A stretch of 64,000 bases of DNA, from positions 128,001-192,000 of the forward strand of contig JBCBUK010000001.1 in NCBI GenBank assembly GCA_039818205.1. The letters are read 5' to 3'. This DNA is from Verrucomicrobiota bacterium (lineage in GTDB: Bacteria > Verrucomicrobiota > Verrucomicrobiia > Opitutales > Cerasicoccaceae). The notes beneath the pieces were generated by a model. That model was not told the origin of the DNA and searched no databases. It worked only from the letters and a program-made list of their open reading frames with translations. Each line of letters opens with the position of its first letter. Position 1 is the first letter of the stretch. A program made the translations under genes and the position numbers. Of this stretch, positions 1 through 64,000 are shown in pieces.

Positions 1-1
1 C

Positions 2-1366
2 GTATCGCGATCGGGAACCAACTCTGTCTTTTACCGCTGCGTGCAACACGAGAGTATGGAGGCGCACTGCGGCTACCCGCGTGCTACCCTCTACGATCTG
101 AACGAAGGCGGCTTTCACCCACGAGGCGGAGGGGCCACCTTCTTCCCAATGCACGACAAGGGGCTAACCTTTTGGAACTGGAATGTCACCAAGCCTGGCT
201 CGTTTGATTTTTGGCCTGAAGGCAAACGCTACGGCTATTTCTTACGCCCGATCATCGCTGGTCTTCACGGCGAGAAATTTGAGATTCCAGACGTAGAAAC
301 CGACCTGCTCGCATTCGAGTCACCGGGAATCAAGACAGCGCCGGAATCACTATTTGAAGCCCAGCTAAAACAGCGCCTTGGCTATCTTCCCGAGTGGTTG
401 GTCCAGGCACGCGACGACTTTGAATCAGTTAGCCGACACTCGGTGATCTCAATTGCTCAACCGCTTGATCAAACGGTCCACAACAACGATGTGCTAGTAT
501 CGGTCGAGCTAGACCCCGATCTTGACCCTTCGCAGGTGACGCAGATCGACCTGCATGTCTCAAAAACCAGCCGTTGGGATGGTTTTTTGAACCTTGGCGA
601 GATTAGCGTCGAATCCCTAAAACGACGTTTTCGTTTACCAACCGATGGTGTCTGGATCCTCAAGCTAAAACTCACCAACAGTCGGGACGAAATCAGTTTC
701 AGCAAGCCCATCACCGTTTTCGTTGGCCGTGAACAGAACTTGAGGGAAGTCGAAGTCGTAGACTTTGCCATGATTCCTGCTAAAGCAAAGAACAAGCTCT
801 ACCAGGAATTCGTTAAAATGGGAGGCGGAGAGGCCGCAAAACTCCCTACCAGCAAAGTGCTTTTACTTCGGGATAAAAATGAGCCACTCCACACGGTCGA
901 GGTTCCCTATCGCGAAGAGCTTCATCAATTCTACCGCGACTATGGAAAGAAAACATTCAACAAGTTGCTAGACAAAGACCTCGCCCGCCCCTTGTTCGAT
1001 GGTAAGAGCAACAACGGCGGGCCCAATGTATACGGCTACCAAGACACACTCATCCAGGCCAAATTTCCGTTTAACCGCCGTATCAACCGCCTTGATATCC
1101 ACTGGAAAGACGAAGTCCCAGGAGCCAAGGTTCGGCTGGAAATCCAGACCTCTCAGGACCTCGATGCCTGGAATAGTTTTGCGAATGACGACCGCCTCTG
1201 GGAGTTTTCAGTTGGAAGACTCGGTGGAACCCTGGTGAAAGCTCCGCTACCGGGATCAAATGGCGTAAGCAGTATCTACTTCCCCGAACGTGATGCCCGC
1301 TTGATCCGGCTATTACTCACCAGCTTTCCCAACGAGATTGCGGAGTTGAAGTTCTACGGCCCCTAA
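2..1366 (+). CDS. 5'-truncated DUF4955-like (beta-helix polysaccharide-lyase-like) protein with a C-terminal Ig-like/discoidin-like extension
   Basis: The frame is open from nt 2 (VSRSGTNSVFYRC precedes the track ORF at 41). Motifs EAHCGYPRATLYD, LTFWNW, PIIAGLHG and PESLFEAQLKQRLGYLPEWL resemble the DUF4955 C-terminus. Confidence 0.6.
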   Translation, partial: VSRSGTNSVFYRCVQHESMEAHCGYPRATLYDLNEGGFHPRGGGATFFPMHDKGLTFWNWNVTKPGSFDFWPEGKRYGYFLRPIIAGLHGEKFEIPDVETDLLAFESPGIKTAPESLFEAQLKQRLGYLPEWLVQARDDFESVSRHSVISIAQPLDQTVHNNDVLVSVELDPDLDPSQVTQIDLHVSKTSRWDGFLNLGEISVESLKRRFRLPTDGVWILKLKLTNSRDEISFSKPITVFVGREQNLREVEVVDFAMIPAKAKNKLYQEFVKMGGGEAAKLPTSKVLLLRDKNEPLHTVEVPYREELHQFYRDYGKKTFNKLLDKDLARPLFDGKSNNGGPNVYGYQDTLIQAKFPFNRRINRLDIHWKDEVPGAKVRLEIQTSQDLDAWNSFANDDRLWEFSVGRLGGTLVKAPLPGSNGVSSIYFPERDARLIRLLLTSFPNEIAELKFYGP

Positions 1367-1739
1367 GTTGCCGTTGATTTGGCGGTTCGATTCTGAAGGC
1401 AACTCATGACAATTCGGGCGTGCAAAACGCTGTCCGGATAGAACCAACTGGCTGATCCAGGGCGCTTTCTCTTCCACTCTCGGAGGCTAAAGCATTCCAT
1501 GCGCTTTGCCTCCTTGGCGTACCGAAATAATACCCAATTCTCAATCATTGACAAACGCGGGCAACCCACTGATATTCAGTAACTTAATAGGATTGTTTCT
1601 TAACAATCATTAATAATTGATGTTGATCGCCGGTTGGAGAGTTAGGGAAACCGCAGGCAAACCGTTTGATCAGCGCGAAGTTAACAATCTACCAGGTGAG
1701 AATTATCTGGATCTAAATGCCTGCGCCCAAAAGAGTTAA

Positions 1740-3026
1740 ATGGAGTTTTGTTATTTGAGAAGATGCCGTCAGATCGTCTGTACGGTCTTGCTAATAGCGT
1801 CAGGAAACGTTTTTGCACAAGATTTCGACTGGGATGGAAGCCAGAGTACCGACATCACCAACGACGCAAATTGGGTTGGCAACAACAAGCCGACCTTTTC
1901 GAGCCAAACGGAGGTCTGGAACTTCGACACAGCGGTGTCTAATAGCCCCAGTATCAATCAGCCCAATCTCGTACTAGGCGGGTTTCATTTTCGGTCCAAC
2001 AGCGGGGCCTATTCCATCACCGGCAACCAGGTCTACAACGTATTTGGCTTCGATGAGAATGGCACCACCTACGCGGTTTTCAATGACAACGCGAACATCC
2101 AAACCATCAGCAATTCTGGAAATATCAACTTTCACGGCACCGATCTAAGCTTTGAAACGGGTGATGGCGGCATCCACTTTACTGGCAGCACCGACTATAC
2201 CAACACGACGAGAACCATCTTTACCGGTAATGGAAACATGGAGTTTTCAGGCACGATCAATGTGAACAGTGTCCGATTCCAATTCTCCAACAGCGGCCAA
2301 AATGACGTGCGCGTCGCCTTCAATTCAGCCGAAGAACTAGTCATTGATGGCGGTAGCACTACCACCTTTTTCCAAAACACATCCGTCAACAATTCAGGTA
2401 CCTTGGTCACAAATTTCAGCGTCGCGCGCTTCAATTCGACGTTCAACTCCAATGAGCTCGTGATCGACAATGGAGCGGAAGTCTACATCTCCGGGAATGC
2501 GACCCACAATGGCGGCATCGACCTCCTTTGTGGAACTTTGCTCCTTGAACGCTCCAACCCGATTGGGAACCACAACCTCAATGCCATGGGTGGCGTCTTC
2601 AATCTCCAGGGCTTCAATGAGAACTTAAATAGTCTTTCACTCAGTGAGAATTCCACCATCGATTTTGGCTCAAGCTCGGGAAACAACAGCTTGAGCTTTC
2701 AAGGAGCCGGGACATTCACCACTGGGACAATGCTCACGGTTTTAAATTGGGAGAACGGTGACTCCTTTCAGGTTTTGAACATCGGCTCGACCAATGCTCA
2801 ACAAGTACGCTTTTATGGTGATTTCGGCGCTGATGGTCTCGGGTTCTATCAAGCAAATCTCAATGGCAATACACTCAGTCCGGGAAACTTCCTTTACGCA
2901 ACCGCACCCGATCATATCAATTGTGTTCCGACCCAAGTCGTTCCCGAGCCAAGCACCTATATTTTTGGCGGTGTTTTGTTGATTGGTAGCCTGTTTGAGT
3001 TTCGTAGACGGAGACGTAGCGCTTAA
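1740..3026 (+). CDS. PEP-CTERM surface protein with beta-helix/autotransporter-passenger-like repeats
   Basis: Signal peptide (..GNVFAQ), Asn/Gly/Ser/Thr-rich body, C-terminal VPEPSTY + TM helix + RRRRR. Confidence 0.9.
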   Translation: MEFCYLRRCRQIVCTVLLIASGNVFAQDFDWDGSQSTDITNDANWVGNNKPTFSSQTEVWNFDTAVSNSPSINQPNLVLGGFHFRSNSGAYSITGNQVYNVFGFDENGTTYAVFNDNANIQTISNSGNINFHGTDLSFETGDGGIHFTGSTDYTNTTRTIFTGNGNMEFSGTINVNSVRFQFSNSGQNDVRVAFNSAEELVIDGGSTTTFFQNTSVNNSGTLVTNFSVARFNSTFNSNELVIDNGAEVYISGNATHNGGIDLLCGTLLLERSNPIGNHNLNAMGGVFNLQGFNENLNSLSLSENSTIDFGSSSGNNSLSFQGAGTFTTGTMLTVLNWENGDSFQVLNIGSTNAQQVRFYGDFGADGLGFYQANLNGNTLSPGNFLYATAPDHINCVPTQVVPEPSTYIFGGVLLIGSLFEFRRRRRSA

Positions 3027-3086
3027 GGGTCGCTAACCATCACGGGCTCTAGTCCGTTCATATTCTGCAGAAAAATGCAGCAGCGG

Positions 3087-3113
3087 TGTCACGTTTCCCA
3101 GGTTAAAATCGTC
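3087..3113 (+). promoter_or_regulatory. ECF41-type sigma promoter (-35 TGTCACG, 16-bp spacer, -10 CGTC)
   Basis: TGTCACG at 3087-3093, 16 nt, CGTC at 3110-3113. Near-perfect match to the ECF41 consensus TGTCACA-N16-CGTC, directly upstream of the CMD gene and ECF41 sigma gene. Confidence 0.85.
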
Positions 3114-3137
3114 TTCTGATTGAACAACGAATCAATC

Positions 3138-3665
3138 ATGAAGCATACCAACAAACTCACCCTTGAAAAGGAAACGCAGCTGAGCGCATTCGAGCAGCAC
3201 TACGGCTATGATGCCTCGTATCTGCGACATGTACTCAAAACATCGCCCAATGCCTACGATGCCTTCGAGCACTTTAAGAAAATGGCAGCGTTTCGACAAA
3301 ATCTGTCGGTCGACGACTACTATGTCATAGCGATAGCGACGATGCAGGCTGAGGACTGCGGAAGCTGTCTGCAACTCAACGTAAAAATGGCCATTGAAGC
3401 CGGTGTTTCTCAAGAAATCGTTCAAGCCGCATTGGGACGCAGCCAACCTGGATACGACCGCGTGCAAACCCTTCGCGACTATGCGATCGCCGTCGCCAGC
3501 AACCTACCATGTGAGCATCTTGAGTCTACAGTTCGCAAATACCTGGGTGAAACGGGGCTAGTCGAACTCGCTCTTTGTGTGGCGTCCAACCGCGTTTACC
3601 CTTGTCTTAAACGCGCACTGGGTTATGCCAGTGAAGCTTGCGAAATGATCGGAATCGAGGCCTAG
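3138..3665 (+). CDS. Carboxymuconolactone decarboxylase / AhpD-like protein
   Basis: EDCGSC (CxxC) motif in a helical AhpD-like protein; canonical partner of ECF41 sigma factors. ATG at 3138 preferred. Confidence 0.8.
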   Translation: MKHTNKLTLEKETQLSAFEQHYGYDASYLRHVLKTSPNAYDAFEHFKKMAAFRQNLSVDDYYVIAIATMQAEDCGSCLQLNVKMAIEAGVSQEIVQAALGRSQPGYDRVQTLRDYAIAVASNLPCEHLESTVRKYLGETGLVELALCVASNRVYPCLKRALGYASEACEMIGIEA

Positions 3666-3709
3666 CGCTCGCCCACCGGAAATTTTTCGAACTCACACTC
3701 TCCGTTTCA

Positions 3710-4594
3710 ATGGAAGTCGACGCAACCGAACTCTTTGAATCGCATCGGCGTCTCCTTACAAGCGTCGCCTATCGCTTGCTGGGGTCGGTCTCCGAGGCCG
3801 AGGATGCCGTTCAAGATACGTTTCTGCGCTGGAACAAAGTCGATCCAGCGCAGATCCAATCTCCAAAATCGTGGCTCGTAAAAACCTGCAGCCGAATCGC
3901 TCTCGACACGCTTCGGTCAGTTCGCGTGCAACGCACTGAGTACATTGGCCCCTGGCTGCCCGAGCCTTTCTTGGAAGACAAGCAGCGGTCGCCGCGTGAC
4001 GCCCAACAAATCGATGAATCGATTTCAATGGCTCTATTACATGCCCTGGAGCGCCTCAGCCCCAGTGAGCGCGGTTCATTTATTTTGCACGACGTATTCG
4101 ACTACTCTTTCAGCGAAGTGTCTGATATTCTTAACAAGTCACCAGAGAGTTGTCGAAAGCTCGCATCCCGCGCCCGCGCTCACATCCAGGAGGGCAAGCC
4201 ACGATTCTCGGTATCAGCATCAGATCATCAGCATTTACTCACTGGATTTTTGCAGGCAGCACGTGCTGGCGAATTCGAACGCCTACGCTCTCTGCTATCC
4301 CCCACCGTCGAGCTGCATTCCGATGGCGGTGGCAAAGCCTTGGCGGCCAGACGCATTGTCCAAAGCGATGAGCTGGTCACAAAGTTCTTTGTCAGGGTGA
4401 TGGGCCGCAATCAAGGCTCGGGCAAAAGCCTCTCTATCCGCGAGCAATGGTTTAATGGCGCACCGGGACTCATCATTCTTGAAAATCAAACGATTGTCAC
4501 CGCGCTCTGTTTTGCGGTGGACCAAGACACCCCAAAAGTCGCGAAAATCTTTGCCATCAGAAACCCCGATAAACTGCGATCCCTAGTATCTTAA
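3710..4594 (+). CDS. sigJ: ECF41 RNA polymerase sigma-70 factor (SigJ-like) with C-terminal SnoaL-like domain
   Basis: AYRLLGSVSEAEDAVQD, YIGPWLPEP, DGGGK and RNPDKL are ECF41 signature motifs. ATG at 3710. Confidence 0.92.
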   Translation: MEVDATELFESHRRLLTSVAYRLLGSVSEAEDAVQDTFLRWNKVDPAQIQSPKSWLVKTCSRIALDTLRSVRVQRTEYIGPWLPEPFLEDKQRSPRDAQQIDESISMALLHALERLSPSERGSFILHDVFDYSFSEVSDILNKSPESCRKLASRARAHIQEGKPRFSVSASDHQHLLTGFLQAARAGEFERLRSLLSPTVELHSDGGGKALAARRIVQSDELVTKFFVRVMGRNQGSGKSLSIREQWFNGAPGLIILENQTIVTALCFAVDQDTPKVAKIFAIRNPDKLRSLVS

Positions 4595-4675
4595 ATCATA
4601 GTTGGGCGATTCCATTCAAATGAAGTTTGCGCGAATTGTTCTGGACAAAGCCGCATCTTGGGAAAAGTTGTTTCC

Positions 4676-5860
4676 ATGGCTCGATTACTGCAAACCCTTG
4701 TTTTGGCCAGCGCACTGCTGCTGATTGTCGGCTGTGCCAATACCTACGACCGGAACCCTGTCCCAAAGGAGCACGTCGAAAAAACTCAAGTGCTGGACAT
4801 CCCCAACGCGCGGTTTTGGGCCGATGAGCGATCCTACTACATGGACCAAGCTCTCAATCAGCCTGGGCCAACGCTGCGTCAACAGTTGCCCTCAATCTCA
4901 AACAAAGAGCACAACTACCTAGCTATTTCCGGTGGTGGAGATAAAGGGGCATTTGGCGCAGGGCTGCTCTGCGGGTGGACAGCTGCTGGCACACGTCCGG
5001 AATTCGAAATCGTGACTGGCATTAGCACCGGTGGACTCACCGCCCCGTTTGCCTTTTTAGGTCCCAAATACGACTACGTTTTGAAAGAGGTCTATACAAC
5101 CACAACGACCAAGGACCTTGCCGAGCAACACAGCCTAACCGTGATTTTTACCGGAGACTCGGTTGTCGACACCACTGGTCTGAAGAATCTGATCGAGAAA
5201 CACGTCAACGAAGAGTTCGTCAATGAGATCGCAGCGGAGTATCGCAAGGGGCGTCGCCTTTGGATTGGAACAACCAACCTGGACATTATGCGGCCGGTGA
5301 TGTGGAACATCGGAGCGATCGCCAATACCAATGACCCCCGTCGAATCGATCTCATCCGCCAAATCCTTCGCGCATCTGCAGCGATTCCCGTCGCATTCCC
5401 ACCCGAATACATCGAAGTTGAAATTGGCGACGAAATATATGACGAAATGCACGTTGACGGCGGTGCAACAACGCAAGTTATTCTCTACCCTGAAAGTCTT
5501 GCTTGGGCAGATGTCCTCGCGAAGCTGCAAGTTCCGGGCTCACCGAATGCCTACGTCATCTTGAACGCATTCGTTGATCCAGTCTATGAACCCGTCGACC
5601 CGGCAATTATGGATATTGCCGGCAAAACCGTTGCCTCCTTGATACGGACTCAAGGCCTGGGGGATCTCGACCGCATCTATGCCGCATCCGTTCGCGATGG
5701 GCTCGAGTTCAAGCTCGCGTTTCCACCTGGAGACCTGCCACGCCAGGGCGAAGAAGCATTCGATCCCGAGTATATGCAAATCCTGTTCGATCGCGGGTTT
5801 GATATGGCGCTATCTGGCTATCCCTGGGATAAGACTCCTCCCCACTTCGATACTGACTAG
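4676..5860 (+). CDS. Patatin-like phospholipase, lipoprotein
   Basis: Lipobox LIVGC; SGGGDKGAFGAG glycine loop, GISTG nucleophile elbow, DGG catalytic Asp. Confidence 0.9.
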   Translation: MARLLQTLVLASALLLIVGCANTYDRNPVPKEHVEKTQVLDIPNARFWADERSYYMDQALNQPGPTLRQQLPSISNKEHNYLAISGGGDKGAFGAGLLCGWTAAGTRPEFEIVTGISTGGLTAPFAFLGPKYDYVLKEVYTTTTTKDLAEQHSLTVIFTGDSVVDTTGLKNLIEKHVNEEFVNEIAAEYRKGRRLWIGTTNLDIMRPVMWNIGAIANTNDPRRIDLIRQILRASAAIPVAFPPEYIEVEIGDEIYDEMHVDGGATTQVILYPESLAWADVLAKLQVPGSPNAYVILNAFVDPVYEPVDPAIMDIAGKTVASLIRTQGLGDLDRIYAASVRDGLEFKLAFPPGDLPRQGEEAFDPEYMQILFDRGFDMALSGYPWDKTPPHFDTD

Positions 5861-5933
5861 ATTCGTATGTGTCTGCGGGACGATGGCTCGTTTTCAGGTT
5901 GCACATTAGGCTGACCAAGATCTCCCTTTCTGC

Positions 5934-6782
5934 ATGGACGCGAGCCATATTTATATCGTCACCGGGGTATCTACTGGAATTGGTAGCGGAATCGCACGGG
6001 CCTTGCTTGAAAAGGGATTCGGCGTTTTTGGTAGTGTTCGAGTCGCAGGTGCCTCCCAAAATTTGAAAGAGCACGCCAATGAGAATTTCCAGGAATTGGT
6101 ATTCGATGTTAGAGACACTGAAGCGATTCAGATAGCTCGACAAACAGTTGAAACAGCGATCGCGGACAGACGAATCCAAGGTATTATCAATAACGCCGGA
6201 GTCGCCTATGCAGGCCCGCTTGAACACATTCCAATGGAGGAGATGCGTTCGATGATTGAGGTTAATGTCCTCGGCCTATTGGAAGTTACCCGAACGTTCT
6301 TACCACTGCTTGAGACTCCAGGGGCAAAGATTTTTAACATGGGATCGGTCTCGGGGCTTTTTTCAAATCCTTTCCTTGGTGGATATGCGGCCTCAAAGTT
6401 TGCCCTCGAAGCAGTCACCGACGCCATGCGACGCGAGTTCAAAGTCCACGGCATTCAAGTTTGTGTCTTAGAGCCAGGCCCGATCGACACCCCGATCTGG
6501 GGCAAACAATCCTATGAAGAGCTCCGCAAACGCTATCAGGCGACGCGATACGCTGAACCCTTGGATCGTTTCAACGAACAAATCAACGCAGCCGTCAAAA
6601 CGGCACTCCCAGTCGATGCAGTCGCACAAACGATTTTGAAGCTCGTTGATGCGAAGAAATTGCCAGCAAGAAAAATCGTTGCCAACAATGCGTGGTTCTA
6701 CGGCTTGTTGAAGATGCTTCCAACCACGATCATTGACTACTTGGTCTACCGCAGTCTTAGCATAGCGACGAAGCTTAACTAG
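5934..6782 (+). CDS. Short-chain dehydrogenase/reductase (SDR)
   Basis: TGVSTGIG, NNAG and YAASK motifs. Confidence 0.92.
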   Translation: MDASHIYIVTGVSTGIGSGIARALLEKGFGVFGSVRVAGASQNLKEHANENFQELVFDVRDTEAIQIARQTVETAIADRRIQGIINNAGVAYAGPLEHIPMEEMRSMIEVNVLGLLEVTRTFLPLLETPGAKIFNMGSVSGLFSNPFLGGYAASKFALEAVTDAMRREFKVHGIQVCVLEPGPIDTPIWGKQSYEELRKRYQATRYAEPLDRFNEQINAAVKTALPVDAVAQTILKLVDAKKLPARKIVANNAWFYGLLKMLPTTIIDYLVYRSLSIATKLN

Positions 6783-6836
6783 ATCTGCGCGCAAAAGATC
6801 ACTCGGGATCGCTTGCGGACCGACTACTGCCTAGAC

Positions 6837-7637
6837 ATGTCTGTCATCTATAAAATCGAACGCCAGCTTCTCCTGCAGGAAGGTTTCCTGGAGCAGGTCG
6901 TCTACCCCAATGATGAGCTCAATTGTTTCTGGACCGACGACTGGACGCCCGAGACCTATGAGTGCCTGGCACAAGCCGGGTTTATAACGATCAGCTACCC
7001 ATCCGGACCCGACGGGCCAATTTTGATATCTCAGCTACATGAAACGTATTCCGTTCTCGATTGGGCAAATCTGAGCATTGAACGCGGCCTGCGCAAACTA
7101 ATCAAGAGTGGCCAGCTCGAGGAGGACTGCCTTCAACTCGTCATTCATTCGGATCCGTCACCAATCTGCAATGCGATACAACGGTATCATCAAGATGATT
7201 GTTGGCTTACAGACGAGTATGCCGATCTCATGCTGAGTCTCGCTAATCAAGATCGATTAATCCGAACCTTAGGCATCGGCCTATACGATGGAAAACGCAA
7301 TCAACTGGTCGGCGGGGAAATCGGCTACACGATCGGAGCAACCTACACCAGCTTGAGTGGCTTTCTTGATCGTGAGTATCCCAAGCGAAACAACCTCGGC
7401 AAACTTCAGCTCGTTGCGCTCGCCCGACTACTTGAACGATGCGGCTATCCATTTTGGAATCTCGGCATGTTGCTCGACTACAAATTGCAAATCGGTGCAA
7501 CTGAAACACCACGACTCGGCTTTCTGATGAGATGGCTCAAAGCCATCAATCAACAAGCCCGAGAACCGCTTGATCAACTACTTGATAAGCCAATATCGTG
7601 TAGTGACTTACTCACCAAAGATAGTCATGTTTCTTAA
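6837..7637 (+). CDS. Leucyl/phenylalanyl-tRNA--protein transferase-like (GNAT fold) protein, divergent
   Basis: CWLT, LVGGEIGYTIGATYTSLSGF, GKLQLVAL and YKLQIGA align with the Aat C-terminal half, but the usual GESMF motif reads SLSGF. Confidence 0.6.
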   Translation: MSVIYKIERQLLLQEGFLEQVVYPNDELNCFWTDDWTPETYECLAQAGFITISYPSGPDGPILISQLHETYSVLDWANLSIERGLRKLIKSGQLEEDCLQLVIHSDPSPICNAIQRYHQDDCWLTDEYADLMLSLANQDRLIRTLGIGLYDGKRNQLVGGEIGYTIGATYTSLSGFLDREYPKRNNLGKLQLVALARLLERCGYPFWNLGMLLDYKLQIGATETPRLGFLMRWLKAINQQAREPLDQLLDKPISCSDLLTKDSHVS

Positions 7638-7877
7638 CAAAAACCAGCAGATCCTAACCGGCCCGGTCGCCACTTAAAGCCTTCAACCTAGGCAACCCCT
7701 AGACTATCCCGAGATCGCCAAAATACTCCCCACAAGTTTACGGGGTATTGCATTTAGTACTAAGTTACCGGTATCGTTTTCGGTTGCATCAAGATTGTTT
7801 GATATCGATGTTTTTTGCTCATCATGCATAGTTCCTGCCATCAACACCTAACTGGGAAGGGCAACTATCGCCCATCC

Positions 7878-10607
7878 ATGATTAAAACCCTATCGAGCGT
7901 CGCGCTTACCCTTGGCCTAGTATGCCACGCGACCTATGCTGACACCCAGCGTCAGCTCCTGCCCCGCCTTGTCCCCGTCAACAACACTCAGCAAGTTTTT
8001 GAAAGCGAAGAGGCCTACCTAGTCATAAAGGTTAACAACGATGCTCATGTCGCAACCAATGACCTCTATTCATATTGTCCGCAACTTACCGCTCTCGCCT
8101 TAAGCCATGGCTTTGTTTTAGAGTCTCTCATCAAGGTTGATCCTGAGCGCTTACAAGCCCTCGGGGAACGCGGTGAAGCCCGTACCGGCAAAGAGCAAAC
8201 CAAGCTTAATACCTTTTTCCGGGGTGAGTTTGTCGAACAGCCTGCAATCGAAACGCTACAGCTTATTGCAGCAGCCATCGATGAACTCGAGACGGTTGAA
8301 TACTGCCATATCGCTTACAAAACGCTCATCCCCCCCGGCGCAGTGACCTCGGACACTCCGGACCTAACGGAATACCAAACCTATCGGAACGGCGAAGCAG
8401 GAGTAAATATTGACTATGCCTGGGACTTTGGAGCTGGCGGTTGGGGAGTCCGCCTGAGCGATGTGGAATTCTATTGGAACCTGGACCATGAGGACATCAT
8501 CGACGCCGGCATCCAGCAGGAGCCAAATCAAACCCCGCACCCGCTGACCCTGCAGTTTGTTCCTCATCACGGCCTTGGCGTTGTGGGAATTACCTCTGCA
8601 GTCCCCAATGAGTTCGGCATGACCGGCCTCGTCCCCGATGCCGAGGTATGGGTCTACCCAGAATTCACCATCGAAGGCGGTATTCGTCGCTTTGACGCCG
8701 TTGCGACCGCCATTGCAGACTCCCGTCCCGGGGATGTTGTCATGCTCGAGATGCAAACTCCCGGATTGACCGACGACCCAGCTGGCTTCGCTCCCGCGGA
8801 ACTCGAGTTGCCCCTGTGGGAAATTATTCGCGCAGGAACCGATGCGGGCGTTATTATCGTCGCAGTTGCGGGCAACGGAAATCAAGACCTCGATTCGCCG
8901 CTCTATGCGCCTTACATGGCACGCGGCGACAGCGGAGCAATCATGGTTGGCGCCGGAACACCCGACACCGAGCACAACCGATTGTTCTTCTCAAATTACG
9001 GAACTCGCGTAAACGCCCAAGGCTGGGGTTGGGATGTTGCCACTCTGGGTGAAGGCGACTTTATGATTTTTGAGGGTGACGAGAACCGCGCCTACACGAA
9101 CACCTTCAACGGCACCAGTTCGGCTACTCCGTTCGTCGCCGCAGCTTGTGTCTCGTTACAATCGCTTGCTCAGGAGGAACTCGGTCGACGCCTTTCTCCA
9201 GCGGAAATGCGCGATCTGATCACAACCACGGGAACCCCACAAGGAGACGGATTACACATCGGCCCGTTCATCAATATGAAATCCTCGATTGATGAGCTCC
9301 TGAGCCGCAACTGGGTTACCGCCATCAATTGCGGCGGTGAGGAGTTTATCTCTGCATCCGGAATCGTCTACGCTGAAGACACCGACTTTGACGGTGGATC
9401 GACGATCCAGGTGCTAGACGACATTGCCGATACACCTGATGATGCAGTCTTTGCTTCAGCGCGACAAGGCGAGTTCGAGTATGAGATCGAAGTCCCCAAA
9501 GGAGAATACGAGTTGGTGCTCCACTTTGCTGAGATCGCTGGTTCTCCCACGAGTTCGGTTACTGTTACTGCCGAGGGCGATACCATTGCCGAAAACCTCA
9601 ATATCGCAGATGAGGCTGGAGGCGCATTAACTGCGCTTACCTTGTCCGAGACTATTGTCATTCGTGACAAGGAGCTTGATCTTGAAGTCTCGGGCTTGGG
9701 TGCTTCGCTGTCGGGTTTCTATCTCCGTCCCGTTTCAGAAATAGTAGTAGCCGTTAACTGCGGCGGTAGCAACTACCGCTCTCGGAAAGGCATTACTTTC
9801 TCCACCGATAAATTCTACTCGGGCGGCAATAGCTTTGAGACCACAGACCGCATAAAGGAGACTGTTGATCAGCCAACTCATCAAACGGCACGTCAGGGCG
9901 AGTTTAGCTATAATGTGCCGGTGGAGAACGGTAGCTATGCCGTGGTCGCCCAATTTGCAGCAATTGATGAGACTCTCCTTGAAACCGATTCCATGACCCT
10001 TACCATCGAAGGCGATCCTGTCTTGGCCGACTTTTCCGTCATCGATTCGGCAAATGGAACCGACCGTGCCTATCGCACGGTATTGCCTGCCACCGTTACC
10101 GACGGAGTTCTGAGCCTGAAAATTGAAAGCACCAGCGGTAACGGCCAACTGAATGCTTTCTATATCAGCGAACTCGCTGAGGTTACGGTCGCGGTTAACA
10201 GTGGCGGCAGCTACTTGATCGATGACGACATCCTTTACTTTCCGGACTTTGGCTATACCGGCGGATCTACCTTTGGCCTACCAGCAAGATTTCTTGGGTT
10301 GTTCTTAAACTCCTCGGGACGTCAGGGAGATTTCAGTTATTCGGTCGATGTTCCCGATGGAGACTATGTCCTGACCCTAAATCTAGCGAATGCGAACGGA
10401 CATTTCGACCTAACAGTCGAAGGAGATGCGGTTCCGCTGGCCCGCCGAGCCCGCGGTGCTCGTAGCTTTGGCGCAGACCGTGAAATCGAAGTTCCAGTCA
10501 CCATCGAGGATGGTAACATCGATTTCCAGCTGGAATCGACTCGCCGAAGCGGAGCGAAACTCAACTCCTGGAAGTTGGTTGCGTTCAACAGCTCTGACAG
10601 AAGTTAG
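7878..10607 (+). CDS. Secreted S8 (subtilisin) serine peptidase with three C-terminal malectin-like domains
   Basis: Signal peptide; triad motifs DVEFYW, HHGLGVVG and FNGTSSATP; oxyanion AGNG; three repeats beginning AINCGG, AVNCGG and AVNSGG, with LHFAEI in the first. Confidence 0.88.
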   Translation: MIKTLSSVALTLGLVCHATYADTQRQLLPRLVPVNNTQQVFESEEAYLVIKVNNDAHVATNDLYSYCPQLTALALSHGFVLESLIKVDPERLQALGERGEARTGKEQTKLNTFFRGEFVEQPAIETLQLIAAAIDELETVEYCHIAYKTLIPPGAVTSDTPDLTEYQTYRNGEAGVNIDYAWDFGAGGWGVRLSDVEFYWNLDHEDIIDAGIQQEPNQTPHPLTLQFVPHHGLGVVGITSAVPNEFGMTGLVPDAEVWVYPEFTIEGGIRRFDAVATAIADSRPGDVVMLEMQTPGLTDDPAGFAPAELELPLWEIIRAGTDAGVIIVAVAGNGNQDLDSPLYAPYMARGDSGAIMVGAGTPDTEHNRLFFSNYGTRVNAQGWGWDVATLGEGDFMIFEGDENRAYTNTFNGTSSATPFVAAACVSLQSLAQEELGRRLSPAEMRDLITTTGTPQGDGLHIGPFINMKSSIDELLSRNWVTAINCGGEEFISASGIVYAEDTDFDGGSTIQVLDDIADTPDDAVFASARQGEFEYEIEVPKGEYELVLHFAEIAGSPTSSVTVTAEGDTIAENLNIADEAGGALTALTLSETIVIRDKELDLEVSGLGASLSGFYLRPVSEIVVAVNCGGSNYRSRKGITFSTDKFYSGGNSFETTDRIKETVDQPTHQTARQGEFSYNVPVENGSYAVVAQFAAIDETLLETDSMTLTIEGDPVLADFSVIDSANGTDRAYRTVLPATVTDGVLSLKIESTSGNGQLNAFYISELAEVTVAVNSGGSYLIDDDILYFPDFGYTGGSTFGLPARFLGLFLNSSGRQGDFSYSVDVPDGDYVLTLNLANANGHFDLTVEGDAVPLARRARGARSFGADREIEVPVTIEDGNIDFQLESTRRSGAKLNSWKLVAFNSSDRS

Positions 10608-10622
10608 TTCATATCACCAGCG

Positions 10623-10655
10623 GATTGGGGCGGTCCAACATAGACCGCCTCAATC
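10623..10655 (+). terminator. Stem-loop after S8 peptidase gene
   Basis: GATTGGGGCGGTC-caacata-GACCGCCTCAATC inverted repeat; no clear U tract. Confidence 0.5.
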
Positions 10656-10749
10656 GTAAGCCTGCTGGCAGAAAAACAGGAAAACTAGTCGGGTTGAAAA
10701 AATCCTGAACATTCGGAAAGGAAATCAACAAGCCTGCGACTACTACCCT

Positions 10750-11217
10750 ATGAATTGCAGTCGGAAGCACCTTAGTCGTCGCCGTGGTTTCACCTTGATT
10801 GAGCTAATGGTGGCCGTGGTAGTTCTCGGAGTTATATTGGCGATTGCGGTGCCAGGATTCATCCGGCTGAGGGAAGCAAGCCAAGCCGCCAGTCTTGCCA
10901 ATGATTTCCGGGTGTTCTCACACGCAATCCATGAATTCCATATTCTTGAAGGAGATTGGCCGCACCCAAACAGCAATCCCGGCGAATTTCCCGACGGAAT
11001 GGATGGCTTTCTTTCTAGTAGCTGGACCCGGATGGCCCCCATTGGCGGCTACTATTTCTTTGAGCATCAGCCCGGCGGTGATGCACAACTTGTGCTGCGA
11101 GCCGATCGTATCAACGACCACATTGTTGAGCTCGTTGACAAGAAGTTAGACGATGGAAACCCAGCGACCGGCCAATTAGTCGGCAATGGCCAAGAGATCG
11201 TCTTCAGGTTTCTTTAG
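10750..11217 (+). CDS. Prepilin-type N-terminal cleavage/methylation domain protein (type IV pilin / pseudopilin-like)
   Basis: RRRG|FTLIELMVAVVVLGVILAIAVP class III signal; C-terminal VDKKLDDG motif. Confidence 0.88.
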   Translation: MNCSRKHLSRRRGFTLIELMVAVVVLGVILAIAVPGFIRLREASQAASLANDFRVFSHAIHEFHILEGDWPHPNSNPGEFPDGMDGFLSSSWTRMAPIGGYYFFEHQPGGDAQLVLRADRINDHIVELVDKKLDDGNPATGQLVGNGQEIVFRFL

Positions 11218-11536
11218 TCCCGGGATTCCTGTATAAGTATCTAGTATCGGCTTGCGAAGGCAACATATGAACATTGTCGCGTTGGTCTGATTTTCGGCGC
11301 CTCAAATTGCCTTGCCAACTGCAGACGTGGGAACCCTTCCCCATCCTACCTGACTAGATTTCCTAAGCAATTGGCCAATCAAGCCCAAAGCTGAATGAGG
11401 CTCCCACAGGAGTTAAATAAATACTTAACCCTAGTCCCGTTGATTGAAGCGTAAATTGGACTCTTTGATCCAAAGTATACTCTAAGCCTCGAACGGATTA
11501 GCTCGCTCGTCAAACAAACGAGGAGGTGGGAGTTAG

Positions 11537-11701
11537 GTGGCACGAGGTGGAAAATTTTTAGCCTTAGTCATTTCGTTTTATTGGATCTATCGAATTTTTG
11601 AACCATCCGAATCCCGCATCAATAAAAGGATTGGTTCGATATCCACCTTTTTCCCGAATAAATCTACAATATTTATGACTAAAACCGCCAATCGAAAGTA
11701 A
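11537..11701 (+). CDS. Putative 54-aa small membrane protein (below the ORF-track cutoff)
   Basis: AGGAGGT at 11521-11527, GTG at 11537, TAA at 11699-11701. Product MARGGKFLALVISFYWIYRIFEPSESRINKRIGSISTFFPNKSTIFMTKTANRK. Confidence 0.3.
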   Translation: MARGGKFLALVISFYWIYRIFEPSESRINKRIGSISTFFPNKSTIFMTKTANRK

Positions 11702-11831
11702 TATAGGTATGACAGGTATCTGTTATGCGTTCGAAGGTTAGGTTGAACGCAGATAGTAGCCCGTTGCTTACCCACCTCCCGCCAAGAATATAATCCCACC
11801 TCCCGCCTGGAATCTACGGGGTTATCAATAA

Positions 11832-11870
11832 TCAATCGGCCAGTTCTAGAACTGGCCGATTGAGTTTTTA
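11832..11870 (+). terminator. Intrinsic terminator (32-bp perfect palindrome plus T tract)
   Basis: TCAATCGGCCAGTTCTAGAACTGGCCGATTGA followed by GTTTTTA. Confidence 0.7.
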
Positions 11871-12153
11871 TGGGTATGACGCGATAGACACTGTTGAGTC
11901 CTTGCTATCGAAAATTGCCAACATATACCAAATGCGACATGAGATCTTTCGCCAACGTAGCTTGCGACTGAAAATCAATTAGCAAAGAACTGTTTAATTG
12001 TCTTACGTCCACGACTACCTGCTTGATTCAGGAACTTTCAAGCTCCTCGCAGCGCCTACCAAAAGATAACTAGTTATGGCGTGAAGCATCTCAAATATCC
12101 GTATAGATTCATGGGAGTATTTCTAAAATCCCACCGCATGATTTTCCTTGCTG

Positions 12154-13665
12154 ATGCCGTTACCAAAAATCTTTCCGATACTAATGACGCTTGCTCCACT
12201 GTGGGGATCTAGCGCCTCCGCAACCACCGACCCTGCGCCCGTGCGGCCCAATATTATTTGGATCATGGCTGAGGACATCGGTACCGACCTAGCCTGCTAC
12301 GGAACTGCTGGGGTTAGAACGCCGAACTTGGACCGCATGGCTGCCGAGGGGGCGCTATTTACCAAAGCCTATTGTTCGAACCCCATATGCTCACCGAATC
12401 GCTCGGCTATGATGGTCGGAGCCCATCAGAATGAGTTCGATGCTCAGCATCACCGGAGCAATCGCAATAAGCCATTGCTCGGCCCCTACAAACCGATTAC
12501 CTACTGGTTACGCGAATCCGGCTACACGTGCATTCTTGGAAGCAGCGACGTCCGCGGAAGAGGCCAGAAAATCGATTGCAATTTCAAATGCACGGCGACT
12601 GGCCCCTACGACGGCGAGACGCAGTTCGGGTTGTTCGACAAGGTTGGCGACTTTGAAGCAAACGACCGACCCTTCTTCAACCAGATCCAGCTAAACGTGA
12701 CGCACCGCGGCGATTGGTGGAACCAAATCCGACGCGATTCTGAAAACCCCGTCTCCATGGACGCCATTCAGCTACCGCTCTACCTCGCGGATACGCCGCA
12801 GATTCGGTATGACTGGGCTGCCTACCTGGACACGATTGAATACATGGACAACGAAGTTGGGCGCCTGTTTGAGAGGCTCGAACGAGAAGGACTAGTGGAT
12901 AACACAATCGTTATATTTGTCGGAGACAATGGGCGATGTAATCTACGCGGCAAAGGCTATCTCCACGAACCGGGAATCCACGTTCCGTTGATTATATGGG
13001 CGCCCGATATCTATCAGCCCGGAACCGTGATTGAAGGGCTCGTTTGCACGACTGACATCGCGGCAAGTGTCCTTAACCTCGCTGGCATTGAGTTACCAGA
13101 CTACGTAACCGGACGTCCGTTCATCGGAGTTATTGACCCGCAATATCGCGACTATGTTTATTCCGCGCGCGACATTTGGGACGAGATCGATGAGGCGTGC
13201 CGGAGCATCACTACGAAACGCTGGAAATACATTCGCAACTACATGCCAGAGGTCCCCTGGGAGGCAGACCAAGCGTACTTGGACCTAAACCGTCCCGCGC
13301 TCCACGTGATGCGACAACTCAACGAGGAAGGCCGACTCGATGCCAATCAACAGATATTCTTTGCCGATCAAAAACCAGCGGAAGAACTTTACGACCTCGA
13401 AGGGGATCCTCAGGAGCTCTACAACCTTGCCCCACTTCCTGCCTACCAAGGAACTCTAGAGGACATGCGTGGGCATATGGCGGAGTGGCAGGCAAACCAT
13501 CGCGATTACGGCCTTGAAGATCTCGGCCAGCGCACTCCCGACCCCAACATGCGTTCGGTGCTGGTTCGCGAGGCAGCCCAGTCACAAGCACCCGAACTTT
13601 GGCAACGTTTGGAAAGTGGGGAGTTGATGGAAACCCAAAGCTGGAAGCGCTTCATCGAACCGTAG
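12154..13665 (+). CDS. Secreted formylglycine-dependent sulfatase (family S1)
   Basis: Signal peptide; RPNIIWIMAED, CSPNRSAMMVG (CxPxR), GDNG, RGKG and EELYDLEGDPQELYNLA. Confidence 0.95.
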   Translation: MPLPKIFPILMTLAPLWGSSASATTDPAPVRPNIIWIMAEDIGTDLACYGTAGVRTPNLDRMAAEGALFTKAYCSNPICSPNRSAMMVGAHQNEFDAQHHRSNRNKPLLGPYKPITYWLRESGYTCILGSSDVRGRGQKIDCNFKCTATGPYDGETQFGLFDKVGDFEANDRPFFNQIQLNVTHRGDWWNQIRRDSENPVSMDAIQLPLYLADTPQIRYDWAAYLDTIEYMDNEVGRLFERLEREGLVDNTIVIFVGDNGRCNLRGKGYLHEPGIHVPLIIWAPDIYQPGTVIEGLVCTTDIAASVLNLAGIELPDYVTGRPFIGVIDPQYRDYVYSARDIWDEIDEACRSITTKRWKYIRNYMPEVPWEADQAYLDLNRPALHVMRQLNEEGRLDANQQIFFADQKPAEELYDLEGDPQELYNLAPLPAYQGTLEDMRGHMAEWQANHRDYGLEDLGQRTPDPNMRSVLVREAAQSQAPELWQRLESGELMETQSWKRFIEP

Positions 13666-13763
13666 ATGCCTGTGCGTTGAAAGCAAGAGAGCGCAGCCGA
13701 TATTGGCCACGCTCTCAGAAAAAGTCTGTCACTCAGCAAGTGCCAAGCAAGAAGCATGGGCTA

Positions 13764-14723
13764 TTATTCCTTGTATTTGAACGGCCGACGCTTTGCATTA
13801 GTGTCAGTTGGGAAATCATCTGGAATCGGAATCGTTACCTCACCAGTTGCTGCCCATTCGGTTCCGCGGAGCAAGGTGGTGATGAATCCGACGCCTTCAA
13901 ACGCAGGGGTGTCATGACCGAGTGTCGTGTGGAAAACACGTCCTTCACCAAACTCCAAAGCCATCAGAACCGGCTCATGGCGATCGGTCGGCGCATTCTC
14001 GTTTTGATCTTTACCAGTTGCCAACACCGCCATGTTCTCTGCGGGTCCGCGCAACTTTGCGTAGCATTCATCATTGGTCGTCAACCACACAGTCGGCATG
14101 TCTTGTGTAATTGGATGGTAGGGATCACGAATGGTTATCGGAAACTTGTGAACGGGACCATGGGCTCCAGCACCGCCGGGCGAATTGTCATGGACGAGCT
14201 CGCCATCGTTAGTGTAGTAAACATAGGGGCCATCTTTCTCGTTTCGGCCTCCCCAGCCACCGATGCCAATCATCTCATTGTAGGCTTCCCATCCCGGGAA
14301 ACTATTGTCGGCAGCATGAACGGAAACAAATCCACCACCGGTGCCAACAAACTCTTCAAAAGCGCGCTGAGTTTCTTTCGGCCAAGGTGCCGCTTTCCAA
14401 CCAAAGTTTGAAATGACGACATCGTAGTCTTTGAAACTAGGCATAAAATCCGGATCAGTTTTGGGATTTTGAACGGCTTCAGCCTCGCCGGTCTCTGCGA
14501 GCGGCAAGTATGACTGCTCACGGAACGATTTCCAGATATACTTCGTGCGATCGACATCGACGTCAAACAGACCCGTCTCCTCAAGGTACTGCTTCATCAT
14601 GATCGTCGATTTTGGCCAAACCGCATGGTTATTCTGACCATCAATAATCAAAACCTTGATTTTATCACTGGCGACGGCGCTGCCTGCCGCGACTAGAAGG
14701 AGTAATATTAGAATGTTTTTCAT
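13764..14723 (-). CDS. ThuA domain-containing secreted protein
   Basis: Signal peptide MKNILILLLL..AVA; KVLIIDGQNNH, GGGFVSVHAADN, DECY and GRVFHTTLGH. Confidence 0.88.
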   Translation of the reverse strand: MKNILILLLLVAAGSAVASDKIKVLIIDGQNNHAVWPKSTIMMKQYLEETGLFDVDVDRTKYIWKSFREQSYLPLAETGEAEAVQNPKTDPDFMPSFKDYDVVISNFGWKAAPWPKETQRAFEEFVGTGGGFVSVHAADNSFPGWEAYNEMIGIGGWGGRNEKDGPYVYYTNDGELVHDNSPGGAGAHGPVHKFPITIRDPYHPITQDMPTVWLTTNDECYAKLRGPAENMAVLATGKDQNENAPTDRHEPVLMALEFGEGRVFHTTLGHDTPAFEGVGFITTLLRGTEWAATGEVTIPIPDDFPTDTNAKRRPFKYKE

Positions 14724-14883
14724 AGATTGCTCTTGAGTTCCTAGAAGGATCATACGAATAAATCGCGCTTCCAAGCAAAATATCTAACGATACCAATGCC
14801 AGAAAAATTCGGATAAAGTGCGCCGAAAAGCCCCCAAAGCACACCGTCAACGGGAGTAAAGCGGCTCCTTTGGCCCGCCAGGC

Positions 14884-16584
14884 CTACCAGAACATTAGAT
14901 AGAGGACCACGGTTAGCAGGACGACTCCTACCCCGCACATTTTGGCAAATGGTGACGACGTGACGTCAATCTCCTTGTTTACTGGCATCTCGACGGGTTC
15001 CTTCAGTGGGGTAAACAGGGTCAAGGCAACGCCAGTCAGTACTACCACGATCAGGGTAATCGACATGCGGATCAGGAAGGCGACGTCACCCGCAAACAGT
15101 AGCAATGCCCCGTAAACAACAACACTGGTGATAATGCCAATCTTACCGAAGCTGCGAGGCGTCTTGGGGGAGAAGAAGCCAAAGATGAATACCGTTAGAA
15201 ATCCTGGAGAAATGAACCCCTGAAACTCCTGAATGTAGGCAAAGATACTGCGGAAGTTGTCCAGATAGGGAGCAACCAGAGCGGCGATCAAAGCGAATCC
15301 AACTACCATACCGCGACCGACTTTGACCAACCGTGCCTGATTCTTGTCATTAGCGACCTTTGAATAGAGGTCGATCGTCGCCAGGGTCGAGGCGGAGTTC
15401 AGCATAGAAGCGAGCGAGCTGATCACCGCCCCACATAACGCTGCCAAAACGAACCAGGAAATCAGCGGGATGGGTTTGATCAAATTTCGGACCAATACCG
15501 GAAAGGCGCGGTCATAGTCATATTCTCCCGTGGAACTATTGAGGAGATCTCCACTGAAAAGGTTGTAACATATGATGCCAGGTATCACTACCAGGAACGG
15601 GATAAGCAGCTTAAGAAAGGCTGCAAAAACAATTCCCTTCTGGCCTTCCGCCAGAGATTTGGCACCGAGCGTTCGCTGAACGATAAACTGATTCAATCCC
15701 CAGTAGAAGAAATTTGGAATCCAGATGCCGAGCAAAAGTGCTGTCCACGGCATATCGGGATCGTTCGCCGGGCGAATCATGTGCAATTTACCACCGGCTC
15801 CATTTACACCTACGATTGCAACACCTTCACCGTCAACCCCATCATTCAGCAGCACAAAACGCTCCCACGGACCAGCGTTTTCAAGGTCCTCAACAGTCGC
15901 GTTCGAATTAGCGACTTTGGATTCAATCAATTCTTCGGCCGGTTTTTCCGCCAGGTAATGGAACGCCATCACCGAGACAATAATACCCCCAACAATCAAG
16001 GCAGCTCCCCAAATGAGATCTGTCCAGGCACACGCCTTCAATCCACCAATAAACACGTATACTGCTGCCAATATTGCGATCGCCCAACACATCGCTGGCA
16101 AACTGCTCAAAATCGGAACGTCGTTATAGTATTCGGAAACAAACTTTGCACCGGAAAAAATCACCGTGGACGTGTTAACTAACACCAACGTGATCACCGC
16201 AGGAATCGACATCGCCAAACGCGCGACGCCATCATACCGATACTCCAAGAACTCAGGAATTGTGTAGAGCCCACATTTTAGAAAACGGGGCAAAAACCAA
16301 AAAGCCACAACGACCAACGTGATCGCGGCAATCCATTCCCACGCGGCAATCGCCAGGCCTTGCCGATCGGCCGCGCCGCCCGACATGCCGACAAACTGTT
16401 CGGTCGAGATATTCGCGGCGATTAGCGAGAACCCAACTAACCACCAAGTTAGGCCTCGGCCCGCCAAAAAGTAATCGGAAGCTCCCTTCTCCCCGTCGGT
16501 TTCCTCATCGCGGCTTTTCCAAATTCCCAGCGCAATGACGCCAATAACAGCAGAGATAAACAGGACAATTTCTAATACGTTCAT
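14884..16584 (-). CDS. Sodium:solute symporter (SSS/SLC5, sugar type)
   Basis: YFLAGRGLTWW, AANISTEQFVGMSG, YWGLNQFIVQRTLGAKS; about 14 TM helices. Confidence 0.95.
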   Translation of the reverse strand: MNVLEIVLFISAVIGVIALGIWKSRDEETDGEKGASDYFLAGRGLTWWLVGFSLIAANISTEQFVGMSGGAADRQGLAIAAWEWIAAITLVVVAFWFLPRFLKCGLYTIPEFLEYRYDGVARLAMSIPAVITLVLVNTSTVIFSGAKFVSEYYNDVPILSSLPAMCWAIAILAAVYVFIGGLKACAWTDLIWGAALIVGGIIVSVMAFHYLAEKPAEELIESKVANSNATVEDLENAGPWERFVLLNDGVDGEGVAIVGVNGAGGKLHMIRPANDPDMPWTALLLGIWIPNFFYWGLNQFIVQRTLGAKSLAEGQKGIVFAAFLKLLIPFLVVIPGIICYNLFSGDLLNSSTGEYDYDRAFPVLVRNLIKPIPLISWFVLAALCGAVISSLASMLNSASTLATIDLYSKVANDKNQARLVKVGRGMVVGFALIAALVAPYLDNFRSIFAYIQEFQGFISPGFLTVFIFGFFSPKTPRSFGKIGIITSVVVYGALLLFAGDVAFLIRMSITLIVVVLTGVALTLFTPLKEPVEMPVNKEIDVTSSPFAKMCGVGVVLLTVVLYLMFW

Positions 16585-16709
16585 CGGTAGTAGATTGAGA
16601 TCAATAAAGTAGAGTGCGCCTAAAGGCTTCCAGCCGACGCGCGGTTAGATGAGGGGTATCTCAAGGAGGCAGCCTCAAGCATCACCCTGAGTCCGGGAGA
16701 TGACAAGCA

Positions 16710-16740
16710 ATAATCCCTCCAGCCACACCGGAGGGATTAT
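16710..16740 (-). terminator. Stem-loop between DUF1080 and SSS genes
   Basis: ATAATCCCTCC-N9-GGAGGGATTAT 11-bp stem. Confidence 0.55.
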
Positions 16741-16790
16741 AAAATAGACTTCACAATCAACCGACGAATTGTCGGACCAATTGACCGTTG

Positions 16791-17639
16791 CTAGTTACTA
16801 TCGGAACGGAAGCGTACCTTCTCAGCAATCGCTGGCGGAAAGGCATCAATATTCTTCAACTCGATGTCTTTGTAATCAATCTCAGCCGCTTCGGACTGCA
16901 ATTGAATCTGCCCGGATACCAAGGGCGTTCCATCTTGCTTGGTTGCATCTTCGATGACCATCACAATTTCACCATTAACTACATGAACTGCGTCATTGCC
17001 GATAACGTATAGGTCGAGTTGATTCCACTCACCGTATGGTTTCTCGGCGTCGTGGGATTTTGTTACATAATAGGCATTCACATATTCCTCAGCTTCTGGA
17101 TCGTAGAGCTGCCGTTTCTCCAAATTTTTTCCTCTCACAAAGGCTTTCACGCCTCCCAGGGGAATGAAGTCACCGAAATCGGTCTCTTGAATCTGGAACT
17201 CCATACACGCTTTCCAAACCTGCCAAAACTTCCCGTGCTCGCCGTAGCAATTGTAGAGCAATCCAGAGTCGCGCTTTGCGTTCAAACGCGGTTCCCACTT
17301 CTTTTCTCCCCAGCGAACCTTCATGCGCAAATGGTAATTCGCATAATCCTCCAAGGTGGTTATTCCGCCATAAATCTCGCCCGAAACGCGAAGGATTAAT
17401 TCGTCGCCCTCTTCAACAATCGTAAAGACGCCCTTAACGTCGTTATCGAGTCCCATCGGGGTGCCCTTGTGCACATTATCCGACTGGTAGGTCCCCTCGG
17501 GCAATCCAACAACCGTGGCATGCGGAACGCCCATCCAAATCTCAAACTTGGAAAGTTCTGGATCAAGCAATGATTCCCAATCATCCGCGAACAAGGAGCT
17601 GGAAAAAAGAAGGGTAACGAATATTAGGATTTTACGCAT
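16791..17639 (-). CDS. DUF1080 / 3-keto-glycoside hydrolase-family secreted protein
   Basis: Signal peptide; RDSGLLY, MEFQIQE, EKPYGEWN, VHVVNG and GQIQLQSEAAEIDYKDI. Confidence 0.88.
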   Translation of the reverse strand: MRKILIFVTLLFSSSLFADDWESLLDPELSKFEIWMGVPHATVVGLPEGTYQSDNVHKGTPMGLDNDVKGVFTIVEEGDELILRVSGEIYGGITTLEDYANYHLRMKVRWGEKKWEPRLNAKRDSGLLYNCYGEHGKFWQVWKACMEFQIQETDFGDFIPLGGVKAFVRGKNLEKRQLYDPEAEEYVNAYYVTKSHDAEKPYGEWNQLDLYVIGNDAVHVVNGEIVMVIEDATKQDGTPLVSGQIQLQSEAAEIDYKDIELKNIDAFPPAIAEKVRFRSDSN

Positions 17640-17809
17640 AACAAAGACCGGTAAGCTAGAGCCACAATTAACGCAACGCGAATTTTTCCGCGAAGCCGGG
17701 TTCCACGATCAGTTCAGGATATCCATAGATATAGTTTAGGAAGGAACTGGCGCATTGACTTAGCCGGTGAATCCAGACTACCAAAGAGACGTCATCTACC
17801 CTATTATAC

Positions 17810-19795
17810 ATGTCGCAACATTTTCTTTTCTCCTTCGTTTCTACCAATCTCCTGCGAGTCGCAGCTCTGAGCTACTTCATCGCTTTTTCCTACCTCGCAT
17901 CCTTGTCGGCCGAGCCGATTGACTACTATGCTCCACATCCTTTTGGAACCGAAGGAAACGCCAACCAATGTGATAACACTGCAATTGGGAAATGGTGGAT
18001 CGAGCGTGATGGTGAATGGGGCCACGATAAGGATGGTCGCAAATGGTTCCTCGAGAGAGAGCGCGAAAAGGCCTTGGCATTCGTTCTATACACTCATGAC
18101 GATCGCGTCCTCAAGCTAACCGCACAAACCTTTCCCCTTTACCCGGAAGAACCAAAAACGATCACGCTCGAATTTTTCCGAGATGGCCAGTGGCAACCCG
18201 TCGCTCAAGAACCGATTCAATACCCGGGCTGGTCCGCACACTTTCGAATCGAGAACTGGGATAACTCGCAGGACGTTCGCTACCGAGCACGCCTCGGCGA
18301 CCTTTCCAGCTACGAGGGATTAATTCGCAAAGACCCTGCAGATAAAGAATCCATCGTTGTTGCCTCCATGTCATGCAACTCGCCCAAGGATAAGACCCGG
18401 TATGAACGCATGGAGCTCACAAACAATTTGATAATGCATGACCCCGACTTGTTGTTCTTCGCTGGCGATCAAAACTACACGCACGATGAGCACACTTACG
18501 GTTGGCTCATGTGGGGAGTTCACTATGCAGCCGTGACCAAAGATCGGCCCACGATAACCATCACCGATGATCATGACATTGGGCACGGAAACCTCTGGGG
18601 TGCCAACGGAAAGGTATCACTGATCCAAGGCAATGCCGACGGCGGGTACAAATACCCAGCCAGTTTCGTCAACATGGTGCAGCGATGCGAAATGTATCAC
18701 CTCCCTGATACATTTGATCCGCAACCTATTCTTCAGGATATCTCCGTCCACTACACTGACCTGACACTCGGCGGCATCAGCTTTGCCATCCTGGAAGACC
18801 GGAAGTTCAAAACCGGTCCGTACGGACGCATTCCCCAAATGGGACCGCGCCCCGACCACATTAACGATCCCGACTATGACCGGTCCGGGGTTGACCTCGC
18901 AAACCTGAAACTACTTGGCGACCGTCAACTGAAGTTTCTCGATGCGTGGGCTCGCGATTGGTCGGACAGCTCGATGAAAGTGGTGCTCTCACAAACGGCA
19001 TTCTGTGGGGCCGTCCATCTCCATGGTGATGCATCTAACCGCCTCCTCGCTGACCTTGATTGCAACGGCTGGCCGCAAACTGGTCGCGACCGCGCCGTTC
19101 GCGCGATTCGCCGGGTCAAAGGAACGCATCTTTGCGGCGATCAACATTTAGCAACGGTATTGAAGCACGGTATTGACGACTTTCGCGATGGTCCGATGGC
19201 CTTCACCGGGCCCGCCCTTGTGAATACCATCTACGGGCGCTGGTGGTGGCCGTTAGACGAAGCAGCTGGTGGTGGCGCACCAATCGACAGCCCCCTGCCT
19301 TGGGTGGGCGACTACGAAGACGGTTTGGGTAATAAGATCACGATGTTCGCCTACGCAAACCCCGAATACCAAAAGACCAAGGAGCTCAACAGCGACCCCG
19401 CTCGCGAGAATCGCGGCGATGGCTATGGCTTGGTTCGATTCAACAAGGCGACTCAAGACATCACCTTTGAATGCTGGCCGCGATTCGCCGATCTATCGCA
19501 GGGTGATGCGGCTCAGTTCGAAGGTTGGCCGATCACGTTCAACATGGACCTAAACGATGGTCGAGAGCCAATTGCTCATCTTCCTTCCGTCATCCTGCCC
19601 CATGCCAACGCGGTCGTCCAGCTAACCGACCAAGCTACCGGCGAACTCATCTACTGCTATCGCCTTCAGAATCAAGCGGGCGAGGCCTATGAGGCACCGA
19701 TTTTTACCAGCAGTGCCTACCAGCTCGCAATTGGACAAAGCCAGCCAGACACCGTGCTACTCGACAACATAAACATCCTCGTCGAAGACCAATAG
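17810..19795 (+). CDS. PhoD-like alkaline phosphatase/phosphodiesterase (PVC-type)
   Basis: ASMSC, FFAGDQNY, DDHDIG, EDRKFK and LCGDQH metallophosphoesterase motifs; N-terminal export signal. Confidence 0.75.
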   Translation: MSQHFLFSFVSTNLLRVAALSYFIAFSYLASLSAEPIDYYAPHPFGTEGNANQCDNTAIGKWWIERDGEWGHDKDGRKWFLEREREKALAFVLYTHDDRVLKLTAQTFPLYPEEPKTITLEFFRDGQWQPVAQEPIQYPGWSAHFRIENWDNSQDVRYRARLGDLSSYEGLIRKDPADKESIVVASMSCNSPKDKTRYERMELTNNLIMHDPDLLFFAGDQNYTHDEHTYGWLMWGVHYAAVTKDRPTITITDDHDIGHGNLWGANGKVSLIQGNADGGYKYPASFVNMVQRCEMYHLPDTFDPQPILQDISVHYTDLTLGGISFAILEDRKFKTGPYGRIPQMGPRPDHINDPDYDRSGVDLANLKLLGDRQLKFLDAWARDWSDSSMKVVLSQTAFCGAVHLHGDASNRLLADLDCNGWPQTGRDRAVRAIRRVKGTHLCGDQHLATVLKHGIDDFRDGPMAFTGPALVNTIYGRWWWPLDEAAGGGAPIDSPLPWVGDYEDGLGNKITMFAYANPEYQKTKELNSDPARENRGDGYGLVRFNKATQDITFECWPRFADLSQGDAAQFEGWPITFNMDLNDGREPIAHLPSVILPHANAVVQLTDQATGELIYCYRLQNQAGEAYEAPIFTSSAYQLAIGQSQPDTVLLDNINILVEDQ

Positions 19796-19909
19796 GTACG
19801 GACTCAGGCCCATAGTTGGGAGGATGAGTTGGTTGCGGGTTTTGTATCTTTTATGTTACGCGGAAAGTGATCCTTGTCGCGATGCCCACATCCCACTAAT
19901 CGAAGGCCC

Positions 19910-20413
19910 ATGAAATCACGTTATTACGCGATTGTTGCGGTTGCCACATTGGGACTCGTCATTGGCTTATCTGGAAGCAATCGAGCCTCTGGGAACACTA
20001 GCGACCTAGAGGCAAGCTTCACGCCCAAGGAAAAGGAACTCGCTTCTTACATGGCCGAGCTCCAGGTGCTGAGCCACAAACTGGGTCTATCGATCGATGC
20101 CGATAACGAACCGCTCATCAAATTTTACCTTCACGAGTCCAAAGTGAAAATCGAGGAGATTCAAAATGAGTTACCGGAATACGAGGGCGTACCCGTGGCA
20201 CTCTATATGGACCGTATGGCATGGCCCGCCTACAAGAGCCTCGACCAAGCGCTAGCATCGAAATCTGGATACAACTCGAAGGCGGTTAGAGAAGCGTATC
20301 GTGTGTTGATCAACTCTTGCAATGCGTGCCACATTAGCTCCGAGCACCCATATATCCGCATCAAACACAATAAGTCGAATCCTTACCTACAAGACTTCGC
20401 CGCTCAAGATTGA
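19910..20413 (+). CDS. Exported monoheme c-type cytochrome (helical, cytochrome c'-like, C-terminal CxxCH)
   Basis: N-terminal signal/TM; single NSCNACH near the C-terminus; helical body (YMAELQ..HKLGLS..FYLHE). Confidence 0.75.
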   Translation: MKSRYYAIVAVATLGLVIGLSGSNRASGNTSDLEASFTPKEKELASYMAELQVLSHKLGLSIDADNEPLIKFYLHESKVKIEEIQNELPEYEGVPVALYMDRMAWPAYKSLDQALASKSGYNSKAVREAYRVLINSCNACHISSEHPYIRIKHNKSNPYLQDFAAQD

Positions 20414-20418
20414 TTGGT

Positions 20419-21462
20419 ATGAAACCGTATCCTTTAAGATTAGCTTTGCCGCTCGGAATGGTCGCGTTACTCGTCCGGCCAACTCCTGGGATTGCCCAGG
20501 AAGTTACCAACAATCGACCGCATATTTTGGCAATTAAGTCAGAGTTCATCGCCAACCGTGAAGAATCTACCATCGTGAACTCCTTGGGCTTCATGGTCGA
20601 AACCGACGGTTTTCTTCTCTGCTGCTACGAACAGATCATCGACCCGGCAAGCGGCGAACTATCCCATTCGATCCAAGTCATCTCGCCTGAGATAGACGAC
20701 TACGAACCACAACCGGCCAGCATTATTGGTGTTGAGCCTACCTTGAATTTTGCGGTCCTCAAAATTGACACCAGCGACGAGCTTCGCAAAAGCCAACTTG
20801 CTGATGAGATTCTACTGACTAAATACGATGCCGTCGGCACCTATCGACTCCGCGACGAAGAAATTGCCGATATCGAAGGCGAATTTCTCCAAATGAATGA
20901 GCTCGAGTGTTACCAACAAAGCCTTACTGGATCGATGATGAAAGCACGACTCGGTCTCGACCAATCAAGCTTTGGTGCCCCGGTTTTTGATGCGAGCGGT
21001 GAAGTCATAGCGGTCTACACTGGCTATGAGCCGATAGACCCATCGTTGGATGAAAACGAAGAGCAAGGCGACTATCTGTTGCCAATTACCTTGGCCAACA
21101 CAGTTTACCAAAGCATCAAAGAACGCCAGAGTCTCGAGTCTCCCTGGACCGGATTTTCGGTTAGTCGCCTTAGCGACGAGGAAAGATCTATTTTCCCACT
21201 CAACAATGGACAGATCAAGGGAGGGATTCGCATTGAACATATTTGGGAGGGTGGCCCTGCCGAAGGGCTCGGAATCCAATCTGGAGACATCCTCGTTAAG
21301 TTCGCTCACAATCCTGTCGAATCCGTCGGCGACTTTCAAAAATGGCTCTATCTTTATGGCGTCGGTCAATCCGTGAAACTGTATCTGATCCGCGACCGCA
21401 AAGAACTCGTCATCATCGAATACACGATCGAAAAACGCCCGGATTGGGCGCGTCCTGAATAG
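20419..21462 (+). CDS. HtrA/DegP-like trypsin-fold + PDZ protein, catalytic triad absent
   Basis: GFMVETDGFLL, IIGVEPTLNFAVLKI, FGAPVFDASGEVI; PDZ PWTGF..GGPAEGLGIQSGDIL. An alternative TTG start at 20410 overlaps the cytochrome stop. Confidence 0.8.
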   Translation: MKPYPLRLALPLGMVALLVRPTPGIAQEVTNNRPHILAIKSEFIANREESTIVNSLGFMVETDGFLLCCYEQIIDPASGELSHSIQVISPEIDDYEPQPASIIGVEPTLNFAVLKIDTSDELRKSQLADEILLTKYDAVGTYRLRDEEIADIEGEFLQMNELECYQQSLTGSMMKARLGLDQSSFGAPVFDASGEVIAVYTGYEPIDPSLDENEEQGDYLLPITLANTVYQSIKERQSLESPWTGFSVSRLSDEERSIFPLNNGQIKGGIRIEHIWEGGPAEGLGIQSGDILVKFAHNPVESVGDFQKWLYLYGVGQSVKLYLIRDRKELVIIEYTIEKRPDWARPE

Positions 21463-21463
21463 A

Positions 21464-21499
21464 AAGAAAAAGGCCTCATCCCATGCGAGACGAGGCCTT
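21464..21499. terminator. Terminator between convergent genes
   Basis: AAGGCCTC...GAGGCCTT stem preceded by an A tract (U tract on the minus strand). Confidence 0.6.
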
Positions 21500-21523
21500 C
21501 CCAAAGTAACCGAGCGACCACTC

Positions 21524-24500
21524 CTATTCGTAGTTCACTCGGAAGAAAATTTCGGGCTCAGTCGCGGGAGTTAGCATATAATCATACTCGATCTCCTCGT
21601 AGTCGCCAGTGGTGGTGATCGTCGCATCATTCTCCCAATTGGGAACTTCGATCCAGCTCATTGGATCCAGCGTTGTGCTTCGCTCGAGCTTTGCCTGCTC
21701 AGGAACGGAGCCACTCAGCGGCCGGAAAAAGCTGATTTGGACTTGCAAGGGCGCTGGCGAACCAAAGTCCAACAATGGGCCACTAACACCGTTGGCACTG
21801 GTGTTGGTTAGGAAGTGCAGATAGTTCGAGACGCCGTCAAAGTTGGGATCGGCATTGGGGCTAGTGTCCGTTCCTTCAAGCAACTGCTCGAGCGTGAACT
21901 GCTCGGCAACAAATTTTTCATAAGTGGTATCTCCTGCTGACAAGAAAATCGCATCGGCAAACTGATAGAAGTCGATGAATGGATTTCGGTTGAACTGCCC
22001 CAAGACATTACCACCACCAACATCGACGCCTTCATAGATCTGGTTATTTCTCTCAATTTCGTAGGCGGTCGGTGGAAAGGCCCGATTCCACTCCAGGAGT
22101 GTTGAAAGAATACCCATTTCACTTGATCCCGAAGGACTGTCCGAAAGCATCAGGTTCGTTGTCGAAGGATCCGATCCATCGTAGCGAACCATCATATAGA
22201 ATACGGCTCGTGCGACCATTCCCTTGTCCCGATCAAGTGGCTCCCAAGAGTTGGAATCGCGGGTTGATTCCGGCGCAAACGAATTCGATGTGGTTCCACC
22301 GGTACTTTCGTCGAATGGCAAATTCGAACGCAGGCTGTTTACATCTGACTGGCACGGGAACAGGCTATGCAGATCAGAATGGTCCGGTCCGTTGTCACCG
22401 ACACCCAGGCTGCGAGGCCACACGTGTTCGCGGTTCCAGCTACCCGAGCTTTTCGACAGCGTGGCCAACGAATATATCAGACGAATTGCACTGGAGTCGG
22501 ATTCATCCTCATCGATCACCCGGAATACATCAGGCGCATCGCCATAGCTCACTTGTGTATGGTCATCAATAATATCATGGAGCGCGTTTTGCAACGCGGT
22601 GCCCGTCAAGCCTTCGGCACTCTGGTAGTAAGACAAGAGCACCTGAGCATTCACCGGCACAAATAGATCGACGTAAACCAAGTGGTGGTCGGAAACCGCT
22701 GCAATGCCCTCAGGGCTTGGCCAGAACACCCCGGCGCCGGTGATCGTCTGATTCGCCGATGGCAATGCGTAGTCAACCCGTAGACCACCCACGAAGTCCG
22801 CGGTATCCGATGGCTCGGGACCACCAATACCCGTCGGAACAATCGTGTTATTGATCAGGGGCTCATCAGTAAACTGAAGCGCTGCGTCAGCCGTGCTGTC
22901 GCCCTCATCTGGATCCGCATTGTAGTCGCCCAGGATGACAAACTTTTCGCCGCCTGTGAAGCCACCCGTTGGACTTGGCGGTGTTGTGTTTCCGGCCGAA
23001 ATTAACTCGGCGTCATCGTAAATATAACTCTCACCTTTGATGTAATCGGCCCAGAATCGAATCTCATCGTGATTACGGCGGCCATTCTCATCAACGATGG
23101 TCGGATTCGCGAAATCGGTCTCCGTTCCATCGTCAAACGCCGGAGGCGTTGGGTGAGCGCAGAGGGCATGAATTGTTTCGGAACCCACCAAGATTGGCAC
23201 ATCCCAATGGCTTTTCGAGGACAGGCGAAATACATCTTGCTCAGCCGCTGTGTAGTAGTTGCCCGTGTCAAAATCGCCGTCGGAGTCCAGCGGATCCGGC
23301 GGCAGAAGATTATTGGGCATGTCTTTCCACAAGAACTGCTGGAACGTGCGGATGCCCGAGTAATTAATTGGATACTTTGACAGGAGCACCATGCCGTATT
23401 GACCTTCGTATTCGCCAAAGCCAAACGCATCATCGCCGTAAGCCTGCGAGCCCGGCGTCGAGACCACGGAGCCATTGTTGTCCAGGTCAAATCCTGAATG
23501 GACTCCCGTATTAACCGGCGCAAGATAGGTGTACCCATAGTAAACTGGGCTCTGACCATTCTGAGGAACAGCAAGGTAGTTATCCAGGAAGTTGCGCAAT
23601 GCTTGGCCACCCGAATCATAGTCAAATTCATTGATCAAGATAACGTCAGCGTTGTTGATCTGGATAATTTCGGCGACCTCATTGATGTGAGTGGTATTCG
23701 TGATCGAGGTCGCCGCGATGAGTCCATTTGGAAACTCCGCCATGGATCCGTTGAAGGTTGCGAAGCGGATTGAAGATGGCTCATTCACCACATCGCTATT
23801 GATATCGATCGTGACTGAATCGAACACATGTGAAACGCCGTCGAATGCCTGGATACGAATCACGTATTGGCTGCGCACGGAAGTATCGATATTACTTGCG
23901 TCATTGATCGTGATCACCCCTGAATTCGGATTGATGCGGAAAGCCGGACCGCCGCCGTTGGCCTCCATAAAGCACATCTGAGCGCCCTGGACCAAGTTAT
24001 TGGCCGCAATCAGACCGTCCGTTACCGAGTGGGCTTGGACGTTGAACAGGAACAAGGAACCGCCGGCCTCCCCAAACAGGCTTGAAACGTCTAAGATGCC
24101 CGATGATTCCCAGTTTCCGAGGTCATTGGTGCTGCCATCCGTAGAACCCAATGGAAGGACAACGTCGCGGCACATCTGGGCAATGCGAGTCGCTTGGCCA
24201 GTTGTGGAGTCGACCTTCCAGATCGAGGTTTCCTGGCCCGAGTTGGCAAAATCCGTCGTCGCCCCGCCAGCTCGGTCTTCTTGGATGTAGAGGAAATTGT
24301 CATCGGCCCAGTCGAGGTTGTCTGGATTGCGAAGTCCTTGCTCTGAGCTAAAGAACTGCCCACCACCCTGATCGTCCGCATCGTAAAGCAGATCGATATC
24401 GGCGGTCGGCGCACCCAGGTTTGTGAAATCAACATCAACGATGTAGATACAGCCCCATTTATCAAACGGGAACAAGTTGCCTCGCCCGGTGCTGGCGAAC

Positions 24501-27500
24501 GCAAAACGGGTCCCATCATTCGGGTCAGTCGCCAAGTCTTCCGGACGTGAGAACGAAAAGCCGCCGAGAGAATCCGATTCCGAACGCATGGTTGTGCCAT
24601 CCTTGTAACCAGCGGAATCATGGCCCGCTTGACCGGCCTGGGATACGTCCTGTGGATCAATCTCAACAAAGGTTCCCGCACGGTTTGATCCCGTGCCAAA
24701 AAACTGCTGAGGGGTGGTATTTCCATTGTCTGCCCGCCAAACATAAAGCGTTCCAAACTCCAAACCATTCCGTGCGAGGAAGCTACTCGAAGCCAGGCCA
24801 TCCTTATCCTTACCCTTCTCACCCACATAGAGGTAGAGTGGCGCGCTCTCAAGGTCATCGCCGAGCACAAATGCGACGTGAGTCGTCGTTCCCGTATCGA
24901 GTAGCGCAACATTCTCCCACGAGCCACGCCCCATTGCCGGTACCGCGTAAAAGCCTCCGCTGGCAACGTCGAGTGCCCAGACAGTGCCACCATGCGCACT
25001 ACCAAATGTCTTAGCGGCTTCCTCACCATTCATGTAGATGCGATCAGCAAGACCGCGACCAGCTCCGAAAGAATTGGCTTCGTAGAGCGAGCTGGAACAC
25101 ATCCGATCGAATCCTTCGGTCGCATGCCCACGCTCATTGATTTGCGACGCAGCCGTAACGATATTTCCACTGCGATCGTAGATTGTATCGTACGCGTATC
25201 CGCCATCAACGACGCTGCGGGTTGCCTTGTCGATATCCAAGTAGGAAACGCGCGCACCCGTAATCGAAGTTCCATTGGCCAGTTGATAGGCGTAGCCCTG
25301 TTCTGGTTCGATCTCGTGATTGAAGAAGACCCGGACGGTGTCCACATCCAGCTCGTAAGCGCCAATACCATCGAAGACACCCACGGGGCTAAAGTTTCCC
25401 GGTGTATTGGAATTCAGAGCACCAGAGGCTCCACTAACCGCATCGCCCGCGGTAAAGACCGGCGTAATCTTGAACCCAGCACCAGCAACTGGCTTCATTT
25501 TCGTTGGTGCCGCATCCCCGGCAAGAATCGCATATTGGAAACCTTCGTTCCCGACAATTGCGCTGTTCAAATCACCGATCACCGTGCCAGACAATGCGTT
25601 CTCGGATGTGGTAAAAGGCCCAACCGTGTCAATCGCTGGAGTCGTCGTGGTGAAATCATATGTCGTGGTATCAACAATGCCCGCGAAGCTGTTACCCGAT
25701 GTATCAAGCACGGCGCCGGCATCAACCTGAACATAGTAGGATGTGGCAGGATCAAAATTCGCCGCCGGATTGATTGTTAGTGTTCCGAGGTTGGCCGTAA
25801 CCTGCGGAGTGGTGACATCAATTGTTTCGACAATGCTGTTGTTGCTGGAACGGCGAATGGTTATGTTACCGGTTCCCTTCTGAATGATCTCGTTAAAGTT
25901 GATTAAGAGGTTGGAGTTTACGATGACTCCAATCGCGTCATCGGATGGGTCGAAGCTAGCAACAACCGGTGCAGTGGTATCCGTAACCGCCGATTCGGTT
26001 ACCTCAAGGGTCAAGCTTGGGTTGCCGGGATCAAAGGTATTGTTGAGACCCGAATAGGTAATCGCATCGAGCGAACCGACTGCGGCAATGATTATGCTGA
26101 ACTCGGCTCCATTCTGCAATTGCGCCAATAAGTCCGCTTCTACACCGCTCAAATCGAGAGTAAAGGTGTCTTGCGCCCCACCCGCTTGCGCCGTGTAAGG
26201 AAACTGGCCAAGCGATACCGGCGTGTAGGTAAACTCAGAATTATCAATCCCATTGATCACCGCCAAAGTATTCGTCAAGCCAGCATAGTTTCCATTGTAA
26301 GTATCGGTGGTTAGGAAGAATTCGACGGTCGCCGTCGCCGAAGTAAAGCTGCGGTCATTATGTGTCAGCGTTAAGTCCGCACTCACAATGTTGTCGATCT
26401 GCTGCGCACCGTTGAGCGCGAAGTCCAAATTGGAGAACTGGAAACTAGCGATACTGTAGATGGCGAACTGGCCTTGACCACTTCCCTCTGCATAGAATTC
26501 AGTTGAACCAATGTCGCCACCCGTTCGAATACCTGCCAGGGCAAACAGATCCTTGGTCGCCGTGGCATCCGGGGTCACTGCGCCAATATCCGTGAGGAAG
26601 TTCCAAATAGTTTTGTCACTGAATCCGGCGAATGCATTTCCGGCAGTATCTTCGATGGCGCCGCCGTCGATCTGAACATAGTAATCCGTGTTGTCGGCAA
26701 ACGTTCCAGTTGGGTCGACGGTTATCGTGTCACCATTGATACTAACCTTTCCGGAACCAATTGATACGGTTTCGAATGTTGAATCGTCGCCGGTAAGTTT
26801 GATGGTGATGTTGCCCGAACCAGCAGCAATATTTTCATTGAACGTGATCTCCAGGTTCGCGTTGTTTGCGACCAGGTTCGAATCATCGGCGGGTGAAAGC
26901 GTGACCAAATTTGGAGCAGTAAGATCCGGCGCCGCTGTGGAAAAATTCCAGCTCGTAGTATCGCTTATCCCGGCAAACGCATTAGCGGAAACATCTTCAA
27001 TCGCCCCGTTGTCGATCTGAACGTAGTAGGCAGTACTCGTATCCAAGTTGCTGGTCAGATCAATCGTCACCGAAGCGTTGTTGATGGTGACGTTACCGGA
27101 GCCAATCGCTACCGTTTCGACGACCGAGTCGTTAGATGCCAAGTGAATGACAATGTTGCCGGTGCCGGCTTGGACGTTTTCGTCAAATGTGATCACCAAG
27201 TTGCCATCGATGGCAAAGTCTGCCCCGTCATCAATGGGACTCAGGCTGGCAATTGAGGGCGGCGTCGAATCATTCGAATTCGTCGCCGAGATTCCGAGTT
27301 CAAGGTTTGGATTGCCAGGATCGAATGTGTTATTCAGGCCCGCGTAGGTAATCGAGTCACTCGCGCCAACAGGGGCGATAATGATACTGAACTCACCCTC
27401 CGCGTTCAACTGCGCCAAGACACTCGACTCAACGCCACTTAGATCCAGCGTGAATTGATCTTGAACACCACCAGTCGCAGCGGTGTATGCAAATTGGCCG

Positions 27501-29287
27501 AGTGAAACGGGCACGTTTGAAAACTCAGTATCGTTGATCCCATCGACTTCATTGGTATCAAATGCGAGCCCCGCAAAGTTTCCAGAAAACCCATCCACGG
27601 TGAGGAAGAATTCAACCGTTCCGGTAGGCGTCGTGAACGTACGGTCGTTGTGAGTCAATGTCAGCACCGCCGAGGTAATGTCGTTGATCGTTGCCCCAGC
27701 GCTCAACCCAAAGTCCGACTTCGTGAACGAGAAACTAGCGATACCGTATTCTGAGAAACTGCCGTTTCCATTACCCTGACCATAGTATTCAGTCGAGGAA
27801 GTCACGCCACCTGAGTGAATGGCACCCGCGGCAAACAAATCCTTGTTTGCGTTGTAAGTATTCGCAGTGCCAGAGAAGACAATATTATCGAAGCGGATCA
27901 ATTCAGAGCCCGCATTGTTCTGGATACGAATAACGAGCTGTAAGGTCGAGCCGTTGAGCCCAGTAACCGAACCGGTTCCCGAGGTGAACGCTTCTTGAAA
28001 GTCCGCAAAACTGGTTTCAGAGCCTCCATCCAAAACGTAGAATGCCTGCAGGTAGTCACCACTTTCGTGCCCGCCTGTTTCGCTGGCGTCAAAGGTGATC
28101 CCAACATTGGTAAAATCGTCAATATTCACGACCGGTGAACGCCAAATAACTTCGCCGTCGACGTCACGTGCTTCCATGACTTCCGAAACAACTTGAAGCC
28201 AATCGGTCGTGGCCGTTAGGGCACCACCCGCAACATCGACGGTCCAATCAACACCTGCGGTATCAACCGTGGGCGTTGGTCCGACGGCTCCTTTATTGTT
28301 TTGGCCGGTGAAGTCTTCGGCATAAATCTCGGTACCACTGCCGCCACCGAGAGCGACCGTAGTAAAACTCCAAGTAGTCGCATCGGCAATGCCCGCAAAT
28401 GCATTGCTTGAAGTATCTTCAAGCGCGCCACTATCGATCTGAACGTAATAGCCAGTGTCATTGGCTAGATCACTGGTGGGGTTAATTGTAACCGTATCAT
28501 TGGCAATCGATACATTTGCTGAACCAATCGCGAGTGTCTCGACGGTTGAGTCGTCGGATTGAAGTTTGACCGCGACATTACCGGTGGCAGCCTGGACATT
28601 TTCGTTGAAGATCGCGACGAGGTTTGCATCGACCGCAACACCAGTTGCATCATCAGACGGGCTAAGAGTCGAAATACTTGGCGGAGTAACATCCGCACCG
28701 CCGCTAGCCGTGAAATCAACCGTTAAAGCGGATACCTCGACTCCGTCACTCCCACCATTGACATTCACGGTAAAGCCAACGGTCAATTCGTCTCCACTGG
28801 TAACCGCCACATTCGAGAAGGCGTTTCCTACGTCGGTTCCAGCAGCTACGGGACCACCGAGAGCTGTCTCATCAAGGAAGATCGTTACCGGTGCGTTCGA
28901 ATTGATTTGGTAAAACCAAGTAATGCCCTCGGTCCCCACGTTGTTGAAAACATCGGTACCAATCGTGAGTGCCGAACCGACAATATCGACGGTTCCGTTG
29001 CTGGTAATGTTGATCGGGTCACTGGTGATCGTACCGTCCCCACCCCAATCTTGGACCCGCATAACGCCACCCACGGTAATAAACTCGTTTGTCGAGCCAT
29101 CGCTTGATGGAGAGCTGAACGTTAGCTCCCAGTTGGTTCCAGCGACCGGGCTGCTTTCCAAGGCGTCACCGGCGGTGTCGTGGGTACTGCCTTGGCTGGC
29201 CGTAGCAAAGTCTGCTGTGTAAATAGTCACGCCAAGAGTCCAGCTGGCGCAAAGAAGCGAGGTGAGTAGGAGAAGCGAAGTCTTCAT
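21524..29287 (-). CDS. 2587-aa secreted multidomain enzyme: Ig-like (SbsA/Big_5) repeats, PhoX-type phosphatase, EEP phosphodiesterase, endonuclease I (Bsn-type His-Me)
   Basis: Signal peptide; four D-T-P...F-EN..G-G-I Ig repeats; PhoX motifs FDRMCS, SRPED, NPDN, IQED, WESSG, NVQAH; EEP motifs FATFN, INEFD, HPTPP, GDYNAD, SDH; EndoI motifs WNREHVWPRS, DLHSL, KGMVARAVFYM, NRNPFID. Confidence 0.88.
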   Translation of the reverse strand: MKTSLLLLTSLLCASWTLGVTIYTADFATASQGSTHDTAGDALESSPVAGTNWELTFSSPSSDGSTNEFITVGGVMRVQDWGGDGTITSDPINITSNGTVDIVGSALTIGTDVFNNVGTEGITWFYQINSNAPVTIFLDETALGGPVAAGTDVGNAFSNVAVTSGDELTVGFTVNVNGGSDGVEVSALTVDFTASGGADVTPPSISTLSPSDDATGVAVDANLVAIFNENVQAATGNVAVKLQSDDSTVETLAIGSANVSIANDTVTINPTSDLANDTGYYVQIDSGALEDTSSNAFAGIADATTWSFTTVALGGGSGTEIYAEDFTGQNNKGAVGPTPTVDTAGVDWTVDVAGGALTATTDWLQVVSEVMEARDVDGEVIWRSPVVNIDDFTNVGITFDASETGGHESGDYLQAFYVLDGGSETSFADFQEAFTSGTGSVTGLNGSTLQLVIRIQNNAGSELIRFDNIVFSGTANTYNANKDLFAAGAIHSGGVTSSTEYYGQGNGNGSFSEYGIASFSFTKSDFGLSAGATINDITSAVLTLTHNDRTFTTPTGTVEFFLTVDGFSGNFAGLAFDTNEVDGINDTEFSNVPVSLGQFAYTAATGGVQDQFTLDLSGVESSVLAQLNAEGEFSIIIAPVGASDSITYAGLNNTFDPGNPNLELGISATNSNDSTPPSIASLSPIDDGADFAIDGNLVITFDENVQAGTGNIVIHLASNDSVVETVAIGSGNVTINNASVTIDLTSNLDTSTAYYVQIDNGAIEDVSANAFAGISDTTSWNFSTAAPDLTAPNLVTLSPADDSNLVANNANLEITFNENIAAGSGNITIKLTGDDSTFETVSIGSGKVSINGDTITVDPTGTFADNTDYYVQIDGGAIEDTAGNAFAGFSDKTIWNFLTDIGAVTPDATATKDLFALAGIRTGGDIGSTEFYAEGSGQGQFAIYSIASFQFSNLDFALNGAQQIDNIVSADLTLTHNDRSFTSATATVEFFLTTDTYNGNYAGLTNTLAVINGIDNSEFTYTPVSLGQFPYTAQAGGAQDTFTLDLSGVEADLLAQLQNGAEFSIIIAAVGSLDAITYSGLNNTFDPGNPSLTLEVTESAVTDTTAPVVASFDPSDDAIGVIVNSNLLINFNEIIQKGTGNITIRRSSNNSIVETIDVTTPQVTANLGTLTINPAANFDPATSYYVQVDAGAVLDTSGNSFAGIVDTTTYDFTTTTPAIDTVGPFTTSENALSGTVIGDLNSAIVGNEGFQYAILAGDAAPTKMKPVAGAGFKITPVFTAGDAVSGASGALNSNTPGNFSPVGVFDGIGAYELDVDTVRVFFNHEIEPEQGYAYQLANGTSITGARVSYLDIDKATRSVVDGGYAYDTIYDRSGNIVTAASQINERGHATEGFDRMCSSSLYEANSFGAGRGLADRIYMNGEEAAKTFGSAHGGTVWALDVASGGFYAVPAMGRGSWENVALLDTGTTTHVAFVLGDDLESAPLYLYVGEKGKDKDGLASSSFLARNGLEFGTLYVWRADNGNTTPQQFFGTGSNRAGTFVEIDPQDVSQAGQAGHDSAGYKDGTTMRSESDSLGGFSFSRPEDLATDPNDGTRFAFASTGRGNLFPFDKWGCIYIVDVDFTNLGAPTADIDLLYDADDQGGGQFFSSEQGLRNPDNLDWADDNFLYIQEDRAGGATTDFANSGQETSIWKVDSTTGQATRIAQMCRDVVLPLGSTDGSTNDLGNWESSGILDVSSLFGEAGGSLFLFNVQAHSVTDGLIAANNLVQGAQMCFMEANGGGPAFRINPNSGVITINDASNIDTSVRSQYVIRIQAFDGVSHVFDSVTIDINSDVVNEPSSIRFATFNGSMAEFPNGLIAATSITNTTHINEVAEIIQINNADVILINEFDYDSGGQALRNFLDNYLAVPQNGQSPVYYGYTYLAPVNTGVHSGFDLDNNGSVVSTPGSQAYGDDAFGFGEYEGQYGMVLLSKYPINYSGIRTFQQFLWKDMPNNLLPPDPLDSDGDFDTGNYYTAAEQDVFRLSSKSHWDVPILVGSETIHALCAHPTPPAFDDGTETDFANPTIVDENGRRNHDEIRFWADYIKGESYIYDDAELISAGNTTPPSPTGGFTGGEKFVILGDYNADPDEGDSTADAALQFTDEPLINNTIVPTGIGGPEPSDTADFVGGLRVDYALPSANQTITGAGVFWPSPEGIAAVSDHHLVYVDLFVPVNAQVLLSYYQSAEGLTGTALQNALHDIIDDHTQVSYGDAPDVFRVIDEDESDSSAIRLIYSLATLSKSSGSWNREHVWPRSLGVGDNGPDHSDLHSLFPCQSDVNSLRSNLPFDESTGGTTSNSFAPESTRDSNSWEPLDRDKGMVARAVFYMMVRYDGSDPSTTNLMLSDSPSGSSEMGILSTLLEWNRAFPPTAYEIERNNQIYEGVDVGGGNVLGQFNRNPFIDFYQFADAIFLSAGDTTYEKFVAEQFTLEQLLEGTDTSPNADPNFDGVSNYLHFLTNTSANGVSGPLLDFGSPAPLQVQISFFRPLSGSVPEQAKLERSTTLDPMSWIEVPNWENDATITTTGDYEEIEYDYMLTPATEPEIFFRVNYE

Positions 29288-29400
29288 TGGAGATCAAAAA
29301 TGTCGGCGGAAAATTGAAACGATATTGTGGCCCGAGTTGAATGCCTGGCCGTGATCGTGAAATTCAGGTGAAAGTTGCGATGCGATCCTTCAGAAAACAC

Positions 29401-29430
29401 TCATGGCCGCTAATCGCTTAGCGGCCATGA
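29401..29430 (-). terminator. Stem-loop between PEP-CTERM gene and megaenzyme gene
   Basis: TCATGGCCGCTAA-tcgc-TTAGCGGCCATGA 13-bp stem; TTTT lies a few nt downstream on the minus strand. Confidence 0.65.
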
Positions 29431-29456
29431 GGCATGTAATTGTGTGTGCTGTCGGG

Positions 29457-30185
29457 CTAGCGGCGACGACGACGGATGGAGTAAGCGAGGGCGCATACGC
29501 CAAGGATCAAACCAACCGTGCCTGGCTCAGGAACCACGACCGCGTTTGGAGAGCCAATTGAAGAGATCGCTACCGTTGGATCGACATCAAAACTGGTGCC
29601 TGGAACCGCTGCGCCGGAGATGTTGTAAACGTCCGAACCTGCTGGATCGTTAATCGCGAACCACGCATCAGTTGCGCCATCGCGGAAAATCACCTGTGGC
29701 TCGTCGCCAGTGTATGCGAAATCCTGACCTCCAAGCTCCGTGCCGATCAAGTTCGCTTCGTCACCAACGCTGTCTGGAACACCGATTGCGTCAAAAATCG
29801 TTCCCAATGAAGAAACGTCAAGGCCGATGCCGTTATCGTTCGGGTCGATGTCAGTGGTGCCAATTGTTCCGGTGAAATCGGAAGTCAAAACGAATGTCAT
29901 CGAAGGATTCTCGAAGTCAGGAACCGAAACAACGAGAAGGCCATCGGCGTCGAAGTTACCGGATACCTGAGTAGCGCGATCAACGACACCAACAAAGGAG
30001 CCTGGATCCGCTTCTAGCGAAAGGACCCAACCGCTGAAAGCTGCCAAGGCAGTGCCTTTGAGCTCGACGTCTGTGTTCGCAGGATCGCCTCCGGTTGGAT
30101 TCGGGAAGAGTTCGTTAAAAACTTGAGCGTTTGCGGAAGTTGTGAGAACCGCAGCAGCTGCAATGAGTGATAGATGTTTCTTCAT
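29457..30185 (-). CDS. PEP-CTERM protein with a lamin-tail-like domain
   Basis: Signal peptide ..SANAQ; VFNELFPNPTGGD..VELKG; VPEPGT + TM + RRRRR. Confidence 0.88.
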   Translation of the reverse strand: MKKHLSLIAAAAVLTTSANAQVFNELFPNPTGGDPANTDVELKGTALAAFSGWVLSLEADPGSFVGVVDRATQVSGNFDADGLLVVSVPDFENPSMTFVLTSDFTGTIGTTDIDPNDNGIGLDVSSLGTIFDAIGVPDSVGDEANLIGTELGGQDFAYTGDEPQVIFRDGATDAWFAINDPAGSDVYNISGAAVPGTSFDVDPTVAISSIGSPNAVVVPEPGTVGLILGVCALAYSIRRRRR

Positions 30186-30894
30186 AATTTAGTCAGTAGG
30201 TCTTTTGAAAATTCGCTCTCAGTAAACGGTTTGTTTAGAACGATACAATTCCTGCAGTGTAAAAGGTCGGTCACACTCGACCCATTCGCGTAACACACTT
30301 CCAAACGGTCCTAGCTCGCGACTTAATCCAATGTTACAATCACGGAATAAACACACAGCTTCGAGCGTCTCAATTGGTGGCTAGGCACGGGTAAATCGAT
30401 CCCCCTTGAACCCAGTATCGATCTTCACGCGGACAAATTTGATAAACGAAAACGCTCCTGCGTAATCCTAATATACGATCCGCTTATACGACATGACGAA
30501 ATTTGACAAAAATGGAGAATTACAAATCCCAATAGGTCACAAATTACTCCTTAGGAAAACCGGGCTTTATCCGATAACATCGATGCAATTCGCGAAATAG
30601 ACTTTCGAAACGATCGACCAACGATCCTTTCAATAACCCCCTGATTAATAAACAGTTAAATGAAATTCGCTTAGAATTCACGGAGATCCCACCATCTTTC
30701 GCCAGACGCAAACTTGAAAATTATTCACAATCCCACCTTCATACTGCCAGCTAAGGTGATATGAAGTTCTCTGTATATAAAGCGGAAATTTCCCACGTCT
30801 CTCCCAACGCGTCCCCCTACGCGTATAGACAATTTTCCGTATTCATTGAGTCACCAGGTTTCCACTGTAAATCCCACCCTAGATCGTCACCCAA

Positions 30895-33800
30895 ATGAGA
30901 AAATGTCTCACCTTCTCACTCACTACTGTATTATTCATTCTATCGACGTGCATCGTTAACGCGCACGGATTCCGAGTCCTTGTTTTTACTAAGACCGCTG
31001 GTTTTCAGCATGGCTCAATTCCGGATGGAGTTGCGGCCGTTCAAGAGCTGGGCCTCGAACACGATTTCGATGTGACGGTTACCGACGACGCTTCGGTATT
31101 CATCAGTGAGCTTCCCAGCCACAATGCCGTGCTGTTCCTCAACACCTCAGGTGATGTGCTTAACGCTTCGCAACAAAGCACGTTTCAAGCGTGGTATCAA
31201 AGCGGTAGAGCCTTCGTCGGAATCCATGCGGCTGCAGATACCGAACATAACTGGCAGTGGTATCGCGACTTGGTCGGCGCGATCATCAGCAACCATTCGG
31301 GCATTGTGAATGCCGACGTTAAGTTTCTCGACCAGATCCACCCGATTACCAATATCACCAATCCAGTCACGTCGGAGCGCGTTGAGATCTGGCAAGCTAA
31401 CGATGAGTGGTATAACTTCCAAGCAAGCCCGCGAGGGGATGTTCATGTGCTGGCTATTGTGGACGAAGACACCTACTCTGGCGGCACCCATGGCGGAGAT
31501 CACCCAATTGCATGGTGCCAGGAATTCGATGGTGGACGGTCAGCATTTCTGGGAATGGGCCACACCAGCGAAATTTACGATGATCCGATCTTCCGTGACC
31601 TAATTACCAACGCGCTTGAATGGTCAGTTGGCGAATTCGGCGGCGACAGCCAAGCAACGATCGATAGCAACTATCAGGTTCAGGTCCTGGCAAATTTCAA
31701 CAACCCAATGTCGATCGATATCGACGACGATGGAAACGTTTACGTCATTGAGCGAACGACGGGAAATGTTCGTCGCTACAATCCGTCGAATGGGCAAACC
31801 ACCACGCTCGACAATATTTCGGTTTATTCCGGCGGGGAGTTCGGAATGCTGGGGATCGCCCTCGCACCGGATTTCTCAACAAGCAACCACATATACCTTT
31901 TCTATAGTCTGCCGCAAACGGGTGCAAATCAGCGCTTATCACGGTACACACTCACTGGCAGCGGTCTTACCGACGAACGCGTGATCTTGGAATTTCCGGT
32001 CGAACGTCCCGATACCCCAGGTGTTGGCAACAATCCACAAGGGCATCACCAAGCTGGCTGTATGCGTTTTGATGCTGACGGTAATCTTCTCATCAGCATT
32101 GGAGACAACACTGACGCCAGCGGATTTGCACCGCGCAACGACAACCGCTTGATCAAAGACGCCCGCCGCGCATCGGCCAACACCAACGACCTGCGTGGAA
32201 AGATCATCCGAATCAAGCCAGACGTCGGTCAAGGACCCGCCGCCCATCCCAACTACACCATTCCAGCTGGGAACCTCTTTTCACAGACGACCTCAACGGA
32301 GCGCGCCGAAATCTATGTCATGGGTGCGCGAAATCCCTTTCGCTTTAGCATCGATCCACACACTGGATGGCTCTACTACGGCGATGTCGGCCCAGACGCA
32401 CTTAACGACGGAGGCGGTTCGTTTCAGGGACCAGCTGGCCACGATGAATTCAATCAAGTGCGAAGCGCAGGAAACTTTGGTTGGCCCTACTACATCGGTT
32501 TCAACCGCGCTTATCGCGATGGCTCCGGCAACGAATGGACACCAGCAACCATAAGCTCCGATCTGAATTCATATTTCAATCGCATCGGCGTCACCGCAGA
32601 AACAACAATTCCCTCCCCGTTGCCAGCTTGGATAACCTACACCTATCTTAACCACCTTGGGTTTCCCGAGATGCGCAAACAGGCTGAAGGCATTCGCGAA
32701 GGTCGCGCCGTTATGGCTGGTCCGGTTTACGAATGGCGCGCAGGTGCCAGCGACAATGCTTTTCCGCGCTATCACGACAAGACAGTGTTTCTCTTTGACT
32801 TTACCCGTGGTCTCGTCGCTGAAGCCAAAACCGATTCTGACGGAAACCTGCTCGACCTGAAACGCTTCCTTCCAAATCAAGGTTTCTCCGGGCCTATCGA
32901 TATGATGTTTGGTCCCGACGGAATGCTTTACTATATCGAGCTCTACAACGGAAGTCTCCGCCGAATAGCCTACTCGGCCGGCAATCTGCGACCTACCGCC
33001 ATCGCTTCAGCCGACCAAACCTCTGGGCCACTTCCGTTGTCCGTTCAGTTTACTGGCGATCTATCCAGCGACCAAGAAGATGGAAGTAACCTGACCTATT
33101 CCTGGGATTTTGGTGACGGCACGCCTAACTCTAGTCTTCCTAACCCCAGCTACGTCTACCAGTTCCCAGGCACCTACAACGTGCAGCTTGTAGTCACGGA
33201 TACTGATGGGCTCTCCGCGAATACCAACTTGACGATCTATGCCGGCAACTCGGCCCCAACGATCGCATTCGACGCACCCTACAACAACTCATTCTTCGAT
33301 TGGGGAGATGATATCGGATTCGACATCGTAATTACCGACGCAGAGGATGGCTCAAGTGCCAATGGCGCCATCGACCCGGCCAATGTTTTGTTTGAAGGCT
33401 CTTTAGGACACGTTCGGCACCAACACAATGAATCGCAGATCAACGCGCTCCGCGGAACCGACGATGTCGCTCGCGACGACTCTCACGGTTTTGACGATGA
33501 CGTTTACTACGTCTTTGATGCGTATTTTACCGACCAAGGAGCCCCAGGTGTCGGACCAATCTCAGTGCAAGCAACCTCGACGTTGCGTCCCAAGATCTTG
33601 ATGGCTCAATTGTTTGACGAAAACCAAGGCGTGACCATCCAAGCTACACAGGACCCACTGGGCGGCGTCGAAGACGTATCGAGTATCGATGATGGAGACT
33701 GGATCTGCTTCCAGGCATTAAACCTCTACCAGATTGAAGCGTTGCGCTTCCGCTTAGCATCGGTCTTTGGAGGAACGATCGAGGTTCGATCCGGCTCGCC

Positions 33801-35835
33801 GACAGGACCACTACTGGCGACTGCAAGTGTTTCTCCCACAGGCGGCAATGATCAATATACCGATACCACGGTTTCCATCGCCGGGACCTCGACGCCGATC
33901 GACCTATACTTCGTTTTTGAGAACACCTCCAACCCAAGCGATATCTTTCGTCTAAACTGGATTGGATTCCGCGGACAAGGCGCGACGACCTACGCTGGGC
34001 TTCCTCAGCTCACCGAGGCACGTATGTTGTCGTCGAATTTCATCAACCTCGTGTTTGACCAAGCCATGGATTACGCGACGACAAGTGACCCCAGCAACTA
34101 CTCGCTGGACAATGGAGCCACGGTTACGGATGTCACAATTTCTCCGGATCAGGAATCGGTCACGCTGACCACCACTACCCTAGCAAACGGCAACTATTAC
34201 AACCTGTCGGTATCGGGTTGCGAGGACCTAGCAGGAGATGCCATCGCGGACAGTTCATTTGTCTTGTTTAATTCCAATATCCAAGACGCCTTCTTCCTGG
34301 GCATCAATGCCGGAGGTACTCAGTATGAAGACAGCGAGGGACGGGTTTGGTTTGGTGAAATTGCCAGTGTTGCTTCCAGCCGCCTGATCAACGTCGACTT
34401 CAATGACTCAACGCCAGAGAACATGTCTGGGCCAGCCGCCGTTGGCAACAGCGGCGATCTCTGGAATAGCATCTCAGTGAGTGGCGGGTGGACATCGATC
34501 AACGGAAACAACCTAACTAGAGCAAACGGAGGCACGAGTAACATCTCGATGAATCTCTCTAGCTTTGAAAGTTCCGGTGGAGCATTGGATGGCTTCTTCT
34601 TCGAGCAAGGCGACCTACCTGACTCAAACATTGCCACATCTATCGAGTCATTGACCAGCGACTATACCTACATGCCGAATACCAACAATTCGGGGAACAA
34701 CAGTTCCAATGCAGGCGCCTATTTCATATTTACCCTTACTGGACTCGATACCAATTTAGACTACGACCTTTACCTCTACGGTTCTGCTGACGGCAGCAAT
34801 CAAGGCGCACGATTCACCTACAACGGTGTCTCACGATCAACGGTCAATAGCACCACCAACCGAACCGATCCAGTCGAGGGTGAAGACTATGTTGTCTTCA
34901 ACAGCGCCCGCCCCGCCTCTGATGGTTCGATCACAGTAAGGATTGAAAACAACGGTGCCGGCACCCAATGGTTCAACATCGCTGGCTTTCAATTGTTCAT
35001 CGACGATGGAACTTCAACCCCAGTCAACTACCATAGCACGAGCAATACATTCTCGAATGGAGATTCGATTTCCGGAACCGATGACGACCCGCTTTACCAA
35101 AGTGAACGCTGGGCCACTACAGACATCGACTACACCATTCCGATTGAGAGCGGAACTTACGATGTGACCCTCAAATTCGCAGAAATCTTTTTCACCAGCA
35201 GCAATTCGCGATTGTTCAACGTTCAGATTGAGGGCGGCGGTAATATCTTTTCCCCAGACCTCGATATATATGCCCAAGCGGGTCACGATACCGCCTTGGA
35301 TCACGTCATCCGCGATGTCACCGTCATCGATGGATCGCTGGACATCAGCATTGTCGATGTCGGCGAAGAAAACCCCAAGATCTCGGCCATCGCGATTGAA
35401 CGCCCAGCCAAACAAGACTTACCCGACGATTCATTTGCAGAGTTCATAAGTATTCACTATACTCGCCCCGTCGGTTTAGCCACCAATGACGAAAACGACC
35501 AGCAAGGCCTTCTCGAAGAATATGCCTTTGGGAATGATCCATTTGTGAGCGACAACGTTATACTTGATTTAACCTCCAGTGGAGCTGATTTCGACTTTGC
35601 CTTTGAGCGTCCGATTGGACTCATCGACTTGGAGTATACCATTGAAGTCTCTCCAAACCTATTGGACTGGTTTGACCTTTCGATGACTCCCCAAACTTCC
35701 CCGATCGACGGAACAATGGAGCGCGTTACCTATAGTGATCTTGAATCCGCCGTGGCATCAATACCGGGTTTTGTTATTGAGAACGGTATGTTTGTTCGCA
35801 TCAATGTGTCACTTACGCCCATTCCCGCGGAATAG
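30895..35835 (+). CDS. Secreted ThuA + GSDH (PQQ-type sugar dehydrogenase beta-propeller) + PKD + CBM6 + Ig-like + malectin protein
   Basis: RVLVFTKTAGFQH (ThuA); HHQAG, IGDN, DLRGKIIRI, GARNPFR, GDVGPD, GNFGWP (GSDH); YSWDFGDG (PKD); IDDGDWI..LNW (CBM6); LYQSER..LKFAEI (malectin). Confidence 0.88.
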   Translation: MRKCLTFSLTTVLFILSTCIVNAHGFRVLVFTKTAGFQHGSIPDGVAAVQELGLEHDFDVTVTDDASVFISELPSHNAVLFLNTSGDVLNASQQSTFQAWYQSGRAFVGIHAAADTEHNWQWYRDLVGAIISNHSGIVNADVKFLDQIHPITNITNPVTSERVEIWQANDEWYNFQASPRGDVHVLAIVDEDTYSGGTHGGDHPIAWCQEFDGGRSAFLGMGHTSEIYDDPIFRDLITNALEWSVGEFGGDSQATIDSNYQVQVLANFNNPMSIDIDDDGNVYVIERTTGNVRRYNPSNGQTTTLDNISVYSGGEFGMLGIALAPDFSTSNHIYLFYSLPQTGANQRLSRYTLTGSGLTDERVILEFPVERPDTPGVGNNPQGHHQAGCMRFDADGNLLISIGDNTDASGFAPRNDNRLIKDARRASANTNDLRGKIIRIKPDVGQGPAAHPNYTIPAGNLFSQTTSTERAEIYVMGARNPFRFSIDPHTGWLYYGDVGPDALNDGGGSFQGPAGHDEFNQVRSAGNFGWPYYIGFNRAYRDGSGNEWTPATISSDLNSYFNRIGVTAETTIPSPLPAWITYTYLNHLGFPEMRKQAEGIREGRAVMAGPVYEWRAGASDNAFPRYHDKTVFLFDFTRGLVAEAKTDSDGNLLDLKRFLPNQGFSGPIDMMFGPDGMLYYIELYNGSLRRIAYSAGNLRPTAIASADQTSGPLPLSVQFTGDLSSDQEDGSNLTYSWDFGDGTPNSSLPNPSYVYQFPGTYNVQLVVTDTDGLSANTNLTIYAGNSAPTIAFDAPYNNSFFDWGDDIGFDIVITDAEDGSSANGAIDPANVLFEGSLGHVRHQHNESQINALRGTDDVARDDSHGFDDDVYYVFDAYFTDQGAPGVGPISVQATSTLRPKILMAQLFDENQGVTIQATQDPLGGVEDVSSIDDGDWICFQALNLYQIEALRFRLASVFGGTIEVRSGSPTGPLLATASVSPTGGNDQYTDTTVSIAGTSTPIDLYFVFENTSNPSDIFRLNWIGFRGQGATTYAGLPQLTEARMLSSNFINLVFDQAMDYATTSDPSNYSLDNGATVTDVTISPDQESVTLTTTTLANGNYYNLSVSGCEDLAGDAIADSSFVLFNSNIQDAFFLGINAGGTQYEDSEGRVWFGEIASVASSRLINVDFNDSTPENMSGPAAVGNSGDLWNSISVSGGWTSINGNNLTRANGGTSNISMNLSSFESSGGALDGFFFEQGDLPDSNIATSIESLTSDYTYMPNTNNSGNNSSNAGAYFIFTLTGLDTNLDYDLYLYGSADGSNQGARFTYNGVSRSTVNSTTNRTDPVEGEDYVVFNSARPASDGSITVRIENNGAGTQWFNIAGFQLFIDDGTSTPVNYHSTSNTFSNGDSISGTDDDPLYQSERWATTDIDYTIPIESGTYDVTLKFAEIFFTSSNSRLFNVQIEGGGNIFSPDLDIYAQAGHDTALDHVIRDVTVIDGSLDISIVDVGEENPKISAIAIERPAKQDLPDDSFAEFISIHYTRPVGLATNDENDQQGLLEEYAFGNDPFVSDNVILDLTSSGADFDFAFERPIGLIDLEYTIEVSPNLLDWFDLSMTPQTSPIDGTMERVTYSDLESAVASIPGFVIENGMFVRINVSLTPIPAE

Positions 35836-35870
35836 AATCTAAACAAACCTTTCGCGATTCGATCATATTG

Positions 35871-36713
35871 CTAAAGACGAATCGAATCACGGTATTGGCT
35901 TGGCGATATCGAAAACTCCCTTTTGAAGCTCGCGTAGAATTGGCTCAAGCTGCCGAAGCCGCAGGCCATGGCAATATCGAGCACGACCCGGTTGGTACTT
36001 GCGAGTAGGTATTTTGCGTGGTCGAGACGATACCTCAAAAGAAACTGATGCAAGGTAATCCCGACAATCCGCGAGAACAAAGAACGCGCGTAATTTGCGT
36101 TTAGCTTCACCGACTCACCAATATCTTTCACTTGAATCGGCTGTTGAAAGTTATGGATGATGAAATGAATCATCTCGATCGCCTTATCCACGCCGCCCCC
36201 AACCCGTTCGACATGATTTACCGAGGTGTGCGCAGATCGCTCGATCGCTTTCTCAGCGAGCATATGGAGACTGCCCATGATGAAATGGTTTTCGGCGCGC
36301 CCGAACTTATTGTTAGCATGATCGGATCTCGGGAGCCAGCGCTTAAGGTTCGACAGGGCCTCATCGACTGAGCCTTGCCGAGACAGCCGAAAACATTCAC
36401 CGGCCAGGATGCTTTGAGTAAACCCGGTGGGAAGCTCTGCATTGAGAAAGTAATGCAGCGGAATATAAGAGATAAATCCGTTTCCCGGCGGACTTACCTG
36501 AAGCAACTGATGTGGTATACAGCCCCAAAATATTGCTACCTCGTCAGCGTTGAAAACAATTGTTTCCTGATTGAACTTTCTAATGAACGGACCATCGCTC
36601 ATCGAAAAGATCTCAATTTCTAAATGCCGATGCGGCATCTCCATCGGAGCGATTCGATCGATCCGGCCCCGCAAGCCAAAAGGATAAAAATCATCTGTGG
36701 GTAATCTACTCAT
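35871..36713 (-). CDS. AraC/XylS-family transcriptional regulator (MelR-like)
   Basis: Cupin HRHLEIE..FWGCIPHQ; HTH IAMACGFGSLSQFYASFKR. ATG at 36713 preferred. Confidence 0.92.
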   Translation of the reverse strand: MSRLPTDDFYPFGLRGRIDRIAPMEMPHRHLEIEIFSMSDGPFIRKFNQETIVFNADEVAIFWGCIPHQLLQVSPPGNGFISYIPLHYFLNAELPTGFTQSILAGECFRLSRQGSVDEALSNLKRWLPRSDHANNKFGRAENHFIMGSLHMLAEKAIERSAHTSVNHVERVGGGVDKAIEMIHFIIHNFQQPIQVKDIGESVKLNANYARSLFSRIVGITLHQFLLRYRLDHAKYLLASTNRVVLDIAMACGFGSLSQFYASFKREFSISPSQYRDSIRL

Positions 36714-36832
36714 TCGATTCTGCGGATATCGGATAGATTCGTGCGTAAACAACACGACCTGAACGAGGAAATCCGGTAAACTAGAGCCTCCCAAGTATAC
36801 CTCAATCCAATAAGCCAAAATATCTCCATACT

Positions 36833-39352
36833 ATGTTAATCAAACGAATCCCTCCTAACCCAGGGAAGCTTTTAGCGTTCCTGGGTGTCTTGTTCATTGC
36901 TTGCTGTCAGCAAGGTTTTGCGCAGAAGCAAATCGCCTATATTCACGGAGACGTAGCTCCTGACGGCACAGTCCCCTCGGGCCCCGCAAATCCATACGAT
37001 CAGATGCTGCTGACCGATTCCGGCAATACGGGTATGTCCCTGTTCAAAGCGATGGTCGAAGCCGAAGGCTACATCATCAACCAATACTACGACCAGAACA
37101 CCACGCTGAACGCGAGCTTCCTAAACCAGTTCGATGTCGTGATTTTCGGTCTTCATCAGAAGATCTGGTCGGCCTCCGAAAAGTCTGCTCTAGACACCTG
37201 GATCCGTGCCGGCGGTGGCATGCTTATCTACAGCGACTCGGCATCCGGTGGATTCTTCCAAAGCGTCGGCGCACAGAACCCAGTTGGCCAGACCGTCACC
37301 AACAACTTGATCTCAACCTATGGGATGCAAGTTACGGTGGACCAGGCAAACGGAACCAAAGCGTATCGTTCTGGACCGTCACCAACTCACCCAATTGTAG
37401 CCGGTCGTCCAATTTTTGAGGGCGAAGGCGTTTCACCGGTTGCGGTTGCTGCGAACTCGGGGGTTGAGATTTTGATCCCCTATGAGAACAACCCCAATTA
37501 CACGGTCTCAGGGAGCGCAAATATTCCGCACCAGCAAAACATCACGATTTCGAATCCTAGCTTTGCCGCACTAGCGTTGAAGCCCTTAGGCAACGGAAAC
37601 CTCATCGTTCAGTTCGACCGTCAACCGATGTGGAACAATGGCCCCGGCTCAAGTATTATCAAGCGCGACAACGAAGAAATCCTTCGGCGCATCGTGCGTT
37701 TCCTTGCGGGTGACCTTGGAAACAATTCCGGAAACCTGAGCGTCTCTGCGCGTTCCGAGCTTCTCATCGCCCAATCGGGAGTTGCGAACTTGAGTGCTTC
37801 GGTGACTGGTGGAACTCCGACAGCCTCGTCCTGGTCCAAAGTCTCGGGTCCTGGCAGTGTGACGTTCGGCAACAGTGGTGCATTCAACACGACCGCATCT
37901 TTCAGTCTACCCGGGCAATACCAACTGCAGTTCAGTGCCTCCAACGGTTCAACCAACTTTGTTGATACGGTGGACATCGAAGTCGTCAACGGCACTTCGG
38001 TACTGCATGCAATCAACTGCGGTTCGGGAATCCTGAGCGCCACAACCGGTATCAGCTACACCGCGGATAACTTTTTCACTGGCGGACATATCGATGCCTT
38101 TGGCGGAAACGCCGTGAGCGGGACTCAAGACGATGCCCTCTATAACAACGCACGCTCAGCGGCGAGTTCTTACAATGTTCCTGTCGCCAACGGAAGCTAT
38201 ACGGTGCTCCTACAATTTGCGGAAACATTCTTCACCGCAAACAATCAACGGATTTTTGACGTCGCGATCGAAGGCACGACCGTGCTCGACAATCTCGATC
38301 TTCACGCTCAAGCCCCTGGCAAGTTCAACGCTTACGATGCTATTTTCGATGTCACGATCACCGACGGGAGCCTAGACTTAGCATTCAGCGCCTCGGCCAA
38401 CAATATGCTTCTCAATGCATTCGTTGTCGTTGAAAGCGCCTCGCTATCGCTTCCGGGACGTATCGAGTCTGAAGACTTTGACCAAGGTGGTCAGAATGTC
38501 GCCTACTTCGACACGAGCGCGGGTAACTCCGGCGGTCAATACCGTTCAACCGACGTCGACATCCAGATTGCGAGCGAGGGCGGCTTCAATGTTGGCTGGA
38601 TTGCACAGAATGAGTATCTGAACTACACCGTCAATGTCGCGGAAACAGGCGTCTACGACTTCACCTTCCGCGTAGCGTCAGCCCAAAGCACCGGCAAGAC
38701 TCTCCATATCGAAGTTGATGGCGTTGACGTTTCTGGACCAGTCAATTTCAACACTGGCGGAGCCGGTTGGCAGTCCTGGCAGAACGTCGTGGCAACCAAC
38801 ATCAACCTGACCGCTGGCGCCAACCAGGAACTCCGAGTCGTGATGGACACTGGTGGCTTCAACATCAACTACGTCGATGCCGTCCTTGTTCCGATGAGCA
38901 ACCAACCAGTTCGAATTGAAGCCGAGGACTTCGATGACGGCGCCAATGGTGTTGCCTACTCGGATACGACTGCCGGCAACTCGGGTAACCAGTATAGAAC
39001 CACGGACGTAGACATCGAAGTGTCGAGCGAAGGTGGCTTCAATGTCGGATGGATTGCCGCTGGCGAGTATCTAAACTACACGGTCGATATCAATGCCTCA
39101 GGCAGTTACGACTTCACCTTCCGGGTCGCGAGCCTGGCTAGCACTGACAAGACTTTCCATGTCGAAGTAGATGGAGTCAACGTGACCGGGCCGATCACCT
39201 TCAACACAGGGGGTGCGGGTTGGCAATCATGGCAAAACGCAACCGCATCAAATGTAAGTCTAACGGCTGGTATTGGGCGAGAAATCCGCATCGTTATGGA
39301 TACGGGTTCGTTCAACATCAACTATTTTGAGATCGCGCCAAGCGGTCAGTGA
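36833..39352 (+). CDS. Secreted protein: GATase1/DUF4350-like N-domain + PKD-like + malectin + two CBM6
   Basis: Signal peptide; WIRAGGGMLI; WSKVSGPGSVTF; AINCG..LQFAET; two RIE(S/A)EDFD..GWI..EYLNYTV..FNINY repeats. Confidence 0.8.
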   Translation: MLIKRIPPNPGKLLAFLGVLFIACCQQGFAQKQIAYIHGDVAPDGTVPSGPANPYDQMLLTDSGNTGMSLFKAMVEAEGYIINQYYDQNTTLNASFLNQFDVVIFGLHQKIWSASEKSALDTWIRAGGGMLIYSDSASGGFFQSVGAQNPVGQTVTNNLISTYGMQVTVDQANGTKAYRSGPSPTHPIVAGRPIFEGEGVSPVAVAANSGVEILIPYENNPNYTVSGSANIPHQQNITISNPSFAALALKPLGNGNLIVQFDRQPMWNNGPGSSIIKRDNEEILRRIVRFLAGDLGNNSGNLSVSARSELLIAQSGVANLSASVTGGTPTASSWSKVSGPGSVTFGNSGAFNTTASFSLPGQYQLQFSASNGSTNFVDTVDIEVVNGTSVLHAINCGSGILSATTGISYTADNFFTGGHIDAFGGNAVSGTQDDALYNNARSAASSYNVPVANGSYTVLLQFAETFFTANNQRIFDVAIEGTTVLDNLDLHAQAPGKFNAYDAIFDVTITDGSLDLAFSASANNMLLNAFVVVESASLSLPGRIESEDFDQGGQNVAYFDTSAGNSGGQYRSTDVDIQIASEGGFNVGWIAQNEYLNYTVNVAETGVYDFTFRVASAQSTGKTLHIEVDGVDVSGPVNFNTGGAGWQSWQNVVATNINLTAGANQELRVVMDTGGFNINYVDAVLVPMSNQPVRIEAEDFDDGANGVAYSDTTAGNSGNQYRTTDVDIEVSSEGGFNVGWIAAGEYLNYTVDINASGSYDFTFRVASLASTDKTFHVEVDGVNVTGPITFNTGGAGWQSWQNATASNVSLTAGIGREIRIVMDTGSFNINYFEIAPSGQ
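38455..39345 (+). repeat. Tandem intragenic duplication of a CBM6 domain
   Basis: Two highly similar units, e.g. YDFTFRVAS and FNTGGAGWQSWQN occur in both (about 38455-38885 and 38905-39345). Confidence 0.9.
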
Positions 39353-39414
39353 GTAAGCAAGTGGATGTGCTTTGCAGGCAAACGAACCAGTTTACCTGCC
39401 TTGGTTAGATAAGT

Positions 39415-39449
39415 GGTCTCGCCAGCAATTGCTGGCGAGACCTTTCTTT
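39415..39449. terminator. Terminator between convergent genes (28-bp perfect palindrome)
   Basis: GGTCTCGCCAGCAATTGCTGGCGAGACC followed by TTTCTTT. Confidence 0.8.
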
Positions 39450-39473
39450 GGTAGTATCGCTCAACCAATTAAC

Positions 39474-40484
39474 TTAAAGGAATGGATAATCATTACTCAA
39501 TAAGCCATCTTTCTTCAACATCCTCCAAAACTCTGACGGTAAACTTTGCTCAACAAAGCTTACGTTATCGGCCACTCGCTCGGGCCGACTCGTATTCAAG
39601 GCCAATGAGACGACTCCCGGAACACTCAGACCAAACTGACAACAAGCCAAGGCCGGGCTAACGTTGTGACGTTCACAGATGGCGAAGAATCGATCGCGCC
39701 AGTCAAATAACTCAGGGTCGCTTTCGGGTGACACTTCTCGGTAATCAAACCACTTCCCTCCGATTAGAAACCCCGCATTGAATACCGCAGAATTAATCAT
39801 CACAACACCGGCGGCGTTAAGTCTGCTCATAAACTCCAGCAGCTCCATTGGATGCGAATACAAGGTGAAGCTGTTTGCAAACATGACCCAGTCCAAGGGA
39901 ACGCCGTCATCAAACAATCTCTGAATGAGTCGCCAGTCTTTGGATCCGACGCCAACGCCAATTACCTGTTCTGACTGTCGCAACTGAGATAAGGCTCGGT
40001 AGCTATCAAGCACTCGATCGTAGCGTTTTTTCTGCTCTTCCTCACTCGAAGCCCGGGCGATAAACTCATCGGGGTCGTGCACCGATACCAACTGAGAACA
40101 GTAGTCCCCAAGCAGCTCATTTCCTTGCTCAAAGCATTCGAACATCTCGTCGTATCCCATGCATTCGACGACATCGTGGTCGATGTCGATCCACAAGCCG
40201 CAGTCGAATGTTGGCTCTGGACCCGACATCGGAACCCGTTTCCATCCGATCTTGTTGCTGATGACAACTCGCTTCTGGGGAACGTCTAAATCCTTCAGGC
40301 AACGTCCAATACTCTCCAAGGCCAAACCCGCTCCGTATTTACCGGCTGAGTCGATGACAGCAAGATTCGGCTGATGCCTGAGCCATTGCTCAACGATCAA
40401 TCGCTTCTTCTCATAGGGAACTGCTTCGTAGAGGTTACCCAGAGCACTGGAACCATAAACTATTTTGGGAATTTCAATATTCAT
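39474..40484 (-). CDS. Aldo/keto reductase, D-threo-aldose 1-dehydrogenase (L-fucose/L-galactose dehydrogenase)-like
   Basis: [30 protein letters not shown] and SAVFNAGFL motifs. Confidence 0.85.
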
Positions 40485-40496
40485 GGATCACTTGAT

Positions 40497-41252
40497 CTAA
40501 AAGCCAATCGATGCGCCACCATCCACCGGCAGGACAACGCCGGACACAAACTTTGCCGCCGAACTACAGAGATACACTGCAGCGTTACCGATGTCATCTG
40601 GATCACCAAACCGACCCATCGGAGTCCGCCCAAGAATCTTGTTCTTGCGGGCGTCATCACCTTGGAGGGCCTGATGGAGCATGGGAGAGTCGATCCATCC
40701 TGGCGCGATCGCATTCACCCGAACTCCTTCGCCAGCAAGCTCCGCGGTCAATGAGCGAGTCATACCAACCAAGGCTGATTTTGCGGCGGAATAAGCGACG
40801 ACAGAGGGCATACCGATCAATGCGGTCATCGACGCCACAAACAAGACACTACCCCCGCCCCGCCTCTGCATCCCTGGAACGACGGCCCTTGTTAGGGCTT
40901 GGGCCGCTGCCACATGGGTCAGCAGGACCTGATCGAATTCCTCCGGGGTGGTCTCTACCAAAGGCTTTTTCAGATGCACGCCCGCATTGTTCACCAGGAT
41001 GCTAAGGTCACCAATTTGCTCAACGAGCGCTCTAGCACTTTCGCGTTTGCAGACATCGTGAACCATGTAGCTCGCAGACTTCCCTAAAGTCTCAGCAGCA
41101 TCCGCCAACACGACCTCTCGCCGCCCAACAATTGTGACTCTCGCGCCGGCGTCGATCATACTCTTAGCGATTCCGAAACCAAGACCGGAACCGCCTCCGG
41201 TGATCAATGCTGATTCACCCTCAAGAGAAAATGGATTGTTCAAAGACTGCAT
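40497..41252 (-). CDS. SDR oxidoreductase (gluconate 5-dehydrogenase / KduD-like)
   Basis: [24 protein letters not shown] and VDGG motifs. Confidence 0.9.
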
Positions 41253-41266
41253 AAATTCAAATTCGG

Positions 41267-42484
41267 TCAGGCTCGGCACCCCTCAATCAGGCTGGGTACG
41301 TCTTGGTGTTTGTAGGGGATGAAATACTCCCGATGGCCTAATGCTTCCGGCTTACTGGGCTGGCCACCTGCCACGCTGACAACGAGTTCGAGAAGCTCAC
41401 CCGCTGCTTCTTGGAGGCTTATCTCGCCATTGAGAACTCGCCCGGCATCAAAATCCATATCGTCCGACATGCGAGTATACGTTCGGCTGTTCCCTGTAAC
41501 TTTTACCAGGGGTGCGATTGGGCTGCCAATAACACTACCTCGTCCAGTTACAAAAAGTACGATCTGGGCACCAGCGGAAATGAGATCCATCAAACCTTCG
41601 CTATCATTCGGGTTCGTATATCCAAACTGCATATAATGCTCGTCGGGAACTGAATCCATTAGCCACAAGCCCGCGTGAACCGGTGCTTGGGACACCTTGA
41701 TCACGCCTTCAATTGGCTTCGATCCGCTTTTGGCAAATGCACCCAAACTCTTTTCCTCAATGGTCGTTAAACCGCCAGCAAAGTTTCCCGGAGAGGCTGA
41801 AAACTGGCGCACTTCGCGACAGTAACGCTCGGCCTTGTCATAAGTTGCTGCTAGTTCGGCGGCGACTTGTTCGCTTCTGGCCCGGCTTAGGAGAATATCT
41901 TTCAAGCCAATCTGCTCGACTATTTCCTCAAACACCACCGTGCCACCCGCATCAACTATTCGATCAAAGAGGCGACCAACTACCGGGTTACCAACCAGTC
42001 CAGAGGTCGCATCAGATCCGCCACATTCGCAGCCGACAACCAGATCCTTTACGCCCATCGGAACTTCTTCCAATTGGCCAACTGACTCATCCTTGAGGGT
42101 TCGAAGGACCGCTTTTCCTCGGGTGATGCTCGCCTTGGTGCCACCCGCATCCTGGATAAAAAAGTGAGCACTGGGCCGGCCCGATGCCTCAACGACCTCG
42201 GCAATGCGTCCAGGCTGGGTGTATTCGCAGCCAAGACCAACGCTCAGTACCGCGCCCACATTTGGGTGCCGCGCCAGTGCAAGCATCAACCGGATCGCGT
42301 AAGCATTGTCGTAGCAACCGGGAAAGCCAATAACATGTACCTCCTCCTCACCCTGACTAATTGCATGAGCCACAAATTTCGCGCACTCAACCGTGTAGAC
42401 AACCAGCGTGATGTTCCGGATACCGACACGACCATCCGCGCGCCGGTACCCCTTCCAAGATCGTGTTGACGGACACTCAGACAT
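41267..42484 (-). CDS. uxaA: UxaA/GarD-family sugar-acid dehydratase, large (beta) subunit
   Basis: [46 protein letters not shown] and FVTGRG. Real start is the ATG at 42484, overlapping the SAF gene end. Confidence 0.9.
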
Positions 42485-42806
42485 ATTGCGTGTCAGTTGG
42501 CGCTCCGGAATGACCATCGAGCGTATTGGATCGTTCATCGTAGTTGCTCGCGCAGTTGTGCAAATGAACCCAATCACCTTTAGAGATTGCGTTGGCCGCA
42601 TACCCGATCGCCTTGCCATATTTAACGACGGCCTCGCCAGCCTCAATGTCACACAGCGCCACTTTATGCTGCGCCTTGATCTCTTCGATCGACATAACCT
42701 GCTGCTGTTCCGCGACTCCCCGCAAGAGTATCTTCGCTCCCACGGGGCAATCGACCAGAGCGGTAGCGACATTGTCGCGATTGTTTATTTTAAACGCAGT
42801 ATGCAT
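42477..42806 (-). CDS. UxaA-family dehydratase small (SAF-domain, alpha) subunit
   Basis: DNVATAL, HKVAL.DI..GE.VVKYG..IG and GDWVHLHN motifs. Confidence 0.9.
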
Positions 42807-42811
42807 TGCAC

Positions 42812-44221
42812 CTAGCCCTTGGGTGATTGGAACCAAGAGCGTTCAATTTCCTCAATCGTTCTGCCCTTGGTTTCTGGCATCAAGAATCGGACGGTCAAAA
42901 GAAGGAGAATGAGTTCAGCAGCGTAGATGAAGAAAATCGTCGACGTCTCCATGTTTGCCTGCATGACCGGAAAGATCATATTCAAGCCCGCACTGGTTAC
43001 CCAGATTGAAAACGTGGCCAAAGCGATTGCTTTTTCCCGCACACGGTTGGGAAAGATCTCCGATATAATCACGAATTTTACCGGACCCAACGCACACGCG
43101 AAGAACGCGATAAACAGATTGATCGCGATGACAATGGGCCAACCCATGACGTTCATTTCAAAGAGAACGCCAATCAAGATGTGGGAGAGCATGGCGCCTA
43201 CTGCCCCAATAGTGATGAGCTTCTTTCGCCCGGCGCTGTCGATAAGTGCCAGCGCAAACAAGGTGGCGACAAAGTTGACGATCGCGATCGTTGCAAAACC
43301 GCCGAGAGAACCACCTAGACCAAAGCCAGCGTCTTCGAAAATCTGGGGACCGTAGTAAAATACGACGGATACTCCACAAGCCTCAGACAAAATGCAGATT
43401 AACAATCCCAGAACCAAAGGCTTTCGCAAACGATGGGTGAACAGATCAAAGAACTTAACTCCACCTTCATCGGACAACGCAGATTCGATATCTTGACGAA
43501 CGGACCTTGCCTTTGCGGCACCGTTTACTTTCGCCAACACACGCTCAGCCTCATTGGATCGATTGCGTTTAACCAGCCATCGAGGGCTCTCCGGAATAAA
43601 AAAGACGCAAGCGAGAAACAGAATACCAGGAATCGCCTCAGCGAGGAACATCGCCCGCCAGTTTTCATCAACGGTCAACCACCGCCAAAAATCTGTTACG
43701 TCATCTGAATTTGAATTGGCCTCGGCCAAATTGAAAATGCCCCAGTTTGCGAACACACACATCACGATCCCGATCGTTATCGTAAGCTGGAAGAGCGTGA
43801 CCATCTTACCGCGGTGCCGTTCAGGGGAAATCTCCGAGATGTAAAGTGGGCACACCATCGTTGCCGCGCCGATACCCAAGCCGCCCAATAGGCGCGCCAT
43901 AATTAAGGTAACCGGCCCCGAGGCAAAGCCACTCCAGCTGGCTGATACAAATATCAGAATCGCAGCCATAGATAGGGTTAACTTTCGACCAAACCTGTCT
44001 GAGATCGGTCCAGCCGAGGCTGCACCAACGGCACAGGCCCAAAGGACACAGCTAACGTAAATTCCTAGCTCCCAGGGTGAGAAATCGAACTGCGACTCAA
44101 CTTGCGAATTCGTCCCAGAAACGACAACCGCATCGTAACCAAATAGAAGGCCTCCGAATGCAGCAACGAGGCATACAAACCAAAGGTATATCGTTGAACC
44201 GTGTTCTTCGTCCTGGGGCAT
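42812..44221 (-). CDS. MFS sugar porter (XylE/GalP family)
   Basis: [26 protein letters not shown] and [12 protein letters not shown] motifs. Confidence 0.95.
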
Positions 44222-44251
44222 AAGTCGGTTGTTTGAGATAGTCTATGGCGC

Positions 44252-44923
44252 CTAAAGCACGCCGTATTTTTGGAATGCCTCCGAGCTCGACATGCCATTG
44301 TGCTCAATCTCCTTCCGGACCAAATTCTCGGCAAGGGCTTTTTCAAAAGCCTGCTGCAAAACCACTTCTTCATGGCGACGTGGAATGATCACCACCCCGT
44401 CAACATCTCCGAAAACTAGGTCGCCAGGCTCAATCCACACACCACCGACTTCAATCTTGCACCGATAGTCGGCTACCTGGGTGCGCACCCGTGAATCCTG
44501 TGCGTAGCTACCACGGCTAAAAACTGGCCAGTTTTGCTCCAGAACCTTCGGCGTATCTCGGTGATAGCCATTCACCACGGCGCCGACAGCGCCTCGACTT
44601 TTTGCAGTCGCGGTCAGTATCTCACCCCAGTAGGCACAGCGCATGTCGCCTCCGCTGGCTATATAGACTTCTCCGGGCTGCAGCTGATCCAGCGCTTCGG
44701 TCAGCTTGCCAAACGGCTGCTTCTGCTCGCCATGGACATCGATCATTAGCACCGGCATTGCCCGACCAACTACGGTCATACCATCAAGCATTGGCTGAAC
44801 AGGTTGCGGAAGGAACTGGTGATAGCAGTCCAATCCATCAAGAATATCACCAACTACCGGGGTATATAAATACTCACTGACTTGCTTAAAGCGTGTGGAG
44901 TCATCTGCCGCAATTTCCATCAC
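44252..44923 (-). CDS. RraA-family protein / HMG-CHA-type pyruvate aldolase-like
   Basis: VVGRA, AYWGEIL, GYHRD and [16 protein letters not shown] motifs. Confidence 0.85.
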
Positions 44924-45045
44924 CTAATCCAATCAACCCTCGGTCCAGATTGGCTAGAGCAAACAGGTCGCCAGGTTGGCCGGTGACCGATATGGCTAGC
45001 TCAAGTCGACACCATAGCGGCTCTCAACTGGCAATGGCTTTAAGC

Positions 45046-45079
45046 AAAAAAACGGAAGTAGCCGTCGAGACTACTTCCG
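45046..45079 (-). terminator. Intrinsic terminator after GH29 gene
   Basis: CGGAAGTAG-N9-CTACTTCCG stem preceded by AAAAAAA (U tract on the minus strand). Confidence 0.75.
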
Positions 45080-45116
45080 CAATTGAATACTTAATGCCAG
45101 TTTGGAAGCTGAAGTC

Positions 45117-46652
45117 CTACCAGTGGGTAAACATGTAGGGCTCAAAATCAAAGTCGTCACCAAATTCAGCAATGATGACATCCGTTACTTTCCCCGCCTT
45201 TAGATCATTCGGAACCCACATCTTGAGTACACCATCAGCATATTCGAAAGGTAACTGGTCTCCGGTGCGCATCAGGGTCACAGCAACCGGCTTCTTGGCA
45301 CCTTCAAAGACGATGGGCTTGTCCTCGGTCGCTTCATTATCCATCGCGTGAAAGAACCAAACATTGTCCCGGCAAGTAACAGGCACATTAGCCTTTTCAG
45401 GCCACGGACCACCACCATTGATTCCAAACACCGAATCTTTGTTGGTGCTCATCCACTCCTCCATTTCGCCAAATAGACGGTAAGCGTCGTCTTGCATACG
45501 ACCGTCTGGCCGTGGACCGAGGTTTGCCAGAAGATTGCCGCCCATGCATCGAGCCATCGCGAGCTCTTTTAATACACGGTCAGTATCGTAAACGTTTTCG
45601 CCATGGTGCTTATCATAGTGCCAGGAACCACTTTGAATGATGGCGTTGACCTCCCACCACCAACCATTTTCAAGTACTGGCTTACGAATGTATTGCGGTT
45701 GCGCCATGTGGAAACCTTCCGCAGTCGCGTGGTCACCGTTGCTATATCCACGGTTGTTGACAACGATTCCCGGGCGCCAGGCACGAATTTTCTCGATGTC
45801 CGCGCCATGCCCTCCGTCTCCCCACCAGATATCTGGACTAAACTTGTCGATGACTTCTTTAACCTGGTTCTCATTGAATTCTGCGTATGCTTTCGAGAAA
45901 CTGGGTGGCCGTTTTGGCAACGACTTCACCTTATCACCGTTGAAATCCACGATAACATTCGGATCCATACTGAAGTTCATATAGTCTCGCTCAAAATACC
46001 AGTCCATGCCCGAGTAATAGAGGCCGACCTTGATGTCGTTGTTGCGACATGCTTCAACCCAGGGAGCCACTAAGTCACGGCCATCCATGGTCTGACGCAC
46101 TCCGATTAATGCATAGTCAGAATCCCACATCGCGAATCCGCCATGGTGCTTCAAGGTCAGTACTGAATACTTGAAGCCAGCCCGCTTGGCAGCCTCCATC
46201 CATTTCTCTGGATCGTAATCGGTCGGGTTCCACCCTTCCACAGATTCCCACAGTTCTGTTTGCGGATAAAAGGCACCTCGATCCTCACCTCCTTGCGTCC
46301 AGCGACCACTCCAGCCTTCTCCATTCGGCTCAAACACACTCGGCAAGCCCCAGCAGAGGAACAAACCTAGACCCGCTTCTGGCCACCATTGTGCATCCGG
46401 GTGATCGGTCCTTTCCGTGGTGACATGAAGCTTGCCGTTCGTCCATTTATTCCACTGCGGCCAATAGTAAAAACGCTTTCCGTCGCGTTCCTCAATTCGC
46501 GGAGTGACAGTCTCCCCAGTGATACGGTCACGATAGGCTTCCGCACTACCATCCTCTGTCTGCGATGGCTTAAAATTTGCCTCGGCAGAAAACGAAAGCA
46601 TCAACGATAATGCGATGCTCAAAGTGGTTACATTGCTTAGTTTTAATTCCAT
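45117..46652 (-). CDS. Secreted glycoside hydrolase family 29 (alpha-L-fucosidase family), divergent
   Basis: Signal peptide; GLFLCWG, YDPEKW, TLKHHGGFAMWDS, GLYYS, nucleophile WWGDG, GGNLLANLGP. Confidence 0.88.
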   Translation of the reverse strand: MELKLSNVTTLSIALSLMLSFSAEANFKPSQTEDGSAEAYRDRITGETVTPRIEERDGKRFYYWPQWNKWTNGKLHVTTERTDHPDAQWWPEAGLGLFLCWGLPSVFEPNGEGWSGRWTQGGEDRGAFYPQTELWESVEGWNPTDYDPEKWMEAAKRAGFKYSVLTLKHHGGFAMWDSDYALIGVRQTMDGRDLVAPWVEACRNNDIKVGLYYSGMDWYFERDYMNFSMDPNVIVDFNGDKVKSLPKRPPSFSKAYAEFNENQVKEVIDKFSPDIWWGDGGHGADIEKIRAWRPGIVVNNRGYSNGDHATAEGFHMAQPQYIRKPVLENGWWWEVNAIIQSGSWHYDKHHGENVYDTDRVLKELAMARCMGGNLLANLGPRPDGRMQDDAYRLFGEMEEWMSTNKDSVFGINGGGPWPEKANVPVTCRDNVWFFHAMDNEATEDKPIVFEGAKKPVAVTLMRTGDQLPFEYADGVLKMWVPNDLKAGKVTDVIIAEFGDDFDFEPYMFTHW

Positions 46653-46718
46653 ATTTAAGGGTCTCCTCTTGAGAATAGACTCAGCGTGTCGCAGCTTCAG
46701 GAAATATTCAACCCAAAA

Positions 46719-46734
46719 ATGTGCACGTGCACAT
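46719..46734. promoter_or_regulatory. Candidate LacI-family operator
   Basis: Perfect 16-bp palindrome ATGTGCACGTGCACAT with central CG, between the divergent GH29 and LacI genes. Confidence 0.75.
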
Positions 46735-46790
46735 CAATGTGATAATGAATGGACAAACCGGCTAGAACCGTATCAATATGCGACAACTGG

Positions 46791-47825
46791 ATGAAGAATC
46801 AGACTTACAAGAACAGCACCGCCACATTGGTTGAAGTTGCCAAGATTGCTGGTGTCTCCCGTCAAACCGTTAGCCGAATACTCGGATCGGAAGCTAACAA
46901 GCACAAACCAGAGACGGTTAAGAAAGTTAAGGAGATCGCGAGCTCGCTCGGCTACCGGCCTAATCTGTTGGCGAAGAGTATCGTAGCGGGCAAAACGAAT
47001 AGCATCGGCATCCTTGTTCCCGTAATCAACAGCTTGGACGGCTTCTTCACGCAAGTCACCTATGGCATTCAATCCGCACTGATCGACACGGATATTATAC
47101 CAATTTTTCTTCACGCCTCCCCTGATGCTCCCGAACATCACCAGATCCACCGATTGGTCGACCGGCGGGTTGATGGCATTATCCTAATTCCTCAGAAAAC
47201 GGACGTTGCTCCGGATTACTTCTGCGAGATCACCTACCGCCGAATTCCGGTTGTCTGCGTGAACGAAAAGCTCACCAACATCGGTGCTGTTGATTTTGTG
47301 GGAACCGATGAAGCACGCGGTGGTCGTATCGCGGCTGAATATCTGTTGCGCATGGGCCATACAAACATCGGCTGCCTCCGCTGGAGCGGGAGTTCCGTCA
47401 ATCTTGGAAAACGGCTCCAGGGATTCACAAAAACCATTCATGAAGCTGAAGCCCGCCTCCAGGACATTGCTTTAGACGATTGGACCATTGATGGCTGCAT
47501 GCAAACGCTTTGCGAGGCACTCACCCAGCCAGATCGCCCAAGCGCATTTTTCTGCGTATCCGACCAGTATGCCGGTATCCTGTACAAGGCCGCCGAAAAA
47601 CTTGGCTTAACCATTCCAGACGACTTTTCAGTCCTCGGCTTTGCTAACCTTCCCTGGAGCGAGTTTCTATCGCCATCCCTAAGCACGATGAGCCAGGACG
47701 GCCAGCGCATTGGCGTCGAGGCCGCCAAACTGTTGCTTAGCCGCATCGAAGGCTCGACTGACCGCGCAAAAAACAAACGCGTCCCGGTGCGGCTTATTCA
47801 ACGCGATTCAGTGGCTCCTCGCTAA
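46791..47825 (+). CDS. LacI/GalR-family transcriptional regulator
   Basis: TLVEVAKIAGVSRQTVSRIL, LGYRPN, IPDDFSVLGF, PSLST and LIQRDS motifs. Confidence 0.95.
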   Translation: MKNQTYKNSTATLVEVAKIAGVSRQTVSRILGSEANKHKPETVKKVKEIASSLGYRPNLLAKSIVAGKTNSIGILVPVINSLDGFFTQVTYGIQSALIDTDIIPIFLHASPDAPEHHQIHRLVDRRVDGIILIPQKTDVAPDYFCEITYRRIPVVCVNEKLTNIGAVDFVGTDEARGGRIAAEYLLRMGHTNIGCLRWSGSSVNLGKRLQGFTKTIHEAEARLQDIALDDWTIDGCMQTLCEALTQPDRPSAFFCVSDQYAGILYKAAEKLGLTIPDDFSVLGFANLPWSEFLSPSLSTMSQDGQRIGVEAAKLLLSRIEGSTDRAKNKRVPVRLIQRDSVAPR

Positions 47826-47889
47826 CCAAGGGCAACCGCCTGGTTACCTGGCTCAGTTTCGCCAACGTCGACTCAGATCCTTGCGGCAT

Positions 47890-47924
47890 AAAAAACCCCT
47901 AGCTCACGAGTGAGCTAGAGGTTT
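47890..47924. terminator. Terminator between convergent LacI and PEP-CTERM genes
   Basis: A tract, then CTAGCTCAC-ga-GTGAGCTAG stem with an AAACC/GGTTT extension. Confidence 0.7.
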
Positions 47925-47945
47925 CGAAAACAATAGATCGATCAG

Positions 47946-48683
47946 TTAAGCAGACTTACGGCGGCGAACAATCGCAAATGCGAGCACACCAAGACCGAGC
48001 ACAGCTGCGTAAGTCGAAGGCTCAGGAACAACGGCAATTTGGATGCCATTCAGTGCACTGAACGAAGCAACGCCAGGGTCAGCACTGTCCCAGATTACGG
48101 AAATCTCACCGGAACCGTCAGCGACGATGTTGGAGAAAGTAACGTAATTCAAACCTTCGGTAAGCGCCGCGGCTGGGCCGTTACCGGACGAAACCTGAGT
48201 GTCCAATCCAATGGTGAAGCTACCACCTTGTCCGTTGGAGTCCCCCTGGGAGACAAACGCTAGATCATAAACGCCACCTGGAGCCAAACCATTCAACGTA
48301 ATCGTTTCAGCACCAACAGGTGATGCACCGAAACCGTTGTTTGGAGCCAGATAGTTATTTACGATCGCAGCTGGCGAACCAGCCTGGCTAAATGTAAACT
48401 GGTTACCGTTTCCACTAGTATTATCAATCGTATAGCCAAACGCGGTCGCAACACCATCGCTATCGAAGAGGCTTGAGCCCGCTCCGAAATTAGTGATGTC
48501 GTTCCAGGTAGTACCGGTATAGGCAAATGGAGAAACACCCGCGGCGAAGGCGGTTCCGTCGAGGTTCACGCCAGCATTCGATCCGCCGGTCGTAACAATG
48601 TTAACGTTAACCACCTGACCGCTGACCGTTAATGTCAAAAATGACATCGCTCCCAGCGCAGGAAGTAAGTATTTTTTCTTCAT
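47946..48683 (-). CDS. PEP-CTERM surface protein
   Basis: Signal peptide; VPEPSTYAAVLGLGVLAFAIVRRRK. Confidence 0.92.
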   Translation of the reverse strand: MKKKYLLPALGAMSFLTLTVSGQVVNVNIVTTGGSNAGVNLDGTAFAAGVSPFAYTGTTWNDITNFGAGSSLFDSDGVATAFGYTIDNTSGNGNQFTFSQAGSPAAIVNNYLAPNNGFGASPVGAETITLNGLAPGGVYDLAFVSQGDSNGQGGSFTIGLDTQVSSGNGPAAALTEGLNYVTFSNIVADGSGEISVIWDSADPGVASFSALNGIQIAVVPEPSTYAAVLGLGVLAFAIVRRRKSA

Positions 48684-49142
48684 GATAGATTAAGGGTTAT
48701 ATAAGGGGGTCGTAATGACGGAATATGTCAATAGACGCAATTGAAACGGTTGTAAAGCAAAATACCCAAAAACCTGCGAAAGCCTTATCAAACGGATAAG
48801 GTTAACTAATCAATTTTGCGCAAACGATGTGCTCTAGATCGCTAGAACCACTTCTAATCTCAATATTTCCGCAATCTTTACAGACGGTCCCCGCATCGCA
48901 TTTTCAGCCCTTGTCGAAGCAAATACATAGATTCATGACGATTTTTGAATAGTCATTTCTCGACCAATTCATCATCGGCGACGAGGTTTATCTTGCCATC
49001 GAGACAATTACGGATGGGGCTCCGGTCGATAGATTTTGTCAAAAAACCCGCCTGTGTTCATAAATCCGTAAACCACTAAAGACCAACTAGTTAAATTTTT
49101 CAGTTTAGTTTTCGCTGGCTACCGTCGATAAAAGAGGAACAC

Positions 49143-50780
49143 ATGAGGGGGGAATCAATAGCAGTATCATTGCTGAAAATGCCGGTCTTGACGGCTTTGT
49201 TCGCGAGTGCACTGTCCGGCCAGGTCGACATTATCTCGACGTCACCGTCAGTCAATCTGGACGGGATTAACTCGCAAGGTACGGGAATCTACCAGGACTT
49301 GCGAAATAACGGCCTCCCCGAAAACAACGTACTCTATCTTTTTGTCGAGCAGCAGAACGTGACCCTTGGTTCCAACTTAGTCGTCGGGGAAATCCAGGAT
49401 GGCGTGGCTTACGACCAAGGGAATAAACCATCGAACACGACTATCGCAGCTGGAACAACCGTCTCGAGTATTTTCCTTCACTATAATAGAAACAGTGGTT
49501 CCGGCGAATTAACCGGGCAGTTTGAATTCAATCGTGAGGTGCTCGGCCTTTCTTGGGCCTCAGGAACGGGCAATGCGTCATTGGTCCAATCCGACTTCAT
49601 GGGCATCCCTGGAACCTTGTTTCAATCCAATGGGGGCAATGCGCGCGGTGTATTCGAGAATTTCGATACGATTACGGTCAACGGATCCACCGTAGACTTC
49701 GCGCTCCGGATGAGCTCGAACTTCATCGACCAGTTTCGACTCATTCTGAACGCAACCCCATACTTTTACTGGGACCTCAACGGGAGCACACCAGGCGCAG
49801 GCGGAGCGACCCCAAATGGCACGTGGAACAACACGAATACTTTCTGGAGCACTGCAATCGAGGGCGACATTAGCACCAGCATATTTGCATTCGACAGTAT
49901 TGCGGTCTTCTCCGCGGGCGACGATGCAACAGGAACCTACTCTATCGAAAAAGACGATACCGAGAGTATCAACGGGCTAAACTTTCAGGATGGAAACGTA
50001 TCCATCGTCGACAATAGCGGGACCAAAGGGGTTTTGAACCTCAACACGGTTGATGGAGTCAACCCCGGCATCAACGTGAACGATGGGGCGACGGGAACGA
50101 TACAGATCGAGATCAACGACGGCGGCAACGGCATCCGGAAAACCGGCACCGGAACCCTCGAGTTTGGCGATACACCCGTTGGATCGACGATGAGCATTTC
50201 CGGTGAGCTCGACATCCAAGTCGGAACGGTAAACCTCAACAACAGTAACAATACCGACTACATCACGGGGAATGTTTCAATCAACTCTGGCACAACCTTG
50301 ATTCTTTCTGCGGATAACCAAATGGCTGCGTCATCCAATATGACGATCGATGGAGGCACATTCCAGGTTGATAATGCCAGTGACACCCTCGGCACGCTAA
50401 CCCTCAGCGACGATTCGGTCATCGATTTTTCAGGCTCCAACGCAGACGTTCGATTTGCCGACTCATCCAGCGAGTCCTGGGGCTCATCAACGCTGACCAT
50501 CAGTGACTGGGACGGACGACTTGTCGGAGGCGGGAATGAGCAACTGTTCTTTGGAAACTCTGCCAGCGGCCTCAACGGCTCTCAGATACAAAACGTATTT
50601 TTTGAGAACCCGATGGGGCTCCCCGCCGGCACCTACGGGGCTCGAATTTTGACAACAGGAGAGGTTGTCCCAGTCGTCCCAGAACCATCGACCTACCTGT
50701 TTGGGGCTTCGTTGGTGGGATTTTTGGCGTATTTTCATCTGCGCCGGCGCCGAAAGCCTAAGGCCACCTTGCAAAGCTAG
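49143..50780 (+). CDS. PEP-CTERM surface protein with autotransporter-associated beta-strand-like repeats
   Basis: YWDLNGSTPGAGGATPNGTW, IRKTGTGTLEF, LGTLTLSDDSVIDF; VPEPSTY + TM + RRRRK. Confidence 0.9.
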   Translation: MRGESIAVSLLKMPVLTALFASALSGQVDIISTSPSVNLDGINSQGTGIYQDLRNNGLPENNVLYLFVEQQNVTLGSNLVVGEIQDGVAYDQGNKPSNTTIAAGTTVSSIFLHYNRNSGSGELTGQFEFNREVLGLSWASGTGNASLVQSDFMGIPGTLFQSNGGNARGVFENFDTITVNGSTVDFALRMSSNFIDQFRLILNATPYFYWDLNGSTPGAGGATPNGTWNNTNTFWSTAIEGDISTSIFAFDSIAVFSAGDDATGTYSIEKDDTESINGLNFQDGNVSIVDNSGTKGVLNLNTVDGVNPGINVNDGATGTIQIEINDGGNGIRKTGTGTLEFGDTPVGSTMSISGELDIQVGTVNLNNSNNTDYITGNVSINSGTTLILSADNQMAASSNMTIDGGTFQVDNASDTLGTLTLSDDSVIDFSGSNADVRFADSSSESWGSSTLTISDWDGRLVGGGNEQLFFGNSASGLNGSQIQNVFFENPMGLPAGTYGARILTTGEVVPVVPEPSTYLFGASLVGFLAYFHLRRRRKPKATLQS

Positions 50781-50935
50781 CCGAAAGATAGCTCGGTAAT
50801 TTTCGGGCTCTATCCCTGTCCGTCCTTAATGTTGATGGGACCCATACAGGTGCTAAACCTCAATTTGGTCAATTTTTCTAGCGCTCCTTGACAGAACCGG
50901 TTATGCATGGAAGCTGATTTACGAGGTAACCTCAA

Positions 50936-53062
50936 ATGAAGACCGAACTTTATACTTTTTGCACCGCATTCTCGGAAACGCTGGAACCCCTAGGCACGAC
51001 TCTTAGCGAGTCACTTAAAGCTTTGGAGAGCCAAACAGACGCCGCCACATTTCGTGCCCCGGCGATGCACGTTCGTGAGATTAATCACCAGCTAAGCACC
51101 CTTCAGAAGAAGATCAGCAATCAGCAGTCTTACCTGTTGATTTTCGGCCCACTCAAGAGTGGCAAGTCGACCCTAATGAATGCAATCAGCGGCGCCTACG
51201 TTAGCGAGGTTTCCAGCCTGCCTGCCTATCCCGCAATGGTTTACGTCACGCACGGCAGCAAGAAACGTTTCAGCGCGACTACTTACAACGGCACTGAAAA
51301 GGAGTTTGGCGACGAGGCTGGCATGGCCGCCTCCATTCGCGACGCCCACGCCCTACTCGCTGAGCGCTTACTCAACGCTGAGCAGCGTGCCGAAGAATTC
51401 GACCCGGCAAATCACCTACCCGAAGCACTTCGACGCGTTGATGTCGAAATTCCCGCCGATAATTTGCGCAACTCCGGCATGGTCCTCGTTGACACCCCGG
51501 GGCTCTATAGCCGCATGAAGTTTGGTTACGACCTCATGACGCGTGAGTTCCGCGACACCGCCGCGTGTGCCATCTTCGTGGTAAAGAGTGACAACTTGTT
51601 CTTTGAGAAGGTGTTCGAAGAATTCAATCAGTTGCTCGGCAACTTCAGCCGCATTTTCCTCGTTGTTAACATCGACAGCAATAAGAAGGATCTGAATCCC
51701 GACGGCAGCTTGACGCCGGCTCTTGAAAGCCGTTCGCCTGAAGAAGTCGTCAAGGCGTTCCAGTCGTTGTCCATGTCAGCTCCTTTGCGAGAAGCCTACG
51801 AGAGCAACCGCCTGAATGTTTATACGATCGACCTACTCAAGGCCGCCCAGGACCATATCCGTCATACCCAAGCCGCTGGCGATACGGTTGAGTCGGAGGA
51901 CGAGGTCGCCGAAGAGCCCGCTAACGACGGAGCGAAGATCGACGATTTCATTCATGATCTGACTGAGTATCTCAATAGTAGCGATTATCTTCAGGACTTC
52001 ATTTCGGACAGTATCCGCAGCAGCCAGTCTCTCGCCGCGGGCGCCATCGACGTATTTAATTCCGAGGCGATTGGAGCGATGAAGATTCAGGCGAAGCGCC
52101 TGCAAGAACGTCACGACGACATCAACCAACGCCTGGAAAGCATCGTCAAACTAGGCGAAGTTGATTGGGAAAGCGCATTCGACCATCTGTTCACGGAGAA
52201 GGAGCGCATGGTTGCTGAAATCGCCCGCAACTACTCCGATGAACTCAGCAAGAGCATGAGTGCGCAGGTCGATGATTGGTTCCACACTGACGCCAGCTTA
52301 AACGATCTCCTTTCGGGCTTGAACAGCACGGTCCAAACAGCCGTCGAGAAGGACCTCAAGGCACACACCGCTGAGCTCAAGGACCTAATGTCCAATTCGA
52401 TGGGTGGAGCCCGCTTGTCGGAAGCGGATCACAAGGAACTTGAACGGACTGGCCTATCGATCGAGAGCTCAGTCCCTGCCCTACTCGCCCGCCTCGAGAA
52501 AGATTTCGAGCTTCCCGCAAATCCAATCACCATTTCCGCAGACATCGTTCCGGTTAAGCGTGTATTCTTCTGGGACGTCATTTGCTTCCGTAGCGAAGAT
52601 AAGGTTCGGACCAAGATCTTTGGTGACGAGGACAGCGAGCCGATTCCATCGATTATCAAAACAAAGCGCCTCACCGGCGAAGGTATCGAGCGGATCCGCC
52701 AAGAGGTTCTCAAGTATCCTGAGGGCGAGCTTCCGAATAAACTGAAAGCTCACCTCGAATCGATCCTCAACAGCTACGTCGCGGCTTACAAAGAATCGAT
52801 GACTCAGCAGATTGGCGAACTAAAGAACCGCGTAACTCAGCGCAAAGTCGAGGCCGTCAAGGCAATCAACGACAACCGCAAAGTGCGCCAACAGTTCGAA
52901 GAGCTGATTGCCTTCTGTGAGCGCTTCCACCAGGAAGCAGAATCGATCAAGGAACGCTTCCAGCCACAGGATATTATCGCTGAAAGTGGCGAAGGTGAAG
53001 AAGACCCGATCATGGTTGAATTCCCCGAGATTGAAGAAGGCGAAGACCTTCAAGAGGTCTAA
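50936..53062 (+). CDS. Bacterial dynamin-like GTPase
   Basis: G1 GPLKSGKST, G3 LVDTPG, degenerate G4 (VVNID), long C-terminal helical/coiled-coil stalk. Confidence 0.8.
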   Translation: MKTELYTFCTAFSETLEPLGTTLSESLKALESQTDAATFRAPAMHVREINHQLSTLQKKISNQQSYLLIFGPLKSGKSTLMNAISGAYVSEVSSLPAYPAMVYVTHGSKKRFSATTYNGTEKEFGDEAGMAASIRDAHALLAERLLNAEQRAEEFDPANHLPEALRRVDVEIPADNLRNSGMVLVDTPGLYSRMKFGYDLMTREFRDTAACAIFVVKSDNLFFEKVFEEFNQLLGNFSRIFLVVNIDSNKKDLNPDGSLTPALESRSPEEVVKAFQSLSMSAPLREAYESNRLNVYTIDLLKAAQDHIRHTQAAGDTVESEDEVAEEPANDGAKIDDFIHDLTEYLNSSDYLQDFISDSIRSSQSLAAGAIDVFNSEAIGAMKIQAKRLQERHDDINQRLESIVKLGEVDWESAFDHLFTEKERMVAEIARNYSDELSKSMSAQVDDWFHTDASLNDLLSGLNSTVQTAVEKDLKAHTAELKDLMSNSMGGARLSEADHKELERTGLSIESSVPALLARLEKDFELPANPITISADIVPVKRVFFWDVICFRSEDKVRTKIFGDEDSEPIPSIIKTKRLTGEGIERIRQEVLKYPEGELPNKLKAHLESILNSYVAAYKESMTQQIGELKNRVTQRKVEAVKAINDNRKVRQQFEELIAFCERFHQEAESIKERFQPQDIIAESGEGEEDPIMVEFPEIEEGEDLQEV

Positions 53063-53089
53063 ACCATTTCAAGCGACCATTTTAATTTT

Positions 53090-53121
53090 AAAGTCCGAGC
53101 TGATCAGCTCGGACTTTTTTT
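53090..53121 (+). terminator. Intrinsic terminator (28-bp perfect palindrome plus T tract)
   Basis: AAAGTCCGAGCTGATCAGCTCGGACTTT followed by TTTT. Confidence 0.88.
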
Positions 53122-53238
53122 GTCTATTCTGGTCAACAATTTCGATTTACGGACGCTGAGGATTCGACATTCGTCACCCCGACCATTTAACTGACGACAG
53201 CTTTCTTGCTAACACTAACTTCTGCTGCACGCCTCACC

Positions 53239-54771
53239 ATGGATTCCGGACTCTACCACTGCCTAGACGAACAGGCGGCTTCTCGGCCCAATGAAATATA
53301 CCTCTACTACCAAGAAGAGACCGTTACCTTTTCTCAGGCTCGAGACCGGACGGACAAACTCGGAGCTGCCTTGATTCGCTCGGGGATTAAACCCGGTGAT
53401 CGCGTTGCGATGATGATGCCCAACCGCCCCGAACTCGTTTTCGCATATTTTGCGTGCTGGCGAATCGGCGCCATCGCCGTTCCCTTGAACACTCGCTACC
53501 AGCGACGTGAAGTGAGCTACGTCCTGGAGCACTCTGGGGCGATCGCACTCATCGTAAGCGAAGACTACTTCAATTTAGTTGAGCCACTTTGCCGCAAAGG
53601 TGACCTCCACGACCACACCATTATCGTCGATGGCAAGAAGGCCAACATCGCGCATTGGATCGACTTTCAAGACTTCATGGAAGACTCCAATGAACCCGTT
53701 GACTGGCCCACGGTTGAGCCCGACATGCTTGCAATCATGCTCCACACGTCAGGCTCAACCGCCAACCCCAAGGGCGTGATGCACAGCCACCGTTCTCTGT
53801 TCCACATCGCCGAGCTATGCGGGAAGACGCTCATTAATGATCAGTGCAAAGTCTCGGCAGTTTATCTCTCTATTCTCTATATCGGAGGCCTGACGCTCCA
53901 GCTGCTCCGAAACACGCTCTTTGGGCGGGCTTGTGCACTGCTACCCAACCGCCAACCCGATGAGTTTATCGAAGCGCTAAAGAAATTTCCGATTACCGAT
54001 GCGACTTTGATGCCGACCGACATCATCTTTGTCCTTGAGCATCCAGAGGCCGAAGCACTCGATTGGAGTTCGATCTACACCATTACCACCGGCGGCGATA
54101 AGCCATCCTCCGACGTTCATGCGAATTTAAAACGGATCACGGGTATCGACGCGCTCGAGATGTATGGTATGACCGAAATTGGTCTCGTGACATCAAACGA
54201 CCTTGATGGCCCAAAAGTCATTGGCTCGATGGGTAAGGTGATTGAACCCGTCCAACTCGAAGTGCGCGATGCCAATAACGCGGTTGTTCCAACAAATGAG
54301 ATCGGAGAGCTCTGGGTGAAGTCTCCTGGCAACATGATGTTCTATTGGAACAACCCACAGGCAACCAAGGAAACTATGGTCGATGGCTGGATCAAAACCG
54401 GCGACCTCGTCCGCTGTGACGAGAATGGATACTATTGGTTCGAAGGCCGCAGCAAACTCATCATCGTCCGCAGCGGTTCAAACATCGCCCCTCAGGAAGT
54501 CGAGGACGTGATTGACCATAACCCAGCCGTACTTTGCAGCTGCGTTGTTGGGGTGCCCGATCCGAAATGGGGCGAGCGTGTCCGCGCCTATGTTGAGCTC
54601 AACCATGAATACGAACCCACGCCCACCGAAGCTGAGTTGATCGAGTACGCCCGCCACCATATCGCGCGCTACAAAGCACCCGAGGAAATTGTTTTCCTTG
54701 ATGCAATGCCAACAAACTCTTCCGGCAAACTCGATCGCGCGAAGTTGCGACGCATGGCCTCCGAAAGCTGA
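53239..54771 (+). CDS. Class I adenylate-forming enzyme (acyl-CoA ligase)
   Basis: HTSGSTANPKGV, YGMTE, GWIKTGDL, GSNIAPQEVE and SGKLDR motifs. Confidence 0.93.
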   Translation: MDSGLYHCLDEQAASRPNEIYLYYQEETVTFSQARDRTDKLGAALIRSGIKPGDRVAMMMPNRPELVFAYFACWRIGAIAVPLNTRYQRREVSYVLEHSGAIALIVSEDYFNLVEPLCRKGDLHDHTIIVDGKKANIAHWIDFQDFMEDSNEPVDWPTVEPDMLAIMLHTSGSTANPKGVMHSHRSLFHIAELCGKTLINDQCKVSAVYLSILYIGGLTLQLLRNTLFGRACALLPNRQPDEFIEALKKFPITDATLMPTDIIFVLEHPEAEALDWSSIYTITTGGDKPSSDVHANLKRITGIDALEMYGMTEIGLVTSNDLDGPKVIGSMGKVIEPVQLEVRDANNAVVPTNEIGELWVKSPGNMMFYWNNPQATKETMVDGWIKTGDLVRCDENGYYWFEGRSKLIIVRSGSNIAPQEVEDVIDHNPAVLCSCVVGVPDPKWGERVRAYVELNHEYEPTPTEAELIEYARHHIARYKAPEEIVFLDAMPTNSSGKLDRAKLRRMASES

Positions 54772-54821
54772 GCGATTTCAAGCGGCAAACACGTGACCTT
54801 GTGCTGCTCTCCCGAGCTCCT

Positions 54822-56237
54822 TTATTCGATTGCCGGAAGCACTAAATCCATCTGCGTGTTGCCATACGCAACCTGCTTCAACATGACCTCTTTGTCGTAG
54901 TCACTCATTGAATGGTCGCTGTTGATCGCGTGATGAACCGCACCCGGATCGACTTCATACCAAACCTTCGCAGCGTACCGCATCAGATTGTAGCGGCTGC
55001 TGTCGCTCACGCTGGACGCCAACTCAAATGCTGCTTCAGGTGATCGATCAACCAATGGATACACCGCGCCCTGCACAGCCTTTTGGTGAGCCGGCGAACC
55101 ATTGAGACCCGAAATCCAAGACATCGCGGCATCCGGGTCTCGTGTTGCCCAAATGCGAGCTACCTCTTTGGCGGCAACCGGCTGCATCTCTTCTGGAAAT
55201 TGGCTCAGGCTTTGAGACGCATTGACCGGATCATCGTGAGCCAACCTCACCGCAACCTGTTGGAGTAATTCACCACCAACCGAACCTTCGGCCTGCAATG
55301 CGTAGTTGAACGCACCATTCACATCCACATTCAGCCAAGCATCCACCGCTACCGCTAATGCCTGCTCTTGCGCGGTGGCGTCGGGGAGATTTTCCGCCCA
55401 ACTGAGTGCAGCCTGAATGTCTTCTTTCGCCAGCATCTGAGAATACTGACAAGCTAAGGCAGTTTTTTGGCTTCCGGATGCCATATCTTCAATCAGGTAT
55501 CCGGCGTTCACGGGATCCTGCTGCATGTAAGCAACCATCACTGTCCCATATAAATTCTGAAGACGGCGATCGACGGGCTGCGTTTCGATCCAATTAAATA
55601 CGGCATCGATGTCTTCCTGCGCCCATGCTTCAGCAACCTTTGCTAGCGCAAGGTCACGACCATAGCCGGGCAGCATCTCCTCAGCCGCCGTCATCGCAGA
55701 CTCGGGATCTGCCTTGGCATATCCAGCATACACCGATGCCAAGAGCACCTCTCGTTCGCTGTTGTTTTCAAATTGATCAACCCACCTCAAAGCGGCGCCG
55801 ACATCGGATTTCGCCATGCTTCCGAGTGCAACTGAAAGAAAATCCAAACGTCCCTCACCCGACTCCATCTCCATAGCATATTTCACCGCCGCGGCTGGGT
55901 TATCATCGGCCCAAAACTGCATCACGACCTCCATCAGGGCATGTTTCTGGGCATCGCTCGTCGACATTCGGAGTTCGTCAACAAGTGCCTTTGGATTACT
56001 GCGATCCACCATGTCTCGCATACTTCGATTCAGCTCATCGATACTCAACTGAGCTTCGGATCCGCCACGGTGCTCGTCCGACCGCGACATTCCACGCTTG
56101 TCGTCGAGGGCCTGCGAAACCGTGTAGTTAGTGATATCAGTGGACTGCGGAGAAGACTGTTCGCCGAGATAAAAGCCAATAGCGACGCCAGCGCAAAGAC
56201 TAGCCGCCGCAATTCCAAGGGAGATTTGCCAACGCAT
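54822..56237 (-). CDS. Membrane-anchored alpha-helical repeat protein of unknown function
   Basis: N-terminal TM; repeated WA..DP.AA..W units typical of verrucomicrobial hypothetical proteins. Confidence 0.8.
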   Translation of the reverse strand: MRWQISLGIAAASLCAGVAIGFYLGEQSSPQSTDITNYTVSQALDDKRGMSRSDEHRGGSEAQLSIDELNRSMRDMVDRSNPKALVDELRMSTSDAQKHALMEVVMQFWADDNPAAAVKYAMEMESGEGRLDFLSVALGSMAKSDVGAALRWVDQFENNSEREVLLASVYAGYAKADPESAMTAAEEMLPGYGRDLALAKVAEAWAQEDIDAVFNWIETQPVDRRLQNLYGTVMVAYMQQDPVNAGYLIEDMASGSQKTALACQYSQMLAKEDIQAALSWAENLPDATAQEQALAVAVDAWLNVDVNGAFNYALQAEGSVGGELLQQVAVRLAHDDPVNASQSLSQFPEEMQPVAAKEVARIWATRDPDAAMSWISGLNGSPAHQKAVQGAVYPLVDRSPEAAFELASSVSDSSRYNLMRYAAKVWYEVDPGAVHHAINSDHSMSDYDKEVMLKQVAYGNTQMDLVLPAIE

Positions 56238-56303
56238 GATTCAACGAGATGAGGGTAAGTGGGTAAGAAGTCATTTAAGCACTTGGACCAAAAGGTTCGA
56301 GAG

Positions 56304-56338
56304 AAAAAAGCAGGCGCCCAATCGCCTGGGCGCCTGCT
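56304..56338 (-). terminator. Intrinsic terminator
   Basis: AGCAGGCGCCCA-atcgcc-TGGGCGCCTGCT stem with an adjacent A tract (U tract on the minus strand). Confidence 0.85.
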
Positions 56339-56357
56339 GATACCATGCAAAATCGGT

Positions 56358-58859
56358 CTATTGATAGGTAATCTCGAGAACTGGGTTGGTCGCACCTTCC
56401 GAAGAAGAGAACCATACGTCGTTACCACCGCCATCCATGGTCACAACGAAGGTGATTTCTCCATTGCCAATGGAAGTGCCGAGGTCGATTTCCAGAGATC
56501 CGCCGTTAGCGTAGGAGCCAGTGACGCTACCGAGCTGAGCACCTTGGCTAGGCGCATTGCCCGCGGTGATGCTTGCTTCGGTCCAACCAGGGTTGCTGTT
56601 CCCCTGATATACGCGCACGGTGCCGCTACCCGACTCAGTATTCTGGAAGACCAGCTTAGCACCGGTAACCGTTCCACTTACACCGTTTACGTCGAACTTC
56701 AGGTAAGAGACTCGGAAGTTTGGCTCCACCTTAAGATTGGTGTCGTTGAACGGAGTCGAGCCCTGGATATAGGCGTCTTGGGTTGGGTTCTCGGTGACCG
56801 TTCCACCGGAGCTACCACCGCTTCCAAGTGTGAATTGGACCTGAGAACAATTGTCGTAAGCGGGGCCATTGGTCCAGTTTTCACCGACGTTATACAAACC
56901 TGCGGTGAACTTGTAAGTACCTGCTGGTTGGGTGCCGATATTCAGCGGAATCGTAGCCGTCGACGTCCCGGCAGGAACCGTTACCGTATTCGCGCCAATC
57001 CAGCCGTTGTCAGAAACGCGACGAATCTCAAGATAGATATCACGAGAAGCGGTTGCCTCATAATCCAATGCGATGTTCACGGTGCTTGCGTTCGCAACCG
57101 TGGACGGTAGCGAGGAGCACACCAACGCATTGTTCGTTGGGCCGGTACCGCCAGAAGTCAGACTGAACTGGATCTGTGAGCAATTATCATAAGCCGTTCC
57201 ATTCGACCAGTTCTCACCAACGTTATACATGCCGGCGGTGAACTTGTAAGTGCCGTCAGGCTGAGTCCCGATGTTCAACGGAATCGTAGCCGTCAAAGTT
57301 CCAGCCGGAACCGTTACCGTATTTGAGGTAACCCAGCCATTATCGGAAACGCGACGAACCTCAAGATAGATATCGCGAGAAGCGGTCGCCTCGTAGTCGA
57401 GGGCCACATTGATCGACGTAGCATTCGTAATTGTTGCGGGCAAGCTTGAGCAAACCAATCCATTGTTCGTCGGACCCGTGCCGCCGCCAGTGACCGAAAC
57501 ATTTACCGTCGCGCAGGTGGCGAAAGGATTCTGCCACCCAGCGCCAACTGCGCGCAGTGATGGTCGTAATTCACCTGCGGTACCAACGGCGGGTGCGCCT
57601 CCGTTTGGTGTAATGGTCACCGTTGCGGTACCAGAACCAGAGCCAACGGTGGTACGGAAGGTGCCACCCCAAACGCCATTGCCATACCACTCAACCGTTA
57701 CATCGCGGGGTCCAGCAGCCGAATACGGGATCTGGACATCAAACGACGCGGCTGACGCAACCGAGCTCGGCAACTGGCTGCAGTCGATGCTATCGTTTCC
57801 CGGGTTACCTCCGACAGGGCCTGGGACCGGGCCGTTGGCACTATTGGTATTGGTGACATAGCGATTCCAGAACTTCTGGATCGTATTGGCGTTGGTGCCG
57901 ACGTTGAAGATGTACCAGGTCTCCGCGGTGTCAGAGAAATCGACGCCACCATTGGAGATGTTGGAGTAACTTGGGAAGAAGCCGTGAGCGGCCAAGACAC
58001 TGTCCGCCTCAAGCCAGAGGTTGCGAGCGTGGGTGTTTGGGTTACTATTCGCCTCCGCTGAGGTCTGCCAATTGTTCGCCGAGCTGTTGTAGCCTGGGGT
58101 CGCGTTGTTACCATTACCATCCGCGATACGGCGGTAGTCCGTGTTGTTACGGACCCACTCAAGAACCGTTGCCTGACCAGCCGGAACTGAGCCACCACCA
58201 CTGATGCCACGCTTCGGTGTGGTCGTCGTGTTGTTCTCGTTCCAATTACTATGCTGCACAACAATGATCCGGTTGCGCGTATCGTTTGCCGTGTATCCGG
58301 TCGTGTTGATCAACGACTGAACCCAGTCACGTGTGAAGTCCATGTTGCCGGCGTCAGCGACGTAGACATTACCACCGCGATCAAGAGCCGTCTTGGCTTT
58401 TGCCACAACAGCATTGACGGCTGGAATCCAGTTCGTGTTCTGTCCCCAGTTTGCGCTGCCCGATGCGGGGAAATTCGAGTTTTGAGGGAAGGTATTGCGA
58501 TTGCCCATACCCGCTTGTGACCAGCGACCTGGCCCAAAAGCAAGGTCCATCAAAGCTGGAGCCGGTATAAAGTTATTGTTCTCGCAGACATTACAGTTGT
58601 AGCCCTGCATGCCCACGGTGCCTTGGACACCGTAGAAATCAACTCCATGAAGGTCGGGGTGAGCCAACATCGAGCCGACCGCGGCTATCGCTTGGATATC
58701 GTCCGGGTCCGGCTTACTGTCGAACTGGGCGATGTATAAATCCTTCGTCTTATCAAAATTGATCGTCGGAGGATTGTTGTTCACCGGGGTTGGTGATTGA
58801 GCTTGAGCCGCGTAAACAAACGCAAGCGAAGCAAGCCCCGCGAGGAGGTATTTTTTCAT
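56358..58859 (-). CDS. Secreted protein: nucleoside-hydrolase-like N-domain (DPDD), three Cys-bracketed Ig-like repeats, C-terminal DNRLRE/CBM96-like domain
   Basis: Signal peptide ..[36 protein letters not shown]-terminal PTQDAYI..SYLKFDV..AKL..SSEG..PVLEI. Confidence 0.7.
56820..57485 (-). repeat. Tandem 333-bp (111-aa) intragenic duplication
   Basis: [15 protein letters not shown]...[23 protein letters not shown]...YKFTAG.YNVGENW...YDNCSQ occurs twice, with TTGTTCGT at 57130 and 57463. Confidence 0.92.
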
Positions 58860-59310
58860 TTTTAGTATACTAGGGTTACCTGGGGGTTGAGAACGAACAT
58901 GGCATACTCATGCACCGCGAGCGCACGCGATTGGCGCAAGCTTTCGCACAAACCAAGCGTTCAAGAAAAAGGGAGTAATTTCAGCAATAAGGGATCCGGT
59001 GGGAGGCCGGAACGGGAGGGAGTAAGTTTTGAGAGGGGGGGCGGAAAGTTCGAAACAAACGAACTGGAATGCCTGTGAACACTACTTCAGTTTTGTTTTC
59101 AAGGAAAAAATCTCCCCGATATAACAATTGAGGCACCCTACCTATTTACACGTATAAAGTCAATCTTCCATTGACCGACAACGATCGAAGATGTGCGCGG
59201 CCAGAGCAAGAGCTCGCAGCGGATCGAATGGTCTCAATGGCCAACTACTGAAATAAGACAGCGTCTGTGACCTATCCGTGCAGTCGGTCGACCTCAGCCC
59301 CCTGCATCTC

Positions 59311-60183
59311 TTAGGAAATCTCCCGATATTTTCGGATCATTTCGGCGAGCGCTCCAAAAACGCTCAAATTGAAGCCGGTTGTCAAAAAGATGAGGGTCTT
59401 ATCCGTCAAATTCTGCAGGAAGAACACGTCGTAGAAGAGGCTCACAACAAAACCGAAGAAAAAGAAAATAATCAGCGGCCCTAAGATTCGAAGCGGCGCA
59501 AACATCATCCCAGTCATTGCAATCAGGCGTATAAATCTGAGGGTATCGCGAATCGGTTTGATATGAGAAACTCCCTGGCGCGTAAAGTAATCGATCGGAA
59601 CAAACTTTACCGCGTACTGATTGCAAAGCATCGCCATCGTGATGGTCGTCGTCAGGCTGAAACCTGAGGGATAGATCGGCATATATTTGCAACCTACCTC
59701 GGTCCGGAACACCCGAAGCCCTGAGTTCATATCCGGAATGTCCTCCTGTGCGATCCAGACCATGAACCGTCTCAGAAAGATCTTGGGTATTTTTCTCAAG
59801 GTCGAGTATTCGACATTCTCGCCCGTCCGTGAACCGACTACCATATCGCAATTTTCACCCAGCCCATAGAGCTCAAACAGTTTCGCGGGATCATACGTTC
59901 CATCGGCGTCCACAATCCCTGTCCAATCATATTTGGCACGGCGCATTCCAGTTTTAATTGAGGCCCCGTATCCTTGATTCCTTCGATGACGGATGAGGTT
60001 AACCTTTGGGAATGCCTCGACTAAGCTGGCAGTCGCATCCGTCGAGCAATCATCCACCACGATTACCTCATGCTCGATATTCGATTGCTCGGCGGCTTCA
60101 AATAATCGTTTGAGCGTTTCGGTCACGCCCGCCGCCTCGTTGTAAGCAGGAATAATGATGGTGAGTCCCGGACGGGTATTCAT
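59311..60183 (-). CDS. Glycosyltransferase family 2 (polyprenol-phosphate glycosyltransferase-like), two C-terminal TM helices
   Basis: IIIPAYNE, VVDDCSTD, NQGYG, DADG and DMNSGLR motifs. Confidence 0.92.
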   Translation of the reverse strand: MNTRPGLTIIIPAYNEAAGVTETLKRLFEAAEQSNIEHEVIVVDDCSTDATASLVEAFPKVNLIRHRRNQGYGASIKTGMRRAKYDWTGIVDADGTYDPAKLFELYGLGENCDMVVGSRTGENVEYSTLRKIPKIFLRRFMVWIAQEDIPDMNSGLRVFRTEVGCKYMPIYPSGFSLTTTITMAMLCNQYAVKFVPIDYFTRQGVSHIKPIRDTLRFIRLIAMTGMMFAPLRILGPLIIFFFFGFVVSLFYDVFFLQNLTDKTLIFLTTGFNLSVFGALAEMIRKYREIS

Positions 60184-60250
60184 CCGAGGAATTTTGTCAC
60201 CCCACCCTGGGAGTCAACCAATTTCCAAGACCCAGAGGCGAGGACCGAGC

Positions 60251-60287
60251 AAAAAACAGCAGCCCATCGGCTAAGAAGAGCTGCTGT
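60251..60287 (-). terminator. Probable terminator after MDR gene
   Basis: ACAGCAGC...GCTGCTGT stem preceded by an A tract. Confidence 0.55.
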
Positions 60288-60308
60288 CCAATTCGTTCAA
60301 CCGACAAG

Positions 60309-61295
60309 CTAGTTTTCGACAACAACTTTGCCCATGCCCTGCTTGCTCTCCAGGCGGGCATAGGCTTCACCAACCTGCTCGAGCGAATAGCTCGTTTCGT
60401 CCAAGACTGGCTTCAACGCGCCAGCTTCCGCAATCTCCGTAAGCGCACTCAAAATCTCTGCATGCTCTTGGCGCCGAAAATCGTGGAGCATCGGGATGAG
60501 CATGAATACCACATGTAGCGACAACCCCTTGAAGTGGGCCAATGTTAGGTCGAGCTCACACATCGACACCGTTGAGGCAACTTGACCATTGAGCGCGGCT
60601 GCGGCGAATGAATTTGCCATATTCAATCCACCAACGGAATCGAACACCACCTCAAATCCAGCCCCATCAGTGTGCTTCGCTACGTAAGATTCGACGGATT
60701 CCGCTTTGTAATTGATGGCTGTGGCCCCGAGCTGCTCAATGAGCGCGAGCTGCTTGTCTCCGCCTCCCGTCGCATATACATCGGCTCCAAAGTGGTTCGC
60801 GAGTTGTAAGGCGATGTGCCCCACCCCGCCAGAACCGCCATGAACCAAAACCTTTTGGCCAGCTTTGATACCGGCGCGCACCAAACCTTCGTATGCCGTG
60901 ATGCCAACCAATGGAATCGCGGCCGCCTCGCGCATAGACAGATTTTTTGGCTTCTGTGCAACCAATCGACTATCCGCGCAGATGTATTCGGCCAAAGTTC
61001 CAGGAAGGTCCGCAAGCCCACCAGCACAGCCATATACTTCGTCTCCGATCGAGTAATGGCCAACGTCTTCGCCAACGGCTTCCACCGTCCCCGCAAAATC
61101 CATCCCGAGAATCGCGGGTGAGTCCGGAGACAACGGCAAATCCTTGCCCATGGAACGAATCATCGTGTCGACCGTGTTGACACTAGAAGCCGCGATACGA
61201 ACGAGCAGGTGACCGGGCTTGACCGCGGGTTTGTCGACCTCCACGGACTCAAAAGTTGCATCCGCACCGTAGCTATTGAGAATCATTGCTTTCAT
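60309..61295 (-). CDS. MDR-superfamily NAD(P)H quinone/enone oxidoreductase (Zn-independent ADH-like)
   Basis: SVNTVD, LGMDFAGTV, VLVHGGSGGVG and GKVVV motifs; no Zn-ligand GHE motif. Confidence 0.9.
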   Translation of the reverse strand: MKAMILNSYGADATFESVEVDKPAVKPGHLLVRIAASSVNTVDTMIRSMGKDLPLSPDSPAILGMDFAGTVEAVGEDVGHYSIGDEVYGCAGGLADLPGTLAEYICADSRLVAQKPKNLSMREAAAIPLVGITAYEGLVRAGIKAGQKVLVHGGSGGVGHIALQLANHFGADVYATGGGDKQLALIEQLGATAINYKAESVESYVAKHTDGAGFEVVFDSVGGLNMANSFAAAALNGQVASTVSMCELDLTLAHFKGLSLHVVFMLIPMLHDFRRQEHAEILSALTEIAEAGALKPVLDETSYSLEQVGEAYARLESKQGMGKVVVEN

Positions 61296-61335
61296 AAAGG
61301 GGGTCTTTGATTGGTTTGGTTGTGTGACCTTGAAA

Positions 61336-62181
61336 TTAGTTGATTTCCTGAACCTGCATCACGAGGTCGTTCCAGTTCCGCTGGTTCTCGATGTCGTGCT
61401 CCATACCTTTCTCATCAGCAATGGCGAATCGCTTGACGGCTGGCGTCTTGCTGGTTGCTTGATACAACCAATAAGCCTCGGCTTTCAGGGCCTCATCAAT
61501 TGGCTTATCGATCGACTCGTAGACTGCCTGTTTGCAAGCATTGATGGATTCGGCAGGAAACTTCGCAATTCGCTTAGCTAGCGCATCGACATAGGGCCCA
61601 ATCTCATCCGGATCGAGCGCCCGGTTAATTGTCCCGTAAGCTTCGGCTTCGTCAGCACCGAAGTCTCGGGCACTAAGGATAATTTCCAATGCCCGACCAA
61701 GCCCTGCCTGACGCGCCATGCGGGAGGCTCCACCACCACAAGGTAATATTCCCATGCCCACTTCCATCTGCATAAACTTGAACTTTCCTCGAGCTGCGAA
61801 GCGCATATCGAGGGCCAAAGCAAGCTCATGACCTCCACCTCGGGCAAATCCCTCGAGCTTAGCAATCGTTGCCTGAGGCACCTTACTGATGCGTTCACAA
61901 ACCGATTGAAGATCCAACAACTGGGCTTCGTCCCGGGAAACGGCTTCGGTCGACATATCCTTCAACAGCTCAGTGTCGTAGTGGCAAACCCAGATCTCCG
62001 GATTAGCCGATTGAAACACGACAACCTTTGTGTCGCGATCGCGCTCCAAGCGCATTGCCAAGCTGTTAAGGTCAGCCAACATTTCCTGTCCTTGGACGTT
62101 CACTGATCCGAAATCAAAAGTAACGGTTAGAATGCCGTCGCTTTGCTTTGTCGTAAATGTTGTAAATCCTGCGTATTTCAT
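61336..62181 (-). CDS. Enoyl-CoA hydratase/isomerase (crotonase) family protein
   Basis: IAKLEGFARGGGHELALALDMRFA and MEVGMGILPCGGG motifs. Confidence 0.9.
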   Translation of the reverse strand: MKYAGFTTFTTKQSDGILTVTFDFGSVNVQGQEMLADLNSLAMRLERDRDTKVVVFQSANPEIWVCHYDTELLKDMSTEAVSRDEAQLLDLQSVCERISKVPQATIAKLEGFARGGGHELALALDMRFAARGKFKFMQMEVGMGILPCGGGASRMARQAGLGRALEIILSARDFGADEAEAYGTINRALDPDEIGPYVDALAKRIAKFPAESINACKQAVYESIDKPIDEALKAEAYWLYQATSKTPAVKRFAIADEKGMEHDIENQRNWNDLVMQVQEIN

Positions 62182-62303
62182 GGCTCTCGATTATTCGATT
62201 TTGTTTTGAAATTTCTTCTTCGCTACGGGCAAAGACCTTTCCCTCCCCGCATTTTCCAACATTAGCCGAATCGCTTGAGCCATCAAAGTGAAACACTATA
62301 ACG

Positions 62304-62336
62304 AATATTGGTTTCTATAGCAAAAATATTGGCTTC
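62304..62336. promoter_or_regulatory. Candidate AraC tandem half-sites (21-bp periodicity)
   Basis: AATATTGGTTTC at 62304 and AATATTGGCTTC at 62325, between the divergent crotonase and AraC genes. Confidence 0.55.
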
Positions 62337-62426
62337 CTGAAGTGAAACAGCCTATTCGGAGCCTTGACATCCGGGTTATACTGGTTTTCGAGCAATTTCC
62401 GACCCATCACGGGCAATAATTTTACA

Positions 62427-63284
62427 ATGCAAACAGAATCCGCCCAACAAGCCTTTGAACTCCACGTCGAAGAGATATCGGCCTGGGGCAAGCGTGCGCA
62501 CAAACACAACTTCTTTGAGATCGTCTACGTCGAGCAAGGCGCCGGCCACCAATGCATCAACGTCCATGAATTCGAATACAAGGCGGGCAACATCTTCCTC
62601 TTGCCTCCGCTCGACTGCCACTCGTTCCGAGTATCCGAACCGTCGCGCTTCTACTACGTGCGCTTTACGGATCATTTCTTTTTAAACAAGAACGGCCTGA
62701 CCCAATATTCGGATTGGTTCGAAAACATCTCCTACATCCTCGCCAACTACAATCGGGTCCCGGGGGATATCATTTCATCTGAACGTGAACGACAATTCAT
62801 TATCCAGAACATCAAGGCCATCCACCAAGAGTACACGACTTCCGACGGCTACTCTGATGCCATCATCACCGGCATTGTTGCTTCAATCCTGAACATCCTT
62901 GCGAGGAGTATTGAGAATCGATACGTCGACGAGGCCAACGAAATCGAAAGCCGCTTCGGCGAGGTGCTCCGATACATCAACAAGAACTTAACCGATAAGG
63001 AAAAAACTCGCCTCCCTGCCCTGGCCGATCGCTTCGGCATCTCGCAGACCTACTTCTCAGAATACTTCAAGAAGCAAGCTGGCGAGAGTCTGGCGAATTA
63101 CATCATCAAGTCAAAGCTCCGCCTGGTGGAAACCAAGGTGCTCCACACGGACCTACCCCTCAAAGAAATTGCCTACCAACTGAACTTCACGGATAGCAGT
63201 CACCTCGCCCGCGCATTTAAGAAGGCCTATGGGGTGACGATTTCCGAGTTCAAAGCCATCGGCGGCAGCGTGCAATGTCGCTAA
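62427..63284 (+). CDS. AraC-family transcriptional regulator
   Basis: [11 protein letters not shown] cupin; [23 protein letters not shown]. Confidence 0.93.
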
Positions 63285-63681
63285 GATAAGGCGTCGATTA
63301 GGATAAATGGATCTGATTTAAACTGGGTACTTTTGTAGGATTCTCGCGGTCTGGTTAGCCATTCTTTACCGCGGTTTCGGTGCTTTTGTTTTCTGATCCT
63401 GAGGAGTTTGTGATCTCGGCCTTTGGCGGTGTAAATAATCGCGCAGTTGCGCCTCATCCAGACGAATGATCTAATCTCCGCCTACGGCGGTACTCTCGTT
63501 ATCCGTTTCGTTCCTCGATCTTGATTCTGTATAGGAACCTTCCTCCAAGATGAAAATCAAATGTGCGAAACAATCCCTACGTTATCTCCTTGGGGCTGCT
63601 TCACCGGTTCGAATTCAGCCTTCGAAATCACTTTGGTGGCTTGGGTTTGCCACGTGTTCTCGATCAGACTAGCACTCAGGC

Positions 63682-64000
63682 ATGCCCATTTCCCGTAAAC
63701 ATAGACAAAGGCTGTTCTGGATCGCGCATTCCGTTGGTTGGGGAGCAACGGCGCTCAACGCCGTCAACATGGTTCGCCTTCTCGAGGTCATGGGGGCTGG
63801 AATTCATGCACCGGCGGTAGCAATTTTACTGGGTATCGTCCGTGCGATCATTGGCTTTGTGTTCTCTGCAAGCTTGCTCAGGTACCTTCTTCGGATAGCC
63901 CGTAAGCAGTTCCGCATTCCCGGCCAGTTCGGAATATTGATTCCCTCGGCATTTCTGGTAACAGCGCTGGATACTGCCTTTTCGATTACGGTGCTTCAAA
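63682..64000 (+). CDS. 3'-truncated membrane protein, possibly the N-terminus of a LytS/YehU-type sensor histidine kinase
   Basis: Not in the ORF track because there is no stop in the window. ATG at 63682 opens MPISRKHRQRLFWIAHSVGWGATALN...ILLGIVRAIIGFVFSASLLRYLL..., with about 3 TM segments. FW....GW is typical of such sensors. Confidence 0.6.
   Translation, partial: MPISRKHRQRLFWIAHSVGWGATALNAVNMVRLLEVMGAGIHAPAVAILLGIVRAIIGFVFSASLLRYLLRIARKQFRIPGQFGILIPSAFLVTALDTAFSITVLQ

Follow-up and report, generated by a model that had tools for sequence, protein, structure and literature searches.

The window, by which we mean the whole stretch of 64,000 nt analyzed here from a member of the Verrucomicrobiota, encodes a single chain that carries a PhoX-like phosphatase, an EEP phosphoesterase and an endonuclease I-family (EndoI) nuclease. 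These domains, with their motifs and folds, are conserved in a family, and a pair of genes is linked to them. On balance, we favor a reading that draws on sequences and structure models: the chain would be a Sec-exported, co-tethered kit for releasing phosphate from nucleic acids outside the cell and from other phosphoesters, and the gene pair would help the PhoX domain to obtain ferric iron outside the cytoplasm.

Three phosphoesterase domains in one predicted secreted chain

The features of the giant gene, from the N-terminus onward, are as follows.

21524..29287, minus strand: giant multi-domain ORF P0001, 2587 aa, predicted secreted (ORF call, Pfam, read contig)
29231..29287, minus strand: Sec-type signal peptide, about aa 1-19, without a twin-arginine motif (by eye)
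28697..29230, minus strand: unassigned domain X1, aa 20-197, absent from the homologues shown
28352..28693, minus strand: Big_5 Ig-like domain 1 (Pfam)
27863..28345, minus strand: unassigned domain X2, aa 315-475 (no match in Pfam/NCBIfam or HMM searches)
27278..27862, minus strand: CBM96-like module Y1, aa 476-670 (fold comparison)
26591..27271, minus strand: Big_5 domains 2 and 3 (Pfam)
25988..26575, minus strand: second CBM96-like module Y2, 59% identical to Y1 (sequence comparison)
25643..25981, minus strand: Big_5 domain 4 (Pfam)
25502..25636, minus strand: N-terminal half of a split cadherin domain, aa 1218-1262 (homologue P0121 and model)
23942..25501, minus strand: PhoX-like beta-propeller phosphatase, aa 1263-1782, in a cadherin loop (Pfam, profile, fold, motifs)
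23783..23941, minus strand: C-terminal half of the split cadherin domain, aa 1783-1835 (profile and P0121)
22652..23782, minus strand: EEP (DNase I-fold) phosphoesterase, aa 1836-2212 (Pfam, fold, motifs)
21923..22651, minus strand: endonuclease I-family His-Me nuclease, aa 2213-2455 (Pfam, motifs)
21527..21922, minus strand: C-terminal domain (family HMM)

The ORF starts with ATG and continues in a single frame with zero internal stops. A contig from run X1, possibly the source sample, spans positions 21183-30500 and shows zero differences inside the ORF. An assembly chimera was rejected on the basis of this contig and the homologues, and a pseudogene was rejected because the catalytic motif residues are conserved across 87 proteins. 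A sequence-only reading of this DNA had described a secreted frame of this length with an Ig-like stalk ahead of three enzymes with intact motifs. The open frame was confirmed, export is predicted from the Sec-type signal and the domain coordinates agreed within about 50 nt. The stalk comprises four Big_5 domains by Pfam (E 1.4e-70 on the whole protein), followed toward the C-terminus by PhoX, EEP and EndoI, whose motifs were invariant in 87/87 proteins at 12/13, 8/8 and 7/8 positions, respectively. That reading had missed the insertion of PhoX in the cadherin domain, the two CBM96-like folds and the linked gene pair. P0001 has no RR motif, and a simple motif scan of the first 45 aa found a Tat-like motif in 0/90 homologues, some of which have uncertain starts.

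Pfam did not call PF05787 on the whole of P0001; on the excised segment aa 1260-1785 it passed the cut-off (47.9 bits vs 24, E 1.5e-12). Searches of PDB sequences by phmmer, with the whole protein and with the PhoX and EEP domains, gave nothing useful, and profiles and folds were needed. The family profile matched Pseudomonas fluorescens PhoX (E 8e-9). The AlphaFold model of aa 1218-2212 (PhoX-cadherin-EEP) was compact (pLDDT 85.9, pTM 0.83); its top two Foldseek matches were both PhoX (E 1.2e-20 for 4a9v and 4e-20), in keeping with a six-bladed propeller. The motif residues are E1325, C1397, E1422, E1458, D1478, R1581, E1583, D1656, D1671 and E1727. For six of the ten ligands, the family profile gave an alignment to 3zwu; the other four were placed by motif instead. 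All ten, including the Cys thiolate and the Arg, are conserved in 86-87 of 87 proteins. Since a Tat signal is missing, we classed the domain as PhoX-like rather than canonical PhoX. In its own genome (99.97% complete), PF05787 was found only in the giant gene and its C17 paralogue; plasmids gave three weak PhoX-like matches.

The propeller appears to sit inside a cadherin domain, because homologue P0121 has both halves contiguous and the family profile of the C-terminal half matches cadherins in a PDB profile search (best E 5e-4). The strands of the N-terminal half were modeled at pLDDT 86-92. Neither half was recognized by an HMM built on cadherin sequences of three other loci, and an unrelated control scored best.

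Exo_endo_phos (PF03372) was called by Pfam on the whole protein at aa 1864-2201 (E 1.9e-20), and the EEP catalytic set is present (N1846, E1887, H2045, D2121, N2123, D2172, D2200 and H2201). NCBIfam and PDB sequences gave no match to this domain. Its best Foldseek matches were sphingomyelinase, TDP2 and PDE12, not nucleases of the DNase I type. Endonuclease_1 (PF04231, His-Me finger group 9) was found at aa 2228-2439 (E 3.2e-28; 106.7 bits vs 25), with the catalytic pair E2287 and H2288, N2317 and R2320 downstream of it and conserved WNREHVWP and VNxxRxN. The domain matched Vibrio EndA/Vvn at E 0.003-0.006 and NCBIfam DNase I at 29 bits, far below the cut-off of 372. PF04231 includes RNase Bsn as well as EndA/Vvn (available part of PMC5714182), so the target may be DNA or RNA.

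In the stalk, domain X1 had no Pfam/NCBIfam match, no BLAST match among the rows shown and no match to the family N-terminal HMM. The structure model of Y1 (pLDDT 93.7) resembled the chondroitin-sulfate CBM 8wab (VIA Z 13.8, rmsd 4.1, 165 aligned) and the alginate CBM 7vbo (VIA Z 13.4, rmsd 3.5, 164 aligned). Its Atlas lead was CBM96, with a score of 0.94 and a shared-feature count of 147, below the mark of 170; Pfam PF24517 (CBM96) had no match in P0001. To judge from the modeled fold, Y1 likely binds a polyanionic matrix. The HMM of the C-terminal domain matched more than 30 other ORFs of the same genome (E<=0.01), mostly at their C-termini, and this domain is likely a sorting or anchoring module.

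Neighboring genes and the linked pair

Five further features lie beside the giant gene.

17810..19795, plus strand: PhoD-like metallophosphoesterase P0124, upstream of the pair and co-directional (C10 similarity)
19874..20413, plus strand: cytochrome c'-like monohaem protein P0122, likely start 19910 (CxxCH, M, E)
20410..21462, plus strand: HtrA-like trypsin+PDZ pseudo-protease P0123, likely start 20419 (Pfam, alignment)
29357..29373, minus strand: Pho-box-like repeat TTTCAC-N5-TTTCAC, 70-86 bp upstream of the ATG (pattern match, weak evidence)
29457..30185, minus strand: small PEP-CTERM protein, directly upstream of the giant gene on the same strand (Pfam)

The PhoD-like neighbor, the Pho-box-like repeat and the PstS-type genes present in the genome suggest a phosphate context. 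P0124 is 35% identical (E 8e-52) to a C10 stretch scoring as PF09423; it had no direct Pfam or PDB match, and BLAST against the canonical PhoD domain was not significant. The Pho-box-like repeat is the sole match in the window, with 0.55 expected anywhere in it. A similar site lies upstream at one family locus (L014) and is absent from eight others. Of the 10 remaining intergenic matches in the genome, none precedes an evident phosphate gene; as a regulon marker the pattern was rejected, because it does not single out phosphate genes here. PEP-CTERM or similar small genes were also found upstream at L014, L016 and L018.

The CxxCH, M and E of P0122 are invariant in its family (98/98). P0122 had no Pfam match; it matched PDB cytochromes c' and cb562 weakly (best E 0.02-0.03), and its Atlas lead was PF01322, in 14% of one cluster. 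P0123 has the trypsin and PDZ architecture and an invariant Cys in CYQ, and its triad positions are E/N/F. Among 87 members, His and Ser were absent from the six commonest residues of the triad columns and Asp occurred in 14. An active protease was rejected for P0123 because the triad His and Ser are missing. The P0123 of the window also lacks one Cys and three His residues that occur in 83-86 of the 87 family members. Distant relatives are fused to a cytochrome c.

In one family, the HtrA gene of the pair was present in 18/20 giant-positive vs 3/125 giant-negative genomes, which are kin and not independent. For 13 of those 21 pair copies, a giant, PhoX-like or PhoD gene lay within 10 kb. In a second family, two of four pair copies directly flank another PhoX-like clade. 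The pair adjoins three PhoX-like clades (that of the giant gene and two others), which are only 26-27% identical to each other's reference; linkage occurs in both orientations and in at least three named families. Exceptions were found both ways. Genome G482 has the giant gene and neither partner was found there; G592 has a PhoX-like-EEP giant, and no pseudo-HtrA was found. In G330 and G394 the pair is present, no PhoX was found and PhoD lies elsewhere in the genome. Of 15 metagenome pair loci longer than 10 kb, five showed no phosphatase.

We lean slightly toward the pair being a passenger of the same mobile island, regulated by phosphate or iron stress, with no role in loading metal into PhoX. 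It could, for example, be a general chaperone for the export of giant proteins or a module for redox reactions or NO binding. The exceptions, the kinship of the genomes and the missing putative metal-binding His residues of P0123 agree with a passenger, as does the presence of the pair at L151, L173 and L176, beside giant secreted proteins for which we saw no PhoX. However, the linkage across orientations, families and clades argues against a passenger. So do haem proteins near PhoX-like genes elsewhere, namely a MauG-like protein with Flavobacterium phoX (PMC8115612) and imelysin and DHOR adjoining the C17 paralogue in the same genome.

With exceptions in both directions, the pair is only a tentative candidate for an iron-loading helper of PhoX domains without a Tat signal. 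In a more specific version, which we consider possible but doubtful, it would be a maturase that acts outside the cytoplasm and is dedicated to Fe(III)-thiolate phosphatases exported by Sec: oxidation of Fe(II) would fall to the cytochrome, and the dead HtrA would hold the unfolded PhoX-like domain and guard its Cys. If so, a 270-kDa matrix-anchored nuclease-diesterase-phosphatase would be metallated outside the cell, and the pair would be, within the open-access literature, the first system of cofactor assembly to be described for PhoX-type enzymes. Tat is the normal export route of PhoX and PhoD, and cytoplasmic iron insertion is only speculated about in the available part of PMC4223295.

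Psip1, which has the PhoX fold, was active on simple addition of Fe3+ and Ca2+ when made in E. coli (PMC11098088, as far as available). We counted this against a helper role of the pair.

Module shuffling and the proposed mode of action

The order PhoX-EEP-EndoI is common to 86/120 best homologues, and the named carriers are Verrucomicrobiota. It defines a family of at least 86 clusters, no singleton, from dozens of lake and marine Verrucomicrobia, and EndoI is fused and intact in all 86. The 87 aligned proteins with invariant motifs are roughly 52-70% identical. Occurrence is patchy: the genome studied here was alone positive among 401 sampled from the phylum. We saw the tri-domain form only in records labeled Verrucomicrobiota; from the matches listed in a GTDB pattern scan, the taxonomic range is a lower bound. 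The sequence-only reading had not recognized the three-enzyme order. We likewise found no paper on the fusion or on the gene pair in open-access text.

PhoX-EEP also exists without EndoI (11/120 best homologues), and the paralogue in the same genome joins this core to a 5'-nucleotidase and a choice-of-anchor I tail. Judged by domain architecture, PhoX-EEP is a shuffled generic core with an interchangeable third module. At least 8000 proteins belong to the EEP subfamily, most of them standalone or joined to phytase-type domains. In a hand count of the 120 best matches of 341-1085 aa to EEP+EndoI, 42 had phytase or phytase-like domains and four had EndoI, which suggests that the EEP substrate is not fixed. 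Within about 10 kb, locus L118 combines the pair, a fusion of PhoX-like, PKD and EEP domains and EndoI as a gene of its own; EndoI thus seems to associate with PhoX-EEP even when unfused.

The assembly line proposed from the sequence is supported as a conserved unit of three intact phosphoesterases in one chain of predicted export. Its dedicated sequence of steps is not supported, given PhoX-EEP without EndoI or with a 5'-nucleotidase tail and an EEP subfamily with far more phytase-type than nuclease partners. In a strict three-step line, EndoI would cut, EEP would resemble Xds or ExeM as a dedicated exonuclease, PhoX would strip mononucleotides and the fusion would couple the kinetics. The EEP-EndoI adjacency in a fixed order, the compact PhoX-cadherin-EEP model and the parallel with Dns, Xds and PhoX of Vibrio cholerae (PMC4714964, part available) fit such a line. 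We regard it as unlikely in view of the largely standalone or phytase-fused EEP subfamily, the best Foldseek matches outside DNase I-type nucleases and the PhoX-EEP proteins with no nuclease at all.

It is similarly improbable that the domains have nothing in common but a secretion signal, a stalk and a promoter. In that case lipids, phytate or sugar phosphates would be the substrates of PhoX and EEP, and the nuclease would serve another end, such as biofilm remodeling, DNA exclusion or nucleoside C/N supply. For this reading, the modules recombine freely with domains of the PhoD, 5'-nucleotidase, GDPD, phytase-like and choice-of-anchor I types, relatives have standalone EndoI proteins with a like C-terminus and periplasmic EndoI proteins limit DNA uptake (PMC5714182, same part). 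Against it, EndoI is never separated within the 86 clusters and keeps company with unfused PhoX-EEP at L118, and the context is one of phosphate genes.

In the co-tethered kit that we favor, Sec export would be followed by retention through the C-terminal module, and the CBM96-like folds would keep the enzyme attached to polyanionic slime or to particles. Cutting by EndoI would turn DNA and/or RNA into phosphorylated oligomers. EEP, as part of the generic core and with no fixed substrate, would be a broad diesterase or phosphatase, and Pi for uptake by Pst would come from the PhoX domain (predicted 2 Fe3+/3 Ca2+). Maturation of PhoX by the pair is the least certain step, and a doubtful one. 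The gain would come from co-localization, not from channeling.

Nucleic acids make up a major share of the organic phosphorus dissolved in water. The predicted activities would give lake and marine Verrucomicrobia a single chain for converting them to phosphate. The PhoX domain is easily overlooked, as Pfam misses it on the whole protein and databases name these proteins 'endonuclease I' or 'Ig-like domain protein'. How PhoX and PhoD acquire ferric iron has been published as speculation only (PMC4223295, same part). The missing Tat signals and a tightly linked two-gene candidate helper make this question directly testable, and it bears on Fe-P co-limitation.

Comparison with known systems

The PhoX-like domain shares the propeller fold of P. 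fluorescens PhoX (4a9v/3zwu; PF05787), and E273, D292, R385, E387, D479 and D494 align and are kept. The identity is about 15%, however, and here the domain, with predicted activity, is part of a 270-kDa chain, inserted in a cadherin domain and without Tat. Psip1 of Prochlorococcus MED4 and Fjoh_2478 of Flavobacterium johnsoniae are likewise divergent PhoX-fold enzymes of low-phosphate niches, but both are standalone. Fjoh_2478 is co-induced with the adjoining MauG-like haem protein (PMC8115612). Psip1 requires Fe and Ca (PMC11098088, same portion); by its description, it has Lys for R385 and lacks D292, whereas P0001 keeps both.

MamO of magnetotactic bacteria, an HtrA-family pseudo-protease repurposed for metal handling (PMC4794232, in the part available), is an analogue for P0123. 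The similarity is weak, at family level and through distant relatives, there is no magnetosome context here and the P0123 of the window lacks the conserved His residues of its own family.

Fusions of PhoX-like domains with GDPD, phytase-like, EEP or 5'-nucleotidase domains in cyanobacteria and planctomycetes belong to the same PhoX-like and EEP clades (43-54% identity), but none of those listed has endonuclease I. In Nodularia, P-limitation induces proteins of these multi-domain phosphatase annotation classes (PMC9846622, partial text). The extracellular DNA pathway of V. cholerae (Dns, Xds, UshA, CpdB, PhoX) also combines an EndA-family endonuclease, a second phosphodiesterase and PhoX to obtain Pi from DNA. 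Its three activity classes are separate proteins (Dns, Xds and PhoX/UshA/CpdB) in two compartments and allow growth on DNA as a phosphate source (PMC4714964, same part), whereas those predicted here are carried by one chain.

Domain content of the giant protein

The sequence-only reading had claimed one secreted ORF with PhoX-type, EEP (Exo_endo_phos) and endonuclease I (EndoI, Endonuclease_1) domains that retain their catalytic motifs.

21524-29287, minus strand: ORF of the giant protein (P0001), a single reading frame of 2587 aa

The ORF is real. One contig of sequencing run X1, possibly the source sample of the window, spanned it entirely with zero differences. In the whole protein, Pfam revealed four Big_5 domains, Exo_endo_phos and Endonuclease_1; a PhoX match (E = 1.5e-12) was seen only with aa 1260-1785 excised. 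The profile of 56 family sequences matched P. fluorescens PhoX (E = 8e-9) and aligned the family with PhoX positions E273, D292, R385, E387, D479 and D494; for E273, E387, D479 and D494 we presume PhoX active-site numbering. R385 and D292 are described among the active-site residues of PhoX (PMC11098088). A model of aa 1218-2212 (pLDDT 85.9, pTM 0.83) matched PhoX structures first and EEP-fold enzymes next. The motifs were retained: among 87 aligned proteins, 12 of 13 PhoX, 8 of 8 EEP and 7 of 8 EndoI positions were invariant, the non-invariant ones being E1325 (E in 86) and N2322 (N in 69).

The order from the N terminus was signal peptide, X1, Big_5, X2, Y1, Big_5, Big_5, Y2, Big_5, cadherin N-half, PhoX, cadherin C-half, EEP, EndoI and a C-terminal module (X1 and X2 are unassigned domains, Y1 and Y2 CBM96-like). 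The PhoX propeller sits inserted in a cadherin loop, because both cadherin halves are contiguous in the homologue P0121 and the C-half matches cadherin structures; one HMM test of the giant's own halves was negative. In a model of Y module plus Big_5 (pLDDT 93.7), the Y part matched a chondroitin-sulfate CBM (8wab, Z 13.8) and an alginate CBM (7vbo, Z 13.4), all remaining matches having Z of at most 10.1. From these folds we infer that the module may bind a matrix ligand. Over 30 further ORFs in the genome have the C-terminal module, which ends in an F-x-R-hydrophobic strand. Neither Pfam nor NCBIfam has a model that matches it, and the module may serve Verrucomicrobia as a sorting signal not yet described. 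At 70-86 bp before the start of the giant gene is an exact Pho-box-like repeat. The pattern has 19 matches genome-wide, and the other 10 intergenic ones have no evident phosphate gene downstream, so the repeat counts as weak evidence.

The window also carries sulfatase, ThuA-like and sodium:solute symporter genes, two large ThuA/malectin/CBM6 proteins and an AraC regulator (12148-16584 and 30895-39352). This carbohydrate-use context was not conserved at the giant-family loci compared. Elsewhere in the genome, open frames reached 16270 codons (C1:377975-426784) and 9002 codons (C7:1891-28896).

Distribution and module shuffling

The three-enzyme order had been called unfamiliar. The catalytic domains all come from known families; in the main text of open-access papers, we found no description of the PhoX-EEP-EndoI order, the cadherin insertion or the linked gene pair. 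The order is no singleton. Using aa 1260-2460 as query, we obtained 689 homologues; among the best 120, 86 shared it, 11 were PhoX-EEP, 18 PhoX only and five in other orders. The named tri-domain members among these 120 were Verrucomicrobia, and in a GTDB scan (at least 80 loci) each locus spanning two or three domains through to EndoI carried a Verrucomicrobiota label. The giant is a real and conserved variant, apparently undescribed, among the multi-domain ectoenzymes that scavenge phosphate.

Its distribution is patchy. The gene was not found in any of five genomes of the same genus, and among 401 genomes of the phylum it occurred in its own alone. In the family of G438, 20 of 145 genomes had it (matches of at least 56% identity, contig-end pieces included; we did not count 15 genomes whose matches were confined to standalone EEP or EndoI proteins and distant PhoX-like sequences). 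One homologue, P0045 (4419 aa), combines the full PhoX-EEP-EndoI unit with PhoD, YDG and Calx-beta domains.

The same genome encodes a second giant.

G000:C17:58620-68576 (L001:6621-16577): paralogue of about 3300 aa, with Y, Big_5, two PhoX-like, EEP, 5'-nucleotidase and choice-of-anchor I domains

Divergently transcribed imelysin and di-haem oxidoreductase genes adjoin it. All three PF05787 matches of the genome fall within these two giants. The EEP subfamily has at least 8000 members (8000 of 8000 candidates passed). Among 120 matches listed, 42 had phytase or phytase-like domains and four had EndoI, in a count restricted to proteins of 341-1085 aa, where full-length giant-family members could not appear. 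The homologue and locus listings showed that giant shuffled phosphatase fusions are widespread, and P-induced examples, by annotation, are found in PMC9846622. At one locus (L118:11016-18903), a PhoX-like-PKD-EEP-PEP-CTERM fusion and a separate endonuclease I gene adjoin the pair.

The linked gene pair

Two genes lie beside the giant gene:

19874-20413: P0122, cytochrome c'-like protein
20410-21462: P0123, HtrA-like pseudo-protease

Both were directly downstream of the giant in L015, L016, L017, L019, L020 and L086, in either orientation, as was the cytochrome gene in L014. The P0122 family is monohaem (CxxCH in 98 of 98), predicted to be exported and weakly similar to cytochrome c'. P0123 lacks the catalytic His and Ser of HtrA and has an invariant Cys (87 of 87). 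Three His and one Cys, near-invariant in its family, are missing from the window copy, and most of these residues are absent from five more copies in the same subgroup. Distant relatives of the pseudo-HtrA keep the CYQ motif and are fused to, or adjoin, a class I-type cytochrome c; their N-terminal part, we presume, is similar to the cytochrome domain found in iron permeases of the FTR1/PbrT type:

L125:8768-10879
L132:1424-3556
L137:7596-9626
L141:1646-3806

The following co-occurrence counts include kin and hence non-independent genomes. In the family of G438, the pseudo-HtrA was in 21 of 145 genomes: 18 had it with the giant, two had only the giant and three only the pseudo-HtrA. Two of these five exceptions are of note: in G479 the cytochrome gene lies at the edge of a contig, and in G557 a giant-type C-terminus adjoins the pair. 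For 13 of the 21 copies, the giant, a PhoX-like or a PhoD gene lay within 10 kb. The pseudo-HtrA was also in four of 251 genomes in the family of G437. Two of these copies directly flank another PhoX-like-EEP giant with only 26-27% identity to the one described here, a third copy is beside a 5'-nucleotidase/choice-of-anchor I giant, and the fourth is in a genome that has the tri-domain gene. Ten of 15 metagenome pair loci longer than 10 kb, some near-duplicates, had a PhoX-like or PhoD gene. The pair was not found in G482 and G592 despite their giants, nor PhoX in the pair-carrying G330 and G394 (98-99% complete). These exceptions count against the association, as do the His and Cys residues missing from the window copy.

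In G330 (L151, C1:2337000-2356999), a Mn/Zn/Fe-type ABC transporter operon that includes an MntR/DtxR-family regulator lies upstream of the pair, and a giant SdiA-regulated/LTD protein is encoded some 5 kb from the pair. Downstream of another pair (L097:12983-17800) are FAD oxidoreductase, HAD hydrolase, HD-like and DUF5690 genes, which resemble a phosphonate-use cluster.

Proposed action and known systems

PhoX and PhoD bind Fe3+ via Cys and are exported by Tat, cytoplasmic iron insertion being no more than a speculation (PMC4223295). No Tat motif was found in 90 giant-family members, so assembly of their PhoX metal site would have to follow export. A haem protein and a chaperone-like dead HtrA fit that need, and the pair might assist PhoX metal loading outside the cytoplasm. 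We regard this maturase role as rather doubtful. Recombinant Psip1 was activated by adding Fe and Ca alone (PMC11098088), and therefore a helper may be unnecessary. Precedents for such a maturase are the metal-binding pseudo-protease MamO (PMC4794232), for P0123, and a MauG-like gene co-induced with phoX in Flavobacterium (PMC8115612), for the haem protein.

Beyond the observed domain content, intact motifs, folds, unit conservation and gene linkage, we propose that the giant would be exported via Sec and bind matrix, where EndoI would cut DNA or RNA, EEP would act as a broad phosphoesterase and the PhoX domain would free Pi. The EndoI family, PF04231, includes Vvn/Dns as well as RNase Bsn (PMC5714182). 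The three domains lie in one chain, as the assembly-line claim had it; the shuffling of modules favours co-tethering over channelling. In V. cholerae, Dns, Xds, PhoX, UshA and CpdB are separate proteins for the same job (PMC4714964), which makes a nucleic-acid substrate plausible for the giant.
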